Below are positions 1 through 64,000 of a DNA stretch of 64,000 nucleotides, piece by piece. The notes under the pieces were generated by a model. The model did no database searches. It saw only the letters and a list, made by a program, of their open reading frames with translations, and was not told the DNA's origin. Each line of letters begins with the position of its first letter. Within the stretch, counting starts at the first letter, position 1. This stretch comes from a virus. Its lineage: Duplodnaviria > Heunggongvirae > Uroviricota > Caudoviricetes. Both the position numbers and the translations under genes were made by a program. The DNA lies in the IMG/VR virus record IMGVR_UViG_2721755711_000002; one strand, given 5' to 3'.

Positions 1-307
1 TCAGGACGTTGCGTGATGCCAGCAGAATATTAAAATCATCCGGCGTCATGTTGTCGTGTAACAGCTCCGCCGTCAGTTCTTCCTGCGGAATATCCCCCAG
101 ACGGACCAGCGTTGCCGCCATCACCGCACAGCGGTAGTAATAATCCGCCGCGAAGCCATCCACCGTCTGAAAGCGTTCTTCAGTTTCTTCCAGTGCCTGC
201 CCGTTATCACGCATGACCGGCAGACGCAGCTCAAAGTTTTTATGAACGGTGCCGTTAAACACCACGCCATCAGACAGCTCGCCGGTCTGTGTATTAATCA
301 AAGTCAT
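1..307 (-). CDS. phage tail assembly protein-like, partial (continues beyond window start)
   Basis: Minus-strand reading frame opens at ATG 307..305, overlapping the tube gene stop (ATGA coupling), with no stop before position 1; sits after sheath and tube as in Mu-like tail clusters. Confidence 0.4.
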   Translation of the reverse strand, partial: MTLINTQTGELSDGVVFNGTVHKNFELRLPVMRDNGQALEETEERFQTVDGFAADYYYRCAVMAATLVRLGDIPQEELTAELLHDNMTPDDFNILLASRNVL

Positions 308-678
308 CCTGTCACCTTCCTGAGTGCAGCCATTTTGATATCAATTTTCGCTTCATTATCGACGGTGTATTTCTCACCCACTTCGGTTGTGAAGCAGTCC
401 AGATAGGAGGTGCGCTTGCCGCTGTTGCTGAGCGGATAAATTGAGATTTTCACACCTTCCAGATTTTCCCAGTCCGGCTCGTTGGTATCAGGGATAACCG
501 CCGAAACTGAAATATCGTAGGTGGCAATGCCACGGGCAAAGCCTTTGGCCCTGCCGGTTTTGTTCATGGTCTTGACCAGCTTTCGTCCGGTGTTGATCTG
601 AACATCAAAGTCGGTGATCTCGATTTCCTGGCTGTCCACCTCCAGCACAATCGAGCCGACATATTCTTTAATGGACAT
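304..678 (-). CDS. phage tail tube protein (Mu gpM-like)
   Basis: 124 aa ORF immediately downstream of the sheath gene; size and position typical of a myovirus tail tube. Confidence 0.65.
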   Translation of the reverse strand: MSIKEYVGSIVLEVDSQEIEITDFDVQINTGRKLVKTMNKTGRAKGFARGIATYDISVSAVIPDTNEPDWENLEGVKISIYPLSNSGKRTSYLDCFTTEVGEKYTVDNEAKIDIKMAALRKVTG

Positions 679-690
679 TTACCGCGCTCC

Positions 691-2112
691 TTACAAAATC
701 ATGTCGATGCGACCGGCAAACACATGCAGGCCGTTAACCACATCCGCCGGAACCACGCAGTCGAGACGGTTTGCATCTTTCCCGTTTCGCTGAACGCGCA
801 GCTTTGCCTTGTTCGCTTCCACGTTCTCCAGAATTTCCGCTTCCTCCAGCTTGATCAGCACGTCATACAGTTCGCTTTCCACTTTTGCGATAGTGCGGGT
901 GCTGAGTTTTTCGCGCGGGAAGCGAAGGCTGATGCGTTCGCGGCACGCCTTGCGGGTGTAATCCAGCGTTCTGATGGACGTGATATCCAGTAACGAGACG
1001 TCAGTCACGCCCTGTGCGTTAACCGTGTACGTACTGACCGCACGCACAATCTGCACCGTGTTACCCGGGCCAACCTCAACCGGCGTCAGGCCGTTATGCA
1101 GGGCGTTTTCCTGCTCGTTACGGCTTTCACGCTGTGACATTGCGACCACATCCAGCCCGGACAGCGCCAGCGAGTTCAGCGGACGCGCCGGGTCTTCCTC
1201 GCCCGCCATCACAGCGCCGTAGATGGCAGCCAGCACCGCTGGCAGCTTCACGGAGCCGCGATACCAGGGGACAGACACGCGCCCACTGTTCACACCGGCG
1301 GCCAGGGTGATCCCGTTTCCGAGACTGCCCGTCCAGCCTGCACAGCCAATCGCGCCGCGCTGTTCCATCGCGTTCCCGGTTTTCTCCAGATGCTGCTTCA
1401 GGGCGGCAAGGGCTGGCGTGGTACTGAACGGACAAATCAGAATGTTGTGACCGGCGGCAAAGACCGCATCCAGTGCGGGCTGAATATCCGGGTCCATTTC
1501 GCCGTTCGCCATCGGCGTGGCGCTCACGGTCAGACCGCCTGCCGTGGTGGATGCTGACAGGGTGATATCATTCCCCCAGGCACCTTTGGTCCGGGTGGTG
1601 ACCGTCAGCTGAGAGGTTTCTGATTTGTATTCCCCCGTCACCAGAAGCGAGGGCGTCTGCGTCATTGCTTCCACCAGTGCCGGAATGATTTTCGACGGTC
1701 CATCACCGGTTTCCACATCCACCGAAACCTGCTCACCGGCAACCCATACCGACAGTGTGCCGCTGCTGATTGCCGTACCGCTGACAGTAACCGCACCGGT
1801 TGCTGCCTTTCCTGCGCCACTGTCTGCAATACCGATAACATCCAGTTGCAGATAGCTGTTGGCATTAATGGCCGCGCGCGCCATTGCAGCGGCCAGCGAA
1901 CCGGCCCCGAAATACAAATCCGCTTCGTCTTCGGAATACACAGAAACGGCATTCAGGGGCCTGGCGGTGCCGCCTGACAGCATCGGGCCAATCACCAGAA
2001 CACGCTGTTCGTTACCCGGCAGCGTGTTAACGGCGAGCCGGGTATTGAACTCAAAATGCACACCGGGCTTACGGATGCCGCCCGAAATGGTGTCAAACTG
2101 AATTTCACTCAT
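691..2112 (-). CDS. phage tail sheath protein (Mu gpL-like)
   Basis: 473 aa ORF followed by a tube-sized gene; position after gp36/gp37-like genes as in Mu. Confidence 0.75.
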   Translation of the reverse strand: MSEIQFDTISGGIRKPGVHFEFNTRLAVNTLPGNEQRVLVIGPMLSGGTARPLNAVSVYSEDEADLYFGAGSLAAAMARAAINANSYLQLDVIGIADSGAGKAATGAVTVSGTAISSGTLSVWVAGEQVSVDVETGDGPSKIIPALVEAMTQTPSLLVTGEYKSETSQLTVTTRTKGAWGNDITLSASTTAGGLTVSATPMANGEMDPDIQPALDAVFAAGHNILICPFSTTPALAALKQHLEKTGNAMEQRGAIGCAGWTGSLGNGITLAAGVNSGRVSVPWYRGSVKLPAVLAAIYGAVMAGEEDPARPLNSLALSGLDVVAMSQRESRNEQENALHNGLTPVEVGPGNTVQIVRAVSTYTVNAQGVTDVSLLDITSIRTLDYTRKACRERISLRFPREKLSTRTIAKVESELYDVLIKLEEAEILENVEANKAKLRVQRNGKDANRLDCVVPADVVNGLHVFAGRIDMIL

Positions 2113-2347
2113 CGGAATCCACCTGTTTCTCTCTCTTCGCCTTCGCTTTTACCTGCACGGCGTCCTGTTCAGCCGTCACGATAGTTTCAGGCTCATCCTT
2201 CACCAGAATCAGGTCACCGTCCTGAACGGCTCGCCGGTAATAAACGGTGTTCTCAACGGTCACAACTTCCGTGGTGATGTATTTCCGGGCGTTATCCTCC
2301 ATCGGGAACTTCATCCCGGGAGCCGCCTTAACCTTCATTTTGTTCAT
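2105..2347 (-). CDS. small phage protein (DUF2635-like) upstream of sheath
   Basis: 80 aa ORF overlapping the sheath start; conserved position in Mu-like late operons. Confidence 0.45.
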   Translation of the reverse strand: MNKMKVKAAPGMKFPMEDNARKYITTEVVTVENTVYYRRAVQDGDLILVKDEPETIVTAEQDAVQVKAKAKREKQVDSDE

Positions 2348-2924
2348 GCTGTTGCTCTCTTAATTCAGTCAGCCCTGATATTTCAGCGTCGCTGTCCTGC
2401 ATCTGGTACCGGATGCCAAGGTTCAGCAGCTCCGGGTCAAGGTCTGACAGCCTGCCGTGGTAGCGGTTGAAGAGGCGGTCCGCTTCTGCGCCACGCTCCG
2501 GCCATTTGCCGTTCTCCAGCGCGTGCTCCACCCAGCGGGTATCGAACTCACAGGCAAACACGGACATTGCCCGCTCTGCCACGCCGGTGTTAAACAGCGT
2601 CCTGACCCGCCCGGGTTCGAAATAATCAATCTCCAGCCCCAAATCCTGACCGGTCAGCAGGCGACGGACGGATTCAACCAGCTGGTTTGTCCCGACCTCA
2701 TCCCGGACGGTGCCTCCCTGTCTGGCGCTCTGTTCGCTGCGGGTGTTGTAATCACCCACCACAACCACAAAGCGTCCGGTGGCAATGTATTTCCGGCGTG
2801 ACGTGGAATAGCGTTCGGTTTTCACGATGCCGCCGAACGTCACCCAGGCTGCCGGAAGGCTGCGAACAATCCGGCCCGGATCTTCATCCAGTTCACCGGC
2901 ATAGGTGCGGACATCCTGCACCAT
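2328..2924 (-). CDS. Mu gp37-like virion protein (DUF1834-like); start uncertain
   Basis: Six-frame ORF 2328..3065 extends into the IS element. Upstream of the insertion point the native frame hits a stop with no canonical start codon, so the first native ATG (2924) is proposed as start. Confidence 0.45.
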   Translation of the reverse strand: MVQDVRTYAGELDEDPGRIVRSLPAAWVTFGGIVKTERYSTSRRKYIATGRFVVVVGDYNTRSEQSARQGGTVRDEVGTNQLVESVRRLLTGQDLGLEIDYFEPGRVRTLFNTGVAERAMSVFACEFDTRWVEHALENGKWPERGAEADRLFNRYHGRLSDLDPELLNLGIRYQMQDSDAEISGLTELREQQHEQNEG

Positions 2925-3030
2925 ATGCCCCAGACCACAGCGCAGACGCTCAACCAGCGCCCGTTCAATTTCAGTAATCAGAATGCACTGAACCGCCCCG
3001 GGTTTCCTGGAGAGTGTTTTATCTGTGAAC

Positions 3031-3922
3031 TCAGGCTGCCAGATCATCGTTTCCGATGGAAGCATAATAAGCTTTTTCTGCTTCTGCCGGTGGGATATGG
3101 CCCAGCCTTTCCAGCAATCGTCGATTGTTATACCAGTCCACCCACGTGAGTGTGGACAGCTCCACTTCTGTCCGGTTTTTCCAGCGCTTACGGTGTATTA
3201 CCTCCGCTTTGTAAAGGCCATTGATGCTTCTCCGCCATCGCGTTGTCATACGAGTCACCAGTACTCCCTGTTGATGCCAGTAAGCCGGCTTCCTTAAGCC
3301 GCTGCGTGTAGGCCAGCGATACATACTGAGAACCTTTATCACTGTGGTGGATTGTGCCGGACGGCCGACGGGCCCACAACGCCTGCTCCAGTGCATCCAG
3401 CACGAATGCCGTTTCCATGGATGATGAGACCCGCCATCCCACGATGTATCCGGCGAACACATCAATGATGAACGCCACATAAACGAAGCCCTGCCATGTG
3501 TTTACCCAGGTAAAATCAGCCACCCACAACTGGTCAGGACGTTCTGCCACGAACTGACGGTTTACGCGGTCGCATGCGGCAACGGCTTTCCGGCTGACGG
3601 TAGTGCGGACCTTTTTACCCCGGAGAACACCGGCAAGTCCCATAACCGCCATGAGACGTGCCACAGTGCATCTGGCCACTCTGATACCTTCCCGTAACAA
3701 CTGACGCCAGACTTTACGCACACCGTATACCTGGTGATTTTCATCGTATACGCGCTGTATCTCTTTCTTCAGCCAGTCATCGCGCTGCGCACGGGCACTG
3801 CGTTTATCAGGATGATGTCGCTGTTGCTGACAGTGGTAATACGTTGACGGGGCAATATGCAGTTCGCTGCATACCGGTCCGACCCCGTACTGCTCACGCA
3901 GCTTATCCAGCAGTGGCATCAT
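3031..3922 (-). pseudogene. IS3-family transposase OrfB (DDE catalytic subunit), disrupted by frameshift
   Basis: OrfB homology is split across two frames (3188..3922 and 3031..3480). The break is near 3228 where the sequence reads gag aag cat, versus gag agc atc expected for ...AMAESINGLYK..., consistent with a 1 bp insertion. Confidence 0.7.
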
Positions 3923-4245
3923 TTTTTCCAGAGGCGGTCGAACTCCGCCTTCGCAAAATAAGCGGAAGCCTGGCGAAGGATATCGTTACTGCGGCGCAGT
4001 TCACGATTTTCACGTTCCAGCTCTTTCAGACGCTGACGTTCAGCGGTGGTGAGCCCACCATCACCGCCCCCGGTATCCCGCTCATGCTGGCGAACCCAGA
4101 CACGCAGAGTCTCCGGCGTACAGCCAATTTTTGGGGCAATGGAACAAATTGCCGCCCACTGTGAATCATACTCATCCTGACTTTCCAGAACCATACGAAT
4201 CGCTCGCTGACGGACTTCGGGGGAAAAACGAGTATTTTTAGTCAT
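3919..4245 (-). CDS. IS3-family transposase OrfA (HTH DNA-binding subunit)
   Basis: 108 aa protein [22 protein letters not shown]... matches remembered IS629/IS1203 OrfA; SD GAGAAAGAGG upstream. Confidence 0.85.
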
Positions 4246-4270
4246 CCTGTTTACCTCTTTCTCAGGGAGT

Positions 4271-4723
4271 TTAGTCTCCAGGATTCCCGGGACGGTTCAC
4301 ACCTCCCCGCGTGGACTCACGCCCGAACTGACGGGAGCCGGAGCGGATACGCACCTGTGACGATGACTGGATCACACTGCCGGACGTATCCCGCCCGAGG
4401 TTGATTTGTCCTGCCGCGACTTTCTCCAGAAAGCGGATGGCGTCCCGGTAGCGCATCTGAATTTCTTCTGAGCAGATACGGTAATCGGTCGCCAGGTGAT
4501 AACGGGCGATATCGCAGCAGTAACCCACCAGAATCCCCGGGCTGTCAGGCCACGGGGTCCGGTAACGCCCCACCAGATAGCCATCAATCTGGGCACTGGC
4601 GCGTGCAAGCGCGGAGGCCAGCTTTTCTTCGTCGATGAATCCCGTCATGTCTTCATCCGTCAGTGTGCGTGCCTCGCGTTCACTGAACGCCCTGATGAAC
4701 TGTTCCGGTGTGGCGTAAGACAT
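4271..4723 (-). CDS. Mu gp36-like virion protein (DUF1320-like), C-terminus altered by IS insertion
   Basis: 150 aa ORF; its last 9 codons are encoded by the duplicated target and IS terminal sequence. Reconstructing the uninterrupted sequence gives a native ...STRGGAF stop ending. Confidence 0.5.
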
Positions 4724-4726
4724 GGG

Positions 4727-5056
4727 TTACTTCTCCTTTTTGTCCGCTTTTTTTGTTTTCTGTGCGGCGGTCAGTTCACTGACTTTCTGGCGTTCTTCTT
4801 CCAGTTGCGCCGTCAGTTCGCTGACTTTCTGACGCTCGGCATCCAGCTGTGCGGCCAGCTCATCACCCCGGGCCGCGTCGTTCTGGCCGGACGCTTTATC
4901 GCGCTCCACCACAATCAGCATGGGGTCAGCCTTCAGCACCGCCAGCTGTTCCGGGGTGAACGCATCCGCAGGCCATTCCTTCGTGGTTGCGCTGTGTGCC
5001 ACACCGCAGCGGCGAAAACCCTCACGGCGGGCGGTAATTTCAATCACCTTTTCCAT
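4727..5056 (-). CDS. small phage head-region protein (Mu gp35-like)
   Basis: 109 aa ORF between major head and gp36-like genes; coiled-coil repeat (QKVSELTAQLEEERQKVSELTA). Confidence 0.4.
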   Translation of the reverse strand: MEKVIEITARREGFRRCGVAHSATTKEWPADAFTPEQLAVLKADPMLIVVERDKASGQNDAARGDELAAQLDAERQKVSELTAQLEEERQKVSELTAAQKTKKADKKEK

Positions 5057-5059
5057 GCA

Positions 5060-6010
5060 TTACTCCGTCGTACCATCAGAACCAAATGCCATCTGCCAGA
5101 AGCCGTAACCGCCGTTACAGCGCGCTTCGGCACCAAACAGGAACTTCTTACGCTTGAACACGTTGTCGCTGTTGTAGTCCGTCTGCTCCACAAAAACAGG
5201 CTTTTTACGCAGCTGATAAATCAGCGGTTTCACCGGTTTGGTGGTGTCAAACAGGAACCACGCAGAATCCGACGCCAGCTCCGGCATCACCAGCACTTCG
5301 GCGGTATTGCGGTACGGGTTCGGCGTGCCGTCCGGGAACTTCTCGGCGGTCATCAGGTAGTTCGCGTCATCCTCCAGCGCCGGTGGCACAACCAGCAGAT
5401 TCGGGCGAATTTTGAGGGATGCGCCTTCGTCATCTTTCAGACTACGCATGGCCGTACGGGCGGCACCGTAGGAGGCTTTCGCCTCGGCAAGCGAGCCAAC
5501 TTTGAGTTTTTTGGTGCCTTTGTTGGACACCGATTTACCGGCGACCAGGTGGTCGGTATCAAAGAACATCTGACCGTCGTAACATGGATTGGTAAAACCG
5601 TTACTGATAAGGGACGCCACAATATCTGCCGGTAGCTCTGCTGCCGACTGTCCGGCTCCTTTCGCCTGAAGGGCATAGCCCATAATCTGGTCGTCCTCGA
5701 TGTCGTTACGATCGACTTCAACCGTGGCTTCCCAGTCCTTGTTACGGATGGTGTAGTTAAATGCCGCCAGTGATTTGACGACCTTGTCACCAATCCACTC
5801 GCGCATTTTCGGGAAACGACTTAACCAGCTGTAGTCGTTCTCCTTGCCGTTTGATGGCACTTCCATTGCCACCTTCTGCCAGTCAGTTGGTGACTGGTCG
5901 AAGGCTTTCTGGAAGGTGGCCTTCAGATTGATAAAAATCTGTTTGACGTTTTTAACGTTGACTAACACGTTTTGCTCCTTAACTGAAATGAACCCAGACG
6001 CCATCGTCAC
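5060..6010 (-). CDS. major head subunit (Mu gpT-like)
   Basis: 316 aa ORF in the position of Mu T, downstream of protease/scaffold and DUF2190-like genes. Confidence 0.7.
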   Translation of the reverse strand: MTMASGFISVKEQNVLVNVKNVKQIFINLKATFQKAFDQSPTDWQKVAMEVPSNGKENDYSWLSRFPKMREWIGDKVVKSLAAFNYTIRNKDWEATVEVDRNDIEDDQIMGYALQAKGAGQSAAELPADIVASLISNGFTNPCYDGQMFFDTDHLVAGKSVSNKGTKKLKVGSLAEAKASYGAARTAMRSLKDDEGASLKIRPNLLVVPPALEDDANYLMTAEKFPDGTPNPYRNTAEVLVMPELASDSAWFLFDTTKPVKPLIYQLRKKPVFVEQTDYNSDNVFKRKKFLFGAEARCNGGYGFWQMAFGSDGTTE

Positions 6011-6374
6011 CGATGCCGATCACTTTCCCGGCGACAGGGCGGGCGCTGCTGTTGTCGGTTTTCGCCACGGTCACGCTGTCTTCCACGTAGCATTCTTTAC
6101 CAACCTGCGATTGCGTGACCGGGTCTGAGGTGCTGTTCGCCATCAGAAAGGCTTTGCCGCAACGCACCAGAACGGTGGCGTCGCCATCGCTGCCCTTGCT
6201 GTTATCCACCCAGCCATCAGACACGCCCAGCGTAATCTGTGAGGCCGTGGCACTGGCCGGAACGGCATAACCGGATGCGTTAACGGCCACCATATGGCCG
6301 CCAAAAATTTCGGTCGCAGCGGCAACCGGCACCGGGTTCAGCTCGCCGTCACGGTAGGGGGTATTGCGATCCAT
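5979..6374 (-). CDS. phage head protein (DUF2190-like)
   Basis: 131 aa Gly/Ser/Val-rich ORF between protease/scaffold and major head genes, as in Mu-like phages. Confidence 0.45.
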   Translation of the reverse strand: MDRNTPYRDGELNPVPVAAATEIFGGHMVAVNASGYAVPASATASQITLGVSDGWVDNSKGSDGDATVLVRCGKAFLMANSTSDPVTQSQVGKECYVEDSVTVAKTDNSSARPVAGKVIGIGDDGVWVHFS

Positions 6375-7544
6375 TTACTCATCTCCTGCGTAACGGGCGA
6401 CATCCTCTGGATCAACGCCCATCATGGAACAAATGGCGATATCGACATCGACGTCATCGCCGGTTTTAATCTGCGCCGGGGCAGGCGACGGCGTTTTGGG
6501 TGGCTTGCCGCCGGTCTGGGTCTGACTGAGCGCAACAAGTTTCGGCGCGTTCTCCAGCCAGGACTTAAAGCCGTTGATATCGCGGCTGGCGTAATCTTTC
6601 GCCCAGTCTTCCTGCGCCGGAAGCAGTCGCCCGTCAGACAGCGCCGCCTGAATCAGTGCCCCGGCTTCGGCCTCACCGGACTGTTGCGCCAGTGCGGCAT
6701 AACGTCCCTGAAGTTCTTCATATGCCGTCAGAGGGATATGCTTCGTCGGGTCATAGGCACTGGCTGACAGGCTGGCGATTTGCTCGTCTTTCTGATTCAG
6801 CAGGGTCAGCAGGCTGACGGATGCCGCCGCCGTTCCCTGACCGTTCGAAATCATGTCAACGACCTTTTGCAGCTCGTTTTTGATATCTTCCGCCGTTGAG
6901 GTAACCGGGAGGTTAAGCATCCAGCGCAGGCTGGACAGCAAATCGTTTAACAGTTCTTCATCCACTGTTGTGGTCTCCGTTTCAGTTGACAGACTCGCCA
7001 GACGGCTGGCCGCAGCCAGCATGACTGCATCCATACCGTCCAGCGCCGGGGTATTGGTCAGCGCAGCGTGTAACAGCTCCAGCACTTCGCCGCGCTTGTT
7101 GTAGGCAAAAACAGGGGAAATAAACTTGTACTCACCGGCGGCAATCATGGCCGCCGCGTTATCCGTCCACTCCACACCGGTGGCATACAGGCCCGCACCT
7201 TCTCGCCATTCCACCTGGCTGAACCAGCCCGCCGCCGGGGCGGGCTTGCCGTTGTTTACGGCGCGCAGCGTCTGATGTTCGTAATCAATGACAAAAGGCG
7301 TGGTACGGGCGGCCACCTGCGCGACAAGCTGCGCGGCCAGTTCAGCGGTCAGCACCCATTTACCGCTTTCGACTTCATCGGTATGTGGGCGACCATCCAC
7401 CGCGCTGAACTCGCCCGCCGGAAACAGCTGGATTTCGCTGTGGGTTGCTTTAGTAATTTCGAGGCTTAATGCCGCAATGTTCAGTTTCATACGCGGCATG
7501 ATGACGGAAGGGGAACACGGGGTACTGTGGAGGGTGTTCAGCAC
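6375..7544 (-). CDS. prohead protease / scaffold protein (Mu gpI-like); start uncertain
   Basis: 389 aa ORF between virion morphogenesis G-like and head genes; acidic C-terminus. Confidence 0.6.
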   Translation of the reverse strand: MLNTLHSTPCSPSVIMPRMKLNIAALSLEITKATHSEIQLFPAGEFSAVDGRPHTDEVESGKWVLTAELAAQLVAQVAARTTPFVIDYEHQTLRAVNNGKPAPAAGWFSQVEWREGAGLYATGVEWTDNAAAMIAAGEYKFISPVFAYNKRGEVLELLHAALTNTPALDGMDAVMLAAASRLASLSTETETTTVDEELLNDLLSSLRWMLNLPVTSTAEDIKNELQKVVDMISNGQGTAAASVSLLTLLNQKDEQIASLSASAYDPTKHIPLTAYEELQGRYAALAQQSGEAEAGALIQAALSDGRLLPAQEDWAKDYASRDINGFKSWLENAPKLVALSQTQTGGKPPKTPSPAPAQIKTGDDVDVDIAICSMMGVDPEDVARYAGDE

Positions 7545-7699
7545 CCTGCCATAACGGGAAAAGATAAAAGAGGAAATAAAACCGTTTTTAAAACCCTTTT
7601 AAAAACGATTCTGACAGCATTTACGGGGTGCAGTGCTGTAATGACTCATCCGTGAGGCGTTTATGTTGTCACAGGCGATTACAGCGCGTTTGTGGCCAT

Positions 7700-8251
7700 T
7701 CAGTCAATCACACGCGCAAAATAGCGGTTTGCGGTGTTCTCCAGCTCGTCGATGTCGTCCTGCACAAGCTGAAGGAAGGGACGCGCGGGCATGTTGACCG
7801 TATACGCTCCGACCGTTGCGCTCTGCACAAAATTACTGTTGCGCTTTTTCACAAAGCGGGTACTGACGCTGCCGTTTTTGTACTGTTTAAAATACAGGTT
7901 CTGCGTCCGTGCCTGATGGCGGATTTCGCCGCCTTCGTTGTGGATACGGGCATAACGAACGTTTGTCCCGACCGTGGCCTCGTTATTGTTAACCGCAGAG
8001 CGGATACTGGCAGCCAGTCGCCCTGACTTCTGAAGGATTTGCCCGGGACCGCGTCGCTTCGCATAAGCCGGACTCCAGCCCATCCATTTCGGGCGACCCT
8101 GTTGTTCAAAGTTAGTCTCAACCGCATCCAGCATGGAACCCGCAAGTGCCGCCATCAGGTCGCGCCGGTCCTTCACGGAACGAATCAGTTTCCCCAGCGT
8201 GGTGTTATACGCGCTTAAATCAATCTTAATATCCAGTTTACCGTCGCTCAT
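7700..8251 (-). CDS. virion morphogenesis protein (Mu gpG-like)
   Basis: 183 aa ORF immediately downstream of the F-like head morphogenesis gene. Confidence 0.6.
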   Translation of the reverse strand: MSDGKLDIKIDLSAYNTTLGKLIRSVKDRRDLMAALAGSMLDAVETNFEQQGRPKWMGWSPAYAKRRGPGQILQKSGRLAASIRSAVNNNEATVGTNVRYARIHNEGGEIRHQARTQNLYFKQYKNGSVSTRFVKKRNSNFVQSATVGAYTVNMPARPFLQLVQDDIDELENTANRYFARVID

Positions 8252-9414
8252 GATGCCTCCGGGGTGTCCTGCATAACCCAGCCTGTCAGCACGTCATCCT
8301 CAACCGTCGCCACTGACCAGCGGTCGCCCGACTGTAACGCATACCGCCACGCGTTGCCGTCCTGCGTGACATGCTCCGCCCGTTCGATGGTCTGCTGCAT
8401 CAGCACATAGTCGGCGGCGGTCGGGGGCGTGTCTGTTGCACTGAGGCGCTTCATGACGTCAGCCGTAAGGTTTACCGTCTGCCGTGCAGCGCCCGTGGCG
8501 GCGACCTGTTCCGGTGAACGGATGGCCAGCGGATATCGCTGGCGCGCATCCAGTTCGCTGACGTTCGCCAGTCCCCGGGCAAAATCCGGCCCGGTCAGGG
8601 TGCCGGTGACATACTGGCGGGCGCTGCGGTAATCATATTTTTCCAGTTCCGGCTGCCATGCCACCCGACCGGGATTAAATCCGAAGCCCGGGTCGGCGGT
8701 ATACACGGAGCCGTCCGGCATCTTCAGCCCCATTGTTCTGATGGTCTGGCCCGGCTGGCCATATTCCTGCTCAACCTCAACCAGTCGCCCCTCGCTGCTC
8801 TGCACCGTCAGGCCGTATTTCTCCACATCAGACGCCGAACGCGCCCGGATACGGCAGCGGCAGTGATAACCGTCCGGGGTGTATAAAAACTCCCAGACCG
8901 GGTCATCCGCCCGGGCGGTAAAACCGTTCAGGGCGGCGTGTTTCGGACGGGTGTGAAGGTCCATCACTGCCACGCGTTCAAAATAAGGCCGATCAGCCAC
9001 GTTCGCCATCTGTTGTTGATAACGCCCGGCGTTATATGACGACTGAATGTTGGTATCAAATATCGTGCGTAACCGGCGCGGCGTCAGTTGTCTGCCATGC
9101 AGTTCGCCGGTGTCCTCGTCCACAATCAGTTTTTTACCCAGCCAGCCTTTTGATTCCAGCAGTGGTTCCAGTTGTGCAGCAAACTCCCGGAACGTCCCGC
9201 CGTCAGCCAGTGCCGCCGTCAGGCCATCACGGACATCCTTCAGAACATCCAGTTTCAGCACACCCGCCACCGTGAACGCCCGGGCGTTGGCGATGTCCTT
9301 CACATCGTGCCAGCGGAAGCCGATAACGTACCCCTTGCTTTCGAAATACTTGATCGCTTCTTCCGGTTTCAGGGTGTACGCATAACCCAGGTCAACATCG
9401 TCAGCTGTCGGCAT
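8248..9414 (-). CDS. head morphogenesis protein (Mu gpF / gp30-like)
   Basis: 388 aa ORF overlapping the portal gene end; conserved portal-then-F order. Confidence 0.7.
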   Translation of the reverse strand: MPTADDVDLGYAYTLKPEEAIKYFESKGYVIGFRWHDVKDIANARAFTVAGVLKLDVLKDVRDGLTAALADGGTFREFAAQLEPLLESKGWLGKKLIVDEDTGELHGRQLTPRRLRTIFDTNIQSSYNAGRYQQQMANVADRPYFERVAVMDLHTRPKHAALNGFTARADDPVWEFLYTPDGYHCRCRIRARSASDVEKYGLTVQSSEGRLVEVEQEYGQPGQTIRTMGLKMPDGSVYTADPGFGFNPGRVAWQPELEKYDYRSARQYVTGTLTGPDFARGLANVSELDARQRYPLAIRSPEQVAATGAARQTVNLTADVMKRLSATDTPPTAADYVLMQQTIERAEHVTQDGNAWRYALQSGDRWSVATVEDDVLTGWVMQDTPEAS

Positions 9415-10996
9415 TCAGTCGCCCCCAGATATCCGCCACAAAGAATGCCTGCGTCAGCAACTGCCGCAGCGTGTCATCCGGCAGCTCCGGCCATGCTTCC
9501 GCCAGTACGTTCATGGCCTCGTCTGCATCCCGGCCTTCCTGTATGGCCTGCACCAGTGGGGCCACCAGTTCGTTCATCCCCTGCGCGATGGCCTCTGCCG
9601 GAAGCTCTGCCCGGTCGATGGTGCACTGTGCCGGGTCGTCCTCCCCGTTGTCCTGCTGACTGAGTACAGCAACATTCAGCCGCTCCCTGTGCTGGCTGAG
9701 GCCCGCCTGCGCAGGGAGACGCTGTGCCACTGGTACCAGTACCTCTTCGCCGTCTTTCGGGGTGGGGATACCGGTTTTTTTACGTACCCACGACACCGGG
9801 ATATCCTTCATCCCCACGTTATTGACCAGTATGCTGATGGCTTCCGCCACGCCCTTAATATCAGACTCCTGCTGTACATCGAATACCAGACGTGGCAGAC
9901 GACGAACCGGGATATCCTTCCAGCCATTCAGGCTGGCCATCATCTGGATCAGACTGCTGAACATGCCGGACAACTGGCGGGCATCGGCGGCCAGAATATC
10001 GTGACGGACCTCGTTGTGGATCACACCCAGCGCATTGGTGGAGGTTTTACCGTCTGCCTGTGTGGTTAACGTGCTGCCAAGAATGGCTTTTGAGGTGGTC
10101 CGCTCTGCCCAGTCCACCATCGCCATAAAGGCCTCCGGTCCGCCTGATGCGGCCTCCTTGAATTCAATCTCGTTACCCTGCGGCAGGGCTGCCACCGCTT
10201 CATGGCCCAGATTGACCAGGGCTTCGAGAATGTTGTCCCGGTCTTCGTCACTGGTGCCCTGTGCATAGTACGCAATACGCGCCGGAAGGCCGTAAATCTC
10301 CAGGAATTCCGCCATATCACGCAGCGCAAAGTTTTTGAACAGATACGGCCAGACCAGTACGCGGAACAGGCCGGATGAACCCAGGAGCCCCGACCGGGCG
10401 TTGTAACGGTGAACCAGCCAGCCGAACGGCCACAGTGCGGAACCGTCCTTACCATCTTCCCCGCGACCGCCGTCATCCAGCCGGAGTTCGTCATTGTGTT
10501 CCGGCAGGGTTATGAACCAGTTATGCGGGCGCAGCGTCACCGCATCCGGTAACCACGTTTTATCCACGAACGCCCAGCTGATTTCCTGACAGCTGAAGCC
10601 GTAACCGACACTGCTCATCCCGTTGAGGATGATGTCCTCCATGTCCGGGATACCGTGCAGCCATTCATCCACGGCGGCGGCCAGCTCCTTTTCTGCCTTC
10701 GAGGCATTGCGGGGCGGCTCCACCGACCAGTCCAGCGTCAGCAACGCTTTTTTGCGCTTTTCCATCTCGGCGAACAGATGGCCATCACGTTCTTCCATAT
10801 CCGCAAACAGCATCGCCTGCGCCGGAAGATAACCGCGTTCGGCAGCTTCCAGAATGCGCGGTAGTTTTCTGATGTTCAGACCACGCGACGGGTGGTCGGG
10901 ATAAATGCGCAGCCGTTCTGCCACTCTGACCGACTGCGTGGTTTTGAGTGCCTCACGTTTCAGCGGGCGTCCGTAAATATCAACAAGCTGTGCCAT
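9401..10996 (-). CDS. portal protein (Mu gpH / DUF935-like)
   Basis: 531 aa ORF directly downstream of the terminase large subunit. Confidence 0.75.
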   Translation of the reverse strand: MAQLVDIYGRPLKREALKTTQSVRVAERLRIYPDHPSRGLNIRKLPRILEAAERGYLPAQAMLFADMEERDGHLFAEMEKRKKALLTLDWSVEPPRNASKAEKELAAAVDEWLHGIPDMEDIILNGMSSVGYGFSCQEISWAFVDKTWLPDAVTLRPHNWFITLPEHNDELRLDDGGRGEDGKDGSALWPFGWLVHRYNARSGLLGSSGLFRVLVWPYLFKNFALRDMAEFLEIYGLPARIAYYAQGTSDEDRDNILEALVNLGHEAVAALPQGNEIEFKEAASGGPEAFMAMVDWAERTTSKAILGSTLTTQADGKTSTNALGVIHNEVRHDILAADARQLSGMFSSLIQMMASLNGWKDIPVRRLPRLVFDVQQESDIKGVAEAISILVNNVGMKDIPVSWVRKKTGIPTPKDGEEVLVPVAQRLPAQAGLSQHRERLNVAVLSQQDNGEDDPAQCTIDRAELPAEAIAQGMNELVAPLVQAIQEGRDADEAMNVLAEAWPELPDDTLRQLLTQAFFVADIWGRLNADS

Positions 10997-10999
10997 TAA

Positions 11000-12703
11000 T
11001 TACCATCCTCCTGAACCAAAACGCCCGCCACGGTCACGCCCGCTGCTGCGTGGGGTGTGTATCTGAAATTTTGCGCTACGCGAAACCGCCAGCGTCCACA
11101 GCATGTGCAGACAGTCCGGGCCATCATCGTGGTCAGCTTTGGGGTAGTGGCGCAGCTGGTCAATCAGCGTCTGATGTGTGTGGCTGATACGAATCAGGCC
11201 GTTGGCCATATGCGGCTGAAGGGATTCGATACGCAGTGCCTTATCCTCCAGCGGGATGACCGGCAGCGCCGGAACCGGTACGCCCAGCGCCGCCGAACGC
11301 TCAACCAGCACGGTACGCAGAAACTCCTGAAACTGAACGGACTCAAACGACCAGCACAGACAGTGGTATTCCCGCTGATACTTGATCACGTCTTCGATAA
11401 TTTTATTCGGCAGACGTCGGCGGATATCGGCTTCAACCACATCCAGAATGCCGGTAAAGCGGTTAAAGCCCCCCACGAGAATGGCTGACGGGTCGCGGTT
11501 TTTATTCTTCTTCCCGAGACTGGGGTCAGCAGCACCATAAAACACCCATTCATCAAGACGGTTAACCCAGAACTTAATGCAGCCCGCAAACAGCGCGTCT
11601 TCACCGCTGACCGGGTCGTTCTGGTATTCAGAATCAAAGGTGTCGTGACCGTCACGGACACGAATTTTCATCAGTGCCAGCAGTGGACGCGCCGCCCATG
11701 ACACCACCGACCCGGCGAGCATGTCGGCTTCGTTCTGCTGATAAAGCGCCTCCGCCGCTTCCGGCTGTTTGTTGCGGATGAGTTCTTCCCACTCGTCCCA
11801 CAGCTTCATGTTGGCAGGCCACTGAATGACGGCCTTAAAACGGGCCGTTTTCCACATCGGGTTATTGAGTGTGCGCGACAGTACGGAGTCGTAATGCAGG
11901 ATGGTCCCGATATAAATAATATCGGTTTTACCGCCAGCCTCGCCCAGCGGCATCACGGTTTTGGTAAGCCAGTTATGCAGCTTGTCGCGCTGCTCCGGGT
12001 TACGCACCATCTCGTCGTTCTCGATGTCGTCGAGGATGACCAGGTCAGGACGGTACGGACCGTGGCGCAGACCACGCAGTTTTTTACCACTACCGGCAAC
12101 GGTCACCTTGATATTGTTGGCTGTGACGATGGTCCCCATACGCCAGACGCGACCCTGCCCACACACCTCCGGGAAATCGTTTTTTAAACGGGGGTTAAAT
12201 TCCAGTTCAGCCTTGATGGCTTCCAGCATCGGATAAGCCTGGTCGATACTGTCCATAATGATGACCGGATAATGCTTAATACCCCGGATAATGGTCCACA
12301 GGGTAAACAGCTGAGTCACCAGCGTGGATTTTGCTTCACCACGGGGCGCGGCGATGGCGTCGTTCTCCGGGTCCGGGCTTGCCACAACCTGTGGCAGACG
12401 GGTGAACAGGTATTTATGCAGCTCACTTTTTGCCGGGTTGCGGACGTAGTGCGGGAAATAGTTTTCGACAAAATAATCGTAGCCCGTCACCGGGTCGCAG
12501 ACTGCCGCCCGGCGGGCCTGTGTGGCCTGCGGGTTAACATCGAACCCCAGACATTCAGCCTCAATGGTCTGGCGGAGGTTGGCGATGTACTCCTGCAGGC
12601 TTCTCTGAAACTCTTTAATGGAAAGTTTACGTTTACGTTTTGCCACGTCACACCTGCGCTGTTTCTGCCTGCGCTTTTTCGATACGTGCGCAGGCGATAT
12701 CAA
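11000..12703 (-). CDS. terminase large subunit (Mu gp28-like)
   Basis: 567 aa ORF preceding portal; N-terminal basic segment; start may be internal because the ORF overlaps the methyltransferase gene end. Confidence 0.75.
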   Translation of the reverse strand: MISPAHVSKKRRQKQRRCDVAKRKRKLSIKEFQRSLQEYIANLRQTIEAECLGFDVNPQATQARRAAVCDPVTGYDYFVENYFPHYVRNPAKSELHKYLFTRLPQVVASPDPENDAIAAPRGEAKSTLVTQLFTLWTIIRGIKHYPVIIMDSIDQAYPMLEAIKAELEFNPRLKNDFPEVCGQGRVWRMGTIVTANNIKVTVAGSGKKLRGLRHGPYRPDLVILDDIENDEMVRNPEQRDKLHNWLTKTVMPLGEAGGKTDIIYIGTILHYDSVLSRTLNNPMWKTARFKAVIQWPANMKLWDEWEELIRNKQPEAAEALYQQNEADMLAGSVVSWAARPLLALMKIRVRDGHDTFDSEYQNDPVSGEDALFAGCIKFWVNRLDEWVFYGAADPSLGKKNKNRDPSAILVGGFNRFTGILDVVEADIRRRLPNKIIEDVIKYQREYHCLCWSFESVQFQEFLRTVLVERSAALGVPVPALPVIPLEDKALRIESLQPHMANGLIRISHTHQTLIDQLRHYPKADHDDGPDCLHMLWTLAVSRSAKFQIHTPRSSGRDRGGRFGSGGW

Positions 12704-13388
12704 AATACTGGTTAGTCATTTCAATGCCGGTAAACCGTCCGCCACGGGCAAGTACAGGGATGGCGGTGGTGCCGCTTCCCATAAACGGATCGAGAACGTG
12801 CGCATCCGGTGCCAGCGGTTTAACCAGCTCGGCCATCAGCTGAACCGGCTTTGCGGTCATGTGCAGTTTTTCGGACGGGACAACACGCTGCGTAATCACA
12901 CCCGGGAACGGGCCACCGTGCGGGCATTTGTCGAGTTTTCCGTTGCTGCCCCAGACCACATACTCGGCCTGATGCCGGAAATAGCCGGTGTGTGGCGCAC
13001 GGGAAGCCTGCGTTTTATCCCAGACAACCAGACCGCGCCACAGCACACCACCGGCCTGAAATGCATCGGTAAGCGCCGGTAGTTGTCGCCAGTCACTGAA
13101 CACCATGAAATAACCGCCGGGATTCAGCCTGTGCAATGCATGAGATATCCACATGGAACACCAGAACGCCCAGCTGCGCTGGTCGCGGTTATCGCCGGTG
13201 AACTCGGCATACTGGGTGTGACCGACATACTTGTCCGAAGGGGCCATGCTGCGGTCTGATTTGTGTGTGCCACCACTGCTGTAAGGCGGGTCGGTAATGA
13301 CGGCATCAAAACGTTCAGATAACGCTGGCAGCACATCAAGAACATCACCGCAATACAACGTTGCGTTACCAATAATCTGTTTTTGCAT
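12648..13388 (-). CDS. DNA methyltransferase (N6-adenine or N4-cytosine type)
   Basis: 246 aa protein with DPPY catalytic motif (AVITDPPYSSGG) early and an FMGSGTT S-adenosylmethionine-binding motif near the C-terminus. Confidence 0.8.
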   Translation of the reverse strand: MQKQIIGNATLYCGDVLDVLPALSERFDAVITDPPYSSGGTHKSDRSMAPSDKYVGHTQYAEFTGDNRDQRSWAFWCSMWISHALHRLNPGGYFMVFSDWRQLPALTDAFQAGGVLWRGLVVWDKTQASRAPHTGYFRHQAEYVVWGSNGKLDKCPHGGPFPGVITQRVVPSEKLHMTAKPVQLMAELVKPLAPDAHVLDPFMGSGTTAIPVLARGGRFTGIEMTNQYFDIACARIEKAQAETAQV

Positions 13389-13434
13389 TACAAATCCCGA
13401 ATATCAGACGGCCCGGAAAACCGGGCCGCTGTGG

Positions 13435-13935
13435 TTAACTGAAATTATCCTCAAGCTCTTTAGCGAAGCCTTCGAGCACCTCAAGAAACGGGGCATACTG
13501 TGCCGGGTGACGCTCCTTGATGAACGCGCCGAGCCGCTGCACCACTTCCAGTGCCGTGGCGAGCCGGTCGGTTTCCGGCAGGATTTTTTTGCTGCTGGCC
13601 ACCGCCTTACTGAGACTGTCGGACAGACTCGCCAGCAGTTCGACGGACTCCTGCGGCGGGATGTCCGGGTTCTGGTTCAGCCGTTCAAGCGTCGTCTGAC
13701 ACTTCACCACCAGACTGATAAGCACGGTGCGGGCGACACTTTCCAGCCCGTCACCGGCGAGCGCGTGCGCGGCCCGCAGCTTGTCCCAGTCGTCGCCGTT
13801 CTTCATCGCCTGCGTTTTCCAGCGCCGCGCGGTGTCGTGCGGCACGGCGTACTTCATGGCGACGATATCCAGCGGAAGCTGGTCAAAGATGTACCCGTTA
13901 CGGACTTTGTCCCTGATATCCTGTGACCACGCCAT
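13435..13935 (-). CDS. Mu gp27-like DNA-binding protein (putative terminase small subunit)
   Basis: 166 aa ORF upstream of the terminase large subunit region. Confidence 0.5.
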   Translation of the reverse strand: MAWSQDIRDKVRNGYIFDQLPLDIVAMKYAVPHDTARRWKTQAMKNGDDWDKLRAAHALAGDGLESVARTVLISLVVKCQTTLERLNQNPDIPPQESVELLASLSDSLSKAVASSKKILPETDRLATALEVVQRLGAFIKERHPAQYAPFLEVLEGFAKELEDNFS

Positions 13936-14141
13936 TAAGTGACCTTCTGAGCCTGTTCAATCAGGCATTTAACTTCGTCGGGATTTTCAAGAACATACAC
14001 GTTTTTCCCGGTATCCAGCTCAATGATCGTGCCACCATATGCACCACACTGACGGTAAAAATGGGTGATGCGTTCAGCGACTACCATGACAGCGCTGGTG
14101 CTCCCTGAGCCTGCGCATTCTGTAAATCTGATAATGCTCAC
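13935..14141 (-). CDS. hypothetical small phage protein
   Basis: 68 aa ORF between lysis genes and gp27-like gene. Confidence 0.35.
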   Translation of the reverse strand: MSIIRFTECAGSGSTSAVMVVAERITHFYRQCGAYGGTIIELDTGKNVYVLENPDEVKCLIEQAQKVT

Positions 14142-14161
14142 TGTGTCAGACCTTCAAAAAA

Positions 14162-14344
14162 TCAGTTCTGCGAACACTGCCGGATGCCGTCAATAATCCG
14201 GCAGACCTTTGCCGCCGCGTCAAACAGCTGGCCCGCTCTGTTAATGTCTGTGCATCCCACCGGAAGCAACATCACCAGAAACAGGGCCAGAACACAGCGC
14301 GCGGCTTTACGTGGCGTTCTGTGGGTCCAGTGCTGACGCGTCAT
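14162..14344 (-). CDS. small lipoprotein (lysis-associated; possible outer-membrane spanin-like)
   Basis: 60 aa protein with signal peptide and lipobox (LLPVGC), three Cys in the roughly 30 aa mature part; start overlaps endolysin stop. Paralog at 27166..27348. Confidence 0.5.
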   Translation of the reverse strand: MTRQHWTHRTPRKAARCVLALFLVMLLPVGCTDINRAGQLFDAAAKVCRIIDGIRQCSQN

Positions 14345-14886
14345 ACCGCTACGCGCTCCTTCAGCCAGCCATAAACAAACGATTCGTTAGCCTCGCGTTT
14401 CTCTGCCAGTTCCAGATAGCGGTCACCCTGCGTGCAGTTCAGGGCTGTCAGCATCACCCGTTCGCCGTCCTGACCGCGATTATTCAGGAAGGCGCGCAAT
14501 GCGCTGATGGTACGAGGTCCGATGCGTCCGTCTGCGTCCATATCCGGGTACAGCCTGCCGCGCAGGTTGAAAACGTTCAGCCAGCGTTGGAGCATTTTTG
14601 ACGCCACGGATGGCCCCATATTCACACCGGTATCACACAGCTCTGCGGCAATATCAGGGGATAATGCCGCAACCTGATCAAATCGCGGGCCATACCAGTA
14701 ATCGGCTTCAAGGATGTCCAGCGCCTGTTCGCGGGTTAACTCACGCATATCGCCACGGTATCCGTGGGCACGGGCGACTTTTTCCGTAATGCCCCATTTG
14801 GTCGGGCCGCCCTTATCATCCGGGTGATTGACGTAACCGCCTTCTTTGCCCAGGACTTCATCAAAAATTTCATCTTTTGATTTCAT
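14341..14886 (-). CDS. endolysin, glycoside hydrolase family 108-like with peptidoglycan-binding domain
   Basis: 181 aa protein; N-terminal ...EGGYVNHPDDKGGPTKWGIT... is the hallmark of GH108 phage muramidases. Confidence 0.8.
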   Translation of the reverse strand: MKSKDEIFDEVLGKEGGYVNHPDDKGGPTKWGITEKVARAHGYRGDMRELTREQALDILEADYWYGPRFDQVAALSPDIAAELCDTGVNMGPSVASKMLQRWLNVFNLRGRLYPDMDADGRIGPRTISALRAFLNNRGQDGERVMLTALNCTQGDRYLELAEKREANESFVYGWLKERVAV

Positions 14887-15172
14887 GTGGATGCCTCAGT
14901 AACGAAAGGATTTTTGACAAATTCCCGTGCGCCCACACGATAAGCGCACAGAAAACCAGATTCAGCGCCACAACCAGCCAGCTGGAGTGCGTGTATGTAC
15001 CGGACAGCCAGCGGAACGGGATGATGATGTAGCCGAGCATCAGCCAGTACGCCAGCCAGGTAATCATCGGTTTATGCGCCGCACCGTGGCGGCGATACAC
15101 AAACAACCCCAGCACAATGGCGAGGCACAGCCAGACGTTCACGATACCGGCAAGGCTACTTTCCATTTCCAC
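14870..15172 (-). CDS. membrane protein (holin-like)
   Basis: 100 aa protein with multiple hydrophobic helices directly upstream of the endolysin. Confidence 0.45.
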   Translation of the reverse strand: MEMESSLAGIVNVWLCLAIVLGLFVYRRHGAAHKPMITWLAYWLMLGYIIIPFRWLSGTYTHSSWLVVALNLVFCALIVWAHGNLSKILSLLRHPHEIKR

Positions 15173-15548
15173 CCCCTCCGCCGCGCAGTCTGGAAAACAG
15201 GCCGAACAGCGATGAAATTTCCTGTTGATAAAGAAAAGTCAGTATCTTGATGGATAAAGCAGAGACACCGACCGCACACAATGCATCGAGCGGTTTGTCG
15301 TTATAGTGGGTCAGCCACTGCATCAGTGACGCAGCCACGCCAGCCCCCAGAACGCCAACCACAAACGCGACGAGCAGGTGAATAGCCATTCGCCATACCG
15401 GGATTTCTTTCTGCTGAGTGACAACAAAAAGCGCCCCGGCAAACGCGCCCACCACGACCCCGAAATCGGTATTGGTGAGAAGGCCAAACACACTGGCACC
15501 ACCGATGGTGACTGCCACAGCTCCGCCGCCTGATAAGGGTTCAGACAT
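15156..15548 (-). CDS. membrane protein (holin/antiholin-like)
   Basis: About 130 aa from ATG 15548 (SD AGGAGAAA); Gly/Ala-rich transmembrane segments. Confidence 0.45.
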   Translation of the reverse strand: MSEPLSGGGAVAVTIGGASVFGLLTNTDFGVVVGAFAGALFVVTQQKEIPVWRMAIHLLVAFVVGVLGAGVAASLMQWLTHYNDKPLDALCAVGVSALSIKILTFLYQQEISSLFGLFSRLRGGGGGNGK

Positions 15549-15730
15549 GAGTTTCTCCTGTAAATCTGAGCCACTGACGGCCCGTAAATAACACCCTGTC
15601 AAAGGCACAAAAGCCTTTTGCAGGGCGCTATCCCTTAAGGTGCCTTGTGGTCTGAGTGGACAGGGTAAACGGTCTGGTGTGGTGGGTACTGCTGGGGGAG
15701 TTCAGCACCCCGCGGCGGCGGGGTGATAAA

Positions 15731-16036
15731 TCAGAAGCGGGAAAGAGAATCCGGCGTAATAAGAGGTTTATTACAAAGCGGAGCAGAGGCGTTCGCCTTT
15801 TCCATCGCTGCGCGCATCTCGTTTTCGCTGGCGATGATGTCAGCAATGGCACACTGCAACGCTTCTTCCTGAACAACCATATCCGGTTGTTCGGCCATTC
15901 GGTTTAACTGACTGGCCAAATTTTTCATATAAGCAAAGCGACGTCCGGCAGCATCCCGGGCCTGCTCTGAGTAGGCCGTATACTCGCCAAGTGCCATATA
16001 GTTGGTCATAAGTGTCTCCTTTTTTCTGAGGCCCAT
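15731..16036 (-). CDS. hypothetical phage protein
   Basis: 101 aa ORF between Mor/C-like gene and membrane protein genes. Confidence 0.3.
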   Translation of the reverse strand: MGLRKKETLMTNYMALGEYTAYSEQARDAAGRRFAYMKNLASQLNRMAEQPDMVVQEEALQCAIADIIASENEMRAAMEKANASAPLCNKPLITPDSLSRF

Positions 16037-16503
16037 TAATCAAAAAGCCCCACCTGAGTGGGGCTTTTCAGCGAAGTCTGTTTTTGTCGTCGGTGTATCA
16101 GCTGCCATGCGTACCGGTCTGAAATGCCGTAACGGGGACAGAGCAGTGCCAGCGCCTGCCGGTGTGAGCATCCGTCTTTTACATGCTGCTGTAAATCAGC
16201 CATAAAACGGGTGTTACGCAGGGCACGTAATGCATGATCGCAACGGGGAATGTAAAACGGAGCACCGCCAAGAAAGCGGATCAGTTTGTTGATTTCGTCT
16301 TCGGTCAGCACATCATGTAACAGGGCATGGACACCGCCGGTTCGTTCGGCGTGTGCGCCGGTTTTACCGCTTAACGTCACGCCACCAAAAGAACGGATTA
16401 ACCGGGTCAGGGCGGGGAAGCCAATCACGCTAATCAGTTGCTGCACGGAATCAGGCAACAGTGCCTGCGCATCGCGAAGATCTGTTTCACTGAAGGTCTG
16501 CAT
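16036..16503 (-). CDS. Mor/C-family transcriptional activator of phage middle/late genes
   Basis: 155 aa; C-terminal ...FYIPR... RYGISDRYAWQLI... resembles the Mor/C helix-turn-helix region; located before the lysis cassette as in Mu. Confidence 0.7.
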   Translation of the reverse strand: MQTFSETDLRDAQALLPDSVQQLISVIGFPALTRLIRSFGGVTLSGKTGAHAERTGGVHALLHDVLTEDEINKLIRFLGGAPFYIPRCDHALRALRNTRFMADLQQHVKDGCSHRQALALLCPRYGISDRYAWQLIHRRQKQTSLKSPTQVGLFD

Positions 16504-16598
16504 GATGGCGTCTCCGGTAGTAACTTACTGTTATTATAGCCATACATGATCGCCTGTACAGACCACAAAAAAGCCCCTGCAAGGCAGAGGCTGATTCT

Positions 16599-17012
16599 TT
16601 ATTGTTTACGTGCTGCTCTGGCTCGTTTTCTGGCGTCTTTTGTCAGCGCCACCATCACCCCGAACAGTTGATCATCTGTCAGCCATTCGATCACATGTTG
16701 CTTATACATGTGAGATGCCAGTCCTTCCGCATACGCCCAGGAACGACCGGCATCAGCCAGCAACGCTTCAATTTTGGATAATACTGATTTTCTGCTCATT
16801 GCAACACGGGGGCGGCGACCTTTACCGGCGGGTGCCTTGCGCGGAAATCCCTGTTCGTGCATGTATTCCCGGATGATGCGCAGTTCATCAAGATTGCAAC
16901 GTGTGGTGCTGGTTTTACCTGTCAGGCGGGCCAGTGTCTGGCGATAAAGGGCATCATCCCACCCCAGATACGCCTGACCGGCTTTAATGGCCCCGATCAT
17001 CTTTTTCAGCAT
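16599..17012 (-). CDS. GemA-like protein (Mu gp16-like)
   Basis: ORF with start proposed at MLKKMIGAIKAGQ; located just upstream of Mor/C-like gene as gemA is in Mu. Confidence 0.5.
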   Translation of the reverse strand: MLKKMIGAIKAGQAYLGWDDALYRQTLARLTGKTSTTRCNLDELRIIREYMHEQGFPRKAPAGKGRRPRVAMSRKSVLSKIEALLADAGRSWAYAEGLASHMYKQHVIEWLTDDQLFGVMVALTKDARKRARAARKQ

Positions 17013-17262
17013 GTTTGTTATCCTCAAAACGCACGGTAAAACGTGAAACGCCAATCCCCGACAGGAACGCGGCGGCACGGTCAAGAGACAGCCACGTCTT
17101 GTAATCGCCACGGCGTTCCTGTAGAAAATAGGACACCCCGGCGCGGCGATTCACAGCGAAGAGGTGATACACACCACCGAACCGCTGCACGACGAACTCA
17201 TCCACGCCACCGCTTTCAGCCTGTTGCCTGAAAGCTGCCATTCCGATTTGTTCAATCTTCAT
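16984..17262 (-). CDS. hypothetical Mu-like early protein
   Basis: ORF starting at MKIEQIGMAAF, overlapping the gemA-like start. Confidence 0.3.
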   Translation of the reverse strand: MKIEQIGMAAFRQQAESGGVDEFVVQRFGGVYHLFAVNRRAGVSYFLQERRGDYKTWLSLDRAAAFLSGIGVSRFTVRFEDNKHAEKDDRGH

Positions 17263-17284
17263 AATGACCAAAACATCACTTTTG

Positions 17285-17312
17285 GCAGACCAAAACATAT
17301 GTTTTGGTCTGC
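17285..17312. promoter_or_regulatory. 28 bp perfect palindrome (candidate operator or bidirectional terminator)
   Basis: GCAGACCAAAACATATGTTTTGGTCTGC is perfectly self-complementary; the half-site GACCAAAACAT recurs directly at 17267..17278. Confidence 0.35.
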
Positions 17313-17516
17313 TGTTGGTTATTATTTAATTACTTTGCGTTAGTGTGATTCTTCCAGCGATTTTGGGCTGCGCTGGGCTTGTTAAGGGAACACATCACAA
17401 TATCAGCTGTGTTTGTGAACAAACCCATTCTGCGGTTACTGAGTTTTAGCCATTGCTGGACGCCGCGAGCGTTTCTACAGGTCAAAAGAATTTTTGCTTT
17501 ACGGTTTTTCATCTGA

Positions 17517-17825
17517 TTATTCTCCTGAAATCAGTCCTGAACGGATTACTGTTTTTGCAATATGCGCCCGTAATTGCTGCGTTCCGTGGTATTTGATTGC
17601 CACATCGCGTAATTTATTAACCAGCTCCCTGAGCTGATGCTCTTTTGCTCCCGGTGTCACCGGAATGATTCCTGCTCTCCGGTATTCCTGAAGCTCCAGC
17701 AGGGACTGCCGTAAGAGCGTCCACCACTCTCTGTCTACAATCGGCCCGCGCATATCAAGCATTTTGTCAGCATCGGCAATCAGTCTGGTCAGGCCCTTAT
17801 CGCTTATTCTGGTTTGCTGGTTCAC
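17517..17825 (-). CDS. hypothetical Mu-like early protein
   Basis: 102 aa ORF in a tight overlapping array of small genes. Confidence 0.3.
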   Translation of the reverse strand: MNQQTRISDKGLTRLIADADKMLDMRGPIVDREWWTLLRQSLLELQEYRRAGIIPVTPGAKEHQLRELVNKLRDVAIKYHGTQQLRAHIAKTVIRSGLISGE

Positions 17826-18112
17826 TGCGCCGCCTCCTGTTCATTTTTTTCACTCCGGTATACCAAAATCACGACATCACCTACGGGGATAACGCGGGTT
17901 GGTTCTCCCGGCTCTATGCTGTCGATATCGAAGGCCTCAAAGAACTCATTCATCGCCTTCTGCTGCTGCGTCTGTTTACGGTGCTTATTCCATGTTTTCA
18001 GGAATACAAGGGACAGCCACATCCCGGCGCGGAGCATGATGTAACACCAACCGAGAAGAGCGATGCCTGCATTCATGGCTACATCTATCGTTATCGTTTT
18101 ATCAATGACCAT
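17822..18112 (-). CDS. hypothetical small membrane protein
   Basis: 96 aa ORF with one long hydrophobic segment; start overlaps the neighbouring gene. Confidence 0.3.
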   Translation of the reverse strand: MVIDKTITIDVAMNAGIALLGWCYIMLRAGMWLSLVFLKTWNKHRKQTQQQKAMNEFFEAFDIDSIEPGEPTRVIPVGDVVILVYRSEKNEQEAAQ

Positions 18113-18332
18113 TGCCAGCCTCCTGTTTTGCCACTTTAAACGCCCGTAACATCGGAACCGTTTTACCGGTGATGACGGTTTTCATTAAAAGGCCACCGCC
18201 ACTCTGATGGCGCACTTCAGGTGCCACAAACAACGCCGCATCCACAACCCGGTTATAGCGGCGAAACTCCCAGAGCCAGCAGGTAACAATGATTTTTGCT
18301 TTAGTCCCATAGTTATAAAATTCAATATTCAT
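18102..18332 (-). CDS. hypothetical small protein
   Basis: 76 aa ORF in the overlapping array. Confidence 0.3.
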   Translation of the reverse strand: MNIEFYNYGTKAKIIVTCWLWEFRRYNRVVDAALFVAPEVRHQSGGGLLMKTVITGKTVPMLRAFKVAKQEAGNGH

Positions 18333-18556
18333 TTGCAGTTAAACCTTCTTTTGTGACGTTCTACAGCGGCTTTCATGGCGTTGTGCACGGTTCTTTTAAT
18401 AATCCGGCGTCCCGCACTGTCATAGAACCGCCACCGGGAAGCCCCCGGATATCCGGGGAACTCAACCACCGCGCTACCGTCATTCATCCTGTATTCGTGG
18501 CGTTCTCCGGGCGGCTGGTATATTGCTTCGGTAACACTGAGAAGTTTAAAAGCCAT
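18329..18556 (-). CDS. hypothetical small protein
   Basis: 75 aa ORF in the overlapping array. Confidence 0.3.
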   Translation of the reverse strand: MAFKLLSVTEAIYQPPGERHEYRMNDGSAVVEFPGYPGASRWRFYDSAGRRIIKRTVHNAMKAAVERHKRRFNCK

Positions 18557-18558
18557 CG

Positions 18559-19269
18559 TTACACCCTCCCCAGTGCCAGCGGTCTGTTGCTCTGACCATT
18601 AACCCCCTGATGCAGTCTGGCGTTTTTCCCGGCGATAAAACCGGCTGTAGCGGCAAACTCTGCACCCCGGCACGCTTTAGCTGTGCGCATATCCCCGTTG
18701 CGCAGCCCCTTAGTGCTGTGCAGGTTCTTTCTGTAAAGCTCAAGGCGGCTTTTTTCTTCCGGGGAGACGTCATACACCGCAATGACATCACGGGCACCAA
18801 AGACCCAGCCTTCGCAGAACTGGTCGCCACGGGCTACCCGCGTGGACGGACCACAACGTTTGCAGTGTTTATCCTGATATTTTTTACGTTCAGCCATCAT
18901 CTGACGGGAAAGCACATCAAACGCGTATGCCGCAATTTCCGGGCGGCTGTCAGGACCATAAAAACGAACGTAACGTTTGAGTGAACCAGAAGCCCGGTAT
19001 TCGCCGGATATGTAACACTCGACACCGAAGGCTTTACAGACCAGGTCACACAGGATGTGCATATAACGCGGCGGTGTACTGGCATCACTCGGCGCACCCG
19101 CGCTGGCAGCTTCCTGAATGTCGAACAATTCCGCGTCGTTTTCGCTGATGCCATGCTGGCGCATATAAGCCTGGGCTTTTGCAATAGCGTTAGCGGCTTC
19201 TTCCGGGCTTGATGTTCCTCTGGCAAGGCGTAACAGTTTTTTGATTTTGGCAATGTATTTATCTTTCAT
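18559..19269 (-). CDS. Mu-like early protein (DUF2786-like)
   Basis: 236 aa; N-terminal KIKKLLRLARGTSSPEEAANAIAKAQAYMRQHGI motif. Confidence 0.45.
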   Translation of the reverse strand: MKDKYIAKIKKLLRLARGTSSPEEAANAIAKAQAYMRQHGISENDAELFDIQEAASAGAPSDASTPPRYMHILCDLVCKAFGVECYISGEYRASGSLKRYVRFYGPDSRPEIAAYAFDVLSRQMMAERKKYQDKHCKRCGPSTRVARGDQFCEGWVFGARDVIAVYDVSPEEKSRLELYRKNLHSTKGLRNGDMRTAKACRGAEFAATAGFIAGKNARLHQGVNGQSNRPLALGRV

Positions 19270-19480
19270 GGTCGTCTGAACCTCAGCATCCTGAATTCTG
19301 AATTACGCAACTTCCGGCACGGCCTTCAGGAACGTGGGGAGTTCGTTCTGGCTGCGGTACTGAATGAACATCTGCTGTCGATTGAGAACTGGTCGCAAGA
19401 CGATTAAAACAAACGATTGTCAGATTAATTTCGCGGGCGAACTTTTTTTGCTTAGCGATATTCATAAATAAACTCTCTCT

Positions 19481-19516
19481 GATTCAGGCGTAAGCCAGCC
19501 CCGGCGGGTTTACGCC
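19481..19516 (-). repeat. conserved hairpin motif, copy 1 (hairpin then CGCCTGAAT then SD then start codon on minus strand)
   Basis: GATTCAGGCGTAAGCCAGCCCCGGCGGGTTTACGCC; near-identical to copy 3 and related to copy 2; about 20 nt upstream of the start of ORF 19283..19465. Confidence 0.6.
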
Positions 19517-19545
19517 ATATACAAATAAAATTAAAAACAGACTTA

Positions 19546-20091
19546 TTAACTACGACGTTCAGTTTTCCGGTAATGGCGGTCAACAGATTTAACGAACGCC
19601 TTCACATCACGGGAAATCGAATCCAGCGGATAATATTTATCCAGCAGTTCCATTCCGCTGAATCGAATCTGAAAAAAATCAGGCTTATCTTTATATGACT
19701 CCATCAGGTCAATAAACCGCAGCTGACGCGGGAGGGATTCCTGCACGCCTGAAATAGTGAGCAAATCATCTTCAAGGATATATGCGAGGTCTTCCATATC
19801 CTTACAGTCAGACATCATGGATATTCTTGTCAGTATGTTCCGTGTGGCGATATACAGCGCGGCTGTGTCATTCGCCATCATGGCGAACAAATCCCCCTGA
19901 ATATAAGCCCCCTTACTGGCCATAGCATTCCCGGCAATCTGCGCATCAAGTACCACATACATAAAATCGCCAGGTGCACCCAGATGGCCCAGCAATGATG
20001 ACGCCCATAACGTTACATTGGTTAACTTCCCAGATGAACGGACAGCAAAACCTTCAGGAGTAACAATAAATTCCCAGACTTTATCTTTCAT
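19546..20091 (-). CDS. hypothetical accessory protein
   Basis: 181 aa from ATG 20091 (SD AAGGGGA); preceded by hairpin motif copy 2; no recognisable catalytic motif. Confidence 0.45.
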   Translation of the reverse strand: MKDKVWEFIVTPEGFAVRSSGKLTNVTLWASSLLGHLGAPGDFMYVVLDAQIAGNAMASKGAYIQGDLFAMMANDTAALYIATRNILTRISMMSDCKDMEDLAYILEDDLLTISGVQESLPRQLRFIDLMESYKDKPDFFQIRFSGMELLDKYYPLDSISRDVKAFVKSVDRHYRKTERRS

Positions 20092-20105
20092 ATACAAATC
20101 CCCTT

Positions 20106-20135
20106 AATTCAGGCGCAGACCTGTTTACCTGCGCC
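20106..20135 (-). repeat. conserved hairpin motif, copy 2
   Basis: AATTCAGGCGCAGACCTGTTTACCTGCGCC; 7 bp stem GGCGCAG/CTGCGCC, followed on the minus strand by TGAAT, SD and ATG of gene 19546..20091. Confidence 0.55.
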
Positions 20136-20155
20136 ATAAAAAAACGAAGTCAGAG

Positions 20156-20548
20156 TTAAAAATCGAAGACGTCAGTTAATTCCCGCTTCAGTGAAACGCA
20201 CTCAGAATAAAAGCCCTCGCTCTCACCGCACCATCTGACGACTACACAGCCTTTTGATGTGCCGAACTTAAAGAAACTCCATGTCTGATGACCTTCCCCA
20301 ACATCACATTCTTCGGTAACCACTTCAGCCTCTGTCAGCGGTTCATCTTTCAGGTCGTCAAGGTCTCCGACGATGTCCTCAATCCAGACTTTTTCGCAGC
20401 CTTCCTGAAAGTGGAAAAATGTAAACACGGTTCCCCATACTCCCCGGGAATAATCACCACGAAAAACAAGTTCATCGTTTTCATTCTTAACTACTTCTTT
20501 AAATGTACGCCCGAGCATTTCATTGATAACGGTAACACTCATTTTCAT
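20156..20548 (-). CDS. hypothetical Cys-rich accessory protein
   Basis: 130 aa; preceded by hairpin motif copy 3 and GGAG SD. Confidence 0.45.
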   Translation of the reverse strand: MKMSVTVINEMLGRTFKEVVKNENDELVFRGDYSRGVWGTVFTFFHFQEGCEKVWIEDIVGDLDDLKDEPLTEAEVVTEECDVGEGHQTWSFFKFGTSKGCVVVRWCGESEGFYSECVSLKRELTDVFDF

Positions 20549-20555
20549 TTCTCCA

Positions 20556-20593
20556 GATTCAGGCGTAAGTCAGCCCCGGCTGGTTTACGCCTG
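20556..20593 (-). repeat. conserved hairpin motif, copy 3
   Basis: GATTCAGGCGTAAGTCAGCCCCGGCTGGTTTACGCCTG; 9 bp outer stem with inner GC-rich stem; followed on the plus strand by a T-run. Confidence 0.6.
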
Positions 20594-20622
20594 TTTTAAA
20601 TAACAATTAAAAACAAATTAAA

Positions 20623-20814
20623 TTAATGCGGTGCTTTCAGTGTTTCGACTTTTACGAAATAAGGCTCGACATTAATTTCAACCACACAACCACATTTAAA
20701 ATCTCTGGCAGGTGAAACGGTTTTCACCACACGACCACCACGCAACGCCGGATGTGCAGTGTGCATGAAGCGAGTCCCTACCGGATACTGCTTATTAAAG
20801 TTCTTCGCATTCAT
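20623..20814 (-). CDS. hypothetical small protein
   Basis: 63 aa ORF followed on the minus strand by hairpin motif copy 3. Confidence 0.3.
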   Translation of the reverse strand: MNAKNFNKQYPVGTRFMHTAHPALRGGRVVKTVSPARDFKCGCVVEINVEPYFVKVETLKAPH

Positions 20815-21028
20815 GGCGTGGCCTCCAGCCCTTCAGGTGAGCGTTAGCGCAGAACTCCGCACGATGTTCAGCCCAGATGCGGCGCAGGGTGCTACACGGG
20901 CTTTGTGCTGCCTTACGCCACAGCTTTTCAGCCTCGGCATAATCACCGCGCTGTTCAGCTCTTGACGCTCCCAGTGAATACGCCGCGCAACGGTTCCCGG
21001 CTCTGTACTCTTTGATATCCTGATGCAT
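20795..21028 (-). CDS. hypothetical small protein
   Basis: About 77 aa from ATG 21028, 1 nt after the stop of the upstream gene. Confidence 0.3.
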   Translation of the reverse strand: MHQDIKEYRAGNRCAAYSLGASRAEQRGDYAEAEKLWRKAAQSPCSTLRRIWAEHRAEFCANAHLKGWRPRHECEEL

Positions 21029-21029
21029 G

Positions 21030-21674
21030 TTAAACCCCTGCAATATCAAGCGGGATTGCGCGATATTCGTCAGAATCGCCGACGCGCTCATACACACGAA
21101 TATAGCTCTTGCTGCCAATCACCTGGACGGCTTCACCAATCAGCGTCATTGCGTTATTCCAGCGTTCGTCCTCAATTTCAAGGCGACGCAAGGCCAGAAC
21201 GCGCCCGGTGTTAATGTTGCCTTCCTTGTCCGTGCTGAATGCCTCGCTGATGATGGCTTTGATTTCAGGGCGTGCACCTTCCGTCCAGTCAGCCAGGCAA
21301 TCATCAATCAGCGACTTCGCGGTCTGAATGCGTTCATCAAACGCGATACGGTCCTGCATGGCGCGCTGAATCTTGTAACGCCCGTCAAAGCTGTAAAGCG
21401 TGATATTGCCTTTTTTGCCACCTTTCACTGCGCCGTATTTCTCCGCCGACAGGTCAATAAACGCCTGAATATCACCAAAGGCACGTAGTTTCAGTTCACG
21501 CAGTGAGGCGGAGGCAGCAATCACCAGTTCCACAATCTCACCGACCAGCTGCTCGCGGTCGCGGTCAATATCTTTGATAAGGCTTTCAGGTGTCATTACG
21601 CCACGGGCATCCACCCAGTAACCTTCAGGCGCTTGAGTTTTCGTGTATTGCTTAACTTTATTTTCAGTCGTCAT
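21030..21674 (-). CDS. Mu-like early protein (DUF3164-like)
   Basis: 214 aa ORF in the semi-essential early region downstream of B. Confidence 0.5.
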   Translation of the reverse strand: MTTENKVKQYTKTQAPEGYWVDARGVMTPESLIKDIDRDREQLVGEIVELVIAASASLRELKLRAFGDIQAFIDLSAEKYGAVKGGKKGNITLYSFDGRYKIQRAMQDRIAFDERIQTAKSLIDDCLADWTEGARPEIKAIISEAFSTDKEGNINTGRVLALRRLEIEDERWNNAMTLIGEAVQVIGSKSYIRVYERVGDSDEYRAIPLDIAGV

Positions 21675-21703
21675 AATTAAATTACCTCAGTGATATTTAC
21701 AGA

Positions 21704-21919
21704 TTAATTTGTGTTATGTGCGCGAGGCGCAACGTTTTCAGAAAAAATATTCACGCCGTTGTAGTCATTTCTCAGTGCTTCCTTGATAACATCATGTAAT
21801 CCTGTTGCCACCTGAAGCTCCCTTTTGGAAGCGCCATCCTTCGAATAACTCCCTGTAATCCGGGTAAAAGTCGCGCCTTTTTCATTGGTATAGATAATTA
21901 CTTCTAATTTAACCGCCAT
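21704..21919 (-). CDS. hypothetical small early protein
   Basis: 71 aa ORF with plausible spacing to neighbours. Confidence 0.3.
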   Translation of the reverse strand: MAVKLEVIIYTNEKGATFTRITGSYSKDGASKRELQVATGLHDVIKEALRNDYNGVNIFSENVAPRAHNTN

Positions 21920-21931
21920 TCTGATTTCCTC

Positions 21932-22171
21932 TCATTGCCATACGACGGTGCAGCCGTCGATACAGGATGTTTTCACCACGCGGCGCAGGCCGCTGAATGT
22001 CTGGATGATTTCCGTTACCGGCCATACAGGACCACCCACAGGCGGGCAGGCATAAACCACAGGTAAACGGTGATGTTGCCCCGTTACACGACCGCCGGTG
22101 GTGTGGATGGCCACACGGGCACGGGAACGGACGGCATTAATGGTCTGCTTTTCCATCATTTTGTTCTCCAT
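21932..22171 (-). CDS. hypothetical small early protein (Kil-position)
   Basis: 79 aa ORF immediately downstream of the B-like gene, where Mu carries kil. Confidence 0.3.
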   Translation of the reverse strand: MENKMMEKQTINAVRSRARVAIHTTGGRVTGQHHRLPVVYACPPVGGPVWPVTEIIQTFSGLRRVVKTSCIDGCTVVWQ

Positions 22172-23064
22172 CAGTGAATTAACATTTCTGAATATTTATC
22201 AATGGCCTGCACACTGACCGGTGCATCGCTGATATCACAAATCCGGTACACACCACGCGCCAGCTTGAACAGACGACGGGCATTACCCAGCGAACGTGTG
22301 TAAAGTGCCTCACCAATTTCCGGGTCCGCCGCTTCCGGCATCATGTCTGTGGCAATCTTGTTAAAATCTTCCTGCGTCAGCGTATCGCCCAGGTTAAGCG
22401 CCAGCGCCACGCGGCTGTATAATTGAGCGAACTCACCACAACGGCCCTTAAGGTTAATCAGAAGGTGAGGCATACCCGCCAGGACAATCCCGATACCCGC
22501 TTTGTCATGCAGACGGCGCAATACCTCCAGTGCACGATAGGGGAGCAGTTCAGCCTCATCCACCATCAGCAGACGACCTGACCCACGCAGTTCACGCACA
22601 CAGGCATCAATCTTCTCGCGAATATCGCCGTGAACCTTTATGCCCAACTGGCGGCACAGTTCATCGAGTAACTTTCTGGCCGTATAGCCAATATCGGCTT
22701 CAATGAGCACTACATCCCGGTTTCTGGCGGCATATTCACTCAGAATCATGCTTTTACCCAGGCCCGCCGCGCCATACAGAACGCAAATATCACACTCCAG
22801 ATGGGCGTAGGTCAGTACTTCCAGCCCTTTGGCAGCCATGCCGGTGGTGACAAATCGCACTTTAATACGGCGGTTGTTTTCCTTTTCCCATTCACGGGTC
22901 ACAAAGGCAGAAATGCGTTCTTCAATATCAGCCATATCGCCCTGATATTTGCCCTGCAAATACTGGTTGATAACAGCGCTGCTACGACCAATAGCACGGG
23001 CAACGTGGGTCTGCGTAAAGCCGCGACGGGCCATTACGTCATTTAATTGCGTAATTAAACTCAT
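22171..23064 (-). CDS. Mu B-like transposition target-capture ATPase (AAA+)
   Basis: 297 aa; N-terminal HTH-like segment followed by Walker A LYGAAGLGKS; directly downstream of the MuA-like gene. Confidence 0.8.
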   Translation of the reverse strand: MSLITQLNDVMARRGFTQTHVARAIGRSSAVINQYLQGKYQGDMADIEERISAFVTREWEKENNRRIKVRFVTTGMAAKGLEVLTYAHLECDICVLYGAAGLGKSMILSEYAARNRDVVLIEADIGYTARKLLDELCRQLGIKVHGDIREKIDACVRELRGSGRLLMVDEAELLPYRALEVLRRLHDKAGIGIVLAGMPHLLINLKGRCGEFAQLYSRVALALNLGDTLTQEDFNKIATDMMPEAADPEIGEALYTRSLGNARRLFKLARGVYRICDISDAPVSVQAIDKYSEMLIH

Positions 23065-23082
23065 AATTAAATACCTTTTAAA

Positions 23083-25125
23083 TTAACGATTATTTGTGCC
23101 GTTTTTCTTTAAATTGCGCTCACGGTCAGACACGAATAAATAAAGTTCTTCTTTTTCCTTTTTCTCCTGGCGTTCCAGTCCATATCCCAGATTAAACTCA
23201 GGTTTCTGCGTAATAGCCGGGGTAAGTTCGCGTTTAGCCTCTTCGATTTTCTGCGTGGCCCGTGCAATGCGGCCTCGGGCGCGTTTCTCCTGCTGCTGTT
23301 CGATAACGGCTTTCGGGAACGCATCGACCTTGTTACCGTTCCAGATGGCATCGCAGATATAAGAACCGTCCATTCGCCTGACAATCACGCTGTTTGCGTC
23401 GTGAATGTCGTAACAAACCCTGACTTCATTTCCGTGCTCTGCTGCCAGTTCTGTGGAGAAATAGATGTTTCTGAATAACACCACTTCACCGCGTCGCACC
23501 GTGCAGATGCTTTCCGGTCGGAACATTTCATGCAGTTCTTCCGGCGACAGCATGTCGATTTCAGCCTTTTGCTCTTTTATCAGTTTCCGGCGATACGCTG
23601 CCGGGCTGTAATGTTCGCCATCCTCTTTGCGGGGAAGGCTGCTGTGTGGTCGGTTGTTATACCGTTTCACCTCCAGCTCTATTGCGGCCAGCAGTTGCTC
23701 AAAGGTGGGGACTTCTCCCATCGCTTTAACCTGCCGTTTTGTCAGCTCTTTCCCTTTGTGGGTGGCCTTAATGGCTGACTGTGTGATGCGTTGCTGCATC
23801 ATCACCGTTTCCTTGTCTGCATTTTTTGAGCAGTACGTCTGGAAACTCAGGGCCACATCTTTGGGTATTCCTTTGTTTGCCCGTTCTATTACCCCGCGCC
23901 CCTGCGGGTTACCAGGTATCCCCGTGTGATGCTCCACACCCAGTCGGGGCAGAATCCCGGTAATATCGGCATCAAGCACCCGGTTTTTTTCACCGCCCCC
24001 GTTATCGGAGTAATAAATCAGCGGTATTCCGTGTTGTGACATGCCATGACGCAATGCATCAGCAACGGCTATCACGTTCTCCGACAGGGACAGCGACCAG
24101 CCCACAATAAAGCGTTGCCCCGCATCCATAACCAGCGTCACTTCTGGCCGGAATGTATTCCCGGTGGCGGGGCTGAATGCCATCAGTTTCATACAGTGAC
24201 CATCCCCGACCCATACCGCATTAACCGGTAATGTGCTCCAGTCGCGCCGCACAAAGGGATTGAGCGAACGCCAGGCTGAACCGGTGGAGCGGAAACGCTC
24301 CTTCACAATCACCGGGACGTTGCTTAACACCCGTCTTACTGCGTGAACTGAAGGCAGTGCTGCCAGCATTCCTGCGTCATTCGCGTGCTTTTCATGCCAC
24401 CAGGCTGAAAACTCGCGATACGCATATTCAACGGTCGGGCGCTTCCATGAGCGATAGAACATAAAGAAATCGCTCAACCACCAGACCTGCTCCCACGGTG
24501 TTCCCTTATGATGACCGGGAGCCAGTAACGCCAGTAACTGATTGGCATCACCGCGCGCCATCAACCAGGCGGAATACCATTCCTGCAAACTTCCCCAACT
24601 GACGCCAGTTCGCTTACCCTGTCTGGCGTTTGCAGTGCCTGCGGCCTCAATAATGCGGTCAGGTAACGCCCCCATGCGCACACCATCAATGATGTGTTTT
24701 ACTGCTGCCGTCCTGGACATTCCTGCGTATTCACGCAGTTTATGCACTTCGGTAGCCAGCAATATCCGCGCATCAGCGATGGCCTTTTGCTTGTCGGTCA
24801 GTGCCTGAACTTCGCGTAATGCCAGTTCCGGGCATTTGACCATCACTTCCAGTTCATCGCGAACGGTGACGTTTTTAACTGCCTTCTGCTCAACCACGGC
24901 GGGCAGTTGCGCATCTTCCAGAACCTGATGAGTCAGGCGCTTACGTAAAACTTTCTGCGCTTCAGTGGGCAGGCAGTCGATGTGATACTCGAATGCTTTG
25001 GTGCCTTCACGCTTGCGCTTCCATTCCGGGTGCGTCTCTGTGATCCGATTGAGCGTCCAGCGCACCCCCTGAACTGTACCGGGCAAACCAGGAAGACCGG
25101 CCAGCTCATTGGCTGAATAAAACAT
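23083..25125 (-). CDS. Mu-type DDE transposase (MuA-like)
   Basis: 680 aa ORF between ner-like and B-like genes; size and organisation as Mu A. Confidence 0.8.
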   Translation of the reverse strand: MFYSANELAGLPGLPGTVQGVRWTLNRITETHPEWKRKREGTKAFEYHIDCLPTEAQKVLRKRLTHQVLEDAQLPAVVEQKAVKNVTVRDELEVMVKCPELALREVQALTDKQKAIADARILLATEVHKLREYAGMSRTAAVKHIIDGVRMGALPDRIIEAAGTANARQGKRTGVSWGSLQEWYSAWLMARGDANQLLALLAPGHHKGTPWEQVWWLSDFFMFYRSWKRPTVEYAYREFSAWWHEKHANDAGMLAALPSVHAVRRVLSNVPVIVKERFRSTGSAWRSLNPFVRRDWSTLPVNAVWVGDGHCMKLMAFSPATGNTFRPEVTLVMDAGQRFIVGWSLSLSENVIAVADALRHGMSQHGIPLIYYSDNGGGEKNRVLDADITGILPRLGVEHHTGIPGNPQGRGVIERANKGIPKDVALSFQTYCSKNADKETVMMQQRITQSAIKATHKGKELTKRQVKAMGEVPTFEQLLAAIELEVKRYNNRPHSSLPRKEDGEHYSPAAYRRKLIKEQKAEIDMLSPEELHEMFRPESICTVRRGEVVLFRNIYFSTELAAEHGNEVRVCYDIHDANSVIVRRMDGSYICDAIWNGNKVDAFPKAVIEQQQEKRARGRIARATQKIEEAKRELTPAITQKPEFNLGYGLERQEKKEKEELYLFVSDRERNLKKNGTNNR

Positions 25126-25361
25126 TACGCCGCCTTACTGGCATACCGGCTTGGCCAGATCTCCGCAGGTTCCACACCAATAGCATCGGCTATGATGCGT
25201 TCATATTTAGGGCATGAGCGATACAGTGCATTTTTTAAAGAGTCTTTTTTTAGACCAGCGCGTTCAGAAAGTTCACGCAATGTAAAACCTTTGGTGTGCA
25301 CAGCGGCAACGATGTACTCGCGGTGCCAGTCTTTGTTCATTACTTCATTTCTAACCATCAT
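25125..25361 (-). CDS. ner: Ner-like DNA-binding regulator
   Basis: About 78 aa from internal ATG; C-terminal ...IADAIGVEPAEIWPSRY... closely resembles remembered Mu Ner (...ANALETKPEVIWPSRY...). Confidence 0.7.
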   Translation of the reverse strand: MMVRNEVMNKDWHREYIVAAVHTKGFTLRELSERAGLKKDSLKNALYRSCPKYERIIADAIGVEPAEIWPSRYASKAA

Positions 25362-25543
25362 TAGGTTACCCTTAAAAGTTATCCGTGCGGATAACACCGC
25401 CGTGTTATCCCTTCGGATATAAGTATTGATCCATATGTAACCCATGTAAAGCAAAAATAGCCTTTTCTTTGTATTTTCTTTTTGCTTTTGGTCTTTATAT
25501 GGTTTTGTGATTGAAAATCAATTGGTTAAATAGGAAAGGAAAA
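25362..25543. promoter_or_regulatory. divergent early/repressor promoter-operator region
   Basis: AT-rich intergenic region between divergently transcribed ner-like and repressor genes, analogous to the Mu Pe/Pc operator region; no motif-level assignment made. Confidence 0.4.
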
Positions 25544-26191
25544 ATGACAAAAAATGATGACGCTTTTTCTTTAGTTGACCGAGGAAAAGAAAGTTTTAGA
25601 GAGCGTTTAGTAAAACTAATAGGTGGGCGCAGTGTCAGAACTGCCGCGAGCGACTGGGGTATCCCTCCTTCAACCTTAAACAACTACATCCATAAAGGAA
25701 CAGAACCCTCTTTTAAAATAGCCTGCCTTATCTCAGATAAAGAGCGGGTGAGTTTAAATTGGCTCGCTTATGGTGAGGAACTCACCGCCACAGCAAACTC
25801 TTTATCAAACCAAACAGCGCAGCCTTCTCCCGATATTACAAACGAGCTAGCTAACGAGTTATTGAAAAGAGCGTCCACAGAAGATAAAGAACTATTGATA
25901 AATGCAATATGTGATATGGGTATCAAAGGAATCCTAAAACGTCTGCAACAACCCACTAGGCAAGCGAAACAAGCCGCTAACACGCTGGAGGAGCAAGAGA
26001 ATGCTATCCAAAGTCTGAATATCAGGAAATCACTTAAGGATGCAATCCGAGTAGCATTACATGGAAACGAAGATACTGACAGAGAGATTTTGCGAATTGT
26101 TGAATCTCATATACGACCACAATCGCCGGGTGATCAGACCGATGTCACACCGGAGCAAGAAACAAAATCTGTAAGTAAAAAATCAGCATGA
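25544..26191 (+). CDS. prophage repressor (HTH, XRE/CI-like)
   Basis: 215 aa from ATG 25544 (SD AGGAAAGGAAAA); N-terminal HTH-like segment (...RTAASDWGIPPSTLNNYIHKG...VSLNWLAYGE); divergent from ner-like gene. Confidence 0.55.
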   Translation: MTKNDDAFSLVDRGKESFRERLVKLIGGRSVRTAASDWGIPPSTLNNYIHKGTEPSFKIACLISDKERVSLNWLAYGEELTATANSLSNQTAQPSPDITNELANELLKRASTEDKELLINAICDMGIKGILKRLQQPTRQAKQAANTLEEQENAIQSLNIRKSLKDAIRVALHGNEDTDREILRIVESHIRPQSPGDQTDVTPEQETKSVSKKSA

Positions 26192-26479
26192 ACGCCTCGT
26201 TTTGGCGGGGCGCATGCTGCTAACTAATCAGCAACAACCACATCAAAACAAAACCAAACAGGAAAAATAAGGAAACGGGTACAGATAAAGCCCGTTTTAA
26301 AAGCATTTAAAACACGATCAATTATCTGCCATTAATGATTAAAACAGTCCAGATTTGAGCGCAAAAAAATGTACTTTTGATCATTTTCTTCAAAACGATC
26401 CAGAATCGGTAAAATCTCTCACATCCTGCGCCACTCAAGGCTTATAGGCTCGTCCAGGCTGTTCTCACTCAGTCCAGAA

Positions 26480-26755
26480 TTGATCACTACCCCACAGGTA
26501 ACAGAAGACGGTCGTCATGTTGAGGAAGTGCATGTCCTGGGGGATATGTACCGCCTGGAGTTCTATCCGCGTAACACTCATCTTGCAGCGAAGATTGAGT
26601 ATTGCCGGGACGGGAATATTCCGTGCATTCCTGTAGAAAAAGAGGATGAAGCCTACATCATCACACTGAACGGTGACACGGCGCGTTGTATCTGTCGTGG
26701 CGACAGTGAAGCCCGGAATGAAATAGCAAGATGTCGCGCCCATACAGATAAATAA
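26480..26755 (+). CDS. hypothetical ORF, possibly a 3' gene fragment truncated by the Mu-like insertion
   Basis: ORF begins only with a TTG call immediately outside the Mu-like end, without a convincing SD; followed by a strong terminator. Confidence 0.25.
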   Translation: MITTPQVTEDGRHVEEVHVLGDMYRLEFYPRNTHLAAKIEYCRDGNIPCIPVEKEDEAYIITLNGDTARCICRGDSEARNEIARCRAHTDK

Positions 26756-26764
26756 AAAGCAAAA

Positions 26765-26795
26765 ACCCCGGCTGCGGGAACAGTTCGGGGTTTTC
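26765..26795 (+). terminator. rho-independent terminator
   Basis: CCCCGGCTGCGGGAACAGTTCGGGG stem-loop followed by TTTT. Confidence 0.5.
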
Positions 26796-26826
26796 TGTTT
26801 CTGACCTTGAGTAAGCAAGGGAGAAC

Positions 26827-27009
26827 ATGGAGAAGTATAAACGAATTCTGTTTAGGTTGACTATGAAAAACGGCCTTGAATTGAAAGCGCCTGTAACTGA
26901 TGACATCAGCAGAGCGGTGGCTTTTGCCATTAAGTGGGTGGCTGTCGGTATCGCTGTGTCTCCGATTCTGTATGGGATGGCAAAATTGATCATTGCTGTG
27001 AAATCGTAA
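26827..27009 (+). CDS. small C-terminally membrane-anchored protein
   Basis: 60 aa; strong SD AAGGGAGA; C-terminal hydrophobic helix. Confidence 0.4.
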   Translation: MEKYKRILFRLTMKNGLELKAPVTDDISRAVAFAIKWVAVGIAVSPILYGMAKLIIAVKS

Positions 27010-27027
27010 GTGGGGCAGGGGTAAATA

Positions 27028-27161
27028 TGTCAGATAGCATTATAAAACTGGCGCGAATTCTCTGTGTGGTTGTTGGCCTTTCATTTTCAGCAATGTTGGT
27101 TGCCATTTTCATTTCCACCGCCTGGCGAGTATTGAGCTTATCCGGATTGATTGGTGGATAG
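27028..27161 (+). CDS. small hydrophobic membrane peptide
   Basis: 44 aa, almost entirely one transmembrane helix; SD-like GGGG upstream. Confidence 0.3.
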
Positions 27162-27165
27162 TGAG

Positions 27166-27348
27166 ATGAAGCGAAAACACTGGACACACAGAATGCCGCG
27201 AACGGCGGCGAAATGGGTACTGGTAGCGATACTGGTGCCTTTTTTCCTGGTGGGATGCGTCAGCCTGGATAAGGCGCGCCAGCTTTTCGATACGGCTTCT
27301 CAGGTCTGCGAAATTGTCGACGGTGTTCGACAGTGTCTGCAGAGCTGA
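27166..27348 (+). CDS. small lipoprotein, paralog of 14162..14344
   Basis: 60 aa; HWTHR motif, lipobox LVGC, conserved QLFD...VC.I.DG.RQC core shared with the Mu-like copy. Confidence 0.5.
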   Translation: MKRKHWTHRMPRTAAKWVLVAILVPFFLVGCVSLDKARQLFDTASQVCEIVDGVRQCLQS

Positions 27349-27510
27349 TCGCCCGTAAGAGCAGAATATTTTGCTGAAAAATGAAGGATGTGTCAGCGTC
27401 CGGAAAGCATGAAATTCTGCTGCGTGTACCAATTTTATCTTATTCATTCTAAATCTTGCCGAATCAAGCAACTGCCCGGGCGGCAAGGGGTATTTTTATC
27501 CGGAGGGGAT

Positions 27511-27735
27511 ATGAAGAGATTACTGGTAACCGTAAAGCCCTTTAACGGAACGATTCCATTCAGGGTTTTGCAGCGTGGACGTGTTCTGGTTAAGGATATC
27601 TTCAGTGGTAAATGCACGGAATGTTATTCCCGGACATATGAAGTGGATGCCACGGATGAAGAAATTTCTGTTGAATGTGATCTGAACGCGAATATGGCGG
27701 GGATTGTAACAGCCACGTTGTTGCCGGTTTCATGA
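27511..27735 (+). CDS. hypothetical small protein
   Basis: 74 aa from ATG 27511 with SD GGAGGGG. Confidence 0.35.
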   Translation: MKRLLVTVKPFNGTIPFRVLQRGRVLVKDIFSGKCTECYSRTYEVDATDEEISVECDLNANMAGIVTATLLPVS

Positions 27736-27777
27736 ATGACATAGAATGTCTCCGGGTACCCAAAAGGAGAACACTAT

Positions 27778-27991
27778 GTTTGTAGAAAATAACCTGAAGG
27801 CTGATCCTGATAATCAGGGATGGGTTCTGGGTTGGGCTGTAGTACGTGACAAACCGTGGCATCTGGTCGGTATTTATGCGACGGAGGATGGCGCAAAGTC
27901 TAAACGCTCTGAATTGAATGGGGAGTATGAAGTTCGTTATGGTTCCCATCGTTTAGGTAGTGATGATTTTATGTCTGTCGGACTTAGCTAA
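27778..27991 (+). CDS. hypothetical small protein
   Basis: 71 aa from ATG 27778 with SD AAGGAGA. Confidence 0.35.
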
Positions 27992-28052
27992 CTGGCTGTG
28001 ATGCCTGTTTGTAGCCCCGCAAATGCGGGGCTTTTTATATTTGGAGACGATA

Positions 28053-28445
28053 ATGAAAAAAACAGAAAATAAACCGGTTGCAATTGGTGCCGCTGTTGTT
28101 CCGTTTAAGTTTGAGTTGTCTCAACTGGTGGAGATGCGCATCAGTGATGAATGGGGTGAGGTTAAAGCCCGCGCGCAGTATGCGGATGGCGAAAACCAGT
28201 ACTTGATCCACTACAAGGCTGCTGATGGTCGCGCCACAACGGCGTGGTTTGGTGAGTCAATGCTGGAAGCAACAGAAGATGATCGCCATCCGGGCTGTCC
28301 GGTATTTGCCGGTATGAAATTACCGGAAGGCGCAGTTGAACTGCAGCCGGGTGAGGTGTTCGTAATGTCAGAAGTCATTGATGGCAAACCGCAGTATTCA
28401 CGTATTGAAACTAACGGCAAGGACGTTTGTCTGGTTCGCAAGTAA
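28053..28445 (+). CDS. hypothetical protein
   Basis: 130 aa from ATG 28053 with SD GGAGA; followed by a hairpin. Confidence 0.4.
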   Translation: MKKTENKPVAIGAAVVPFKFELSQLVEMRISDEWGEVKARAQYADGENQYLIHYKAADGRATTAWFGESMLEATEDDRHPGCPVFAGMKLPEGAVELQPGEVFVMSEVIDGKPQYSRIETNGKDVCLVRK

Positions 28446-28456
28446 CTTGCATTACA

Positions 28457-28479
28457 GCAGCCCTTCAGTGAAGGGCTGC
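28457..28479 (+). terminator. stem-loop without U-tract (weak terminator or RNA stability element)
   Basis: GCAGCCCTT CAGTG AAGGGCTGC, 9 bp stem. Confidence 0.3.
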
Positions 28480-28841
28480 GATAATGTGAGAAATAAAAAA
28501 CCGGTCACAGGGAGCAGCTACACAGAACCGGCCGGCGAAGACCGCCAATACCACCCATGCTTCAGTAAAACATGCATATGACATTAGCTGGTATTGATGT
28601 AAATGCAATGTTACGCATCGACAAAAATAAAAAACCGGCAGGGGAAATCCATGGAAGATTTGCCGGTGGCAAAAGTTGCCAATGCTTTTATAACCGTAGT
28701 CGCAGAGTTGCGGAGTGCAACTACGAATGCTGCAGGTATATGGCTGAATGGCGTTTCAATGATGTACGTCATCTTATCTGTAAATGTTAATGATAAACGC
28801 TCCCATTTGTGCGGGTCCTTTCCGGGAGTTGAAACACCGGG

Positions 28842-28882
28842 GGTCATGGGACGCGCAAAAACGCGCTATTTATGAAAATTTT
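28842..28882 (+). other. cos site (cosN-like cohesive-end region) of the lambda-like packaging module
   Basis: CTATTTATGAAAATTTT (28866..28882) is identical to the segment immediately right of cosN at the phage lambda left end as I recall it; lies about 185 bp upstream of the Nu1-like start as in lambda. Nick positions not determined. Confidence 0.5.
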
Positions 28883-29027
28883 TCGAGTTCCACTTCCGGT
28901 TTTTTAATTATCTAACCAATTGATTAGATTGTTTTTAGTTATCAAGAAAACCGGAAGTCCGACCAGTTTGTGGGAAAATAGCGGCAAAAACGGAGTTGAG
29001 TGTAAAGTGAACAGCTAAAGAGGGTGT

Positions 29028-29537
29028 ATGGCAACGCAGGCGGAGGTAGCCGAGCATCTTGGTATAACTGAACGCTGGTTGCGGGATCTTCAGAAGCACC
29101 CGGGAGCGCCAAAAAATCGAAAGCGTGGTGAATACGATATTGATGCCTGGCGATATTTTTATATTTCATACCTTAAACGCAAAGGAAGAAGCGATACTGA
29201 TGACGATGGAAATAGCGATTACGAAGAAAAATTACTTATCGCCAGATGGAAATTGACTGAAGAACAGGCAATAGCACAGCAATTAAAAAATCAGGTAACC
29301 GAAGGCAAGCTCATTGATTCTGGGTTCTGCGTTTTCGCTCTCAGCAAACTGGCGATGGCATTGTCCAGTACGCTTGATTCCATTCCTTTATCCATGCAGC
29401 GACAGTTCCCGGATTTAACCCCGCGTCATATCGATTATCTGAAAACCCTTATCGCAAAAGGCGCGAATCAGTGTGCGCGGACAGGGGATAAATTGCCGGA
29501 GTTACTCGATGAATATATCCGAACTACAGCTGAATAA
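29028..29537 (+). CDS. nu1: terminase small subunit (lambda Nu1-like)
   Basis: 169 aa; ...FCVFALSKLAMALSSTLDSIPLSMQRQFPDLTPRHIDYLK... parallels remembered lambda Nu1 (...FCTFVLSRIAGEIASILDGLPLSVQRRFPELENRHVDFLK...). Confidence 0.8.
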   Translation: MATQAEVAEHLGITERWLRDLQKHPGAPKNRKRGEYDIDAWRYFYISYLKRKGRSDTDDDGNSDYEEKLLIARWKLTEEQAIAQQLKNQVTEGKLIDSGFCVFALSKLAMALSSTLDSIPLSMQRQFPDLTPRHIDYLKTLIAKGANQCARTGDKLPELLDEYIRTTAE

Positions 29538-31425
29538 TATGATGGCTGCTGTTTCAGTTGCGCTGCAGCCTCTGGTCAGGGTTGTACCGATGACGGCAGT
29601 TGAATGGGCTGATCAAAATTATTATCTGCCTAAAGAATCGTCATACGGTGATGGGGAATGGAAAACACTGCCGTTCCAGGTCGCCATTATGAACAGCATG
29701 GGGCACGACAGGATCCGCACTGTTAATCTGATTAAATCGGCGCGTGTGGGTTACACCAAAATGCTGCTGGGCGTGGTCGGGTATTTTATTGAGCATAAAT
29801 CCCGTAACAGCCTGCTCTTCCAGCCGACAGATTCCGCAGCTGAAGATTTTATGAAAGCGCATGTGGAAGCAACGCTCCGGGATGTCCCCAGCCTTAAAGC
29901 GTTATCGCCATGGCTGGGCAGAAAACATCGTGACAACACACTCACTCTGAAGCGTTTTTCCTCCGGCGTGGGGTTCTGGTGCCTGGGGGGTGCCGCTGCT
30001 AAAAACTACCGTGAAAAATCAGTGGATGTGGTCTGCTATGACGAACTCTCCTCGTTTGAACCGGATGTGGAAAAGGAAGGCTCGCCAACGCTGCTTGGCG
30101 ATAAACGTATCGAAGGTTCGGTATGGCCTAAATCCATACGCGGCTCAACGCCAAAAATTAAAGGTTCCTGTCAGATTGAAAAAGCCGCGAACGAATCTGC
30201 ACATTTTATGCGGTTTTATGTGCCATGCCCTCATTGTGGTGAAGCCCAGTATCTTAAGTTTGGCGATGATGCGACAACCTTTGGCCTGAAATGGGAGAAG
30301 GGTAAACCGGAAACGGTGTATTACCTGTGTGAACATAATGGCTGTGTGATCCGGCAGTCGGAGCTTGACCAGACCGACGGGCGCTGGATTTGTGACAATA
30401 CCGGGATGTGGACGCGTGACGGCCTGGCATTTTACAGCGCCGGTGATGAGGAGATGCCGCCACCGCGCTCAATCACGTACCACGTGTGGACAGCGTACAG
30501 TCCGTTCACCACCTGGGTACAGATTGTTTATGACTGGCTGGATGCGCTGAAGGATCCGAACGGTGTCAAGACGTTTATTAACACCACGCTCGGGGAGCCC
30601 TATGAAGAGGCCGTGGCAGAAAAACTGAGCTTTGAGTTGTTGCTGGAAAAAGTCTGCCACTATGATGCGCAGGTTCCCCTGCGGGTGGTTTACCTGACTG
30701 CCGGGATCGACTCCCAGAAAGATCGCTATGAAATTTATGTCTGGGGCTGGGCTCCCGGCGAAGAAGCCTTTCTGATTGACAAGCAAATTATCATGGGGCG
30801 ACCGGAGGACGAGGACACCCTTAAACGTGTTGATGCGGTGATCCGGAAAAAATACCGCCATGCTGACGGTACTGAAATTTCCATTTCCCGCGTCTGCTGG
30901 GATACCGGTGGTATCGACCAGGACATTGTGTATCAGCGTTCCAGGAAACACGGCACTTTTTTTGTGCTTCCCATAAAAGGGGCATCGGTGTATGGCAAGC
31001 CGGTGATCACCATGCCCAAAAAGCGCAACCAGCGTGGTGTGTTTTTGTGTGAGGTGGGCTCCGATACCGTCAAGGAAATGCTGTACGCCCGTTTTGCCCT
31101 GCCGGTGGTTTCTGCCAGTGAAGCAGCCCCGTATACCTTCCGTTTTCCGGATAACCCGGACATTTTTTCGGAAGAAGAGGCGCGTCAAATCGTAGCGGAA
31201 GAACTGGTGGAAAAGGTGGTTAACGGCAGGGTGAAACTGCTGTGGGATAAAAAAGGGCGACGCAACGAAGCCCTCGACTGCCTGGTATATGCTTATGCCG
31301 CCCTGCGCGTTTCGGTACAGCGGTGGCAACTGGACCTTGAAGCGCTGGCGAGGGCACGAAGAGATGAGCAGGATGAGGATGATATGAGCATGGAAGAGAT
31401 CGCGGCTGCACTGAGTGGAGGATAA
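29509..31425 (+). CDS. A: terminase large subunit (lambda gpA-like)
   Basis: Start MNISELQL...; ...TAVEWADQNYYLPKES..., ...WPKSIRGSTPKIKGSCQIEKAA..., ...CPHCGEAQYLKFGD... track remembered lambda gpA; overlaps Nu1 end as in lambda. Confidence 0.85.
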   Translation: MNISELQLNNMMAAVSVALQPLVRVVPMTAVEWADQNYYLPKESSYGDGEWKTLPFQVAIMNSMGHDRIRTVNLIKSARVGYTKMLLGVVGYFIEHKSRNSLLFQPTDSAAEDFMKAHVEATLRDVPSLKALSPWLGRKHRDNTLTLKRFSSGVGFWCLGGAAAKNYREKSVDVVCYDELSSFEPDVEKEGSPTLLGDKRIEGSVWPKSIRGSTPKIKGSCQIEKAANESAHFMRFYVPCPHCGEAQYLKFGDDATTFGLKWEKGKPETVYYLCEHNGCVIRQSELDQTDGRWICDNTGMWTRDGLAFYSAGDEEMPPPRSITYHVWTAYSPFTTWVQIVYDWLDALKDPNGVKTFINTTLGEPYEEAVAEKLSFELLLEKVCHYDAQVPLRVVYLTAGIDSQKDRYEIYVWGWAPGEEAFLIDKQIIMGRPEDEDTLKRVDAVIRKKYRHADGTEISISRVCWDTGGIDQDIVYQRSRKHGTFFVLPIKGASVYGKPVITMPKKRNQRGVFLCEVGSDTVKEMLYARFALPVVSASEAAPYTFRFPDNPDIFSEEEARQIVAEELVEKVVNGRVKLLWDKKGRRNEALDCLVYAYAALRVSVQRWQLDLEALARARRDEQDEDDMSMEEIAAALSGG

Positions 31426-31428
31426 AGG

Positions 31429-31638
31429 ATGGTTTATACGCATGAAATGCTTTGCGAGGCGCGTCGGGCATTACATGAACTGATGATCGGGCGTGCTGTG
31501 GTTTCTGTCGGCAGGAACGGACGGCAGGTTCAGTATTCGCGTGCGACGATTGGTGAACTGCGGCAATACATTGAAGAGCTGGAGAGTGCGCTGGGCGTGT
31601 CCGGACGGCGTCGCGGTCCGGTGGGAGTGAGACTGTGA
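31429..31638 (+). CDS. W: head-tail joining protein (lambda gpW-like)
   Basis: 69 aa; ...ARRALHELMIGRAVVSV...RRRGP... resembles lambda gpW. Confidence 0.7.
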   Translation: MVYTHEMLCEARRALHELMIGRAVVSVGRNGRQVQYSRATIGELRQYIEELESALGVSGRRRGPVGVRL

Positions 31639-33206
31639 ATGTGGAGTTGATAGATGTTCACGGACAGCCCCTGCGACAGAGTATGGGATATTCCGGTGGC
31701 GGCTCCGGATTTGGTGGGCAGCTTGCGGAATGGTTACCTGCACCAGAAAGTGCCGACGTGGCGCTCTTACCTTCCATTCATCTGGGTAACGCCCGCGCGG
31801 ATGATCTGGTCCGTAATAATGGCATTGCCGCGAATGCTGTGGAAATTCATAAAGACCATATCGTCGGGCATATGTTTCGTCTGAGTTATCGCCCCAACTG
31901 GCGCTGGCTGGGGATGTCGGAAGCAGATTCACATGCTTTTATTGAAGATGTTGAGGCGGCGTGGATGGAATACTGCGATCCGGTGTTTGGTACGATGGAT
32001 GTGGAAGGGCGTCGTTCGTTTACCGAATTCATTCGTGAAGGGGTGGGTGTCCATACTTTTAATGGAGAAATTTTTGTCCAGCCTGTATGGGATGCGGAAT
32101 CCACGTCATTATTCCGGACGAAATTCAAAACCATCAGCCCGAAGCGTGTCAGTACACCCGGTTATGGTACCGGCGATCGTTTTATGCGTGCCGGGGTGGA
32201 AATAAACCGACACGGAAAAGCGCTGGCCTACCATGTTCAGGATGATGACTGGCCCGGCTACGGTGTCAGTAAATGGACACGAATTACGGCAACACTGCCT
32301 TCCGGACGACCGGGAATGATCCATGTGTTTCAGCCACAGGAAGACGGGCAGACCCGCGGGGCCAACCAGTTTTATTCTGTAATGGAGCGTCTCAAGATGC
32401 TCGACACACTGCAGGCCACGCAACTGCAGTCGGCGGTGGTTCGCGCCATGTATGCCGCCACGATTGAATCCACACTGGATTCGGAAAAAGCGTTTGAATA
32501 TATCGCCGGGGTGGGAGATGGAGGTAAAAATCCCCTGAACACCATCATGAAAGGCTACGCGCGTTATTACGCCACCAATACGGTAAAACTGGGCGGGGTC
32601 CGTATTCCGCATCTTTACCCGGGAGATTCACTGAATCTGCAGACAGCCCAGAATGCGGATAATGGTTTTTCTGAACTGGAAAAGGCGCTGTTACGTTACA
32701 TTGCTGCCGGACTGGGTGTGTCGTATGAGCAGCTTTCCCGGGATTATTCACAGGTCAGTTATTCCAGTGCCAGGGCATCCGCCAATGAGTCGTGGCGGTA
32801 TTTTATGGGAAAACGAAAATTTGTGGCCAGTCGCCTGGCGTCACAGATGTTTGCCTGCTGGCTGGAGGAAGCCCTTATTCGTGGTGTGATCCGTCCGCCG
32901 AAATCCCGTTTCTCATTCTGGGAGGCTCGTTCCGGGTGGTGCCGTGCCGAGTGGATTGGTGCCGGTCGTATGGCGATTGATGGCCTTAAGGAAGTGCAGG
33001 AAGCGGTGATGCGCATTGAAGGCGGCCTGAGTACATACGAGAAAGAGCTGGCCCTGATGGGGGATGACTATCAGGAGATTTTCCGCCAGCAGCTACGGGA
33101 AACTCAGGAGCGACAGGCTGCCGGTCTTCCGCGTCCGGTCTGGATAAAGGACGCGTTTCAACAGCAGATCCGACAGACAACGGGAGAAAAAGGCGATGCG
33201 CTGTAA
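31635..33206 (+). CDS. B: portal protein (lambda gpB-like)
   Basis: 523 aa ORF following W-like gene, overlapping start/stop; lambda head gene order. Confidence 0.8.
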   Translation: MNVELIDVHGQPLRQSMGYSGGGSGFGGQLAEWLPAPESADVALLPSIHLGNARADDLVRNNGIAANAVEIHKDHIVGHMFRLSYRPNWRWLGMSEADSHAFIEDVEAAWMEYCDPVFGTMDVEGRRSFTEFIREGVGVHTFNGEIFVQPVWDAESTSLFRTKFKTISPKRVSTPGYGTGDRFMRAGVEINRHGKALAYHVQDDDWPGYGVSKWTRITATLPSGRPGMIHVFQPQEDGQTRGANQFYSVMERLKMLDTLQATQLQSAVVRAMYAATIESTLDSEKAFEYIAGVGDGGKNPLNTIMKGYARYYATNTVKLGGVRIPHLYPGDSLNLQTAQNADNGFSELEKALLRYIAAGLGVSYEQLSRDYSQVSYSSARASANESWRYFMGKRKFVASRLASQMFACWLEEALIRGVIRPPKSRFSFWEARSGWCRAEWIGAGRMAIDGLKEVQEAVMRIEGGLSTYEKELALMGDDYQEIFRQQLRETQERQAAGLPRPVWIKDAFQQQIRQTTGEKGDAL

Positions 33207-34812
33207 TTTATCACATATTGCCGCGATGGCATTTAATGAGCCGCTTTTACTGGAACCCGCCTATGCGCGGGTTTTCTTTTGCGCACTGGGTAAGGAAATT
33301 GGGGCGGGCAGCCTTGCCGTTCCGCAGCAGGCCGTTCAGCTTGATGCCGATGGTATGCAGCTGGCGGTTACCGATTATATGACTGGTGGTCCGCGTCCGG
33401 TAAAGAGTTACCAGGTGAAAAATGGTATTGCCATTCTGCCGGTGAGCGGCACGCTGGTACATAAAATGGGCACCCTGCGGCCATATTCCGGTATGACCGG
33501 TTATGACGGTCTGACTGCCCGTCTTAAGTCAGCGGTGAACGACCCGGATGTACGCGGCATTTTACTGGATATCGACAGTCCGGGCGGTCAGGCTGCCGGG
33601 GCGTTTGACTGTGCTGACATGATTTACCGTCTGCGGGAACAGAAGCCCGTGTGGGCGCTGTGTAATGACATGGCCTGTTCAGCCGCCATGTTGCTGGCGG
33701 CGGCCTGTACGCGTCGGCTGGTCACGCAGACGGCAAAAATTGGTTCGATTGGTGTGATGATGGCGCACACCAGTTACGAGAAACAACTGGCACAGGAAGG
33801 CGTGGATATCACGCTGATTTACTCCGGGCAGCACAAGGTTGACGGCAACAGTATTCAGGCGTTGCCGACAGGTGTGCGTGCGGATTTTCAGCGCCGTATT
33901 GATGAGGCCCGCCGGATGTTTGTCGACAAGGTGGCACTTTATACGGGGCTGAGTTCAGCGGTGGTGATGAATACCGAGGCTGCCGTTTATGACGGTCAGG
34001 CAGGCATTGATACAGGCCTGGCTGATCAACTGATTAATGCTGCAGATGCCGTTGATGTAATGGTTTCTGCTCTGAACGACTCTGTTACACAGGAGAATAC
34101 GATGACAACAAAAAATCTCACCGTTGCTGAAGCGGTGTCCCAGGAAAATCAGCGCGTGATGGGGATCCTGAATTGTCAGGAGGCGAAAGGACGCGAAAAA
34201 CTGGCGCAGATGCTGGCAGGTCAGCAGGGAATGTCAGTTGAGCAGGCAAAAACATTACTGGCGGCAGCACCGGTTGCCGGTACTGACAGCACAGGCGATC
34301 AGATTGTGGCACTTCCGGAAGCAAAAGGACGTGAACAACTGGCACGGACGCTGGCTGAACAGCCGGGAATGACGGTGGAGCAGGCGAAAACGTTACTGGC
34401 AGCGGCACCGATTGCCGGTGCGGCAAGTACCGGCGAGCAGATTATGGCACTTCCGGAAGCAAAAGGGCGTGAACAACTCGCACAGGCGCTGGCTGAACAG
34501 CCGGGAATGACTGTGGAACAGGCGAAAATGCTACTGGCAGCGGCACCGGCAACCGGTACGGCAAGTACCGGCGATCAAATTATTGCGTTGCCGGAAGCAA
34601 AAGGACGCGAAAAACTGGCACAGGCGCTGGCCGAACAGCCGGGAATGACAGTGGAGCAGGCGAAAACACTGCTGGCAGCTGCGCCATCAGTATCGCAACC
34701 GTCACAGGTAACACTTTTTGAGCGCTTCATGGCACAGCATGCCGCCAGTGCCGTTTCCGGTGGCGGAACTGCCGGGAACGGGGAAGAAGAACTGCTGATG
34801 AGTATGCCGTAA
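33196..34812 (+). CDS. C: prohead protease / scaffold (lambda gpC/Nu3-like, S49 family) with expanded C-terminal repeats
   Basis: 538 aa; N-terminal half in the ClpP/S49 position; C-terminal half has four tandem 46 aa repeats. Confidence 0.75.
   Translation: MRCNLSHIAAMAFNEPLLLEPAYARVFFCALGKEIGAGSLAVPQQAVQLDADGMQLAVTDYMTGGPRPVKSYQVKNGIAILPVSGTLVHKMGTLRPYSGMTGYDGLTARLKSAVNDPDVRGILLDIDSPGGQAAGAFDCADMIYRLREQKPVWALCNDMACSAAMLLAAACTRRLVTQTAKIGSIGVMMAHTSYEKQLAQEGVDITLIYSGQHKVDGNSIQALPTGVRADFQRRIDEARRMFVDKVALYTGLSSAVVMNTEAAVYDGQAGIDTGLADQLINAADAVDVMVSALNDSVTQENTMTTKNLTVAEAVSQENQRVMGILNCQEAKGREKLAQMLAGQQGMSVEQAKTLLAAAPVAGTDSTGDQIVALPEAKGREQLARTLAEQPGMTVEQAKTLLAAAPIAGAASTGEQIMALPEAKGREQLAQALAEQPGMTVEQAKMLLAAAPATGTASTGDQIIALPEAKGREKLAQALAEQPGMTVEQAKTLLAAAPSVSQPSQVTLFERFMAQHAASAVSGGGTAGNGEEELLMSMP
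34176..34727 (+). repeat. four tandem in-frame 138 bp repeats inside the protease/scaffold gene
   Basis: Repeat unit EAKGRE.LA..LA.Q.GM.VEQAK.LLAAAP.AG..STG.QI.ALP; anchors at about 34183, 34320, 34458, 34596. Confidence 0.75.
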
Positions 34813-34852
34813 GCGGGGATCCGTGATTCAGATAAATCAGGAGACTGAGAAA

Positions 34853-35188
34853 ATGATTAAAACCACCACAGAAAAGCGCGCGGACGGGCGCATTTTTGCC
34901 GGAAGCGATCCGGTGTATACCGCAACAGGTACCAGTGGTATCAGTGTTGCCACGCCTTCACTGACGCCACTGATGCTGGATGACGCCAGCGGAAAACTGG
35001 TGGCATGGGATGGTCAGAAAGCCGGAACGGCTGTGGGGGTGCTGGCACTGGCGCTGGCCGGGACCGAGCCCGTACTGACGTACTACAAAAGCGGTACGTT
35101 TGCCACCGAATCGCTGGTCTGGCCGGATTCGGTGGATGCGGTGAAAAAAGCCAACGCGTTTGTGGGAAGTGCCATCAGCCACGCCTGA
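34853..35188 (+). CDS. D: head decoration protein (lambda gpD-like)
   Basis: ...TPLMLDDASGKLVAWDG...YYKSGTFATESLVWPD...FVGSAIS resembles lambda gpD; SD AGGAGA. Confidence 0.75.
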   Translation: MIKTTTEKRADGRIFAGSDPVYTATGTSGISVATPSLTPLMLDDASGKLVAWDGQKAGTAVGVLALALAGTEPVLTYYKSGTFATESLVWPDSVDAVKKANAFVGSAISHA

Positions 35189-35258
35189 TGGTGAAGTGAT
35201 TAACTGAAAAAAACGGGTCGTGATGCGGCCCGTTTGTGTTTTTAAAGGAAAGTCAATT

Positions 35259-36287
35259 ATGGGGTTATTTACCACGCGTCAGTTGCTCGGCTACACCGAG
35301 CAGAAAGTGAAATTCCGTGCGCTGTTTCTGGAGCTGTTTTTTCGTCGTACGGTCACTTTCCATACTCAGGAAGTGATGCTGGATAAAATCACCGGAAAAA
35401 CACCGGTTGCGGCATATGTGTCTCCGGTTGTGTCAGGTAAGGTACTGCGCAGTCGTGGTGGTGAAACCCGCGTGTTACGCCCCGGCTATGTTAAACCAAA
35501 ACACCGGCTGGATTATCAGCAGGCGGTGGAGCGTCTTCCGGGGGAAGATCCGGCCCGTCTTAATGACCCGGCCTACCGTCGCCTGCGTATTCTGACTGAC
35601 AACCTGAAACAGGAAGAGCAGGCGATTGTGCAGGTGGAAGAAATGCAGGCGGTCAGCGCTGTTCTGCAGGGTAAGTACACCATGAGCGGTGAACAGTTTG
35701 AGACGGTGGAAGTGGATTTTGGACGTTCTGCCGCCAATAACATTACGCAGGCAGGGGGACGCGAATGGTCAAAACAGAATGCTGACACCTTTGATCCGAC
35801 GCATGATCTGGATGCGTACTGCGATTTTGCTTCCGGTACCATCAATATTGCGATTATGGACGGTACTGTCTGGCGTATGCTGAACGGTTTTAAGCTGTTT
35901 CGTGAAAAACTGGATACCCGCCGTGGCTCAAAATCTGAACTGGAAACCGCGCTGAAAGATCTGGGTTCCGTGGTTTCTTTTAAAGGTTATTACGGTGATC
36001 TGGCCATCATGGTGGCGAAAACAACGTATGTTGATGAAAACGGGGATGAGCAGCGTTATCTGCCGGAAGGCACACTGATTCTTGGAAACACTCAGGTGGA
36101 GGGTGTCCGTTGTTATGGCGCAATCCAGGATAACCAGGCGCTGAGTGAAGGGATCACCTCTGCAATTCGTTATCCGAAACACTGGTTAGAGGTGGGGGAC
36201 CCGGGGTGCGAATATACCATGACGCAGTCTGCGCCGTTGATGGTGTTGCCGGATCCGGACGCGTTTGTGGTGGTTCAGGTGAAATAA
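35259..36287 (+). CDS. E: major capsid protein (lambda gpE-like)
   Basis: Start MGLFTTRQLL; ...YVSPVVSGKVLRSRGG...PGYVKPKH..., ...VEEMQAVSAVLQGKYTMSGEQF..., ...TQSAPLMVLPDPDAFVVVQV match lambda gpE closely. Confidence 0.85.
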   Translation: MGLFTTRQLLGYTEQKVKFRALFLELFFRRTVTFHTQEVMLDKITGKTPVAAYVSPVVSGKVLRSRGGETRVLRPGYVKPKHRLDYQQAVERLPGEDPARLNDPAYRRLRILTDNLKQEEQAIVQVEEMQAVSAVLQGKYTMSGEQFETVEVDFGRSAANNITQAGGREWSKQNADTFDPTHDLDAYCDFASGTINIAIMDGTVWRMLNGFKLFREKLDTRRGSKSELETALKDLGSVVSFKGYYGDLAIMVAKTTYVDENGDEQRYLPEGTLILGNTQVEGVRCYGAIQDNQALSEGITSAIRYPKHWLEVGDPGCEYTMTQSAPLMVLPDPDAFVVVQVK

Positions 36288-36291
36288 GGTC

Positions 36292-36318
36292 AGGCGGGAT
36301 ATTCCCGCCTTTTTCTTT
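36292..36318 (+). terminator. rho-independent terminator-like hairpin after capsid gene
   Basis: AGGCGGGATATTCCCGCCT followed by TTTTCTTT. Confidence 0.5.
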
Positions 36319-36337
36319 ATCGCACAGGAGAGATGTG

Positions 36338-45179: not shown

Positions 45180-46815
45180 CCTGAAAGCGAATATCAGGAT
45201 CGGCGGCACGATAGATCCGTCGTGGAAAAAATCGGTTGATGGACTGAAGCACGGATTATCAGGGGCAACGCAGGAAGTGGCTCGCCTGACTCGCCAGCAG
45301 GATGTACTGAAACGAAAAATTCAGGCTGGCGTACTGGCAGGGCAGGATATTACTGAACTGCGAAAGCAGTATGAAAAGCTGGGCAAAAAAATTCATGATG
45401 CCACCGGAGAGCAGGATAAATTTAACCGTAAGCTGGCACGTGCGGAACGTCTGGAACGCTGGAAAGGGCGTGGAAAGACCGCTCTGAAAGCGGGGTTAGG
45501 GCTTTCGGTCGGGGCAGGACTGACACTGGCAGGCGCTGCCGGTGCAGCACTTAGCCGGAACAGTGAAACTGCAGAGCGGGCAGGGATAGCCCGGAGTTAC
45601 GGTGTGGATTATGAGACGTATGCAGCGTGGGATTCGCTGGGTAAGCAGATGGGGCTGAACGGGGAAAACTTCGGGGATCTGTTTGAGGAGTACCGTAACA
45701 AGGTTTTTGATGATGATAATGGCGCATCGGATAAAGGTGCCATACAGCAGGTCTTCGGGGCGCTGGGGCTGAAAACCGGGGTGATGGCGGGAAAAAACAA
45801 CCAGGAGCAGGTTGAATTTCTTTTTGACCGATTGCTGCAGGTGAAGGATGAACAAAAGGCTGCCGGGATGGCGGATGCATTGTTTGGTGGTGAGGGTAAT
45901 AAGATCCTGACCTGGATACGTCTGTCAGGAAAAACTTACCGGGAGCTTATTGAGGAGCAGAAGCGCTATAACCTGGTGACCAGGGAAGGGGCGGATGGTG
46001 CCGTCCGGGGACATATCGCCGTCTCAAACCTCACCGGTGTTCTGGGTTCGTCCATTGATGAAATCTGTGGACAGCTGGGGAAAGAGCTGGCACCGAATAT
46101 TCAGCAGGTCACGGACGACCTGGCGGACTGGTTTAAAAACGGCGGGCTGGAAAAAATCAATACATTTATCAGAGAGGGCGCGCTGCCGATGTTGATCAAG
46201 GTGACGGCCTGGGCGTGGAATTTTGGAAAAGTCATTGCCGGGCTCACTGAAAAGGCCATCGAGTGGGGGCTGGCTGAAGATCCACGGAGTGACCGGCGTG
46301 AGGTGCTGGAATATCTGGCAAAAACAGGCTCACCAGAGCTGGCAAGGGCAGTGGCGAAGAGGAACGGGCAGGATAAATGGTTTGATGATCAGCTTAAAAA
46401 AAATCCCGATCTGACGAAGCAGGTTGTGAAGGCGTATACAGACACACGCGGTTTCCTGAGTGATGACGATAAAAAATTTGAGGCGTCCCTCGAGCCTTTT
46501 CTGGGGCCAGAAGACGATCCGGACTTTGACGGATGGGAAAAGAAAGCGCTTGATGTCCTCGCGAAGTATGACACCCCACCCGCTACAAAACAGGGGCAGG
46601 AAAAAACGGATCCTCTTTCTGCGCTTCACTACGTTCCGGGCAGTATCAGCCAGGTGGAAGTAAAACCCACGTATCAGATACGGGCTGAATTTAACCTCAC
46701 CCAGAAGCCCGGCGAGGATGCCGGACAGCTGGCAGACAGGGTGACGAAAAATCTGGGTGATATTGATTTTGGCCAGCGGGCCAGCATGACCGACAGTTAT
46801 GCATTCTGGGGGTGA
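45160..46815 (+). CDS. T: tail tape measure protein (P2 gpT-like)
   Basis: 551 aa after E/E'; coiled-coil N-terminus and Gly-rich hydrophobic segment. Confidence 0.7.
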   Translation: MATVGDNLKANIRIGGTIDPSWKKSVDGLKHGLSGATQEVARLTRQQDVLKRKIQAGVLAGQDITELRKQYEKLGKKIHDATGEQDKFNRKLARAERLERWKGRGKTALKAGLGLSVGAGLTLAGAAGAALSRNSETAERAGIARSYGVDYETYAAWDSLGKQMGLNGENFGDLFEEYRNKVFDDDNGASDKGAIQQVFGALGLKTGVMAGKNNQEQVEFLFDRLLQVKDEQKAAGMADALFGGEGNKILTWIRLSGKTYRELIEEQKRYNLVTREGADGAVRGHIAVSNLTGVLGSSIDEICGQLGKELAPNIQQVTDDLADWFKNGGLEKINTFIREGALPMLIKVTAWAWNFGKVIAGLTEKAIEWGLAEDPRSDRREVLEYLAKTGSPELARAVAKRNGQDKWFDDQLKKNPDLTKQVVKAYTDTRGFLSDDDKKFEASLEPFLGPEDDPDFDGWEKKALDVLAKYDTPPATKQGQEKTDPLSALHYVPGSISQVEVKPTYQIRAEFNLTQKPGEDAGQLADRVTKNLGDIDFGQRASMTDSYAFWG

Positions 46816-47306
46816 TGATGGTGGATTTTGTTGGCTTTGGCGCAAACATGATTGAGCGCAAGGCATGGGACAGGATTGGTTCATTAACCGATGTGGCCTC
46901 GCGGGTCATGCTGTCGTTTGGTGAGTTTGAGTTCAGTATTGATTCAGCGGCGTATAACGCCATGAAGCGCACCATGGAATGGCGATGGGATGAGCAGCAG
47001 TTAATCGGAAAAAAGGATCTGCTGCAGTATACCGGTAAGGGGGCCAGAACGATAAGCCTTGAAGGGATGGTTCATGCGGGATTTCGTGACGGTGTGGGGA
47101 TGGATGCCCTTGATACGCTGGTTCAGATGGTGGATAAAAATCCTGCGCCGCATCTGCTGGTTTCCGGGACGGGGGATGTGATGGGGTATTTTGTTGTAAC
47201 CGCCTATTCAGATAACACCACGTCCTTTCTTCCCGGCGGTGCGCCGAAAAACAAAACGTTCACACTGGAGCTGAAATACTATGGCGAAAAACTGGCGGAC
47301 CACTGA
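46815..47306 (+). CDS. U: tail protein (P2 gpU-like)
   Basis: ORF after tape measure with overlapping stop/start (TGATG). Confidence 0.65.
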   Translation: MMVDFVGFGANMIERKAWDRIGSLTDVASRVMLSFGEFEFSIDSAAYNAMKRTMEWRWDEQQLIGKKDLLQYTGKGARTISLEGMVHAGFRDGVGMDALDTLVQMVDKNPAPHLLVSGTGDVMGYFVVTAYSDNTTSFLPGGAPKNKTFTLELKYYGEKLADH

Positions 47307-47499
47307 CGGCGATATGCTGGATGATATCTGTCAGAGACACTACGGCAGCGCCGGACTCAACCAGTCACTGGCGGCGGTACTGGAGGCTAATCCCGGGCTG
47401 GCTGATCTTGGTCCGGTGTATCCGTCCGGGGTGGAAATCGTGTTACCGGACTGGACATATGAGCCGGAAGAGAAGGAGACGTTTCAGTTATGGGACTGA
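47281..47499 (+). CDS. X: tail protein X (P2 gpX-like)
   Basis: 72 aa ORF between U-like and D-like genes, overlapping both. Confidence 0.6.
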   Translation: MAKNWRTTDGDMLDDICQRHYGSAGLNQSLAAVLEANPGLADLGPVYPSGVEIVLPDWTYEPEEKETFQLWD

Positions 47500-48566
47500 A
47501 TGAATATCAGCCGGATTTCAGTCTGACGGTGGAAGGCGAGGATATCACGAAAGCAATAAAACGCGGACTGGCTGAACTGCGTTATACCGATAATGGTGCT
47601 GCCACAAAGCGGGCTGATGAGTTAATGATAACGCTGTTCAGTGAAACGCTGGCATTGCCACCGAAAGGCGCAGTATTAACGCTGGGGCTGGGGTTTAACG
47701 GACGTCTGGTGAATAAGGGTAGCTTTACTGTCTGTCAGGTGGCAAGCGGTGGCCCTCCCCGCCGGATCACCATTTATGCCACAGCAGCCCCCATGAATGC
47801 GTCCAGGCATGGTGCAGATGTGACTGCACTGAAAACCCGCGCCTTCAGCGATGTCACGCTGGGTGACCTGGTAAAAACGATCGCCACTGAAAATAATCTG
47901 GTGGCGCGGGTATCTCCGGCACTGGAGAAAATTCGTATTCCGTGGGTGATGCAGTCATCTGAGTCGGATGCGTCCCTGCTTTCCCGGCTTGCAGGGATGT
48001 ACGGTGCCACCAGTAAACCGATGAACGGTTACTGGTTATTTCTGGAGTATGGTGCGTCGCAGAGTACCGGAGGCAGGGATGCCCCTGTGATGACCATCAC
48101 ACCGGATATGGTGTCAGACTGGGATTACCGGGAGGGCGATCGGCAGGGGGCATCCGGAGGCGGAAAAGGGGGAAAGGTTGGTGTCAGGTACTTTACTCCG
48201 TCTGATGGTCGCACGCGTGAACTTAAAGTGGATGTGGAGTCCACAGACAAGCGGCATCCCTTCACCCAGCCAGACCAGAGCACGGCAGAACATTGTGCAC
48301 AGTCGAAGGTAAAGCGGGTGCAGAAAGCGGGGCGTCAGATGACGATAACGCTGCCCTGCCGACCGGTATTGCTGAAAGCGGGGGCGGAAGTGCGCTTTAT
48401 CACACGGGGCTTCGGGGTACGGGAGGACCATAACTGGCAGGCAGAGTCAGTGGAATTTTCGTTGTCACCGGTGCAGGGATTTTCGCTGAATCTGTCGCTG
48501 GCCACGGATATTTCTGCAAAGGGGAAAGCCAGTGGCAAGAAAAAAGGCGTCAATTATTTTGGTTAA
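47490..48566 (+). CDS. D: late control / tail protein (P2 gpD-like)
   Basis: 358 aa ORF closing the P2-like tail cluster. Confidence 0.7.
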   Translation: MGLNEYQPDFSLTVEGEDITKAIKRGLAELRYTDNGAATKRADELMITLFSETLALPPKGAVLTLGLGFNGRLVNKGSFTVCQVASGGPPRRITIYATAAPMNASRHGADVTALKTRAFSDVTLGDLVKTIATENNLVARVSPALEKIRIPWVMQSSESDASLLSRLAGMYGATSKPMNGYWLFLEYGASQSTGGRDAPVMTITPDMVSDWDYREGDRQGASGGGKGGKVGVRYFTPSDGRTRELKVDVESTDKRHPFTQPDQSTAEHCAQSKVKRVQKAGRQMTITLPCRPVLLKAGAEVRFITRGFGVREDHNWQAESVEFSLSPVQGFSLNLSLATDISAKGKASGKKKGVNYFG

Positions 48567-48590
48567 TGTTTTCTGAATCAGGAAATAAAA

Positions 48591-49226
48591 ATGTCTGTAT
48601 TAATTTCGGGTGTGCTGACGGATGGCGCGGGACTCCCCATGTCCGGATACCATATTATTCTGAAAGCCAGACAGAATACATCCGCAGTGGTCATGAGAAC
48701 GGTGGCTACAGTGATGACAGGTCCGGCAGGAGAATATGCTTTTGAAGCTCAGACCGGAAAATATGACGTTTATCTTCGGTCGTGTATTGAAAGGGAATAC
48801 TGTGTCGGTGATATTTCGGTTTACGACGACTCAAAGCCCGGCACGCTGAACGACTTTTTGACCGCTCTCGACGAAGGCGACCTCAAACCCGACGTGGTGA
48901 AACGCTTTGAGGAAATGGTGGCGCAGGCGCAGCAGGGTGCCGAAACTGCAACAGAAAGCGAACGACAGGCAGGGCAACATGCAGACGCTGCCGCCCGGGC
49001 AAAAGAAGATGTAAAAAAACTGGTGGAAGGTGTTCAGCAGAACGCCGACGCGGTTGCGGAGGGTAAACAACAGGCCGAAACTCTGGTCTCACAGGTTGAG
49101 GATACCGCCGCAGAGGTCAGGCAGGATGCTGAAGCCGCGAAAAAGGCCGCATCTGATGCAGAGCATGTCAGGGAGGATATTGACACTGCGTTATCTGCGA
49201 CACTGAAAACGGCGAATCGCCTGTAA
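48591..49226 (+). CDS. side tail fibre N-terminal domain protein (Stf N-terminal fragment)
   Basis: 211 aa; ...ISGVLTDGAGLPMSGYHIILKAR...GKYDVYL...VYDDSKPGTLNDFLTA...PDVVKRFEEMV... parallels remembered lambda Stf N-terminus; stop codon lies in the junction core. Confidence 0.6.
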   Translation: MSVLISGVLTDGAGLPMSGYHIILKARQNTSAVVMRTVATVMTGPAGEYAFEAQTGKYDVYLRSCIEREYCVGDISVYDDSKPGTLNDFLTALDEGDLKPDVVKRFEEMVAQAQQGAETATESERQAGQHADAAARAKEDVKKLVEGVQQNADAVAEGKQQAETLVSQVEDTAAEVRQDAEAAKKAASDAEHVREDIDTALSATLKTANRL

Positions 49227-49271
49227 ACGATTCGCCGTTTTCAGTGTCGCAGATAACGCAGTATCAATATC
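49176..49271. repeat. near-palindromic junction: 44 bp inverted arms (35 bp perfect, then one mismatch) around an asymmetric 8 bp core CCTGTAAA
   Basis: 49188..49219 is the exact reverse complement of 49228..49259; arms continue as roughly 630 bp diverged inverted homologs (the two Stf N-terminal genes). Confidence 0.9.
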
Positions 49272-49856
49272 TGCTCTGGCCTGCTCTGCACCGGATGCGG
49301 CCTTTTTCGCGGCTTCAGCATCCTGCCTGACCTCCGCGGCGGTATCCTCAACCCGTGAGGCCAGATTTTCGGCCTGTTGTTTACCCTCCGCAACCGCGTC
49401 GGCGTTCTGCTGAACACCTTCCGCCAGTTTTTTTACCTCTTCTTTTGCCCGGGCGGCAGCGTCTGCATGTTGCCCTGCCTGTCGTTCACTTTCTGTTGCA
49501 GTTTCCGCGCTCTGCTGCGCCTGCGCCACCATTTCCTCAAAACGTTTCACCACGTCGGGCTTGAGGTCGCCTTCATCGGGGGCGGTCAGAAAATCATTCA
49601 GTGTGCCGGGCTTTGAGTCGTCGTATACAGCAATATCTCCAACACAGTACTCGTCGCGCCAGCCCTGCTTCAGATATACGCAGTATTTTCCGGTCTGCGC
49701 CTCAAAACAGTACTCGCCACAGTTTCCTGTCACCACGTCGGCAACTGTGCGCATCACCACCTCTGAGGTGTTTACCCGGGATTTCAGAATTATGTGGCAT
49801 CCGGACATGGGGATGCCTGCGCCATCAATCAGCGCACCTGATATCACTACAGACAT
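49191..49856 (-). CDS. side tail fibre N-terminal domain protein (second, diverged Stf N-terminal fragment)
   Basis: 221 aa, similar along its whole length to 48591..49226 (roughly 85 to 90 percent by eye); reads through the junction core and ends 10 codons into the opposite arm. Confidence 0.6.
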   Translation of the reverse strand: MSVVISGALIDGAGIPMSGCHIILKSRVNTSEVVMRTVADVVTGNCGEYCFEAQTGKYCVYLKQGWRDEYCVGDIAVYDDSKPGTLNDFLTAPDEGDLKPDVVKRFEEMVAQAQQSAETATESERQAGQHADAAARAKEEVKKLAEGVQQNADAVAEGKQQAENLASRVEDTAAEVRQDAEAAKKAASGAEQARADIDTALSATLKTANRLQAIRRFQCRR

Positions 49857-49879
49857 AGTTTTTCTCGCGATAAATTAAA

Positions 49880-50428
49880 TCAGGAAGAGGCTTCCGGAGA
49901 GACGGGCCATTCAATGGCGTTATATGAGGCTTTATCAGTGATGGTGCTGAAATCCATCGCCTGCAGCGATTTCGCGTAAATGCGGTACGCTTTCAGCTTT
50001 TCCCTGTCTTCGTCGCTGATTAATCCCAGCAGCAGGTCTTTTTCCCATTCGCTGGTCATGATACTGACCTGTTTTAACAGGGCATCACGCTCGTCTTCCG
50101 CTTTAAGTTTGTAGTCGAAAACAAATTCATCATTGCGGTAAAACCAGTAGCCTGATGCTTCAATGCGACGATTAGCGGTAATATCCGGCAACTCAATCAC
50201 GCTTTTATTTTCCGGGCAGATTGAGGTGATGTCTTTTCCGACCCAGACCACTTCGCCAGTTTTAACATAAATAACTTTCAGGGTGTCTGGTAGAAATTTT
50301 TCCTGGGCTTCGTGCCATTCCTGTCCATCATCTGAGAACAGCCACAATAAAAATTTATGCTGTCGCGCCAGCTGGTATTGCTCAATTGTTTTAGGGTTTT
50401 GTACCGTAATATTTTTTAAGTGCATCAT
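49880..50428 (-). CDS. tail fibre assembly chaperone (Tfa-like)
   Basis: 182 aa; C-terminus ...SYNAIEWPVSP; directly downstream of fibre gene. Confidence 0.8.
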   Translation of the reverse strand: MMHLKNITVQNPKTIEQYQLARQHKFLLWLFSDDGQEWHEAQEKFLPDTLKVIYVKTGEVVWVGKDITSICPENKSVIELPDITANRRIEASGYWFYRNDEFVFDYKLKAEDERDALLKQVSIMTSEWEKDLLLGLISDEDREKLKAYRIYAKSLQAMDFSTITDKASYNAIEWPVSPEASS

Positions 50429-50430
50429 GA

Positions 50431-51924
50431 TTACAAACTCGCTACATTTCTCCAGACGCCATTAATCAGAACCTGCACCGGGCGTGCATTGGCCCAGTTC
50501 ACACTTTCACCGCCATCAACACCACTCAGTAAATGACCTGATGGCGCATTTCCCCCGCGTCCAATACCAATGGCGCTTCCCAGACGTACATCCTGCACGC
50601 CGCCTGTTTTGGTCTGATAGCGGGCATCAAAGTTTCCGTAGTTTGATGGAGTTATCTGCCCATTTACAGCGAATGTGACGCTATCGTCTGTATTTCTCTG
50701 ACTGTAGAAATGCCAGCCGGAATCATCACCAAGTTCTGCAACTACAGGTCTGGATGGATTACCCCATAAATTAAACCCTACGTTCTTCGTGGAGCTGTTG
50801 GAGCTGGATAGCGTGAATTTTTTACTATCCCCGGCCTGAACGTTTTTAAAAGCAATAGCAACTCCATTCTGAAAGCGAAATACGCGCTGATTATTAGCAT
50901 AAACATCCAGAATGCCATCGCCGTTTTGTTTTATACCGGTGTCGTTATCTCCGAGAGTAATGGAATTACCGCCCAGTGCGTTATCCGTACCAAGCGCCAG
51001 CCCACCATCAATTTTGGCCCCGTGGCTGACAGATATAGCACCTGTTCTCAGATTTATAGCAAATGGCCTTAATGGGCCAATATCGCCATTCTCGCCCTGA
51101 CCTTCACTGGTAGGGATAAGGTGCAGGCACTCTTCCGAACGACGAAAAATCAGGCCAAAAGCGTCGTTGAAAATCCTCAGCGCATTAACACCACGGATTT
51201 TCAGCTCCCCGGTCATCAAATCACCAGATTTTTTTACATATCGCAGATCAAAATCTGAATAGATATTGCCGGGGTTTATCACGCTGAAATAGCTTTTCTC
51301 GTTATCAAGAAGGCAAATCAAAGGAATACCTTTAATGATATCATTCGCTACCAGCTCGGACTTGTTCCCCTTATAAAGTGGGAACGTACCAAGAACCTTT
51401 CCGCCTAGTGTTAGTTGAAGTGTCGCCGCGTTGGTATTGTTCTGAACGGGGAAAACGATAATCGGGGTTCGTAGTGTCCAATCTGTACCTTCATTAACAA
51501 AAAACGTCGAGGGAAGCTCCAGCGTCAGTGTGTTTGCAGTGCCACCAGCAACACCCGCAATATAATGACCGCTCTGAAGCTGCGCTATCTGTACGAAATA
51601 GTTTTCCGAACCACGCGTGGCAAAGTTAGCCACAACGTCATTAAGGGACCAACCTTTCGCGGTTGTTCCTTCCTGCCCACGAATGACTTTCAGCACATCG
51701 CCGCTTACTGATACCAGGTGACAAATCTCAAATGCAGACTCTTTATTATCGGTAAGCGTAATTTTTGCATAGACGCGTTGCCCGTTCGATTTATTTTCAA
51801 AATCGGCAGAAAGCAATTTTGCAAATTTAGCTCCCGTGCCCGGCATCACCGGAATATCAGTCTGAATCGTCGTGATATCGCCAGCCAGTGCTGAAACAAC
51901 GTTATTGCCAAATCCAAGAATCAT
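50431..51924 (-). CDS. tail fibre protein
   Basis: 497 aa; C-terminal roughly 200 aa nearly identical to the H-like fibre at 40865..42091; start overlaps upstream stop (ATGA). Confidence 0.8.
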   Translation of the reverse strand: MILGFGNNVVSALAGDITTIQTDIPVMPGTGAKFAKLLSADFENKSNGQRVYAKITLTDNKESAFEICHLVSVSGDVLKVIRGQEGTTAKGWSLNDVVANFATRGSENYFVQIAQLQSGHYIAGVAGGTANTLTLELPSTFFVNEGTDWTLRTPIIVFPVQNNTNAATLQLTLGGKVLGTFPLYKGNKSELVANDIIKGIPLICLLDNEKSYFSVINPGNIYSDFDLRYVKKSGDLMTGELKIRGVNALRIFNDAFGLIFRRSEECLHLIPTSEGQGENGDIGPLRPFAINLRTGAISVSHGAKIDGGLALGTDNALGGNSITLGDNDTGIKQNGDGILDVYANNQRVFRFQNGVAIAFKNVQAGDSKKFTLSSSNSSTKNVGFNLWGNPSRPVVAELGDDSGWHFYSQRNTDDSVTFAVNGQITPSNYGNFDARYQTKTGGVQDVRLGSAIGIGRGGNAPSGHLLSGVDGGESVNWANARPVQVLINGVWRNVASL

Positions 51925-52547
51925 TTTTGAATCACCGTTGTTGCATAGGAATAAATAAAAGGGAGTTTTACATATTTCTGGTCAATGGCATCTTTCAGAA
52001 AATAGCCTATACCATCACCATATTCTGGTATCTGAATAGAAAAAACACTGTCCGATACAGTCACACTCACATCAAAAGTGTGCTGCAACGGCGGGTCTAT
52101 CCCGTTTTTTCCGTGAATGAACCGCGCCACACGTCGCTTTAACCAGTCAATGCAGAAGTGCGAGCCGTCAGCCTTATAAAAATTCCACGTCAATATTCGC
52201 TTGAAATAATCATCAGGAACATACGATGCCTGCCCCGGAACGTAATTCCGCATTGCCGCATACGGGATCGTATTGTATTCAATGGTATCGTATGCACCGC
52301 GTGCAATAGCCTCCTCGGAAACCTGTAGTAAAGGCCTTTCAACGCCATAAATCCCGAGTGCAATCCAGTCCAGCAATTGCCCGGTTATTGATTCTGATGT
52401 CCAGCATGGCAATGCCAGATTGTTGAGTGAATCGAGGTATTCCTGAGCAATTTCATTGTATGCATCAAAGAACGCAACAACATTCGGATCATCTCTGTAC
52501 TGCACAAATGGATAAGCAGGGAGAATTTTCTCAGTCAGATATTGCAT
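51921..52547 (-). CDS. tail protein (DUF2313 / Mu gp48 / P2 gpI-like)
   Basis: About 208 aa from MQYLTEK; between baseplate J-like and fibre genes. Confidence 0.5.
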   Translation of the reverse strand: MQYLTEKILPAYPFVQYRDDPNVVAFFDAYNEIAQEYLDSLNNLALPCWTSESITGQLLDWIALGIYGVERPLLQVSEEAIARGAYDTIEYNTIPYAAMRNYVPGQASYVPDDYFKRILTWNFYKADGSHFCIDWLKRRVARFIHGKNGIDPPLQHTFDVSVTVSDSVFSIQIPEYGDGIGYFLKDAIDQKYVKLPFIYSYATTVIQK

Positions 52548-53757
52548 ACTTGTTGACCTGAACCTGTGATGCCACCGTTGAAAAATAGGAATAGGTATCG
52601 CCATAAACCAGGCTTGTGTCTTTCGCCGGAAGAACAATATGGCCGTTAATACCAATGCTCACACTGATTGTTGAGATCAACGTCGCATCAACCAGCAACC
52701 TGACGGAACTGGTAAAAATATCCTGGATACGCAGAAGATTTATCGGGTGTCCGACTTCAATTGAATTGATGTAATCAGCAACGTTTTGCTGCACAGCCAT
52801 AGCAATACCCGCCGGATCAACATAATCATCAGACACCGTGTTCCAGGTGATTAGCACCATGACGTTTTGTGATGACGGGATAACGAACGGTACCTGATAA
52901 ACGTCCGGCGAAACGGTTATTGAAACCGTGCGTTTTTCCACTGCCGCACCGGATGGATTGCTAACATCGTTGGTCAGTTTCGAAATGTCCGGTACAGATT
53001 TGTAAATCGCATAAGCCACATCATACGGATCACCGCCACCAACAACCGCAACCCATTTCCCCAGCGACGACTGCCGGAAAGAAATCAGGTTTTCGCGCAC
53101 ACCGCTTACTGATTTGAGCATCGCTTTAAAGCAATCCGGTGTTCCCTGCACACCAAACATGCCAGACTCCATGACTTCGGCGCGGTAAGATGCCCACGTC
53201 TGCTCCTCCTGACCTGGCATCCCTGCGGTAAGGTTCGTGCATTTTACAGGCTGGTCTTTGGGTACTGATGTAATAACCTGCGTCACGGTCCCTTCCGGTA
53301 CAGCCCATGAGCCTGACGTTGTGGCCACACAGTAAACTGGCTCAGTCTGCCCGCTTTCCGGTACCACAGTATCGCGGGAAACCGCATACTGGTAGTTACC
53401 GTCTCCAACCACAAATCCTTTAGGGATACCAAACCCCGGCAACGCTTCAAACACCACGTATACCGCCGTATTTGTACTTAATCCCTTCTGTGCTCCATAT
53501 ATGTTTCCGAGTTGCATCAGTAACGGAATATTCGCGCCGTATGGGCTTACGGAGTTAATAAGATCAACCCGCGCCTGGTCTATTAATGCCAGCGCCCCTA
53601 CTGCCGTGCTGGCAAGGTCTGTAATAAGTCCTGCCGGAAGGTTGGCTGTATATCCAGGTACTTTTTCAGCAACTCTGGTGATAAGATTTGCGAGCAAATC
53701 ATTGGGTGGCGTAGGCTGCGCACCCGCACTGGTCATAGTAATTGGTATTTCAGACAT
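52531..53757 (-). CDS. baseplate J-like protein (Mu gp47-like)
   Basis: 408 aa ORF in the expected position before the DUF2313-like and fibre genes. Confidence 0.55.
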   Translation of the reverse strand: MSEIPITMTSAGAQPTPPNDLLANLITRVAEKVPGYTANLPAGLITDLASTAVGALALIDQARVDLINSVSPYGANIPLLMQLGNIYGAQKGLSTNTAVYVVFEALPGFGIPKGFVVGDGNYQYAVSRDTVVPESGQTEPVYCVATTSGSWAVPEGTVTQVITSVPKDQPVKCTNLTAGMPGQEEQTWASYRAEVMESGMFGVQGTPDCFKAMLKSVSGVRENLISFRQSSLGKWVAVVGGGDPYDVAYAIYKSVPDISKLTNDVSNPSGAAVEKRTVSITVSPDVYQVPFVIPSSQNVMVLITWNTVSDDYVDPAGIAMAVQQNVADYINSIEVGHPINLLRIQDIFTSSVRLLVDATLISTISVSIGINGHIVLPAKDTSLVYGDTYSYFSTVASQVQVNKYAISD

Positions 53758-53767
53758 ATCTACCCCA

Positions 53768-53792
53768 TAAAAAAACCGCCGAAGCGGTTTTA
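53768..53792 (-). terminator. bidirectional rho-independent terminator after cargo gene
   Basis: ACCGCC GAAG CGGT hairpin flanked by A-run and T-run. Confidence 0.55.
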
Positions 53793-53799
53793 AGTTAAC

Positions 53800-54546
53800 T
53801 TATTTTGCCTGTTTCATTTTTTCCACCCTCTCAAGCATTCTTTTTACATTTGATGGAGGATAGTTAAATTCATCGCCGTCTCCAAAAGAAATTTTTATAG
53901 GCTTCATTTTCATAACCAATTCTTTCAGAACCGCTTTACCAATTTCAGTTTTTGGTACTATAAAACCATTTCCATACAAGCATGATTTATAAGTTTTATA
54001 ATATTCACCATTAATCAAAATTGGTGGATACTCTAATGGCCCATCAATTTGCACTGAATTATCGCAAAATCCATTGCCTTTAGATTTTGAAGCAATAAAA
54101 ATAGCTATTGTCCCATCATCGCCATACATCAGGAATCTATTTTTACTAACACCTTCCAGTGGAGGTAATATTATCAGTGCACCATCAATATACCATTCAG
54201 CGTAATTCTTTGATTCATTGATTATGTTCTCATTAATTTCATTTAAAGATGAATATTCCCTGAATGCATTAGAATACCATTGTCGAACACATGATTCTGT
54301 TTTGCACTTCTCTCTTTCATTCCACAAGTCTGAAACAATTTTTCTAAAAGCTTTCTTATCAGCGCTCTCTAACTTTACTTTTTGATATAAAGAATTTAAT
54401 TTATCATCAAGTTCAGATAATTCACTGTTGCTGCAAATTAACTTTTCAGAATATGATTTAGCTTTCGAGCAATCAAAAGATACCGCATTCGCAGTTCCGA
54501 TTTGTAATAAAAAAGCAAACACTACAAATAATTTAAACTTAATCAT
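53800..54546 (-). CDS. secreted protein with LprI/DUF1311-like N-terminal domain (cargo gene)
   Basis: 248 aa; signal peptide MIKFKLFVVFAFLLQIGTANA; FDCSKA...EKLICSN..L..LD..LN..Y motif typical of DUF1311; gene is conspicuously AT-rich relative to flanking tail genes. Confidence 0.5.
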   Translation of the reverse strand: MIKFKLFVVFAFLLQIGTANAVSFDCSKAKSYSEKLICSNSELSELDDKLNSLYQKVKLESADKKAFRKIVSDLWNEREKCKTESCVRQWYSNAFREYSSLNEINENIINESKNYAEWYIDGALIILPPLEGVSKNRFLMYGDDGTIAIFIASKSKGNGFCDNSVQIDGPLEYPPILINGEYYKTYKSCLYGNGFIVPKTEIGKAVLKELVMKMKPIKISFGDGDEFNYPPSNVKRMLERVEKMKQAK

Positions 54547-63117: not shown

Positions 63118-64000
63118 TATTTAACCTCATATTTACAAATAACTTTTTCAATCAACTGCCGGGATATTTCCCGGGCGGTGCTCTGGTAGTAATTCACGTC
63201 AAAATCGACAATCTTTTTCTTCGCCAGAGCGTTGATTTCAACCTGTCCCGACTTTGCGTCCTGAACCACCGGAATATTGGTTACACCAAACTTTTCCTCC
63301 TCCAGCGCCCTGTTCACCACCGAGTCGACAAGATCCAGCGCCATTTTGTTGCTGAATCCGTAAAGCGTCAGGCGAACCGAATCCTGGACTAGCTGGAACC
63401 GCTCACCTCCGAAAACAACGGGAGCCACCTGCAACGGAATACTGTTGCGAACATCCACCGCGATATACGGAGGGCGAAGGTTCTGCGGTACCAGGTAAGA
63501 CGGATACACGGTCGCGGCATCTTTCATTTGCAGCCAGATCGGGATGCTGTTGGAGATGATCTGCTCGTCGCTGATATCCTCCTCGCAGTCGATAATCTGG
63601 GAACGCATGGTTGGTAAAATCGCCATGCCGCGATAATGAAAAATACCCGACTGCTGATAACGGCTCTCCATTCGTGAAAAAGCGAACTGGACGCCTCCGT
63701 ACTCACCGAGATAGATCGCATCGGGATTTTCCACATTAAAATCATCAACCTGCTGAACAGGCGTGAAAATAATGTTGTTCACATCCTTCGAGACAGACTC
63801 GTCCTGAATCGCAATAACCTGACGATGCAGGCTGCCTTTGATTTTCAGACGAGTTGGTGACTCAATATTCAGGCGACACAGTTCATCGCAACTGATGATT
63901 TCCGCATTAACCCAATAGACAAAGCCATCCAGCGGCAGAACCTGCCGGACATAGAGCCTGAACGTGATTTCCTGGTCTGACGAGATGGTTTCAACTGCGG
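63117..64000 (-). CDS. hypothetical phage structural protein, partial (5' end beyond window)
   Basis: The frame of track ORF 63117..63782 stays open upstream to the window end, so the gene is longer than the 221 aa listed. Confidence 0.4.
   Translation of the reverse strand, partial: AVETISSDQEITFRLYVRQVLPLDGFVYWVNAEIISCDELCRLNIESPTRLKIKGSLHRQVIAIQDESVSKDVNNIIFTPVQQVDDFNVENPDAIYLGEYGGVQFAFSRMESRYQQSGIFHYRGMAILPTMRSQIIDCEEDISDEQIISNSIPIWLQMKDAATVYPSYLVPQNLRPPYIAVDVRNSIPLQVAPVVFGGERFQLVQDSVRLTLYGFSNKMALDLVDSVVNRALEEEKFGVTNIPVVQDAKSGQVEINALAKKKIVDFDVNYYQSTAREISRQLIEKVICKYEVK

Follow-up and report, generated by a model that had tools for sequence, protein, structure and literature searches.

The three small genes at 26827–27348 of the viral DNA analysed here (64,000 nucleotides; hereafter the window) very likely belong to a lysis cassette that was split by a Mu-like element, and the account that best explains the feature as a whole, which we hold to be fairly probable, is that they make up the distal part of a lysis cassette of the phiP27 type. 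The gene order of this type is Phage_holin_8, Phage_holin_3_7, an endolysin (GH108 muramidase or M15 peptidase), an optional 60-aa protein (TA60), an optional 44-aa peptide (p44) and a small lipoprotein. The three membrane and lipoprotein ORFs listed in the initial annotation were all recovered on the plus strand. TA60 (26827–27009, +; phrog_1115) is predicted to be a tail-anchored inner-membrane protein, with the SD AAGGGAGA and a hydrophobic stretch at about residues 29–58; p44 (27027–27161, +; phrog_4906) is a single-TM peptide with its TM at about residues 11–30; and the lipoprotein (27166–27348, +; phrog_7528) has 60 aa, or 51 aa from Met10 (alternative start 27193), with a lipobox FLVG/C, Val at +2 and a mature part of 30 aa. 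Only 17 and 4 nt separate these closely spaced genes, and the downstream neighbour of the lipoprotein is a 74-aa gene (p74; 27511–27735, +; phrog_2571). Chance ORFs are ruled out by the pairwise dN/dS of the three genes (0.17–0.36 at dS 0.3–1.8) and by full-length PHROG matches (9.5e-41, 1.6e-19 and 6.1e-37 for TA60, p44 and the lipoprotein, respectively). These PHROGs are exclusively 'unknown function' families; nothing meaningful was matched when the three proteins and the products of adjacent genes were scanned with Pfam, NCBIfam and PADLOC, and literature searches turned up no experimental study of these protein families.

The left (c-repressor) end of the Mu-like prophage lies at 26200–26496 (−), and its last base is at about 26496, where CTACCCCACA is followed by GGTAACAG. 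The similarity to other Mu-like prophages runs out at about 26496–26500 (position 1197–1201 of the query 25300–26900) and lambdoid homology begins at 26493–26497, so that the trio begins about 330 nt past the Mu-like c-end, in agreement with its earlier placement just outside that end. Inside the element lie the transposase A (23083–25125, −), a ner-like gene (25125–25454, −) and the repressor (25511–26191, +). On the lambdoid side lies the 3' part of a 93-aa moron gene (26497–26755, +; phrog_33497, 2.2e-43, residues 7–90), which the Mu-like insertion has cut at codon 8; the ORF listed at 26480–26755 takes its TTG start from Mu-like DNA. The empty site, in which ATGTACGCACTCAAGAAAATCAC is joined directly to GGTAACAG, is present together with an intact 93-aa gene in two relatives (L001 and L033), and this comparison indicates that the Mu-like prophage transposed into codon 8 of the 93-aa moron, between the endolysin and TA60. 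The initial annotation had described a distal cassette whose endolysin is missing; the enzyme is indeed absent from this side, no endolysin gene appearing in the ORF list or with PHROG and Pfam from 26497 up to the terminase genes (29028), but a deletion is not the cause: the empty sites of L001 and L033 show a cassette split by Mu-like transposition. The lambdoid holins and endolysin would lie beyond the far Mu-like end, outside the window, and the trio and all lambdoid head and tail genes would be severed from the late promoter; the Mu-like insertion probably cripples late gene expression of the lambdoid prophage. No match to the Mu/lambdoid junction of the window was found in 5,426 complete E. 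coli genomes. The feature is best read as an ordinary lysis region interrupted by a Mu-like insertion.

Comparison with intact lambdoid relatives, which had been proposed as a check, places the trio at the distal cassette end with holins and endolysin immediately upstream, and upholds the earlier suggestion of a distal lysis-cassette part. For instance, E. coli R1 carries holin, holin, GH108, two small morons, TA60, p44, lipoprotein and terminase, while the six cassette genes are contiguous in ten out of ten E. coli prophage loci, TA60 lying 140 nt 3' of GH108. These ten loci adjoin either Terminase_4/TerL or Nu1/GpA packaging modules, which suggests that the trio moves with the lysis module; a scan of genome contigs returned only 4 loci. 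The IMG/VR sample consists of the best 80 matches, among which many are near-identical prophages, so that the counts are not independent; 4 of the 80 contigs were uninformative because their upstream sequence was too short. Phage_holin_8, Phage_holin_3_7 and the endolysin stand upstream in all 76 informative loci of this sample, the lipoprotein directly follows the endolysin (start ≤20 nt after it) in 28, TA60 lies between the two in 39, p44 is present in 19, and Rz is in none of them. The lipoprotein also follows the endolysin in Citrobacter, in Lelliottia (a different holin, then GH108, then lipoprotein), in Salmonella (GH108, ant, lipoprotein, parallel to the R, ant, Rz order of Stx phages) and in Mu-like loci; it overlaps or abuts the endolysin stop in the Mu-like, Lelliottia and Citrobacter loci and in 28 IMG/VR loci (best 80 matches).

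The Mu-like prophage has a complete cassette of its own with a lipoprotein paralog (14162–15608, minus strand). It consists of Phage_holin_8 (15156–15608, −; Pfam 5.2e-25), Phage_holin_3_7 (14870–15172, −; Pfam 6.7e-17), a GH108+PG_binding_3 endolysin (14341–14886, −; Pfam 6.8e-27/1.5e-26) and the paralog (14162–14344, −), whose start overlaps the endolysin stop (ATGA). The paralogy noticed earlier is borne out by 55% identity to the lambdoid lipoprotein (tblastn 4e-21); the lipobox of the Mu-like copy is atypical (LLPVG/C, Pro at −3). GH108 followed by the lipoprotein with the ATGA overlap is found in the window, in 8 Mu-like loci and in E2348/69. In the lambdoid lineage represented by L001, two small Cys-rich moron genes, each with a terminator, separate the endolysin from TA60; morons classically occupy the stretch that links lysis to packaging genes, and position is therefore weaker evidence here than in the Mu-like context.

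Whether the lipoprotein is an outer-membrane lysis factor is, on its sequence features and context, an evenly balanced question. It would be exported, lipid-modified at Cys31 and, because Asp is absent at +2, sorted to the outer membrane; after the holin and endolysin have acted, it would execute or trigger the outer-membrane step of lysis, which is the job of Rz/Rz1 elsewhere, and would work without a conventional i-spanin. The Cys of the lipobox FLVG/CVS is invariant in intact members, and +2 is V, A, T, S or G, never Asp; one degenerate member, P0113, has Gly in place of Cys. The 30-residue mature part is proline-free, amphipathic (moderately, muH ~0.5) and helical, with two invariant cysteines (C-x8/9-C) and a net charge of −1 in the lambdoid, +1 in the Mu-like and +2 in the Lelliottia protein; AlphaFold2 gives one long helix at low confidence (pLDDT 64). 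An exhaustive search of the lipoprotein profile against 1.84 billion representatives returned no more than 20 clusters, every one belonging to its own family, with no link to a known o-spanin or other family.

The lipoprotein was compared with the known classes of outer-membrane lysis proteins. With two-component spanins of the Rz/Rz1 type it shares the lipobox without Asp at +2 and the position downstream of the endolysin in a lysis cassette; an i-spanin-like partner gene is lacking, and the bridging length falls short, a 30-aa helix measuring about 4.5 nm and lacking a partner domain. A search of the window's Mu-like part and of 26 kb of L001 yielded neither a further lipobox ORF nor one resembling an i-spanin, and a type II inner-membrane partner ORF was likewise not found in these two or in L005–L008. 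With a 30-residue mature part and no conserved partner, the lipoprotein cannot span the periplasm, which counts against a role in outer-membrane lysis. Like lambda Rz/Rz1, it takes the last cassette slot after the endolysin, is predicted to be an outer-membrane lipoprotein with periplasmic cysteine(s) and has, in related phages, the same flanking genes (p44/TA60 upstream, p74 downstream). Unlike Rz1, which is proline-rich and unstructured and has no sequence similarity to the lipoprotein family, it has a proline-free helical mature part of 30 aa and no i-spanin, and its gene is neither embedded nor overlapped. T1 gp11 is likewise a single gene of a lysis cassette with a lipoprotein signal, but gp11 ends in a TMD and spans the periplasm with a domain of about 100 aa, whereas the lipoprotein ends 29 residues past the lipidated Cys in a hydrophilic C-terminus (...VDGVRQCLQS), and its signal peptide is the sole hydrophobic segment, so that it is not a unimolecular spanin. 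A precedent for spanin-free outer-membrane disruption by a short amphipathic peptide is the 'disruptin' phiKT gp28 (bioRxiv 10.1101/515445); that peptide is strongly cationic and has no lipoprotein signal, whereas the present protein is not highly cationic and carries one. The synteny of the phiP27-type cassette, in contrast, is found in the relatives, and the Mu-like copy is complete.

It has been reported that the phiP27 member is an 'o-spanin' (NC_003356, 20706–20861) of a two-component spanin of the 'separated' kind, whose 32 + 30 periplasmic residues make it the shortest in a set with a combined periplasmic length of 62–300 aa, phiP27 being the minimum (Kongari et al. 2018, BMC Bioinformatics 19:326; PMC6139136 and supplement). 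This 'o-spanin' belongs to the same family as the window's lipoprotein (93% identical over 60 aa), stands likewise after Phage_holin_8, Phage_holin_3_7 and the endolysin, and has the same predicted helical mature lipoprotein of 30 aa; the differences are that it is a purely bioinformatic call and that in the window the Mu-like insertion separates the gene from its endolysin. The 'i-spanin' assigned to it is a 64-aa ORF with a TTG start and no PHROG family, antisense to a 90-aa ORF with a full-length phrog_36812 match, and was not found in any other context among the 80 IMG/VR loci (best matches). It was rejected as the partner, being unconserved, antisense to a real gene and probably a shadow ORF, and comparison does not bear out the published assignment of a two-component spanin to phiP27. 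A canonical two-component spanin, in which the lipoprotein is a true o-spanin paired with TA60, p44 or the phiP27 64-aa ORF, is very improbable. Besides the published call, it has in its favour that Kongari et al. (PMC6139136) allow in their discussion for i-spanins with a C-terminal TMD, which is the shape of TA60, and that TA60 directly abuts the lipoprotein in phiSTEC1575-Stx2k. However, the Mu-like, Lelliottia and Salmonella cassettes and 37 of the 76 IMG/VR cassettes (best 80 matches) lack TA60 and p44, and p44 co-occurs with a complete Rz/Rz1 in 276 phage records; moreover, the N-terminal positive charges of TA60 predict an N-in protein with almost nothing periplasmic, and p44 is predicted to expose about 14 periplasmic residues. 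TA60 or p44 as an obligatory partner of the lipoprotein was likewise rejected, many cassettes being without them. All three genes could instead be morons in the moron-rich gap between lysis and packaging genes, the lipoprotein acting in lysogenic conversion or superinfection exclusion in the manner of Bor, Cor or Llp, and TA60 and p44 being small membrane exclusion proteins; we consider this unlikely. Lambda bor lies between lysis and packaging genes, and lambda Bor, phi80/N15 Cor and T5 Llp are also small phage-encoded outer-membrane lipoproteins. The region is rich in such genes, as shown by the two Cys-rich genes with their own terminators between endolysin and TA60 in L001 and by ant, which has entered at this very position in Salmonella and in Stx phages; of the 76 loci (best 80 matches), 39 have TA60 and 19 have p44, and TA60 brings its own terminator and possibly a private regulator. 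The lipoprotein, however, is invariant in the cassette and on the late strand, its overlapping or abutting of the endolysin stop is unlike the architecture of autonomous morons, and no plus-strand promoter was found upstream of it. It also decays where Rz/Rz1 is present: in GER2, the only locus with both, the lipoprotein copy has two in-frame stops, which hints at redundancy with Rz/Rz1. The Bor, Cor and Llp genes are autonomous and uncoupled from the endolysin (bor is on the opposite strand), and no homology to them was found, the lipoprotein having no Pfam or NCBIfam match at E ≤ 0.1, its profile search returning its own family only, and Pfam, NCBIfam and PADLOC giving no match to Bor, Cor or defence families.

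For TA60 and p44, an accessory or regulatory role is tentatively suggested by their distribution, and we would put it somewhat below an even chance. They would be dispensable inner-membrane accessories of whichever outer-membrane module is present (lipoprotein or Rz/Rz1) and would most likely tune lysis, and TA60 may be restrained by a cis-antisense RNA. The order in vB_EcoS-783R2 is R-p44-TA60-Rz/Rz1-p74, compared with GH108-TA60-p44-lipoprotein-p74 in the window-type cassette; the p74 homologue (L032, 68%) lies 3' of Rz/Rz1 there, so that the flanks are common and the central gene is different. TA60 lies between R and Rz in PhiR12-type phages, and both genes stand directly upstream of canonical Rz/Rz1 in Stx phages, where p44 is near-universal; a p44 gene of 43–44 aa immediately upstream of Rz occurs in the 276 records mentioned above, mostly Stx phages and mostly unannotated. 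As TA60 and p44 accompany both SAR-endolysin/pinholin and GH108 cassettes, they are not bound to one endolysin type. The TMD and cassette location of either protein would fit a holin; neither matched the Pfam holin families, and the phiP27-type cassette already holds two holin-family genes. P2 LysA, Mu gp25 releasin and antiholins are small dispensable membrane proteins encoded beside endolysin or spanin genes, but no homology of TA60 or p44 to them was detected. The TA60 gene is always accompanied by a bidirectional terminator hairpin (AAAACCCCG...CGGGGTTTT, 26757–26801) with the better T-run on the minus strand, which was found upstream of TA60 in 17 distinct variants, whichever gene precedes it (93-aa gene, GH108, M15 peptidase or R lysozyme). 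Within TA60 codons 3–12 lies a hypothetical minus-strand sigma70-like promoter, TAGTCA-N18-TATACT (26834–26863, −), whose −10 is invariant in 17/17 variants, including a 48%-identical subfamily (TGGACA-N18-TATACT). The predicted antisense RNA, of about 70 nt, would run over the SD and start codon of TA60 to the hairpin and folds well (−24.1 kcal/mol, z = −3.4). P22 sar/ant and hok/sok have a layout resembling this arrangement, that is, a cis-antisense promoter in the 5' end of the gene and a bidirectional terminator just upstream, both predicted for TA60; the differences are that no sequence or structure match reached the family threshold and that TA60 is embedded in lysis cassettes. On these grounds TA60, and perhaps p44, might be a toxic membrane peptide, whether similar to type I toxins or not, that is silenced by a cis-antisense RNA and forms a prophage addiction or abortive-infection module in the lysis region; the initial annotation had named toxin-like membrane peptides as its alternative, and we regard this reading as quite improbable. 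Both are small hydrophobic single-TM peptides, and terminator and promoter are kept in all 17 TA60 variants, down to the synonymous AAG TAT in the 48%-identical subfamily. Against this, the promoter matches the consensus at 9/12 positions and such sites are rarer than chance expectation in the region, its conservation cannot be separated from that of the protein motif KYKR...LRL, and Pfam, NCBIfam and PADLOC gave no match to known toxin families. An Rfam 'sar' match over the TA60 start stayed below threshold (23 bits against a gathering score of 43), did not recur in homologous loci and was taken as chance. Two unrelated cassette types have TA60 and p44, always within the lysis cassette and immediately ahead of the outer-membrane module, and a lysis role fits this better than a toxin.

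The phiP27-type arrangement represents a class of enterobacterial lysis cassettes without a credible spanin, in which a tiny conserved lipoprotein occupies the spanin slot; a Shiga-toxin phage and Mu-like EPEC prophages are among its members. In its furthest-reaching form, which is rather unlikely, the proposal is that the lipoprotein (51–60 aa) is a stand-alone outer-membrane lysis factor, a third solution beside spanins and disruptins to the final stage of lysis by phages of Gram-negative hosts, with the corollary that p44 has been overlooked as a near-universal part of Stx-phage lysis cassettes and that TA60 is under a sar-like antisense RNA. The lipoprotein would then be a disulfide-stapled or oligomeric amphipathic helix in the inner leaflet of the outer membrane, with no inner-membrane partner, and its users would number in the hundreds among prophages of Escherichia, Salmonella and Citrobacter, the Stx2e phage phiP27 and the Mu-like prophage of E2348/69 being two of them. 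Lysis timing controls the release of Shiga toxin from Stx phages, and uncharacterised members of their lysis cassettes are for this reason worth knowing. With this family, the way in which 'spanin-less' phages get through the outer membrane also becomes tractable in E. coli; such phages made up 91 of the 677 in the set of Kongari et al. 2018 (PMC6139136). Among Stx phages, it has been reported that Rz is missing in only 2 of 279 and that a canonical (metallopeptidase) endolysin is likewise present in only 2, all belonging to cluster C (PMC8136144); we infer that these cluster C phages, which that paper leaves unnamed, are the same phiP27-type phages.

The window carries three closely spaced small genes, all on the plus strand: TA60, a 60-aa tail-anchored protein (26827–27009) with a polar, positively charged N-terminal segment of 28 residues and a hydrophobic C-terminal stretch; p44, a 44-aa peptide with a single transmembrane (TM) helix (27027–27161); and a 60-aa lipoprotein precursor (27166–27348) with the lipobox FLVG/C, an alternative start at Met10 and a mature part of 30 aa. 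Each has a reasonable Shine-Dalgarno (SD) sequence and a full-length match to a PHROG family of unknown function; Pfam, NCBIfam and PADLOC gave zero matches for any of them. Comparison with homologues indicates purifying selection on all three (dN/dS 0.17–0.36 at dS 0.3–1.8), which, with the PHROG matches, marks the three small membrane and lipoprotein genes reported by the initial annotation at 26827–27348 as real.

In the prophage of E. coli R1 (L001), the order is a Phage_holin_8-like holin, a second holin, a GH108 endolysin, a 68-aa Cys-rich gene with a terminator, a 93-aa gene with a terminator, TA60, p44, the lipoprotein, three small genes and the terminase. A further ten E. coli prophages have holins, endolysin and trio, six genes in all, in an unbroken row; TA60 begins 140 nt past GH108, and the packaging genes that follow are either HK97-type (Terminase_4/TerL) or lambda-type (Nu1/GpA); since the same six genes precede either packaging type, the trio belongs to the lysis module and not to the packaging module. 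Among the 285 IMG/VR loci encoding the lipoprotein, the best 80 were examined; these are the closest matches and partly redundant, so their counts are descriptive. The Phage_holin_8–Phage_holin_3_7–endolysin order lies upstream in 76 of the 80 (31 GH108, 45 M15 peptidase), while the remaining four lie on contigs that are too short; the distance from endolysin stop to lipoprotein start is at most 20 nt in 28, TA60 occurs in 39, p44 in 19 and Rz in none of these 80. Lelliottia has a different holin, GH108 and then a lipoprotein 55% identical; Citrobacter has an M15 peptidase followed by the lipoprotein; and Salmonella has GH108, ant and then the lipoprotein, so that independent lineages, the Mu-like one included, agree in their endolysin-to-lipoprotein gene order.

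The trio had been read as the distal end of a lysis cassette whose endolysin is missing from this side, and the intact relatives, with holins and endolysin upstream, support this. To the left of the trio lies a Mu-type transposase (23083–25125, −) with a ner-like gene and a repressor. Similarity to other Mu-like prophages stops at ~26496–26500, similarity to lambdoid prophages begins at 26493–26497, and the intact site ATGTACGCACTCAAGAAAATCAC^GGTAACAG is found in two relatives, E. coli R1 and the IMG/VR contig L033, the latter 98.9% identical to the window across 4.85 kb. Because of these homology boundaries and the uninterrupted site, sequence comparison places the Mu-like element in codon 8 of the 93-aa gene (phrog_33497), of which the listed ORF 26480–26755 is the truncated remainder. 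The same Mu/lambdoid junction is absent from the 5,426 complete E. coli genomes searched. The endolysin is absent from this side because of the Mu-like insertion, as the codon 8 junction and the empty sites indicate, rather than through decay. By inference, the insertion would also leave an entire Mu-like genome, running the opposite way, between the lambdoid morphogenetic genes and the late promoter that serves them. A lysis region split in this fashion is an ordinary genomic feature. The interrupted 93-aa gene (L001 11981–12262; window 26497–26755) and the unannotated 68-aa gene (L001 11694–11900) are small Cys-rich genes that only this lambdoid lineage has between its endolysin and TA60; each is followed by its own terminator, and they look like typical moron units.

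Meanwhile, the Mu-like prophage has a cassette of its own on the minus strand, in which Mor is followed by holin_8 (15156–15608), holin_3_7 (14870–15172), the GH108 endolysin (14341–14886) and a lipoprotein paralog (14162–14344) that overlaps GH108 at ATGA and precedes DUF1804; E2348/69 and eight further Mu-like loci share this layout. The lysis modules of the Mu-like (14341–15608) and lambdoid-relative (L001 10401–11605) prophages are homologous, with identities of ~60% for holin_8, ~50% for holin_3_7, ~87% for GH108 and 55% for the lipoprotein; unrelated kinds of temperate phage have here exchanged modules inside a single chromosome region. The late/tail region of the Mu-like prophage also contains an IS3-family element (3188–4245, −; HTH_Tnp_1 3919–4245, HTH_21 and rve 3188–3922) adjoining a gp37-like gene (2328–3065).

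It has been reported that phiP27 has a "separated" two-component spanin, both parts being singleton families, with an o-spanin at 20706–20861, an i-spanin at 20348–20542 and 62 combined periplasmic residues, the shortest in the survey (Kongari et al. 2018). That o-spanin is a member of the present lipoprotein family (93% identical). The i-spanin is a 64-aa TTG ORF (L004 3670–3864, +) without a PHROG family, antisense to a 90-aa ORF (L004 3654–3926, −) that matches phrog_36812 end to end, and missing in every other context compared; on these grounds it was rejected as a partner, and it looks like a shadow ORF. No further lipobox ORF, and no protein combining an N-terminal TMD with a periplasmic domain, turned up in scans covering the window's Mu-like part, 26 kb of L001 and loci L005–L008; with the phiP27 candidate failing as well, the partner that defines a two-component spanin is missing. 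Unlike a u-spanin, the lipoprotein has no C-terminal TMD, and unlike the phiKT disruptin it has no cationic character. Its mature part is proline-free and moderately amphipathic, with two invariant cysteines at C-x8/9-C spacing; 83% helix is predicted for the phiP27 member (Kongari et al. 2018), and the AF2 model is a low-confidence helix. A profile search of 1.84 billion representatives yielded just 20 clusters at 50% identity, which makes this a narrow family, and all named members are from Enterobacteriaceae genera. A 140-aa soluble protein (28023–28445, phrog_1935, unknown function) co-travels with the lipoprotein: it comes after the lipoprotein in loci of lambdoid and HK97-like type, and a version with 56% identity does so in certain Mu-like loci (L012, L015).

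Three observations, by guilt by association, suggest that the lipoprotein does the job of Rz/Rz1. The order R-p44-TA60-Rz/Rz1-p74 in vB_EcoS-783R2 and the window-type order GH108-TA60-p44-lipoprotein-p74 (p74: 74 aa, 27511–27735, +, phrog_2571) place Rz/Rz1 and the lipoprotein in one slot between shared flanking genes; the ant moron that separates endolysin from lipoprotein in Salmonella likewise separates R from Rz in Stx phages; and GER2 (L010), the sole locus with both the lipoprotein gene and Rz/Rz1, has a complete Rz/Rz1 and an unannotated lipoprotein copy (4309–4476) with two in-frame stops. Among 279 Stx phages surveyed, 277 have been found to carry Rz, and just two, both of cluster C, a canonical metallopeptidase endolysin (PMC8136144); we infer that the two Rz-less phages are those same two, of phiP27 type. 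A 30-residue tether is too short and cannot bridge the periplasm; if the lipoprotein disrupts the outer membrane, the mechanism would be one not yet described. The family is a variation on the spanin theme that is mildly surprising.

TA60 and p44 are both optional in lipoprotein cassettes. They are also found in the unrelated pinholin/SAR-endolysin cassettes that Stx-like phages carry, and there they invariably sit immediately ahead of a canonical Rz in which a proline-rich Rz1 is embedded. This rules them out as obligatory partners of the lipoprotein, and our reading is that they are accessory lysis proteins of the inner membrane. The p44 family has 276 phage records, the majority from Stx1a and Stx2a phages and usually lacking annotation, and a 43–44-aa single-TM member lies immediately 5′ of Rz in most Stx1a/Stx2a converting phages (L003, L029–L032). 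TA60 has 14 phage records; its two subfamilies share an N-terminal KYKRxxLRL motif and a C-terminal TMD. The alternative that these are toxin-like membrane peptides has a low probability and is kept alive by a possible antisense promoter and terminator at TA60. A bidirectional terminator hairpin (~26757–26801) always travels with TA60, regardless of the upstream gene, and TA60 codons 3–12 contain a minus-strand sigma70-like candidate site, TAGTCA-N18-TATACT. The site is a weak match whose conservation is confounded by coding constraint: its −10 is identical in 17/17 sequence variants, and its −35 keeps a promoter-like form (TGGACA, TTGTCA, TGGTCA) that extends to the 48%-identical TA60 subfamily. 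The predicted cis-antisense RNA, about 70 nt (folding at −24.1 kcal/mol, z = −3.4), would span the TA60 SD and start codon and stop at the hairpin T-run, a layout resembling P22 sar/ant or type I toxin-antitoxin pairs. An Rfam sar match at TA60 is sub-threshold and was not reproduced in other TA60 loci. The predicted cis-antisense regulator of TA60 is a lead, beside the preferred reading of TA60 and p44 as accessory lysis proteins. The promoter-terminator layout (window 26757–26863, −), from which an RNA of about 70–100 nt is predicted, recurs in L001, L002, L009, L010, L019 and IMG/VR loci.

Elsewhere in the window, a Phage_GPD-like gene lies at 47490–48566 (+), and myovirus-type tail/baseplate genes occupy ~49200–64000 (−), opposite to the lambdoid head genes, including Baseplate_J (52531–53757, −) and an SLT-domain tape-measure-like gene (58674–60647, −); this tail block may be another prophage or a rearrangement.

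Follow-up and report, generated by a model that had tools for sequence, protein, structure and literature searches.

Three small, separately exchanged genes between the lysis cassette and cos of a lambda-like prophage: probable cargo of the late operon

We suggest that three small consecutive genes in the lysis-to-cos stretch of a lambdoid prophage, termed here orfA, orfB and orfC, are separately mobile, dispensable cargo of the late operon and encode small cytoplasmic binder proteins, a reading to which we give somewhat better than an even chance. The genes are real, they are exchanged as modules and are independent of any one packaging or lysis type, they are accompanied by a terminator and by no recognisable promoter, and their products are soluble. 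We infer that they are expressed only late and that they act by binding; what they bind is a matter of speculation. As cargo they are ordinary for this hypervariable spot.

Genomic setting

The window, by which we mean the whole stretch of 64,000 nucleotides analysed here, contains two prophages, a Mu-like one at 1-26496 and a lambda-like one from 26497 onward. The former lies on the minus strand, with its c-type repressor gene on the plus strand, and includes the following genes:

9401-10996, Mu-type portal
22171-23064, MuB-like AAA protein
23083-25125, Mu transposase
25125-25340, Ner-like HTH protein
25511-26191, plus strand, c repressor

The latter carries Nu1 and A terminase genes and genes for a lambda-family portal, an S49 protease and an E-type capsid protein. 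Likeness to E. coli lambdoid prophages begins exactly at 26497: the Mu-like prophage sits inside the lambdoid one, its end (…CCCCACA, 26496) abutting codon 7-8 of a late gene for a 93-aa protein. The insertion lies about 1 kb upstream of the three genes and splits the late operon from Q, the late promoter, holin and endolysin, so that orfA, orfB and orfC are probably silent, that is, not expressed in the normal way, in this genome. The undisturbed order is seen in intact relatives in E. coli R1 and MB06234, where, on one strand downstream of Q, two holin genes are followed by the endolysin gene, the 93-aa gene, an envelope trio of 60, 44 and 60 aa, the 74-, 71- and 130-aa genes, about 580 nt, terS and terL. 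The corresponding features of the window are:

26497-26755, plus strand, 3' remnant of the 93-aa late gene, cut by the Mu-like prophage
26827-27348, plus strand, three tiny envelope proteins ending the lysis cassette
27511-27735, plus strand, orfA, 74 aa
27776-27991, plus strand, orfB, 71 aa
28053-28445, plus strand, orfC, 130 aa
28784-28885, plus strand, cos region with lambda-like cosN flanks
29028-29537, plus strand, terminase small subunit gene terS, Nu1 family (PF07471, E 5.7e-20)
29473-31425, terminase large subunit gene, after terS

The truncated 93-aa gene is followed by a hairpin (26757-26795, dG -20.3) with T-runs on both strands, which is terminator-like in both directions, its minus-strand version having been caught by the terminator scan, and which is another insulator within the late operon. 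The Mu c gene is oriented outward to the cassette, and read-out into 26497 onward, up to this terminator, is conceivable. One intact relative (L003 8695-8901) has an unannotated 68-aa Cys/His-rich ORF (MKYYVHTLTDNQNDHEVHTETCF...CYWCCRDCHTS) between endolysin and the 93-aa gene, which may be a further small cargo gene; the window's counterpart of this DNA falls beyond the Mu-like insertion. Rfam gave no match above the gathering score over 26000-29300.

The envelope trio comprises a 60-aa protein with a C-terminal TM segment, a 44-aa TM protein and a 60-aa lipoprotein with the lipobox LVGC and three cysteines, and the lipoprotein gene is kept in all related loci, even where it is unannotated. 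The trio stands at the expected site of the Rz/Rz1 spanins, no Rz/Rz1 homology was found in 26827-27348, and it may be a non-canonical spanin set. Among relatives the upstream lysis genes vary, with GH108, M15 or lambda-R endolysins and either the lipoprotein trio or Rz. The interval between the endolysin and lipoprotein genes of E. coli C311 (L011 1583-2164) holds an opposite-strand gene for an LPS core heptose(II)-phosphate phosphatase, which is cargo of the classic lysogenic-conversion type in the same hot spot. The stretch that follows the lipoprotein gene (27359-27417) has a 24/24 nt match just after the endolysin gene in Stx phages (L017/L018 2211-2234) and matches a Salmonella prophage (L028 4021-4079) at 82% over 60 nt; it resembles a linker common to module borders.

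Downstream, two collinear matches to the flanks of lambda cosN (28784-28825, 32/42 identities; 28864-28885, 21/22 identities) would place the nicking site near 28843-28854, about 400 bp past orfC, as expected from the sequence-only reading, which had put the three ORFs just upstream of cos. The lambda cosN 12-mer GGGCGGCGACCT is absent from this region, the 12 bases at about 28843-28854 being GTCATGGGACGC, and the cohesive ends probably differ from those of lambda despite the Nu1/A-type terminase. An exact copy of the lambda 12-mer does occur at 16810-16821, inside coding sequence of the Mu-like prophage. Chance alone would give about 0.01 such copies over both strands of 64 kb, and this one is probably a coincidence.

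The three genes and their products

Each gene is preceded by a Shine-Dalgarno (SD) sequence, GGAGG for orfA (27502-27506, 4 nt before the ATG), AAGGAG for orfB (27764-27769, 6 nt before) and GGAG for orfC (28043-28046, 6 nt before), which bears out the earlier description of three ORFs of 74, 71 and 130 aa with good SD sites. Dozens of homologue clusters exist for each of them. Pairwise Nei-Gojobori dN/dS against relatives is 0.07-0.27 for orfA, 0-0.24 for orfB and 0.14-0.35 for orfC, and the same comparisons show a third-position excess; with ratios of 0-0.35, all three are therefore real genes, under purifying selection. Of 5426 complete E. coli genomes, 61 have orfA, 31 have orfB and 264 have orfC, the last being about eight times commoner than orfB, and with so unequal a prevalence the three genes must travel separately. 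Their GC content (0.449 for orfA and orfB, 0.496 for orfC) offers no clear contrast to that of the neighbouring genes (0.437-0.546).

The three proteins have a pI of 5.1-6.2 and show no TM segment, signal peptide or lipobox, with a maximal 19-residue hydropathy of at most 1.3; they are soluble and cytoplasmic. Pfam, NCBIfam and PADLOC returned no match for any of them, PDB sequence and profile searches were empty or at the level of noise, and a literature search on accessions and PHROG ids found no paper. Direct homologues are gathered in PHROGs (orfA in phrog_2571, orfB in phrog_4280, orfC in phrog_1935/8618; E 1e-28 to 1e-66), in entries that all read 'unknown function', and none of the libraries searched assigned a function, in keeping with the earlier reading; nor did profile-HMM family searches yield a structural or lysis assignment, the outcome that the sequence-only reading had named against itself. 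No head, tail or terminase family matched, and the genes are not constantly linked to one morphogenetic module; the traits of holins, endolysins and spanins (TM helix, lipobox, muralytic domain, family HMM match) were likewise not found. Since they have no hydrophobic stretch, signal peptide, lipobox or family match, the proteins are not holins, spanins or endolysins, nor recognisable virion or terminase parts.

The orfA product is a soluble small beta-sandwich, a phrog_2571-type domain with conserved Cys35 and Cys56. Annotated homologues start at the same Met; a longer reading of 115 aa (start 27388) was rejected, as homologues begin MK(K/R)LL and the upstream stretch is unconserved where Rz precedes the gene. 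A DUF1737 match on one homologue (P0107) was also set aside: it falls in an in-frame fused upstream gene, outside the orfA part. A homologue of the gene occurs alone in Stx1a, Stx2a and Stx2c phages, where its ATG overlaps the Rz stop (ATGA). The phrog_2571 model describes a protein of about 290 aa with the orfA-like domain at its centre, and such a domain is embedded in a 286-aa protein of phage PhiR46_1 (L027 2701-3561), composed of a coiled-coil, the sandwich and an unknown domain; Pfam gave no match on that protein.

The orfB product is a soluble acidic protein with the motif GWVLGW...PWHL.G.Y...YGSHRLGSDDF and homologues in Pseudomonas, Serratia and Vreelandella. Relatives lie antisense inside tail-gene clusters of a Pseudomonas prophage, a Vreelandella prophage and Pseudomonas phage YMC11/02/R656, which is a classic place for a moron and implies independent expression there; in Serratia and phage mEp237 they stand after lysis genes. 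The UniRef name of one relative invokes DUF2188, and 0/38 family members match that Pfam model at E<=1. A type II toxin-antitoxin pair of orfA and orfB was rejected because the two occur separately, orfB without orfA in Pseudomonas, Serratia and mEp237 and orfA without orfB in the Stx phages; PADLOC and Pfam gave no toxin-antitoxin match.

In the orfC product an N-terminal SH3/Tudor-like barrel (about residues 17-75) is joined through a PGCPVF linker to a C-terminal part of 34 aa (28339-28440) that is facultative. Structure prediction gives a confident five-stranded barrel (pLDDT 85-91), a disordered linker and a C-terminal three-stranded sheet of low confidence. A profile search with the N-terminal domain over 1.84 billion representatives found 642 relatives at the 50% identity level, nearly all of them small phage proteins that belong to phrog_8618/1935 and to no Pfam family. 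Most are stand-alone proteins of about 60 aa and some are tandem or fused: among the variants (P0043, P0182, P0066, P0187, P0231) the barrel is duplicated in tandem, follows tail-fibre-assembly-like N-termini or forms the N-terminus of repeat proteins of 270-390 aa. Foldseek against BFVD returned uncharacterised small phage proteins only. Genes for homologues of the domain come right behind terS in a Yersinia prophage and in the P2-like ESSI2 phages, whose copy is annotated 'L33'; among P2-like phages, some have an orfC-type gene between terS and the adaptor gene and others do not. Further homologues are encoded behind an Rz-like gene in Salmonella, two genes from HNH/terS in Burkholderia phiBt-TXDOH and, as Bcep176 gp32 in a Burkholderia phage, among clustered tiny ORFs at a site apart from the packaging genes. 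The positions of orfB and orfC relatives are not tied to a single phage function.

Modular exchange and boundary elements

Module breakpoints were obtained by DNA comparison of the window with nine related loci, and the elements at issue are:

27505-28036, plus strand, mobile promoterless module of SD, orfA, orfB and terminator, as delimited by homology breakpoints
28013-28042, plus strand, intrinsic terminator closing the orfA-orfB module (8-bp G+C stem, 4-nt loop, T-run; dG -17.3, z -3.8)
28446-28490, plus strand, very stable stem-loop (dG -28.9 kcal/mol, z -8.7)

In phiP27 and E. coli CFSAN018748 (L012), an unrelated 87 bp stands in place of orfA, orfB and the terminator (27420-28036), and the lipoprotein gene adjoins orfC; the same lysis genes are kept there without orfA and orfB. 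The direct orfC homologue of phiP27, L33, is 92% identical over 95 aa and of the short form, orfC existing as proteins of 98 and 130 aa that are separated by a clean indel at 28339-28440. In the Salmonella prophage L028, a block 85% identical to window 27505-28036 stands behind a canonical Rz gene and comprises exactly SD, orfA, orfB and terminator. This terminator, which the sequence-only reading had missed, consists of a hairpin at 28013-28032 followed by the T-run TTTTTATATTT, and the Salmonella prophage has the same stem and T-run after orfB, with a different loop. A terminator-like hairpin precedes orfC whether or not orfA and orfB are present. Judged from these breakpoints, orfA-orfB-terminator, orfC and the C-terminal part of orfC are independent modules.

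What follows the cassette is equally varied, the packaging module being Nu1/A in the window, R1 and C311, DUF1441 plus TerL in MB06234 and PSS-15, and HNH plus P27-type terS in MEI7BO1-21 and phiP27. The stem-loop at 28446-28490 is kept in loci L001, L009 and L010, where it borders three unrelated packaging modules, and is likely a module-boundary or RNA 3'-end element. A terminal hairpin after orfC had been noted earlier, and the structure is there; lacking a U-run, it is not a canonical intrinsic terminator. In MB06234 the prophage looks otherwise complete, and its orfC homologue (L002 8755-9147) carries an internal stop and is annotated as a pseudogene, an observation consistent with dispensability.

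Expression and the moron question

All three ORFs are on the late-operon strand, continuous with Q, holin and endolysin in intact relatives. No sigma-70-like site matching at least 9 of 12 positions was found on the plus strand upstream of orfA or orfC by consensus scans, which can miss weak or non-sigma-70 promoters; promoter-like sites lie inside the end of orfA (TTGCCG-15-TAGAAT, 9/12; TTGTTG-18-TAGAAT, 8/12) and over the orfA-orfB terminator (8/12). The conserved orfA-orfB module starts only 6-18 nt before the orfA ATG, that is, at the SD. We suggest, by analogy with lambda, that the genes have no promoter of their own and would be read from the Q-modified late promoter as an antiterminated transcript that ignores internal terminators. 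Such Q-dependent read-through, which rests on established lambda biology, seems the simplest reading, and proteins produced in this way would appear late in lytic growth, at the same time as those for lysis and the head. A conserved terminator on a promoterless module would make more sense if the lysogen had some transcripts that begin close by.

Morons in the Hendrix/Juhala sense (PMC2629481) include bor and lom of lambda and the ant moron of P22. Were our three genes true morons, they would be expressed from the repressed prophage via promoters that we failed to recognise and would give the lysogen a phenotype, such as phage exclusion or altered physiology, which we consider unlikely. Like the lambdoid morons, these genes include an extra block between genes that are adjacent in relatives, the indel being that of orfA-orfB-terminator relative to phiP27 and CFSAN018748; the block is terminator-closed, dispensable and mosaic in distribution, and it lies in the Rz-to-cos hot spot, where lambda carries bor. 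The canonical terminator of the orfA-orfB unit is conserved in Salmonella, and a terminator-like hairpin stands before orfC in both arrangements; orfC itself has no factor-independent terminator at its 3' end, where 28446-28490 has no U-run. The conserved terminators, together with the orfB homologues that run antisense in tail clusters of Pseudomonas and Vreelandella prophages and phage YMC11/02/R656, keep the independently expressed 'moron' reading alive, and the opposite-strand cargo gene in the same region of C311 also speaks for it. Against it stand the lack of a 9/12 promoter match upstream of orfA or orfC, a conserved orfA-orfB module that begins at the SD, the ATGA overlap of orfA with Rz in Stx phages, the shared late-operon strand, the lack of a PADLOC match, and cytoplasmic products unlike Bor, Lom, Cor or Sie-type factors. 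Of the earlier proposal that a moron hot spot is found here, the indel, the C311 cargo gene and the antisense orfB relatives sustain the place as a site for cargo, and what is missing is a promoter of the genes' own.

The same proposal had drawn an analogy with bor and lom and expected expression in the lysogen, and this part of it is not supported. Bor, Lom and most exclusion proteins are envelope proteins; without a signal peptide or membrane segment, the orfA, orfB and orfC products are not Bor- or Lom-like, and tblastn of the three ORFs against lambda 45000-48502 (the bor-to-cos region) found no match at E<=10. The late strand, the absence of a 9/12 promoter match, the start of the module 6-18 nt before the ATG and the overlap with Rz speak against lysogenic expression. 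The genes differ from lambdoid morons, then, in having no recognisable promoter, in lying on the late-operon strand, in being translationally coupled in some phages, and in encoding cytoplasmic rather than envelope proteins with no sequence likeness to the lambda bor region. A further parallel is presumably offered by prophage DLP12 of E. coli K-12, in which ybcV and ybcW, which we take to be non-essential, lie between Rz/bor and the nohD terminase remnant; as far as we are aware they share both the class of position and the status of orfA-C as small, uncharacterised, late-strand genes.

Possible roles in lysis or packaging

If the genes were instead accessories of the lysis module, their products would act from the cytoplasm to tune the holin-endolysin-spanin pathway, for instance in its timing or in the working of the spanins. 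Enterobacterial copies invariably follow the final lysis gene directly, which is the lipoprotein gene in the window and Rz in Salmonella and in Stx phages. Translation of orfA is coupled to that of Rz in the Stx phages, and where packaging modules have been swapped the cassette has remained beside the lysis genes. The lysis cassettes concerned are, however, of unrelated types (GH108, M15 or lambda-R; lipoprotein trio or Rz), phiP27 and CFSAN018748 retain the same lysis genes without orfA and orfB, relatives of orfB and orfC are found in tail, head or early regions elsewhere, and none of the proteins has a membrane anchor. We regard such a role as improbable.

HspQ/YccV has been described as a binder of hemimethylated DNA, and orfC might be a small barrel that binds DNA and assists terminase in packaging or at cos; it adjoins packaging genes in the window (before cos/terS) and in phiP27 (before HNH-cos-terS), and comparable neighbourhoods recur in the ESSI2 phages, the Yersinia prophage and phiBt-TXDOH. 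This we hold to be very improbable, since non-homologous terminase systems of at least four kinds accompany the gene, one prophage that otherwise looks intact has it as a pseudogene, Bcep176 gp32 lies away from packaging genes, and the protein is acidic (pI 5.1).

The orfC barrel and HspQ

The resemblance of orfC to HspQ bears on what it might bind. The modelled orfC barrel appears to share fold and topology with the YccV/HspQ-like domain, which we take to be PF08755 of Pfam. In hhalign, a broad family profile (A5) aligns with HspQ over the whole barrel at E 4.8e-4 and a probability of only 32%, and a narrower one (A1) at E 0.15; the Pfam YccV-like model matches neither orfC at E<=0.1 nor ten family members at E<=1, and PDB searches with the orfC family profiles brought up no HspQ. 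Compared with HspQ (PDB 5ycq), the orfC barrel is without the long insertion, is phage-encoded and has the PGCPVF motif and an optional beta-hairpin domain. We treat the resemblance as a lead, and orfC as at most a candidate member of the HspQ family.

HspQ is an activator and substrate of Lon and an inhibitor of ClpS (PMC6719616), and the YccV-like domain of PDIP38 modulates CLPXP (PMC7647994). It is conceivable, as a long shot, that orfC stands for a very large family of phage mini-proteins, not listed in Pfam and numbering at least 642 clusters at 50% identity, which are remote homologues of HspQ/YccV. Made late, they would bind one of the host's AAA+ protease systems (Lon, ClpS/ClpAP or ClpX) and retune or block it, and orfA and orfB would be further separately mobile host-binding effectors. 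If so, phage proteins could be shielded, or abortive-infection or toxin-antitoxin responses that a protease triggers could be halted.

Implications

Returning to cargo carried by the late operon as the reading we prefer, orfA, orfB and orfC would be independent, horizontally exchanged accessory genes that occupy the hypervariable DNA from the lysis cassette to cos and are dispensable for phage production. Their products, a beta-sandwich from orfA, a putative alpha/beta mini-protein from orfB and an SH3/Tudor-like barrel with an optional C-terminal beta-hairpin from orfC, would most likely act by stoichiometric binding of a host or competitor macromolecule and not by catalysis, action on the membrane or virion building. 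For orfC, analogy with HspQ/YccV would favour an AAA+ protease or a nucleic acid as the class of partner.

These results present the Rz-to-cos interval of such enterobacterial prophages as a cargo hot spot made up of very small and precisely bounded modules, one of them being just an SD, two genes and a terminator. Three common 'hypothetical proteins', one of which has relatives in Shiga-toxin phages, thereby gain a status as real, soluble and dispensable proteins that are not parts of the virion or of the lysis or packaging machinery. Should the HspQ-like reading of orfC hold, host AAA+ proteases would be the targets of a widespread family of phage mini-proteins, and this is the sole lead among those followed here with a wider reach.

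Follow-up and report, generated by a model that had tools for sequence, protein, structure and literature searches.

The DNA in front of the terminase genes of the virus record IMGVR_UViG_2721755711_000002 raises the question of whether a prophage with a P2-type tail and disrupted surroundings still possesses a cos site of the lambda type and, if so, how much of that site is lambda's own. The whole stretch analysed, hereafter the window, comprises 64,000 nucleotides. A first-pass annotation of the letters alone had described a retained lambda-type cos region at 28842-29027, pointing to a 17-mer identical to the lambda left-end sequence adjacent to cosN and to an AT-rich segment with 11 bp inverted repeats before Nu1, and had taken these features as support for a packaging-competent module.

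Comparison with the lambda cos site

Alignment of the region to the joined ends of lambda (J02459) showed that the word shared with the lambda left end is real, but that it is a 19-mer (CGCTATTTATGAAAATTTT, 28864-28882, identical to lambda bp 23-41) instead of a 17-mer. It occurs once in the 64-kb window, and was found with up to two mismatches in none of 100 dinucleotide-preserving shuffles. Because the stretch from the 19-mer to the equivalent of lambda bp 13 is free of indels, the two sequences are in gap-free register from bp 13 to bp 41, and lambda bp 1 corresponds to position 28842, where the segment of the first-pass annotation begins. It should be noted that the 19-mer begins 10 bp to the right of the cohesive-end-equivalent position, inside the segment equivalent to I2, and has no contact to cosN; it supports I2 only, and does not bear the weight that had been put on it as a sign of an adjacent cosN.

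A second block, GGGTCCTTTCCGG at 28813-28825, is identical to lambda 48473-48485 at 13 of 13 bases and includes the 7-bp cosQ (GGGTCCT, 28813-28819, plus strand), located 29 nt before the inferred bp 1 (30 nt in lambda). This block sits just upstream of the segment covered by the first-pass annotation, where it was overlooked. The I2-equivalent spacer (28859-28891, plus strand; lambda bp 18-50), which holds the 19-mer, is AT-rich (33% GC) and carries A5, A4 and T5 tracts. The lambda I2 (bp 18-50) is likewise AT-rich, and is essential, cis-acting, statically bent and conserved among lambda-like phages (PMC4856287).

The concern that the match might be restricted to the 17-mer by chance was thus dispelled by the alignment, in which cosQ, I2 and the start of terS stand at lambda spacing. 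The whole region aligns with lambda subsite for subsite, in the order cosQ, cosN, I2, an R3-like site, an I1-like IHF site, an inverted R2-like site and terS. Judged from this alignment, the region is a lambda-type cos homologous to that of lambda, and not a chance word. Its relatives among deposited phages had to be retrieved by distant blastn; a megablast search of the cos region against deposited phages returned an upstream match only.

The segment between cosN and terS

The AT-rich segment with inverted repeats is present as described, but the perfect repeat is of 12 nt rather than 11, with a left arm ACTTCCGGTTTT at 28892-28903 (plus strand) and a right arm AAAACCGGAAGT at 28947-28958 (minus strand), and extends to 24 nt at 79% complementarity. 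No perfect inverted repeat of 12 nt or more was found in 500 shuffles of 28842-29027 (the longest was 10 nt), only four loci of the window have a comparable one, and the arm sequence ACTTCCGGTTTT has two exact copies only in the window, i.e. the two arms themselves. The 43-bp segment between the arms (28904-28946) has a GC content of 21%, compared with 52% for the whole window. On its minus strand lies AATCAATTGGTTA (28913-28925), an exact match to the IHF consensus WATCAANNNNTTR. Taken alone, this consensus is not significant (4 matches in the window vs 2.3 expected), and its support comes from its position at lambda-frame bp 72-84, the lambda I1 segment being bp 65-90 (PMC4856287).

The left arm occupies lambda-frame bp 51-62, where lambda has R3 (bp 50-65, with contacts at bp 55-63; PMC9026076), and the right arm bp 106-117, in the orientation opposite to R3. 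The inverted repeat and the IHF consensus reproduce the R3-I1-R2 layout of cosB at lambda positions, the two arms being putative TerS-binding sites. Of the cosN plus cosB proposed before Nu1, the cosB layout can be upheld, whereas the cosN is not lambda's (see below). A third R copy in R3 orientation (R1) was also sought in the window, and no match above chance was found. The weak R1-like candidate AACTCCGTTTTT (28986-28997, minus strand) matches the arm at 9 of 12 positions in R2 orientation, and matches to the arm with three mismatches arise by chance about 56 times per window. A clear third R copy, in R2 orientation, is present at the aligned place in the relatives of the PhiR12 type. R1 is accessory in lambda and absent from N15 (PMC4669245).

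Terminase genes and packaging specificity

The terS gene (29028-29537, plus strand; 169 aa, Nu1-like small terminase) starts at bp 187 (191 in lambda) and is overlapped by terL (29509-31425, plus strand; 638 aa), a gpA-like large terminase assigned to the PHROG large terminase subunit. Both the overlap and the adjacency of a Nu1-type TerS and a gpA-type TerL are as in the lambda Nu1-A pair. TerL shares 64% identity with lambda gpA and 90% with the TerL of E. coli R1, GpA_ATPase and GpA_nuclease domains are annotated in identical contexts, and by analogy the protein is expected to nick cosN. The terS, terL and head genes are intact, with lengths as in relatives.

The product of terS is predicted to combine an N-terminal winged helix-turn-helix (wHTH) of a non-lambda type with a lambda-like Nu1 C-terminal part. 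A model of residues 1-56 is a wHTH, with MerR, RppC and the DNA-binding domains of lambda-family TerS proteins as nearest structures; a whole-protein Foldseek search was uninformative. A phmmer search of TerS against PDB sequences did not match Nu1, the N-terminus showing no sequence match to lambda Nu1, and this N-terminus (MATQAEVAEHLGITERWLRDLQKH) cannot be aligned with that of lambda (MEVNKKQLADIFGASIRTIQNWQEQG) beyond topology.

The relation between this domain and the repeat arms was apparent from a set of 57 loci sharing the cosN type of the window, in which the sequence at the R3 position is of at least six classes, each with a TerS N-terminal type of its own (at least six as well). 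The pairs are a TerS with VKVNKKKLAEIFECDVRTI and GATCCGTTCTTCTTC at the R3 position (lambda-like), a TerS with NVDPRTIERW and CATGTCGGTACTTC (21-like), MAYGEEMACLLNKSDM and GGTGGTTGTTGTT (N15/Monarch-like), VATQTEVARHLSLTDRQLRRL and CATGTCCGGTTTC (PhiR12 type), MASQAEVAAHLLLSDRRLRDL and TTTCCGGTTCCGG (705R4 type, with terS at bp 80), and MATQAEVAEHLGITERWLRDL and ACTTCCGGTTTT (window type). The lambda-like, 21-like and N15/Monarch-like pairs agree with published R3 sequences, that of N15 being GAGGTTGTTGTT (PMC4669245). In addition, a related TTCCGGTT core goes with the related TerS N-termini of PhiR12, vB_EcoM-705R4 and the Aeromonas phage phiARM81ld; in the latter two, which are distant and have a related TerS N-terminus, TTTCCGGTTCCGG is found at the same position.

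This perfect co-variation of the arms with the predicted wHTH N-terminus of TerS suggests a packaging specificity unlike those of lambda, 21 and N15. In line with this, the R sequence of the window is ACTTCCGGTTTT, not CGTTTCCNTTCT, i.e. it lacks the packaging specificity of lambda. From the sequences, ACTTCCGGTTTT and the MATQAEVAEH-type wHTH would constitute a TerS/cosB pair outside the lambda, 21, N15/Monarch and gifsy-1 classes. The nearest deposited phages with respect to this pair belong to the PhiR12 group, with a TerS 75% identical and an R core CATGTCCGGTT; a literature search on PhiR12 found nothing relevant. More remote are vB_EcoM-705R4 and phiARM81ld, whose TerS N-terminal domain is related at 54-57% identity and which have the R core TTCCGGTT in common with the window; the cosN flank type of 705R4 is also that of the window. 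Unlike the window, these phages have a simple cos comparable to the simple cosB of N15, in which a single R-like site is present and terS starts at bp 79-80, with a tandem TTCCGGTTCCGG about 25 bp before terS and no IHF-spaced inverted pair, and they differ in the TerS C-terminus and in TerL (43% identical).

The cosN variant and its distribution

The definition of a lambda-type cos includes 12-base 5' cohesive ends with significant identity to GGGCGGCGACCT (PMC4669245). The lambda cohesive end GGGCGGCGACCT is absent here. The inferred cosN (28840-28855) contains at 28842-28853, in the lambda register, the 12-mer GGTCATGGGACG, which agrees with GGGCGGCGACCT at 5 of 12 bases (bp 1, 2, 4, 8 and 11). 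CG stands at the right flank (28854-28855) and GG, instead of the conserved CG, at the left one (28840-28841); in relatives, the left flank is AG or GG. The idea that the cosN of lambda itself had been retained must therefore be abandoned.

With carets marking the nick positions predicted from the lambda register, the window belongs to a family with a non-canonical cosN that reads ACACCG(G/A)G^GG-N7-ACG^CGCAAAAAC. The flank type GAAACACCG(G/A)G^GG-N7-ACG^CGCAAAAACGC is common to SerU-LTIIb, vB_EcoM-705R4, E. coli PapRG-04-4, A19 and STEC308. This cosN type was found in at least 50 IMG/VR contigs (pattern AAACACCG-N11-ACGCGCAAAAAC) and in 80 of 5426 complete E. coli genomes, and its pattern was matched in a scan of species-representative genomes by Escherichia whittamii only, apart from two probable chance matches in unrelated MAGs; having one genome per species, the latter scan is a weak guide to frequency.

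The conservation of the cosN flanks in the set of 57 loci is partly imposed by the search pattern. The same does not apply to cosQ and I2, neither of which is in the pattern, and which stand at a fixed distance before cosN and as a block after it, respectively, in all variant-type loci. The cosQ heptamer is the same in 57 of 57 of these loci, and I2 is near-invariant, the 705R4 subgroup apart. Within cosN, bp -1, 1 and 2, which the search pattern did not specify either, are invariant in the 57 loci, while bp 3-9 carry at least 16 alleles. The exact allele of the window recurs in the loci L029, L051, L189, L028 and L060.

When the scan was anchored on cosQ and I2 only, the canonical 12-mer was found in about 90 of 121 matches, and the variants were concentrated at bp 6-12, in agreement with the published pattern (PMC4669245); among the 121 sites, the cosQ-to-cosN distance was 30 in 113 and 29 in 8. 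Natural cosN variants known so far include N15 (bp 9 and 12), gifsy-1 (bp 8, 9 and 11), phiD326, and mEp213/LLS (GGGCGGCGCGCT) (PMC4669245, PMC12315714). In the known lambda-like variation, the right half of the overhang varies and cosQ is fixed (PMC4669245, PMC12315714), and for canonical-type sites the scan anchored on cosQ and I2 concurs. In the family of the window, in contrast, bp 3-6 of the left half and the -2 flank vary too, i.e. positions that have been reported as conserved.

Overhang alleles and TerS/cosB classes assort independently of each other, GGTCATGGGACG being associated with the window, lambda-like and 21-like classes, and the same holds for overhang alleles and the spacer between cosQ and cosN. 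More generally, the cosN type of the window occurs with lambda-like, 21-like and N15/Monarch-like cosB/TerS pairs, and this is reminiscent of the lambda, 21, N15/Monarch and gifsy-1 classes, which have cosQ, cosN and I2 in common and an exchangeable cosB and TerS recognition domain (PMC4669245). Eleven loci with identical TerS show a single variable site in the 174-bp cosB (a substitution in L007, the other ten being 100% identical) and two in the 12-bp overhang (bp 5 and 7), and all four of the four possible spacer/core combinations are seen among them. The location of two of the three variable sites in the 12-bp overhang corresponds to a hypergeometric p of about 0.01, a rough figure, and the sites are non-independent. 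TerL does not follow the cosN type either: E. coli R1, with its 90%-identical TerL, has CACG^GGGCGGCAGCGT^CGCGG. This agrees with the published view of TerL as an enzyme of low sequence specificity that is positioned by TerS (PMC9026076).

Position of the nicks

Homology with lambda predicts that the nicks are in the lambda register, with a 12-nt 5' overhang GGTCATGGGACG (28842-28853). For the right nick, the prediction can be compared with the distances to I2, R3 and terS: in the lambda register, the distances to I2 and R3 equal those of lambda, with terS at bp 187 vs 191. In lambda, the R3 distance sets the right nick and positions TerL, and 3-bp changes are severely defective (PMC9026076). 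As for the left nick, two alleles (L013 and L030) read GGGCGGCAGACG in the lambda register, with the lambda left half GGGCGG retained, and a hybrid locus (L104) reads GCCACG^GGTCTGGGGACG^CGCAAAAAC, with a left flank of the lambda/cdtI type that ends in CACG. Because CACG directly precedes GGTCTGGGGACG in this hybrid, the switch between cosN types appears to have occurred exactly at the left nick position. The records of cdtI and of phiARM81ld are linearised at the equivalent base; in phiARM81ld, cosQ lies 30 nt from the right end, and the left end GGGCGTTAGACC resembles GGTCGGTAGACG of 705R4. Among deposited phage records and viral contigs with the cosN type of the window, none begins or ends at the site. 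The position of the left nick is less certain than that of the right one, because it is flanked by GG where the literature describes a conserved CG.

State of the prophage

Downstream of the terminase genes there are homologues of W, B, C/Nu3, D and E, followed by a module of P2-type baseplate, fibre, sheath, tube, tape measure, U and D genes. In this prophage, head and packaging genes of the lambda type are joined to a contractile tail of the P2 type. An exact-protein look-up of its gpD-like tail protein gave no match.

Between the lysis genes and cos, 2.35 kb upstream of the latter, lies an inserted Mu-like prophage, whose Mu-type transposase A and B, repressor and portal are found on the minus strand at 1-26191. 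It encodes a repressor (25511-26191), a MuA-type transposase (23083-25125), MuB (22171-23064) and a Mu-type portal (9401-10996), all on the minus strand, along with a late activator, a GH108 lysin and a terminase. Its end, ...CCCCACA, adjoins GGTAACAG at 26496/26497, and homology to uninterrupted E. coli prophages begins at 26493-26497. What is left of the lambdoid late region between this end at 26496, which forms its left cut, and cos is a remnant with small ORFs (26497-28812, plus strand). At the other side, the second tail-fibre gene ends at codon 211, head-on against the equivalent gene of a third prophage; in PapRG-04-4, the same gene encodes 474 aa and is followed by attR in ompW. The idea that the two flanking prophages are copies of one Mu-like element around transposed DNA was considered and rejected, the right element being a different myovirus tail module that shares no long repeat with the left one.

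At least 119 blocks of the assembly collection encode an identical TerS. In all eight of the contexts listed for these blocks, the prophage is uninterrupted and cosB is 100% identical. The order in these eight contexts is Q, holins, endolysin, small ORFs, cos, head genes and baseplate genes.

The first-pass conclusion of a packaging-competent module goes beyond the evidence for the copy in the window, where cos, the terminase and the head genes look intact, but the Mu-like insertion that parts cos from the lysis and regulatory region and the truncated distal tail-fibre gene make unit-length cos-to-cos packaging unlikely. The late promoter and the lysis region would be separated from cos by at least 26 kb, an antisense Mu-like genome lying in between, and the cos-to-cos unit would probably be larger than a lambda-size head can hold.

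Alternative explanations

Some features of the region might suggest that its likeness to lambda is a coincidence, and that the inverted repeat has nothing to do with cos, being for instance a terminator or an operator for a different regulator: a terminator-like match on the minus strand overlaps the right arm, and the N-terminus of TerS is outside the coverage of the lambda Nu1 profile. However, the 43 bp between the arms are no terminator geometry, and an Rfam scan of 28000-29600 gave no match. A promoter scan found none, and the terminator-like matches were judged irrelevant. The 19-mer and the 13-mer cosQ block stand at lambda spacing, with no match in 100 shuffles, and the arms co-vary with TerS type across 57 loci; the lambda alignment and this co-variation rule out a coincidence, the probability of which we consider negligible. 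A cos of the PICI type was also rejected, since complete terminase, head and tail genes lie downstream of the site. A further explanation is that the site is a decayed, non-functional relic in a defective prophage, whose cosN has drifted from GGGCGGCGACCT and can no longer be cut. The prophage is indeed broken by the Mu-like element and truncated at the tail-fibre gene, and the 12-mer is identical to lambda at 5 of 12 bases only. However, its cosN type, and even its exact allele, is found in many uninterrupted prophages with intact terminase genes, and the type is also found in the deposited phage vB_EcoM-705R4 and in SerU-LTIIb. In addition, variation is limited to bp 3-9, while cosQ and bp -1, 1 and 2 are fixed and I2 is nearly so; such a confinement between fixed neighbours is a pattern of constraint, not of decay. 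Finally, the terminase is known to tolerate many cosN changes, as the anchoring of TerS positions TerL (PMC4669245, PMC9026076). A relic is therefore very improbable.

A less remote alternative, although an unlikely one, accepts a lambda-type cos but places the nicks outside the lambda register. The left nick could follow CG at 28838-28839, which would lengthen the overhang to 14 nt (GGGGTCATGGGACG); alternatively, both nicks could lie 2 bp further left, giving CG^GGGGTCATGGGA^CG (28840-28851) with both conserved CG flanks kept. The sequence ACCG^GGGG...GGGA^CG^CG does supply CG dinucleotides 2 bp off, CG flanks are reported as conserved in lambda-like phages (PMC4669245; PMC9303873, citing Vahanian 2017), and the cosQ-cosN spacing in the cosN family of the window is 29, not 30. 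Against a shifted register, the distance from the right nick to R3 is exactly that of lambda in the lambda register; the hybrid L104, with canonical CACG, GGTCTGGGGACG and then CG, contains a clean 12-mer in the lambda register; and it is in this register that L013 and L030 give GGGCGGCAGACG. Moreover, the -2 base is A in many members (CCGAG), which weakens the conserved left motif either way.

Discussion

Taken together, these data lead us to regard 28813-29027 as a lambda-architecture cos of a lambdoid prophage, with a lambda-like terminase mechanism and a non-canonical cosN, in a copy that is probably defective for unit-length packaging; we assign this reading a probability of roughly 0.8. 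The site is like that of lambda in the order and spacing of its subsites, in the cosQ and I2 identities over 13 and 19 bp, in the R3-like site at bp 51-62, in the IHF consensus between inverted R sites, and in the overlapping terS and terL that directly follow, with a TerL 64% identical to gpA and a TerS whose C-terminal half is Nu1-like. It is unlike lambda in the 12-mer (5 of 12), in the left flank (GG vs CG), in the right flank (CGCAAAAAC vs CGCGGGTTTT in lambda), in the cosQ-cosN distance (29 vs 30), in the R sequence (ACTTCCGGTTTT vs CGTTTCCGTTCTTCTT), in the wHTH of its TerS, which is unrelated in sequence, and in having no clear R1.

The most likely mechanism is that of lambda. By analogy, the wHTH domains of a TerS dimer would bind the two ACTTCCGGTTTT arms (R3 and R2), which bending of the AT-rich spacer by IHF would bring face to face. 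The anchored TerS would then place the gpA-like TerL so as to nick about 38 bp to the left of R3, the nicks yielding the predicted 12-nt 5' cohesive ends GGTCATGGGACG (28842-28853), while cosQ would act in termination at the downstream cos. Binding, bending, nicking, the length and polarity of the overhang, the use of IHF and activity itself are inferred from the likeness to lambda; the homology and spacing of the subsites, the way in which the arms co-vary with the type of TerS N-terminus, and the fold of that N-terminal domain, as modelled, are direct observations.

The diversity of the overhang deserves a more speculative comment. It is possible, though rather doubtful, that the packaging reaction itself has made bp 3-9 of this cosN family an evolutionary hot spot, and that the diversity of the ends serves as a compatibility barcode. 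The ends of each packaged chromosome derive from two different cos copies; mismatched cohesive ends are viable and segregate both alleles (PMC4669245). If mismatched ends are tolerated in this way, the overhang could be reshuffled independently of its cosQ and cosB sides and new alleles could become fixed. As a barcode, the sticky-end alleles, of which there are at least 16, with changes in the left half included, would mark compatibility among co-resident lambdoid prophages.

The cos described here is an element of an ordinary kind whose sequence version is uncommon. In the prophage, a complete packaging site of lambda architecture is retained together with its own terminase, but without the cohesive ends or the specificity of lambda, and in disrupted surroundings. 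The sole part of possible specialist interest is the variable core of the overhang, a subject that Vahanian et al. 2017 (Virology 509:140) may have treated before. In this cosN family of Escherichia prophages, there is free variation in the central part of the sticky end, some of it within the left half that was supposed to be conserved, and this core recombines independently of both flanks. If confirmed, this would refine the set of cosN positions needed by the terminase, and would provide natural material on the compatibility of cohesive ends between co-resident phages and the satellites that hijack them.

Prophage surroundings of cos

To the left of cos, on the minus strand (1-26496), lies a Mu-like transposable prophage with genes for repressor, MuA- and MuB-type transposition proteins, late activator, GH108 lysin, terminase and Mu-type portal. 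The left end of this prophage reads ...CCCCACA at 26496 and its second end is outside the window. The insertion point is a small ORF in the late region of the lambdoid prophage, and cos is located 2.35 kb downstream of it. The IHF consensus 13-mer of cosB, AATCAATTGGTTA, recurs in identical form where the repressor ORF of the Mu-like prophage starts (25516-25528).

To the right of cos, the lambdoid morphogenetic module (29028-48566) combines lambda-type packaging and head genes (Nu1, A, W, B, C/Nu3, D, E, FI and FII-like) with a P2-type contractile tail, an arrangement that is common among E. coli assemblies; the tail part had no match to a deposited phage at megablast level. The head protease/scaffold (C/Nu3-like) gene (33196-34812) contains tandem repeats of about 138 bp with 79-84% identity (34176-34685).

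Beyond the module lies a third prophage fragment (49880-63782, minus strand), a myovirus tail module with genes for sheath, baseplate hub, J-like proteins, fibre, fibre-assembly protein and a tape-measure-like protein with a transglycosylase domain. An antirepressor gene is encoded on the plus strand within its span (54879-55448). The fibre genes of the two adjoining prophages carry an inverted repeat with 88% identity (41495-41893 and 50590-50988). The P2-type fibre gene has its C-terminal part in common with its counterpart in the adjoining prophage.

Where the two prophages adjoin, two N-terminal halves of tail-fibre genes meet head-on (48591-49856, centre 49221-49228), one on the plus strand (211 aa) and one on the minus strand (221 aa), with 84% identity. 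Perfect palindromic arms (49185-49220 and 49229-49264) flank the centre, CCTGTAAA, which is similar to an invertase half-site of the gix/hix type. The break falls at the same codon in both copies, past which the intact gene of E. coli PapRG-04-4, a relative with an uninterrupted prophage of the same type, reads on. The junction could be the endpoint of an inversion between two prophage genes in direct orientation, or it could be an assembly artefact.

Comparison of cos with related phages and lambda

A short cos is common to Aeromonas phage phiARM81ld (KT898133; loci L195/L196) and vB_EcoM-705R4 (locus L011), in which the N-terminal domain of TerS is 54-57% identical to that of the window. In it, cosQ is placed 30 nt ahead of the end, there is one TTTCCGGTTCCGG element only, at about bp 51-67, and terS starts at bp 79-80. 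This short cos is the simple-cosB counterpart to the complex cosB of the window.

Beside cosN, CGCAAAAACGCGC (28854-28866), when reverse-complemented, matches 10 of the 12 bases of lambda GCGGGTTTTCGC (lambda bp 14-25). Hence the A/T tract adjoining cosN seems to have the opposite orientation to that of lambda, with an A5 tract in the window versus T4 in lambda, and this could have consequences for the static bend of I2, the spacer between cosN and cosB.

Follow-up and report, generated by a model that had tools for sequence, protein, structure and literature searches.

The C-terminal part of a gpC-type prohead protease/scaffold gene, located in a 64-kb stretch of Caudoviricetes DNA (IMG/VR record IMGVR_UViG_2721755711_000002, hereafter the window), contains a module of about 46 aa repeated four times in tandem; this module corresponds to the conserved core of the Nu3-type scaffolding domain. 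The identity and the anatomy of the array, of the gene and of the module can be considered practically certain. The complete explanation, which combines four Nu3-type modules, a nested scaffold, an increase in valency, cleavage of the linkers and changes in copy number, is given a probability of about 0.6. A tandem array of Nu3 modules is already known from phage 21 and the array of the window is a variation of it, not a new kind of system.

The gene encodes a protein of 538 aa (33196..34812, + strand) and was delineated using the ORF list, Pfam, PHROG and an alignment to gpC of lambda and gp5 of phage 21. Its ATG start lies in an 11-nt overlap with the stop of the portal gene. The protein matches Peptidase_S49 (PF01343) over aa 146-290 (E = 4.1e-33, 115 bits for a cutoff of 24.9) and phrog_53 'head maturation protease' (E = 4e-218). 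According to Pfam and to the alignment, the S49 (SppA/ClpP-like) protease domain is encoded by positions 33631..34065 (+). Ser162 (in NDMACSA) and Lys214 (in YSGQHKVDGN) of the window protein pair with Ser166 and Lys218 of lambda gpC, and both columns are invariant in an alignment of five proteins. Ser166 is reported to be the catalytic serine of lambda gpC (Medina et al. 2010). The upstream neighbor encodes a portal protein of the lambda gpB family (31635..33206, +; Pfam Phage_portal_2, E = 4e-95). Downstream are found a head decoration protein of the gpD family (34853..35188, +; Pfam HDPD, E = 5e-22), whose 111-aa form agrees with the PGAP annotation of relatives, and a major capsid protein of the gpE family (342 aa; 35259..36287, +; Pfam Phage_cap_E, E = 8e-65). 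Pfam matches give the order gpA (terminase), gpW, gpB, protease gene, gpD and gpE, which places the gene in a canonical lambda head module of a prophage. The gpC-like identity proposed in the earlier note from the letters of the sequence is thus borne out by Peptidase_S49, phrog_53, the neighboring head genes and a full-length alignment with lambda gpC. The product is, by homology, an S49 prohead protease of the lambda gpC type, predicted to process the scaffold, the portal and itself. Such genes are labelled 'S49 family peptidase' by the NCBI PGAP pipeline, and neither the nested scaffold nor the repeated module is recorded.

Tandem Repeats Finder detected a single array (34179..34679, period 138, 3.6 copies, 84% matches, 0% indels, score 659) and no other tandem repeat with a score of at least 80 in the 64-kb window. 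After delineation of the units, the array spans 34180..34686 and includes 3.67 units devoid of indels. As 138 bp correspond to 46 codons, it is in frame with the ORF 33196..34812 (+). The earlier note had described four 138-bp in-frame tandem repeats at 34176-34727: array, frame and period hold, but this interval begins 4 bp too soon and extends about 41 bp beyond the last homologous base. The units start at nt 34180, 34318, 34456 and 34594, i.e. at aa 329, 375, 421 and 467. Unit 1 (34180..34317, +; aa 329-374) and the two internal units, unit 2 (34318..34455, +; aa 375-420) and unit 3 (34456..34593, +; aa 421-466), consist of a 31-aa core, EAKGRE(K/Q)LAxxLAxQxGM(S/T)VEQAKxLLAAAP, followed by a 15-aa linker. 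Unit 4 (34594..34686, +; aa 467-497) is reduced to the core and is followed by a unique C-terminal tail (SVSQPSQVTLFERFMAQH...EELLMSMP; 34687..34809, +) delimited by alignment. If the short helix that precedes each core is counted as part of the module, which is the structural phase, the region contains four complete modules (approximately 34138..34695), that of unit 1 opening with the upstream helix QENQRVMGILNCQ at about nt 34138. Units 1-3 match each other at 101-119 of 138 nt. Over the 93 nt of the core, 70-75 match between unit 1 and units 2-4, 80-85 among units 2-4 and 75-81 between unit 4 and the other cores. The pattern EAxGRE…A…L…A is invariant in every unit. An antisense ORF of 102 aa (34118..34426) that overlaps the array is of low complexity, unsupported and in conflict with the strong constraint on the sense frame; we take it to be a side effect of the Ala/Gln/Glu-rich composition of the repeat.

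The window protein aligns with lambda gpC from end to end. The two have in common the position of the gene, the S49 domain, the catalytic Ser and Lys, an N-terminal motif and the C-terminal module, which is present in a single copy in lambda (EAHGREEQARVLAETPGMTVKTARRILAAAP, aa 369-399). They differ by the number of modules (four versus one), by their length (538 versus 439 aa), by a spacer of about 40 aa that precedes the module in lambda and is lacking in the window, and by the tail, which is longer in the window. The excess of about 100 aa over gpC announced in the earlier note is a net value of 99 aa, which results from three additional units (+138 aa) minus the spacer of lambda. The C-terminal region also aligns directly with aa 355-399 of lambda. 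Moreover, the profiles phrog_8399 'head scaffolding protein' (E = 1e-51) and phrog_8940 'capsid assembly protein' (E = 1e-42), both describing single-copy scaffolds, each match the window protein in four stretches. These PHROG profiles and the direct alignment indicate that the region is homologous to Nu3.

A Shine-Dalgarno sequence AGGAG can be read at 34091..34095 (+), 6 nt upstream from an internal ATG. From this ATG, a nested in-frame scaffold of 236 aa (34102..34812, +; 24.2 kDa, pI 4.9), analogous to Nu3 and to gp6 of phage 21, is predicted; it takes in the four modules and the C-terminal tail. At the homologous position, gene 6 of phage 21 has an annotated ribosome-binding site (GAGGA), and lambda has AGGAGG upstream from an ATG. 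The start of nu3 in the RefSeq record of lambda is placed elsewhere (residue 239), without any obvious Shine-Dalgarno site. Since the ribosome-binding site and the ATG are conserved, two products having the modules and the tail in common are expected, the protease of 538 aa and the scaffold of 236 aa. The location of the repeats in a scaffold-like part, put forward before any database search, agrees with their position downstream from an internal start matching that of gene 6 of phage 21, a Nu3 homologue.

Phage 21 (GenBank M81255) is the closest precedent. Its gp5/gp6 proteins include homologous modules that are tandem, in frame and inside the Nu3-equivalent nested gene, as in the window, and gene 6 resembles the predicted scaffold by the position of its nested start and by the motif of its C-terminal tail. 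The three copies are annotated as 'Tri1 box / Tri box / Tri3 box', 'function unknown; putative', and we found nothing in the literature on these repeats beyond this GenBank annotation. The three units of phage 21 are well diverged and spaced by 50 and 47 aa, whereas the four units of the window follow an exact period of 46 aa. The number of units of the phage 21 type is fixed at three in 28 IMG/VR loci and in the retrieved species representatives (E. coli, Shigella, E. albertii, Providencia and Trabulsiella), whereas it varies from two to five in the lineage of the window. A single module is found in lambda and in most Enterobacterales relatives.

The structure model of a single module (pLDDT 82.4, pTM 0.61) has helices at residues 6-11, 20-27 and 34-43. 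In the model of the 236-aa protein (pTM 0.27), the modules have pLDDT values of 70-86 and the linkers low ones. Each module is thus predicted to consist of a helix-turn-helix preceded by a short helix and to form a small independent three-helix domain, the whole being modelled as beads on a string connected by flexible linkers. The tandem three-helix-bundle domains of staphylococcal protein A are among the systems closest to this arrangement. The net charges of the four modules are +1, -2, -2 and -1. No family corresponding to the module was found in Pfam or NCBIfam, and sequence and profile searches of the PDB with the module retrieved no counterpart. Weak Pfam matches to Peptidase_C23, T2SSK, Bac_DNA_binding and HTH_15 included no significant individual stretch and were discarded as noise due to repeats and helices. 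The module is present in about 1,800 protein clusters (1,826 cluster representatives), in which it is much better conserved than the C-terminal tail. In Bradyrhizobium, the gene carrying the module is adjacent to a gene encoding a 297-aa protein that has no detectable family.

We propose that the module would recruit both the scaffold and the protease into the growing gpE shell, by binding to the capsid protein, by association between scaffolds, or by both. Additional copies would then provide each chain with more valency and reach, and the exposed linkers would let the protease take the scaffold apart once the shell is assembled, as happens in lambda. This valency mechanism is tentative, and we would give it slightly less than an even chance. 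The genes C and nu3 of lambda are essential (PMC10695390). Nu3 is needed for the incorporation of the portal and interacts with B, with C, with itself and, in yeast two-hybrid, with E (PMC3224144). Furthermore, other phage scaffolds bind their capsid protein through a helix-turn-helix; in gp8 of P22 and gp7 of phi29, the element is a small helical hairpin in a flexible and largely extended scaffold, and the analogy with the module concerns function alone (PMC11565965, PMC11922011). A capsid-binding role of the module is suggested by analogy with the scaffolds of P22, phi29 and herpesviruses and by one two-hybrid result obtained with whole Nu3. Neither sequence similarity nor significant structural similarity was found between the module and scaffold domains of the P22 gp8/phi29 gp7 type, and the module differs from these elements by its lack of basic character, its repetition and its presence in a protease as well. 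The coat-binding helix-turn-helix of P22 is basic and binds the capsid protein electrostatically; since the module is neutral to slightly acidic, the chemistry would differ. In herpesviruses (UL26/UL26.5), P2 (gpO) and Mu (gpI/gpZ), the protease and the scaffold share their C-terminal portion and are packaged by the same contacts. These nested genes follow the same logic as that of the window, but neither their protease families nor their C-terminal elements are related to those found here, and none is known to include a tandemly repeated module. One copy is enough in lambda and two to five copies occur alongside one capsid protein; therefore, additional valency is not strictly required.

The modules could also be mainly involved in scaffold-scaffold oligomerisation or in the recruitment of the portal, the tail (…LLMSMP) being the part that binds the capsid as in herpesvirus scaffolds. 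This possibility, which we consider unlikely but worth weighing, would fit the Nu3-Nu3 and Nu3-B interactions of lambda and the need for Nu3 in portal incorporation (PMC3224144), as well as the lack of basic character of the module and the conservation of the last residues of the tail between the window and phage 21 (MLMAMP), those of lambda (LLNTPV) resembling them. However, the interaction between Nu3 and E has been reported too (PMC3224144), conservation among the 1,826 cluster representatives is far higher for the module than for the tail, and nowhere do the sequence data separate capsid binding from oligomerisation.

Between units, dS ranges from 0.24 to 1.5 and dN/dS of the core from 0.06 to 0.19, values of dN/dS close to the 0.11 obtained for the protease domain between alleles. 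The units are old and every one of them is kept by purifying selection (dN/dS about 0.1). A recent origin by slippage is rejected for the window, given this dS and a longest in-register run shared by units of 25 bp, but would plausibly account for alleles such as L014 and L017, in which internal units match at 138 of 138 nt. In relatives, it is the internal units that undergo duplication, loss or conversion. For instance, the middle unit of PapRG-04-4 is a patchwork of units 2 and 3 of the window, the same mosaic constitutes unit 3 of L012, and the linkers are homogenised in L014, L017 and L028. Copy number may shift as the internal units undergo in-register unequal recombination or replication slippage; the two outermost units would be anchored by their unique flanks. 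This turnover, together with the single module of lambda and most Enterobacterales relatives and the occurrence of two to five units with the same capsid protein, would also be expected if only one module works, the others being passengers of recombination that cause near-neutral variation of length in a tolerant flexible region. We consider this improbable: passengers would drift, yet dN/dS is low in all four units despite dS values of up to 1.5, each unit retains the EAxGRE…A…L…A pattern and is predicted to fold, and arrays of the phage 21 type are fixed at three diverged units from E. coli to Trabulsiella.

Alleles that differ by their number of units are associated with the same capsid protein. 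The gpE protein of PapRG-04-4 (three units) is 100% identical to that of the window, and those of L046 (two units), L028 (three), L014 (four) and L017 (five) are 98.5% identical to it. Moreover, STEC309 (four units) and STEC005 (five units) have identical accessions for their capsid, decoration and FI proteins. The number of units is not coupled to the sequence of the capsid protein, so that any tuning of assembly is not tied to this sequence. In other systems, capsid size can be affected by scaffolds (Sid of P2/P4, satellites of 80alpha), and the nested product, 131 aa long in lambda, reaches 282 aa in five-unit alleles, which could suggest that procapsid size or triangulation number is set by the number of modules, as by a ruler. 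This is very unlikely since identical or nearly identical capsid proteins are found with two to five units, and the sizes of genomes or contigs are similar from one to four units (48.5 kb for lambda, with one unit; 42.9 kb for phage 21, with three; 42-47.6 kb for viral contigs with four).

An even less credible proposal is that the repeats act at the DNA or RNA level, as protein-binding 'boxes' or as RNA structure. It finds an echo in the record of phage 21, which calls them 'boxes' of unknown function, but synonymous sites are heavily diverged while the peptide is conserved, which indicates that selection acts on the protein and leads us to reject such a function; the module is also found singly, in about 1,800 protein clusters.

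The number of units varies among relatives, as had been anticipated: two, three, four and five units occur in IMG/VR relatives, and arrays of three and five units are found in finished genomes. PapRG-04-4 has three units (492 aa) and nine finished STEC genomes have five, including STEC005, in which five non-identical units were verified (584 aa). STEC316 harbors both a four-unit and a five-unit prophage. Among the cultured phages of the collection, none has four or five units, so the viability of such alleles is assumed. The risk of assembly collapse raised in the earlier note does not apply to the window and has some support in general. Thus, 16 of 120 database homologues end within or just past the array and many matches are labelled 'partial', which shows that short-read assemblies often break there. 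Since internal units are 138/138 identical in some contigs derived from drafts, the counts of four or five units in these contigs may be unreliable. That the four copies of the window itself result from collapse or expansion during assembly is rejected, as in each of 17 finished E. coli genomes there is one match, collinear and with no difference in length (98.4-99.3% identity), one IMG/VR contig encodes an identical 538-aa protein, and the units differ at 14-27% of positions, which makes reads placeable.

These data leave the general picture of lambda-type head assembly unchanged. In practice, short-read assemblies of E. coli and Salmonella prophages frequently break at the array, and draft counts based on identical internal units should not be trusted. 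Moreover, the module has no family entry despite its presence in so many protein clusters, and the contact between Nu3 and the shell is still poorly defined in lambda. Alleles with two, three, four and five modules beside the same capsid protein offer a direct route to testing scaffold valency. More broadly, and this we hold to be rather doubtful, the Nu3 module might be an uncatalogued and widespread capsid-assembly domain acting as a unit of scaffold valency, whose copy number would tune the kinetics or fidelity of assembly and not capsid size. If so, the natural series of one to five copies beside identical capsid proteins would be a ready-made experiment on the number of capsid contacts per scaffold chain needed for a T=7 shell.

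A single tandem array is found at 34179..34679 (period 138, 3.6 copies, 84% matches, 0 indels, score 659 with Tandem Repeats Finder), and the 64-kb window carries no other tandem repeat with a score of at least 80. With a period of 46 codons, the array keeps the reading frame of a 538-aa ORF (33196..34812, + strand), which bears out the tandem 138-bp in-frame repeats described in the earlier note. The four units, all on the + strand, start at 34180, 34318, 34456 and 34594. Each encodes a 31-aa core (consensus EAKGRE(K/Q)LAxxLAxQxGM(S/T)VEQAKxLLAAAP), followed by a 15-aa linker in units 1-3 (for instance VAGTDSTGDQIVALP) and by the unique C-terminal tail in unit 4. If the short helix preceding each core is included, four complete modules extend over about 34138..34695. 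The limits proposed earlier (34176..34727) therefore locate the array correctly but start 4 bp early and end about 41 bp beyond the last homologous base. An antisense ORF of 102 aa (34118..34426, - strand), which is low-complexity, Pro/Ala/Val-rich and unsupported, crosses the array; it most likely arises from the codon composition of the repeat.

The 538-aa protein matches PHROG 53 'head maturation protease' (E = 4e-218), harbors a Peptidase_S49 domain at aa 146-290 (E = 4e-33) and aligns over its full length with lambda gpC (439 aa) and phage 21 gp5 (501 aa). Ser162 and Lys214 align with the catalytic positions Ser166 and Lys218 of lambda. The gene is preceded by those of terminase gpA, gpW and a lambda-family portal and followed by those of gpD and gpE. 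The longest ORFs of gpD and gpE start at GTG codons (34823 and 35220); the downstream starts used by PGAP in relatives, where the family profiles begin, are ATG 34853 (111 aa, preceded by AGGAG) and ATG 35259 (342 aa), respectively. The window phage is a mosaic (region 36206..48566): downstream of its head module, which is of the lambda type and comprises gpA to gpE, an FI-like protein and head closure Hc1, lie genes of a contractile tail, including those of the baseplate (38084..39001 and 39367..40281), tail fibre (40859..42091) and sheath (42605..44164). At the E. coli C311 locus, a head module that shares 95% DNA identity with that of the window and includes a 4-unit gene is connected to a non-contractile tail of the lambda type; the matches between window and C311 are limited to 27163..28825 and 29584..36453 (window coordinates).

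The repeated element is present only once in lambda gpC (aa 369-399, EAHGREEQARVLAETPGMTVKTARRILAAAP) and three times in phage 21, where GenBank M81255 labels the copies 'Tri1 box', 'Tri box' and 'Tri3 box' ('function unknown; putative'). These boxes belong to gene 6, the Nu3 homologue, which is nested in frame in gene 5. Therefore, what is expanded in the window is the conserved core of the scaffolding domain of Nu3. The excess of about 100 aa over lambda gpC that had been attributed to the four repeats is correct as a net figure (99 aa) but not in its accounting: three extra units add 138 aa, and the spacer of about 40 aa found in lambda is absent here. Furthermore, AGGAG (34091..34095) is located 6 nt upstream of an in-frame ATG at 34102, a position homologous to that at which phage 21 gene 6 has its annotated RBS and start, and to a lambda ATG preceded by AGGAGG. 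A nested scaffold protein of 236 aa (24.2 kDa, pI 4.9) is therefore predicted from the sequence; it would have all four modules and the tail in common with the full-length protease. The PGAP annotation of the relatives includes no nested gene. In lambda (NC_001416), RefSeq places the nu3 start at 5132 (gpC residue 239; 2533 in our lambda locus), where we found no obvious Shine-Dalgarno, versus 5342 for the AGGAGG-preceded ATG (residue 309; about 2743 in the locus). Altogether, we consider the identity and anatomy of the gene and its modules nearly certain.

AlphaFold2 models the 236-aa product with confidently predicted helical modules (pLDDT 70-86) and low-confidence linkers, and without packing between modules (pTM 0.27). 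A single 48-aa module, modelled with an alignment of 34 unit sequences (pLDDT 82.4, pTM 0.61), includes a short helix (DxIMAL), a turn with a nearly invariant EAxGRE and a helix-turn-helix. Foldseek returned no match, and no family covering the module was found in Pfam, NCBIfam or PDB. A profile search of 1.84 billion proteins retrieved 1,826 cluster representatives; almost all of the best-scoring 150 have a single matched stretch. Three cluster representatives, in which the S49 protease is fused to a tape-measure N-terminus (P0160, 844 aa), minor tail protein L (P0152, 582 aa) or Nu1 (P0149, 504 aa), are probably not real architectures but sequences of lambda origin that are chimeric or misassembled. 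Moreover, gpC matches in GTDB species-representative genomes of Neobacillus, Kitasatospora, Shewanella, Pseudomonas, Oceanobacillus, Leeuwenhoekiella, Akkermansia and others (L098-L105, L109, L120, L122, L123, L125 and L129-L146) lie on contigs that are about 48.4 kb or tiny with low coverage, the longer ones sharing one 1287-bp single-module match; these matches look like contamination of the assemblies by phage lambda DNA. Stand-alone proteins with 1-2 Nu3-type modules are encoded in Bradyrhizobium and a Logan contig (L148-L151) by a compact phage-like element. Its other products are a DnaB-like AAA_25 protein, a protein weakly resembling TerS, that of a 297-aa ORF without any detectable family and a PhageMin_Tail protein. 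Within 6 kb, genes for an S49 protease, a portal or a large terminase are missing; the element is possibly a satellite or a small, divergent phage.

The lambda genes C and nu3 are essential (PMC10695390). The known partners of Nu3 are B, C and Nu3 itself, and also E by yeast two-hybrid (PMC3224144); helix-turn-helix elements of other scaffolds bind capsid protein (PMC11565965, PMC11922011). The module may be the contact unit that recruits scaffold and protease to the shell during assembly, through capsid-protein binding, self-association or both. More copies would provide more valency and reach, and the linkers could give the protease access for dismantling. We assign this valency mechanism a probability of about 0.4-0.5. 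Its main rival, a role mainly in self-association or portal recruitment, would also fit the interactions of Nu3 with itself and B, and is considered less likely.

Unit number varies. One unit is found in lambda and nearly all species-representative Enterobacterales genomes, two in three IMG/VR loci of the window's lineage and Buttiauxella ferragutiae, and three in three IMG/VR loci and the finished genome PapRG-04-4 (492 aa). The phage 21 lineage (E. coli, Shigella, E. albertii, Providencia, Trabulsiella) has a fixed count of three, with a spacing of 50/47 aa. Four units are found in most finished E. coli genomes of the window's lineage and in 41 IMG/VR loci, a dominance biased by the ranking of this sample by similarity to a 4-unit query. 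Five units are found in one IMG/VR locus and nine finished STEC genomes; they were verified in STEC005 (584 aa), where adjacent units have 128/138, 133/138 and 116/138 nt in common and hence are non-identical. The repeat-number polymorphism among homologues sought by the earlier note is thus present, including in finished genomes (3 and 5 units). E. coli STEC316 (NZ_CP041431.1) harbors 4-unit and 5-unit genes (hits H100 and H161) in two related prophages of one finished genome. None of the cultured phages of INPHARED has 4 or 5 units.

The gpE adjacent to the 3-unit PapRG-04-4 allele is 100% identical to that of the window, and the identity to the window gpE is 98.5% in each of the relatives L046 (2 units), L028 (3), L014 (4) and L017 (5). 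STEC309 (4 units) and STEC005 share the same RefSeq accessions for gpD, capsid protein and FI. Genome or contig sizes are also similar (lambda, 1 unit, 48.5 kb; phage 21, 3 units, 42.9 kb; 4-unit elements, 42-47.6 kb). Copy number is therefore uncoupled from capsid sequence, and it is unlikely that module number sets capsid size.

The first and last units are stable and turnover is confined to internal ones. The middle unit of PapRG-04-4 is a nucleotide-level patchwork of window units 2 and 3, and unit 3 of the relative L012 is the same mosaic. In L046, L028, L014 and L017, 0, 1, 2 and 3 copies of one identical internal unit separate unit 1 from the last unit, and linkers are homogenised; these counts could be unreliable, given that the internal units match at 138/138 positions in contigs of draft genomes. 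The data indicate that unit number changes by in-register unequal exchange/conversion or by slippage, and fit either; the copy-number variation expected earlier is real, slippage being one candidate for its cause. Among window units, dS is 0.24-1.5 and core dN/dS 0.06-0.19 (0.11 for the protease domain, window versus STEC309 allele). Therefore, the units are old and each is conserved as a peptide, which speaks against recent slippage, against the presence of passenger copies and against a function of the 'boxes' at the DNA level.

An artefactual four-copy count is ruled out by 17 finished E. coli genomes that match 33950..34900 collinearly in one piece of identical length (98.4-99.3% identity) and by an identical protein encoded by one IMG/VR contig. 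The window units differ at 14-27% of positions and share no perfect in-register run longer than 25 bp, so that collapse during assembly is not expected. The assembly risk raised earlier does not apply to the window but is real in general: 16 of 120 database homologues stop within or just after the array and many are labelled 'partial'.

The gene family, the nested arrangement and the tandem three-copy array are already known, and the array was documented decades ago. The four-unit allele, whose period is exactly 46 aa, and the recognition of the module as a widespread domain without a family entry are new. So are the series of 2-5 copies within one lineage, finished genomes included, and a copy number without coupling to the capsid protein. 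Our results show that the protease and its predicted nested scaffold share four individually conserved modules, predicted to fold independently on flexible linkers, whose number varies in nature.

Follow-up and report, generated by a model that had tools for sequence, protein, structure and literature searches.

Based on our analysis of a 64,000-nt stretch of DNA (the window), we propose that the head-on meeting of two truncated side-tail-fibre (stf) genes between positions 49223 and 49224 probably represents an assembly join at a tail-fibre repeat that is notorious for such breaks, most likely made by software rather than by the cell. The inverted-repeat structure at the junction is real and far beyond chance. 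Under either leading reading, an assembly misjoin or a deletion scar, the palindrome is without designed function, and the two genes, here called A and B, are dead N-terminal remnants that have neither a receptor-binding half nor a chaperone gene. These two readings, which the initial annotation had named as alternatives (a deletion scar or an assembly chimera), are the ones that the evidence favours.

The window consists of E. coli-type DNA with three prophage pieces. A Mu-like prophage (1-26496, minus strand), whose transposase gene occupies 23083-25125 and whose end reads ...CCCCACA, sits inside a phiP27-like prophage, prophage A. This second prophage combines a lambda-type head with a P2-type tail and runs on the plus strand up to the junction. 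From the junction to 64000, the minus strand carries the tail module of a different prophage, prophage B; in E. coli F2_407_2_2 the corresponding element is a complete lambdoid phage at the Rac locus, carrying recE/recT, kilR and xisR. Compared with its closest relatives, prophage B shows SNPs only and no indels, an observation that says nothing on the assembly type. The Mu-type transposase is the only recombinase identified in the window, where tblastn searches with Gin and two phage integrases gave no hit.

Prophage A, the phiP27-like one, ends with gene A (48591..49226, plus strand), which has 211 codons, against 474 in intact relatives. Gene B (49191..49856, minus strand) is likewise the terminal gene of its prophage, the Rac-locus prophage B, and encodes 221 aa, made up of 211 native codons and 10 read-through codons. 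The description of these ORFs as two diverged, convergent Stf N-terminal genes is borne out: both the 211-aa and the 221-aa products contain Pfam PF08400 (phage_tail_N, the Stf N-terminal domain) over residues 1-133 of the 134-position profile (E = 1e-56 and 3e-62), followed in both by an Ala-rich coiled-coil stretch. Since each frame reads into the opposite arm of the junction, the junction creates the TAA stop of gene A and gives gene B a 10-residue tail, QAIRRFQCRR, which is the reverse complement of A. The C-terminal receptor-binding half and the DUF4376 chaperone gene are missing after both genes, each native part ending at codon 211 of 474. The sequences directly upstream of the two genes form unique flanks. 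Gene A is preceded by a gpD-like tail gene of prophage A (47490..48566, plus strand), which has a weak PF05954 match and whose relatives are annotated as late control protein or as members of the VgrG/Pvc8 family. Gene B is preceded by the tail-fibre assembly gene (tfa) of prophage B (49880..50428, minus strand; PF02413). The exact tfa protein occurs in 162 blocks of public assemblies, and an intact 474-aa stf gene follows tfa in all ten of the other loci examined.

At the junction, two perfect arms of 35 bp face each other across 8 nt. The initial annotation had placed the meeting of the genes at 49176..49271; the head-on perfect arms stand, while that range is slightly too wide, the arms lying at 49185-49219 and 49228-49262. 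The left arm (plus strand) is a conserved coding stretch, ...TALSATLKTANR, common to all alleles examined, and the right arm (minus strand) is gene B's copy of that conserved coding stretch. To the 8-nt "core" between them, CCTGTAAA at 49220..49227, A contributes its final 4 nt (C CTG) and B its own final 4 nt (T TTA) in reverse complement. The core is indeed asymmetric and, as had been noted, holds the stop codon of the plus-strand gene, TAA at 49224-49226. T49224, which can be assigned to either parent, is the sole ambiguous nucleotide at the junction, and filler sequence is absent. A repeat search extended the arms to 425 nt each (48795-49219 and 49228-49652, with 8 nt between), 92% complementary; this 92%-identical inverted repeat, spanning 48795..49652, encodes the Ala-rich coiled-coil linker of both genes. 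When genes A and B were aligned as a whole and without gaps outward from the centre, they gave 633-nt arms (211 codons) of 83.6% identity with no indels, and the longest exact run common to both arms was 56 nt. Gene A is most distinctive at 48624-48823, where its identity to B is only 56-78%. For the 200 nt around the centre, the predicted hairpin has an energy of -111.5 kcal/mol (z = -24 against shuffled sequences). With a perfect stem of 35 bp, a loop of 8 nt and a stable predicted hairpin, the junction has the structure of a long palindrome. A search of 47000-51500 against the Rfam families gave no match, and there was no promoter or terminator signal of note at the junction centre.

Comparison with intact relatives shows what has been joined. 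In every relative examined, the stf gene has 474 codons, is followed by the DUF4376 gene and lies at the extreme end of the prophage. An intact A-type stf gene (474 aa) with its DUF4376 gene is present in PapRG-04-4, an intact B-type gene in F2_407_2_2 and ten further assemblies, and an intact A-type copy together with a Mu-like copy in STEC316. From 49221 rightwards, gene B is 99.86% identical to F2_407_2_2, in which the gene goes on to 474 aa and is then followed by the DUF4376 gene. Gene A is 98.1% identical to the IMG/VR contig L023 up to 49224, where L023 runs on from ...CCTG into TCAGAGCTGG. The native A-type alleles that share the upstream sequence of the window (IMG/VR L023, L026 and L029) read ...ACGGCGAATCGCCTG and then TCAGAGCTGGCTGATGAAGG..., and the native B allele reads ...ACGGCGAATCGTTTA and then TCAGAGCTGGCTGATGAAGG..., while the window reads ...AATCGCCTG and then TAAACGATT... 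From this alignment of the native alleles, the window follows A as far as Leu211 and there passes directly into B, read in reverse complement from its own Leu211. Both genes are thus cut after exactly 211 codons, at the identical Leu/Ser boundary, and each has lost 263 codons and the DUF4376 gene relative to intact relatives. Aligning the arms with full-length stf genes, as had been suggested, gives a clear answer: homology to the 474-codon gene stops after codon 211 in both. The asymmetry of the core arises because the Arg-Leu codons at this place differ synonymously between the two genes (CGC CTG in A, CGT TTA in B).

The position of the break coincides with the boundary of a repeat. We compared the native cassettes of the A type (PapRG-04-4) and the B type (F2_407_2_2) in bins of 100 nt. 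Before nt 633 their identity was 76, 61, 82, 92, 97 and 78%; over the roughly 1.4 kb from there to where the DUF4376 gene ends, it was mostly 94-100%, with one bin at 83%. This jump exactly at nt 633 means that the break is the repeat boundary. The last differences between A and B before the common stretch are CCTG versus TTTA (three substitutions), and past the break no difference separates the best parent proxies, L023 for A and L001 for B, for at least 50 nt. The complete genome of PapRG-04-4 carries the cassette twice, once in an A-type and once in a B-type prophage, in direct orientation and 144 kb apart, so that the presence of two copies is a real genomic configuration. Other assemblies also stop at or near this point. 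In an S. sonnei draft contig (DBBRFW010000287.1) the sequence finishes precisely with the homologous Leu codon, an E. coli contig of 187 kb (LCVH01000230.1) ends 3 nt before the break point, and three IMG/VR contigs end 127, 132 and 176 nt past it. Almost all of the best 120 homologous protein clusters are annotated as partial, and among these 120, several of the 34 clusters that carry the motif end -1, 0, 10, 18, 22 or 38-47 residues after the Leu. In dozens of S. sonnei assemblies, the contig ends are scattered over residues 141-169 around the equivalent residue 162. The junction is not a functional element: it lies at the first base of the cassette, and from there on both stf genes lack all that follows codon 211.

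The junction itself was found nowhere else in the collections searched. A 200-nt query gave no junction-spanning match in 5,426 complete E. coli genomes and none in the records of a phage collection. The exact 24-mer across the junction was absent from species-representative genomes and viral contigs, and a looser gapped hairpin pattern matched nine sequences in metagenomes and species-representative genomes, all of them unrelated hairpins. Neither of the truncated proteins A and B is present in an index of 153 billion genes, and exact look-ups of the gpD-like protein, the tape-measure-like protein and the tail fibre likewise found no record. A synthetic junction of the two C-terminal halves, which would be the reciprocal product, had no match in the 5,426 genomes.

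We suggest a plausible mechanism for the formation of this junction outside the cell. The near-identical cassette, comprising the C-terminal half of stf and the DUF4376 gene, would have been collapsed as a repeat in the source assembly. Two unique contigs, ending in the N-terminal halves of A and B, would then both have stopped at the cassette boundary, and their ends may have been abutted without a gap during scaffolding, pseudomolecule building or concatenation. It is towards this abutting of two contig ends at a collapsed repeat that we lean, with some reserve. Several observations argue for it. The break lies at the boundary of a near-identical repeat and independent draft assemblies break there; both genes are truncated at the same codon, with no filler and only 1 ambiguous nt; and the junction was found in no other record. 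Two paralogues broken at equivalent positions must have had those positions paired in some way, physical or logical, and a logical pairing, by contigs that stop at a collapsed repeat, is simpler than a physical one. The break also obeys the logic of exact matching: it sits at a cluster of three substitutions that is flanked by 35 further identical bases, and a cellular process based on hybridisation would barely register such a cluster.

The misjoin reading has difficulties of its own. The parental sequences contain no k-mer across the junction, so that it cannot arise inside a de Bruijn-graph assembler, and a separate abutting step is needed. Contigs from de Bruijn graphs normally retain k-1 repeat bases at each end, and such bases are absent here; contig ends with zero overlap would fit Newbler, CLC or a concatenated pseudomolecule. 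The SKESA-type S. sonnei contig ends scatter about 20 codons to either side, so two contigs that end exactly at the boundary would require an assembler with deterministic repeat boundaries. Moreover, the sequence near the junction is of high quality, and prophage B differs from its relatives by SNPs alone.

A junction made in the cell has to be weighed against this proposal; that it is a real scar of either kind, from a deletion or from an inversion, we regard as rather unlikely. The deletion, whose own likelihood we put slightly lower, would start from two prophages lying tail to tail, so that their near-identical cassettes form a long inverted repeat, and this repeat would be removed together with its spacer back to the first heterology. 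Processing of a hairpin or cruciform, or symmetrical end resection followed by end joining, is a conceivable route, which would leave behind an imperfect palindrome of 1.27 kb, with both stf genes dead. In such a stem the inverted copies would pair at homologous positions, and a cut across it would give breaks at the same position in both; the 8-nt loop that is kept corresponds to mismatched bases closed by the 35-bp perfect stem. Interrupted palindromes are tolerated in recombination-proficient E. coli and perfect ones are lethal (PMC4245961), and this lethality would select for loss of the perfect repeat. The otherwise accurate sequence is also in keeping with a deletion. On the other hand, the deletion requires that A, from the ompW/trp locus, and B, from the Rac locus, be adjacent and convergent, and PapRG-04-4, the one complete genome in which both copies are placed, has them as the direct repeats described above. 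As a structural signal the "bubble" in the stem would be weak, with only a G-T wobble besides two C-A mismatches; for replication to slip across the base of the hairpin, direct repeats are required, of which there is 1 nt here; and the product is still a strong predicted hairpin with an 8-nt loop and so probably remains a substrate of SbcCD (PMC4245961). The lack of the junction from every other genome in the collections searched counts against a deletion as well. That we are looking at a wild E. coli chromosome in which two prophages were fused end to end by precise removal of an inverted repeat is, on balance, a shade more doubtful still.

The other kind of scar is a reciprocal illegitimate inversion between directly oriented cassettes, with a matching junction of the C-terminal halves elsewhere in the genome. 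The usual direct orientation of A and B would yield the order seen here, A forward and then B reversed. Nevertheless, we consider an inversion very improbable: two independent illegitimate breaks at one nucleotide are not to be expected, and at the reciprocal junction some 2.8 kb would form a near-perfect palindrome lacking a spacer, a structure that kills SbcCD-proficient E. coli, in which a perfect palindrome of 460 bp is already lethal (PMC4245961). As reported above, the 5,426 genomes hold no junction of C-terminal halves. Homologous recombination does not account for the junction either, because it turns inverted copies into chimeric intact genes and direct copies into deletions rather than inversions; the initial annotation was right that a homologous inversion would not yield this product. 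It was right, too, that the junction is no trivial foldback. A sequencing chimera folded back on itself, or an inverted duplication of one locus, would explain the palindromic geometry and the very small loop, but the arms differ at 16% of positions, and the flanks come from two different prophages with unrelated tail modules, the phiP27-like prophage with its P2-type tail on the left and the Rac-locus lambdoid tail module on the right. Since the flanks differ in this way, a simple foldback of one sequence is excluded; a foldback chimera of one molecule was rejected on these same two grounds, and we give the whole class of explanations a negligible chance. Snap-back priming at a native hairpin just past the break (TCAG-AGCTGG-CTGA) was considered and rejected as well, since that hairpin should remain in the product and is absent.

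The arms and asymmetric core had also been likened to a site-specific recombination site, and here the comparison fails. The junction could in principle be a hybrid of two left half-sites, made by a Gin/Pin-type invertase or by a tyrosine recombinase, or a site still in use. Its layout of perfect arms around a short asymmetric spacer is site-like, tail-fibre genes are classic targets of invertases, as in the Mu G segment and the e14 P segment (PMC12529663), and 9 nt of the junction, CCTGTAAAC, match part of Mu gix. However, this match is built from two different parents and so did not exist before the join, and it is at the wrong position in the gene. The arms are plain homologous coding sequence, the core owes its asymmetry to the synonymous codon difference, and dyad symmetry appears only in the joined product, not in the parents' native sequence, ...GGCGAATCG(CCTG/TTTA)TCAGAGCTGGCTG. 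Mu gix (TTATCCAAAACCTCGGTTTACAGGAA, read from NC_000929) lies at residues ...IQNLGLQE of Mu S, and the equivalent NLGL motif of these stf genes (NLGLK) falls within the missing part, 16 codons past the break. Known tail-fibre switches, the e14 P segment (PMC12529663) among them, bring alternative C-terminal halves to one N-terminal half and do not join two N-terminal halves; here the N-terminal halves converge with 8 nt between the arms, and a Din-family invertible segment with alternative C-terminal parts is absent. A Din-type core (AAACC-NN-GGTTT) was not found near the junction, the only two matches with one mismatch in the window, at 23194 and 41383, being at chance level. A serine invertase or tyrosine recombinase had been thought worth seeking in the flanking genome, and within the window neither has a homologue: tblastn of Mu Gin against the whole window gave a best E-value of 0.67, two phage integrases found no homologue within the window, and a RusA search was likewise negative. 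Neither parent has the symmetry of a tyrosine-recombinase core site, in which short inverted binding arms enclose an overlap of 6-8 bp. A recombination site was thus rejected after comparison with Mu gix and e14 pix (PMC12529663), Din cores, Gin and integrases, all of which were negative. We regard the site-specific recombination reading as already largely refuted, its remaining probability being slighter even than that of an inversion.

What the junction means depends on which of the two leading readings holds. If it is an artefact, then conserved stf linkers combined with common cassettes constitute a systematic point of breakage and misjoining in E. coli and Shigella assemblies, and palindromic "sites" at such points should not count as biology. 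If it is real, it would document how a bacterial chromosome disposes of a long inverted repeat formed by two convergent prophages, a natural case of palindrome trimming; the resulting 1.27-kb imperfect palindrome with its 8-nt centre would be a standing SbcCD-sensitive fragile site, and neither of the fused prophages would have a side tail fibre any longer or, probably, be able to excise cleanly. Even then, it would not be a new recombination system.

Among known systems, the junction recalls the collapsed-repeat breaks and misjoins in the prophage tail-fibre genes of E. coli and Shigella drafts. There, as here, the break is at the start of a multi-copy, near-identical cassette, and database homologues of the N-terminal half carry the annotation "partial" nearly without exception. 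Unlike such contig breaks, the two ends are here joined without Ns and without a k-1 overlap of repeat bases. The invertible segments Mu G with Gin and gix, e14 P with Pin and P1 C with Cin share with the junction convergent parts of tail-fibre genes and inverted repeats inside coding sequence, and the conserved linker of Mu S that holds gix, with its NLGL motif, is also found in this stf family (PMC12529663). These systems have a constant N-terminal half, two C-terminal alternatives, 26-bp sites and an adjacent invertase gene, whereas the junction has two N-terminal halves and, in the window, no invertible segment, site or invertase. The homologous inversions between prophages of E. coli O157:H7 (PMC8743559) are likewise rearrangements between homologous prophage modules on one chromosome, but such exchange yields intact chimeric genes; two genes that meet head-on, each without its distal half, cannot result from it. 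Finally, the engineered chromosomal palindromes that are cleaved by SbcCD (PMC4245961, PMC3315005) resemble the junction in their long inverted arms, very short spacer and strong hairpin, which here is a predicted one. The engineered palindromes, with lengths of 246-480 bp, are either perfect or interrupted by a spacer of 20 bp; the junction, in contrast, is made of natural-looking coding DNA, 2 x 633 nt with 84% identity and perfect over 35 bp on each side.

The stf C-terminal/DUF4376 allele that would be expected downstream of the break, where the truncated stf genes of prophages A and B meet head-on, is rare, being carried by 4 of 5,426 complete E. coli genomes. One of the four, PapRG-04-4, which harbors the closest relative of prophage A, has this allele in two different prophages. 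This distribution suggests that the cassette has been exchanged recently between unrelated prophages.

Prophage B, a lambdoid phage of the Rac type, has an unusual tail module, with an SLT-domain protein, baseplate J and a 497-aa fibre. In the related loci that carry it (L013-L022 and L036), the intact stf and DUF4376 cassette forms the prophage terminus every time. The prophage adjoins at least three distinct chromosomal contexts: uspF/ompN, a Rac integrase and the yebV-rsmF region.

The main tail fibres of prophages A and B are homologous in their C-terminal parts, which appear in the window as a second inverted repeat between the two prophages (41495-41893 versus 50590-50988; 399 nt, 88% identity). 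The stretch at 49905-51216, covering the tail-fibre assembly gene (tfa) and fibre end of prophage B, also matches PapRG-04-4, where the fibre/tfa region of its A-type prophage shows 96% identity.

In PapRG-04-4 (L032), prophage A's closest relative has a satellite-like insert between its head and tail genes (L032 18814-29372), encoding an integrase, a RepA helicase, a small terminase and its own capsid and decoration genes; this element is absent from the window. In prophage A, a unit of 138 nt (46 aa) occurs four times in tandem at 34176-34727, within the S49 peptidase/scaffold ORF (33196-34812). The copy number differs among strains, as the PapRG-04-4 homologue is shorter by exactly 138 nt. 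The Mu-like prophage ends at 26496/26497 (...CCAGAATTGATCACTACCCCACA), within prophage A and directly downstream of the latter's lysis genes; here a transposable phage has inserted into another prophage. In the STEC316 genome, a related Mu-like element adjoins the same type of prophage in the opposite orientation.

No invertase gene was found in the window. The P2-H-type tail-fibre gene of prophage A (40859-42091) contains a sequence, CTGTTGAAAACCTCGGATTAAAACCT (41374-41399), and homology to the PapRG-04-4 prophage stops at 41462, about 70 nt past it. CTGTTGAAAACCTCGGATTAAAACCT looks like a Din-invertase crossover site when compared with Mu gix, TTATCCAAAACCTCGGTTTACAGGAA, and may be a relic of such a site at a constant/variable boundary.
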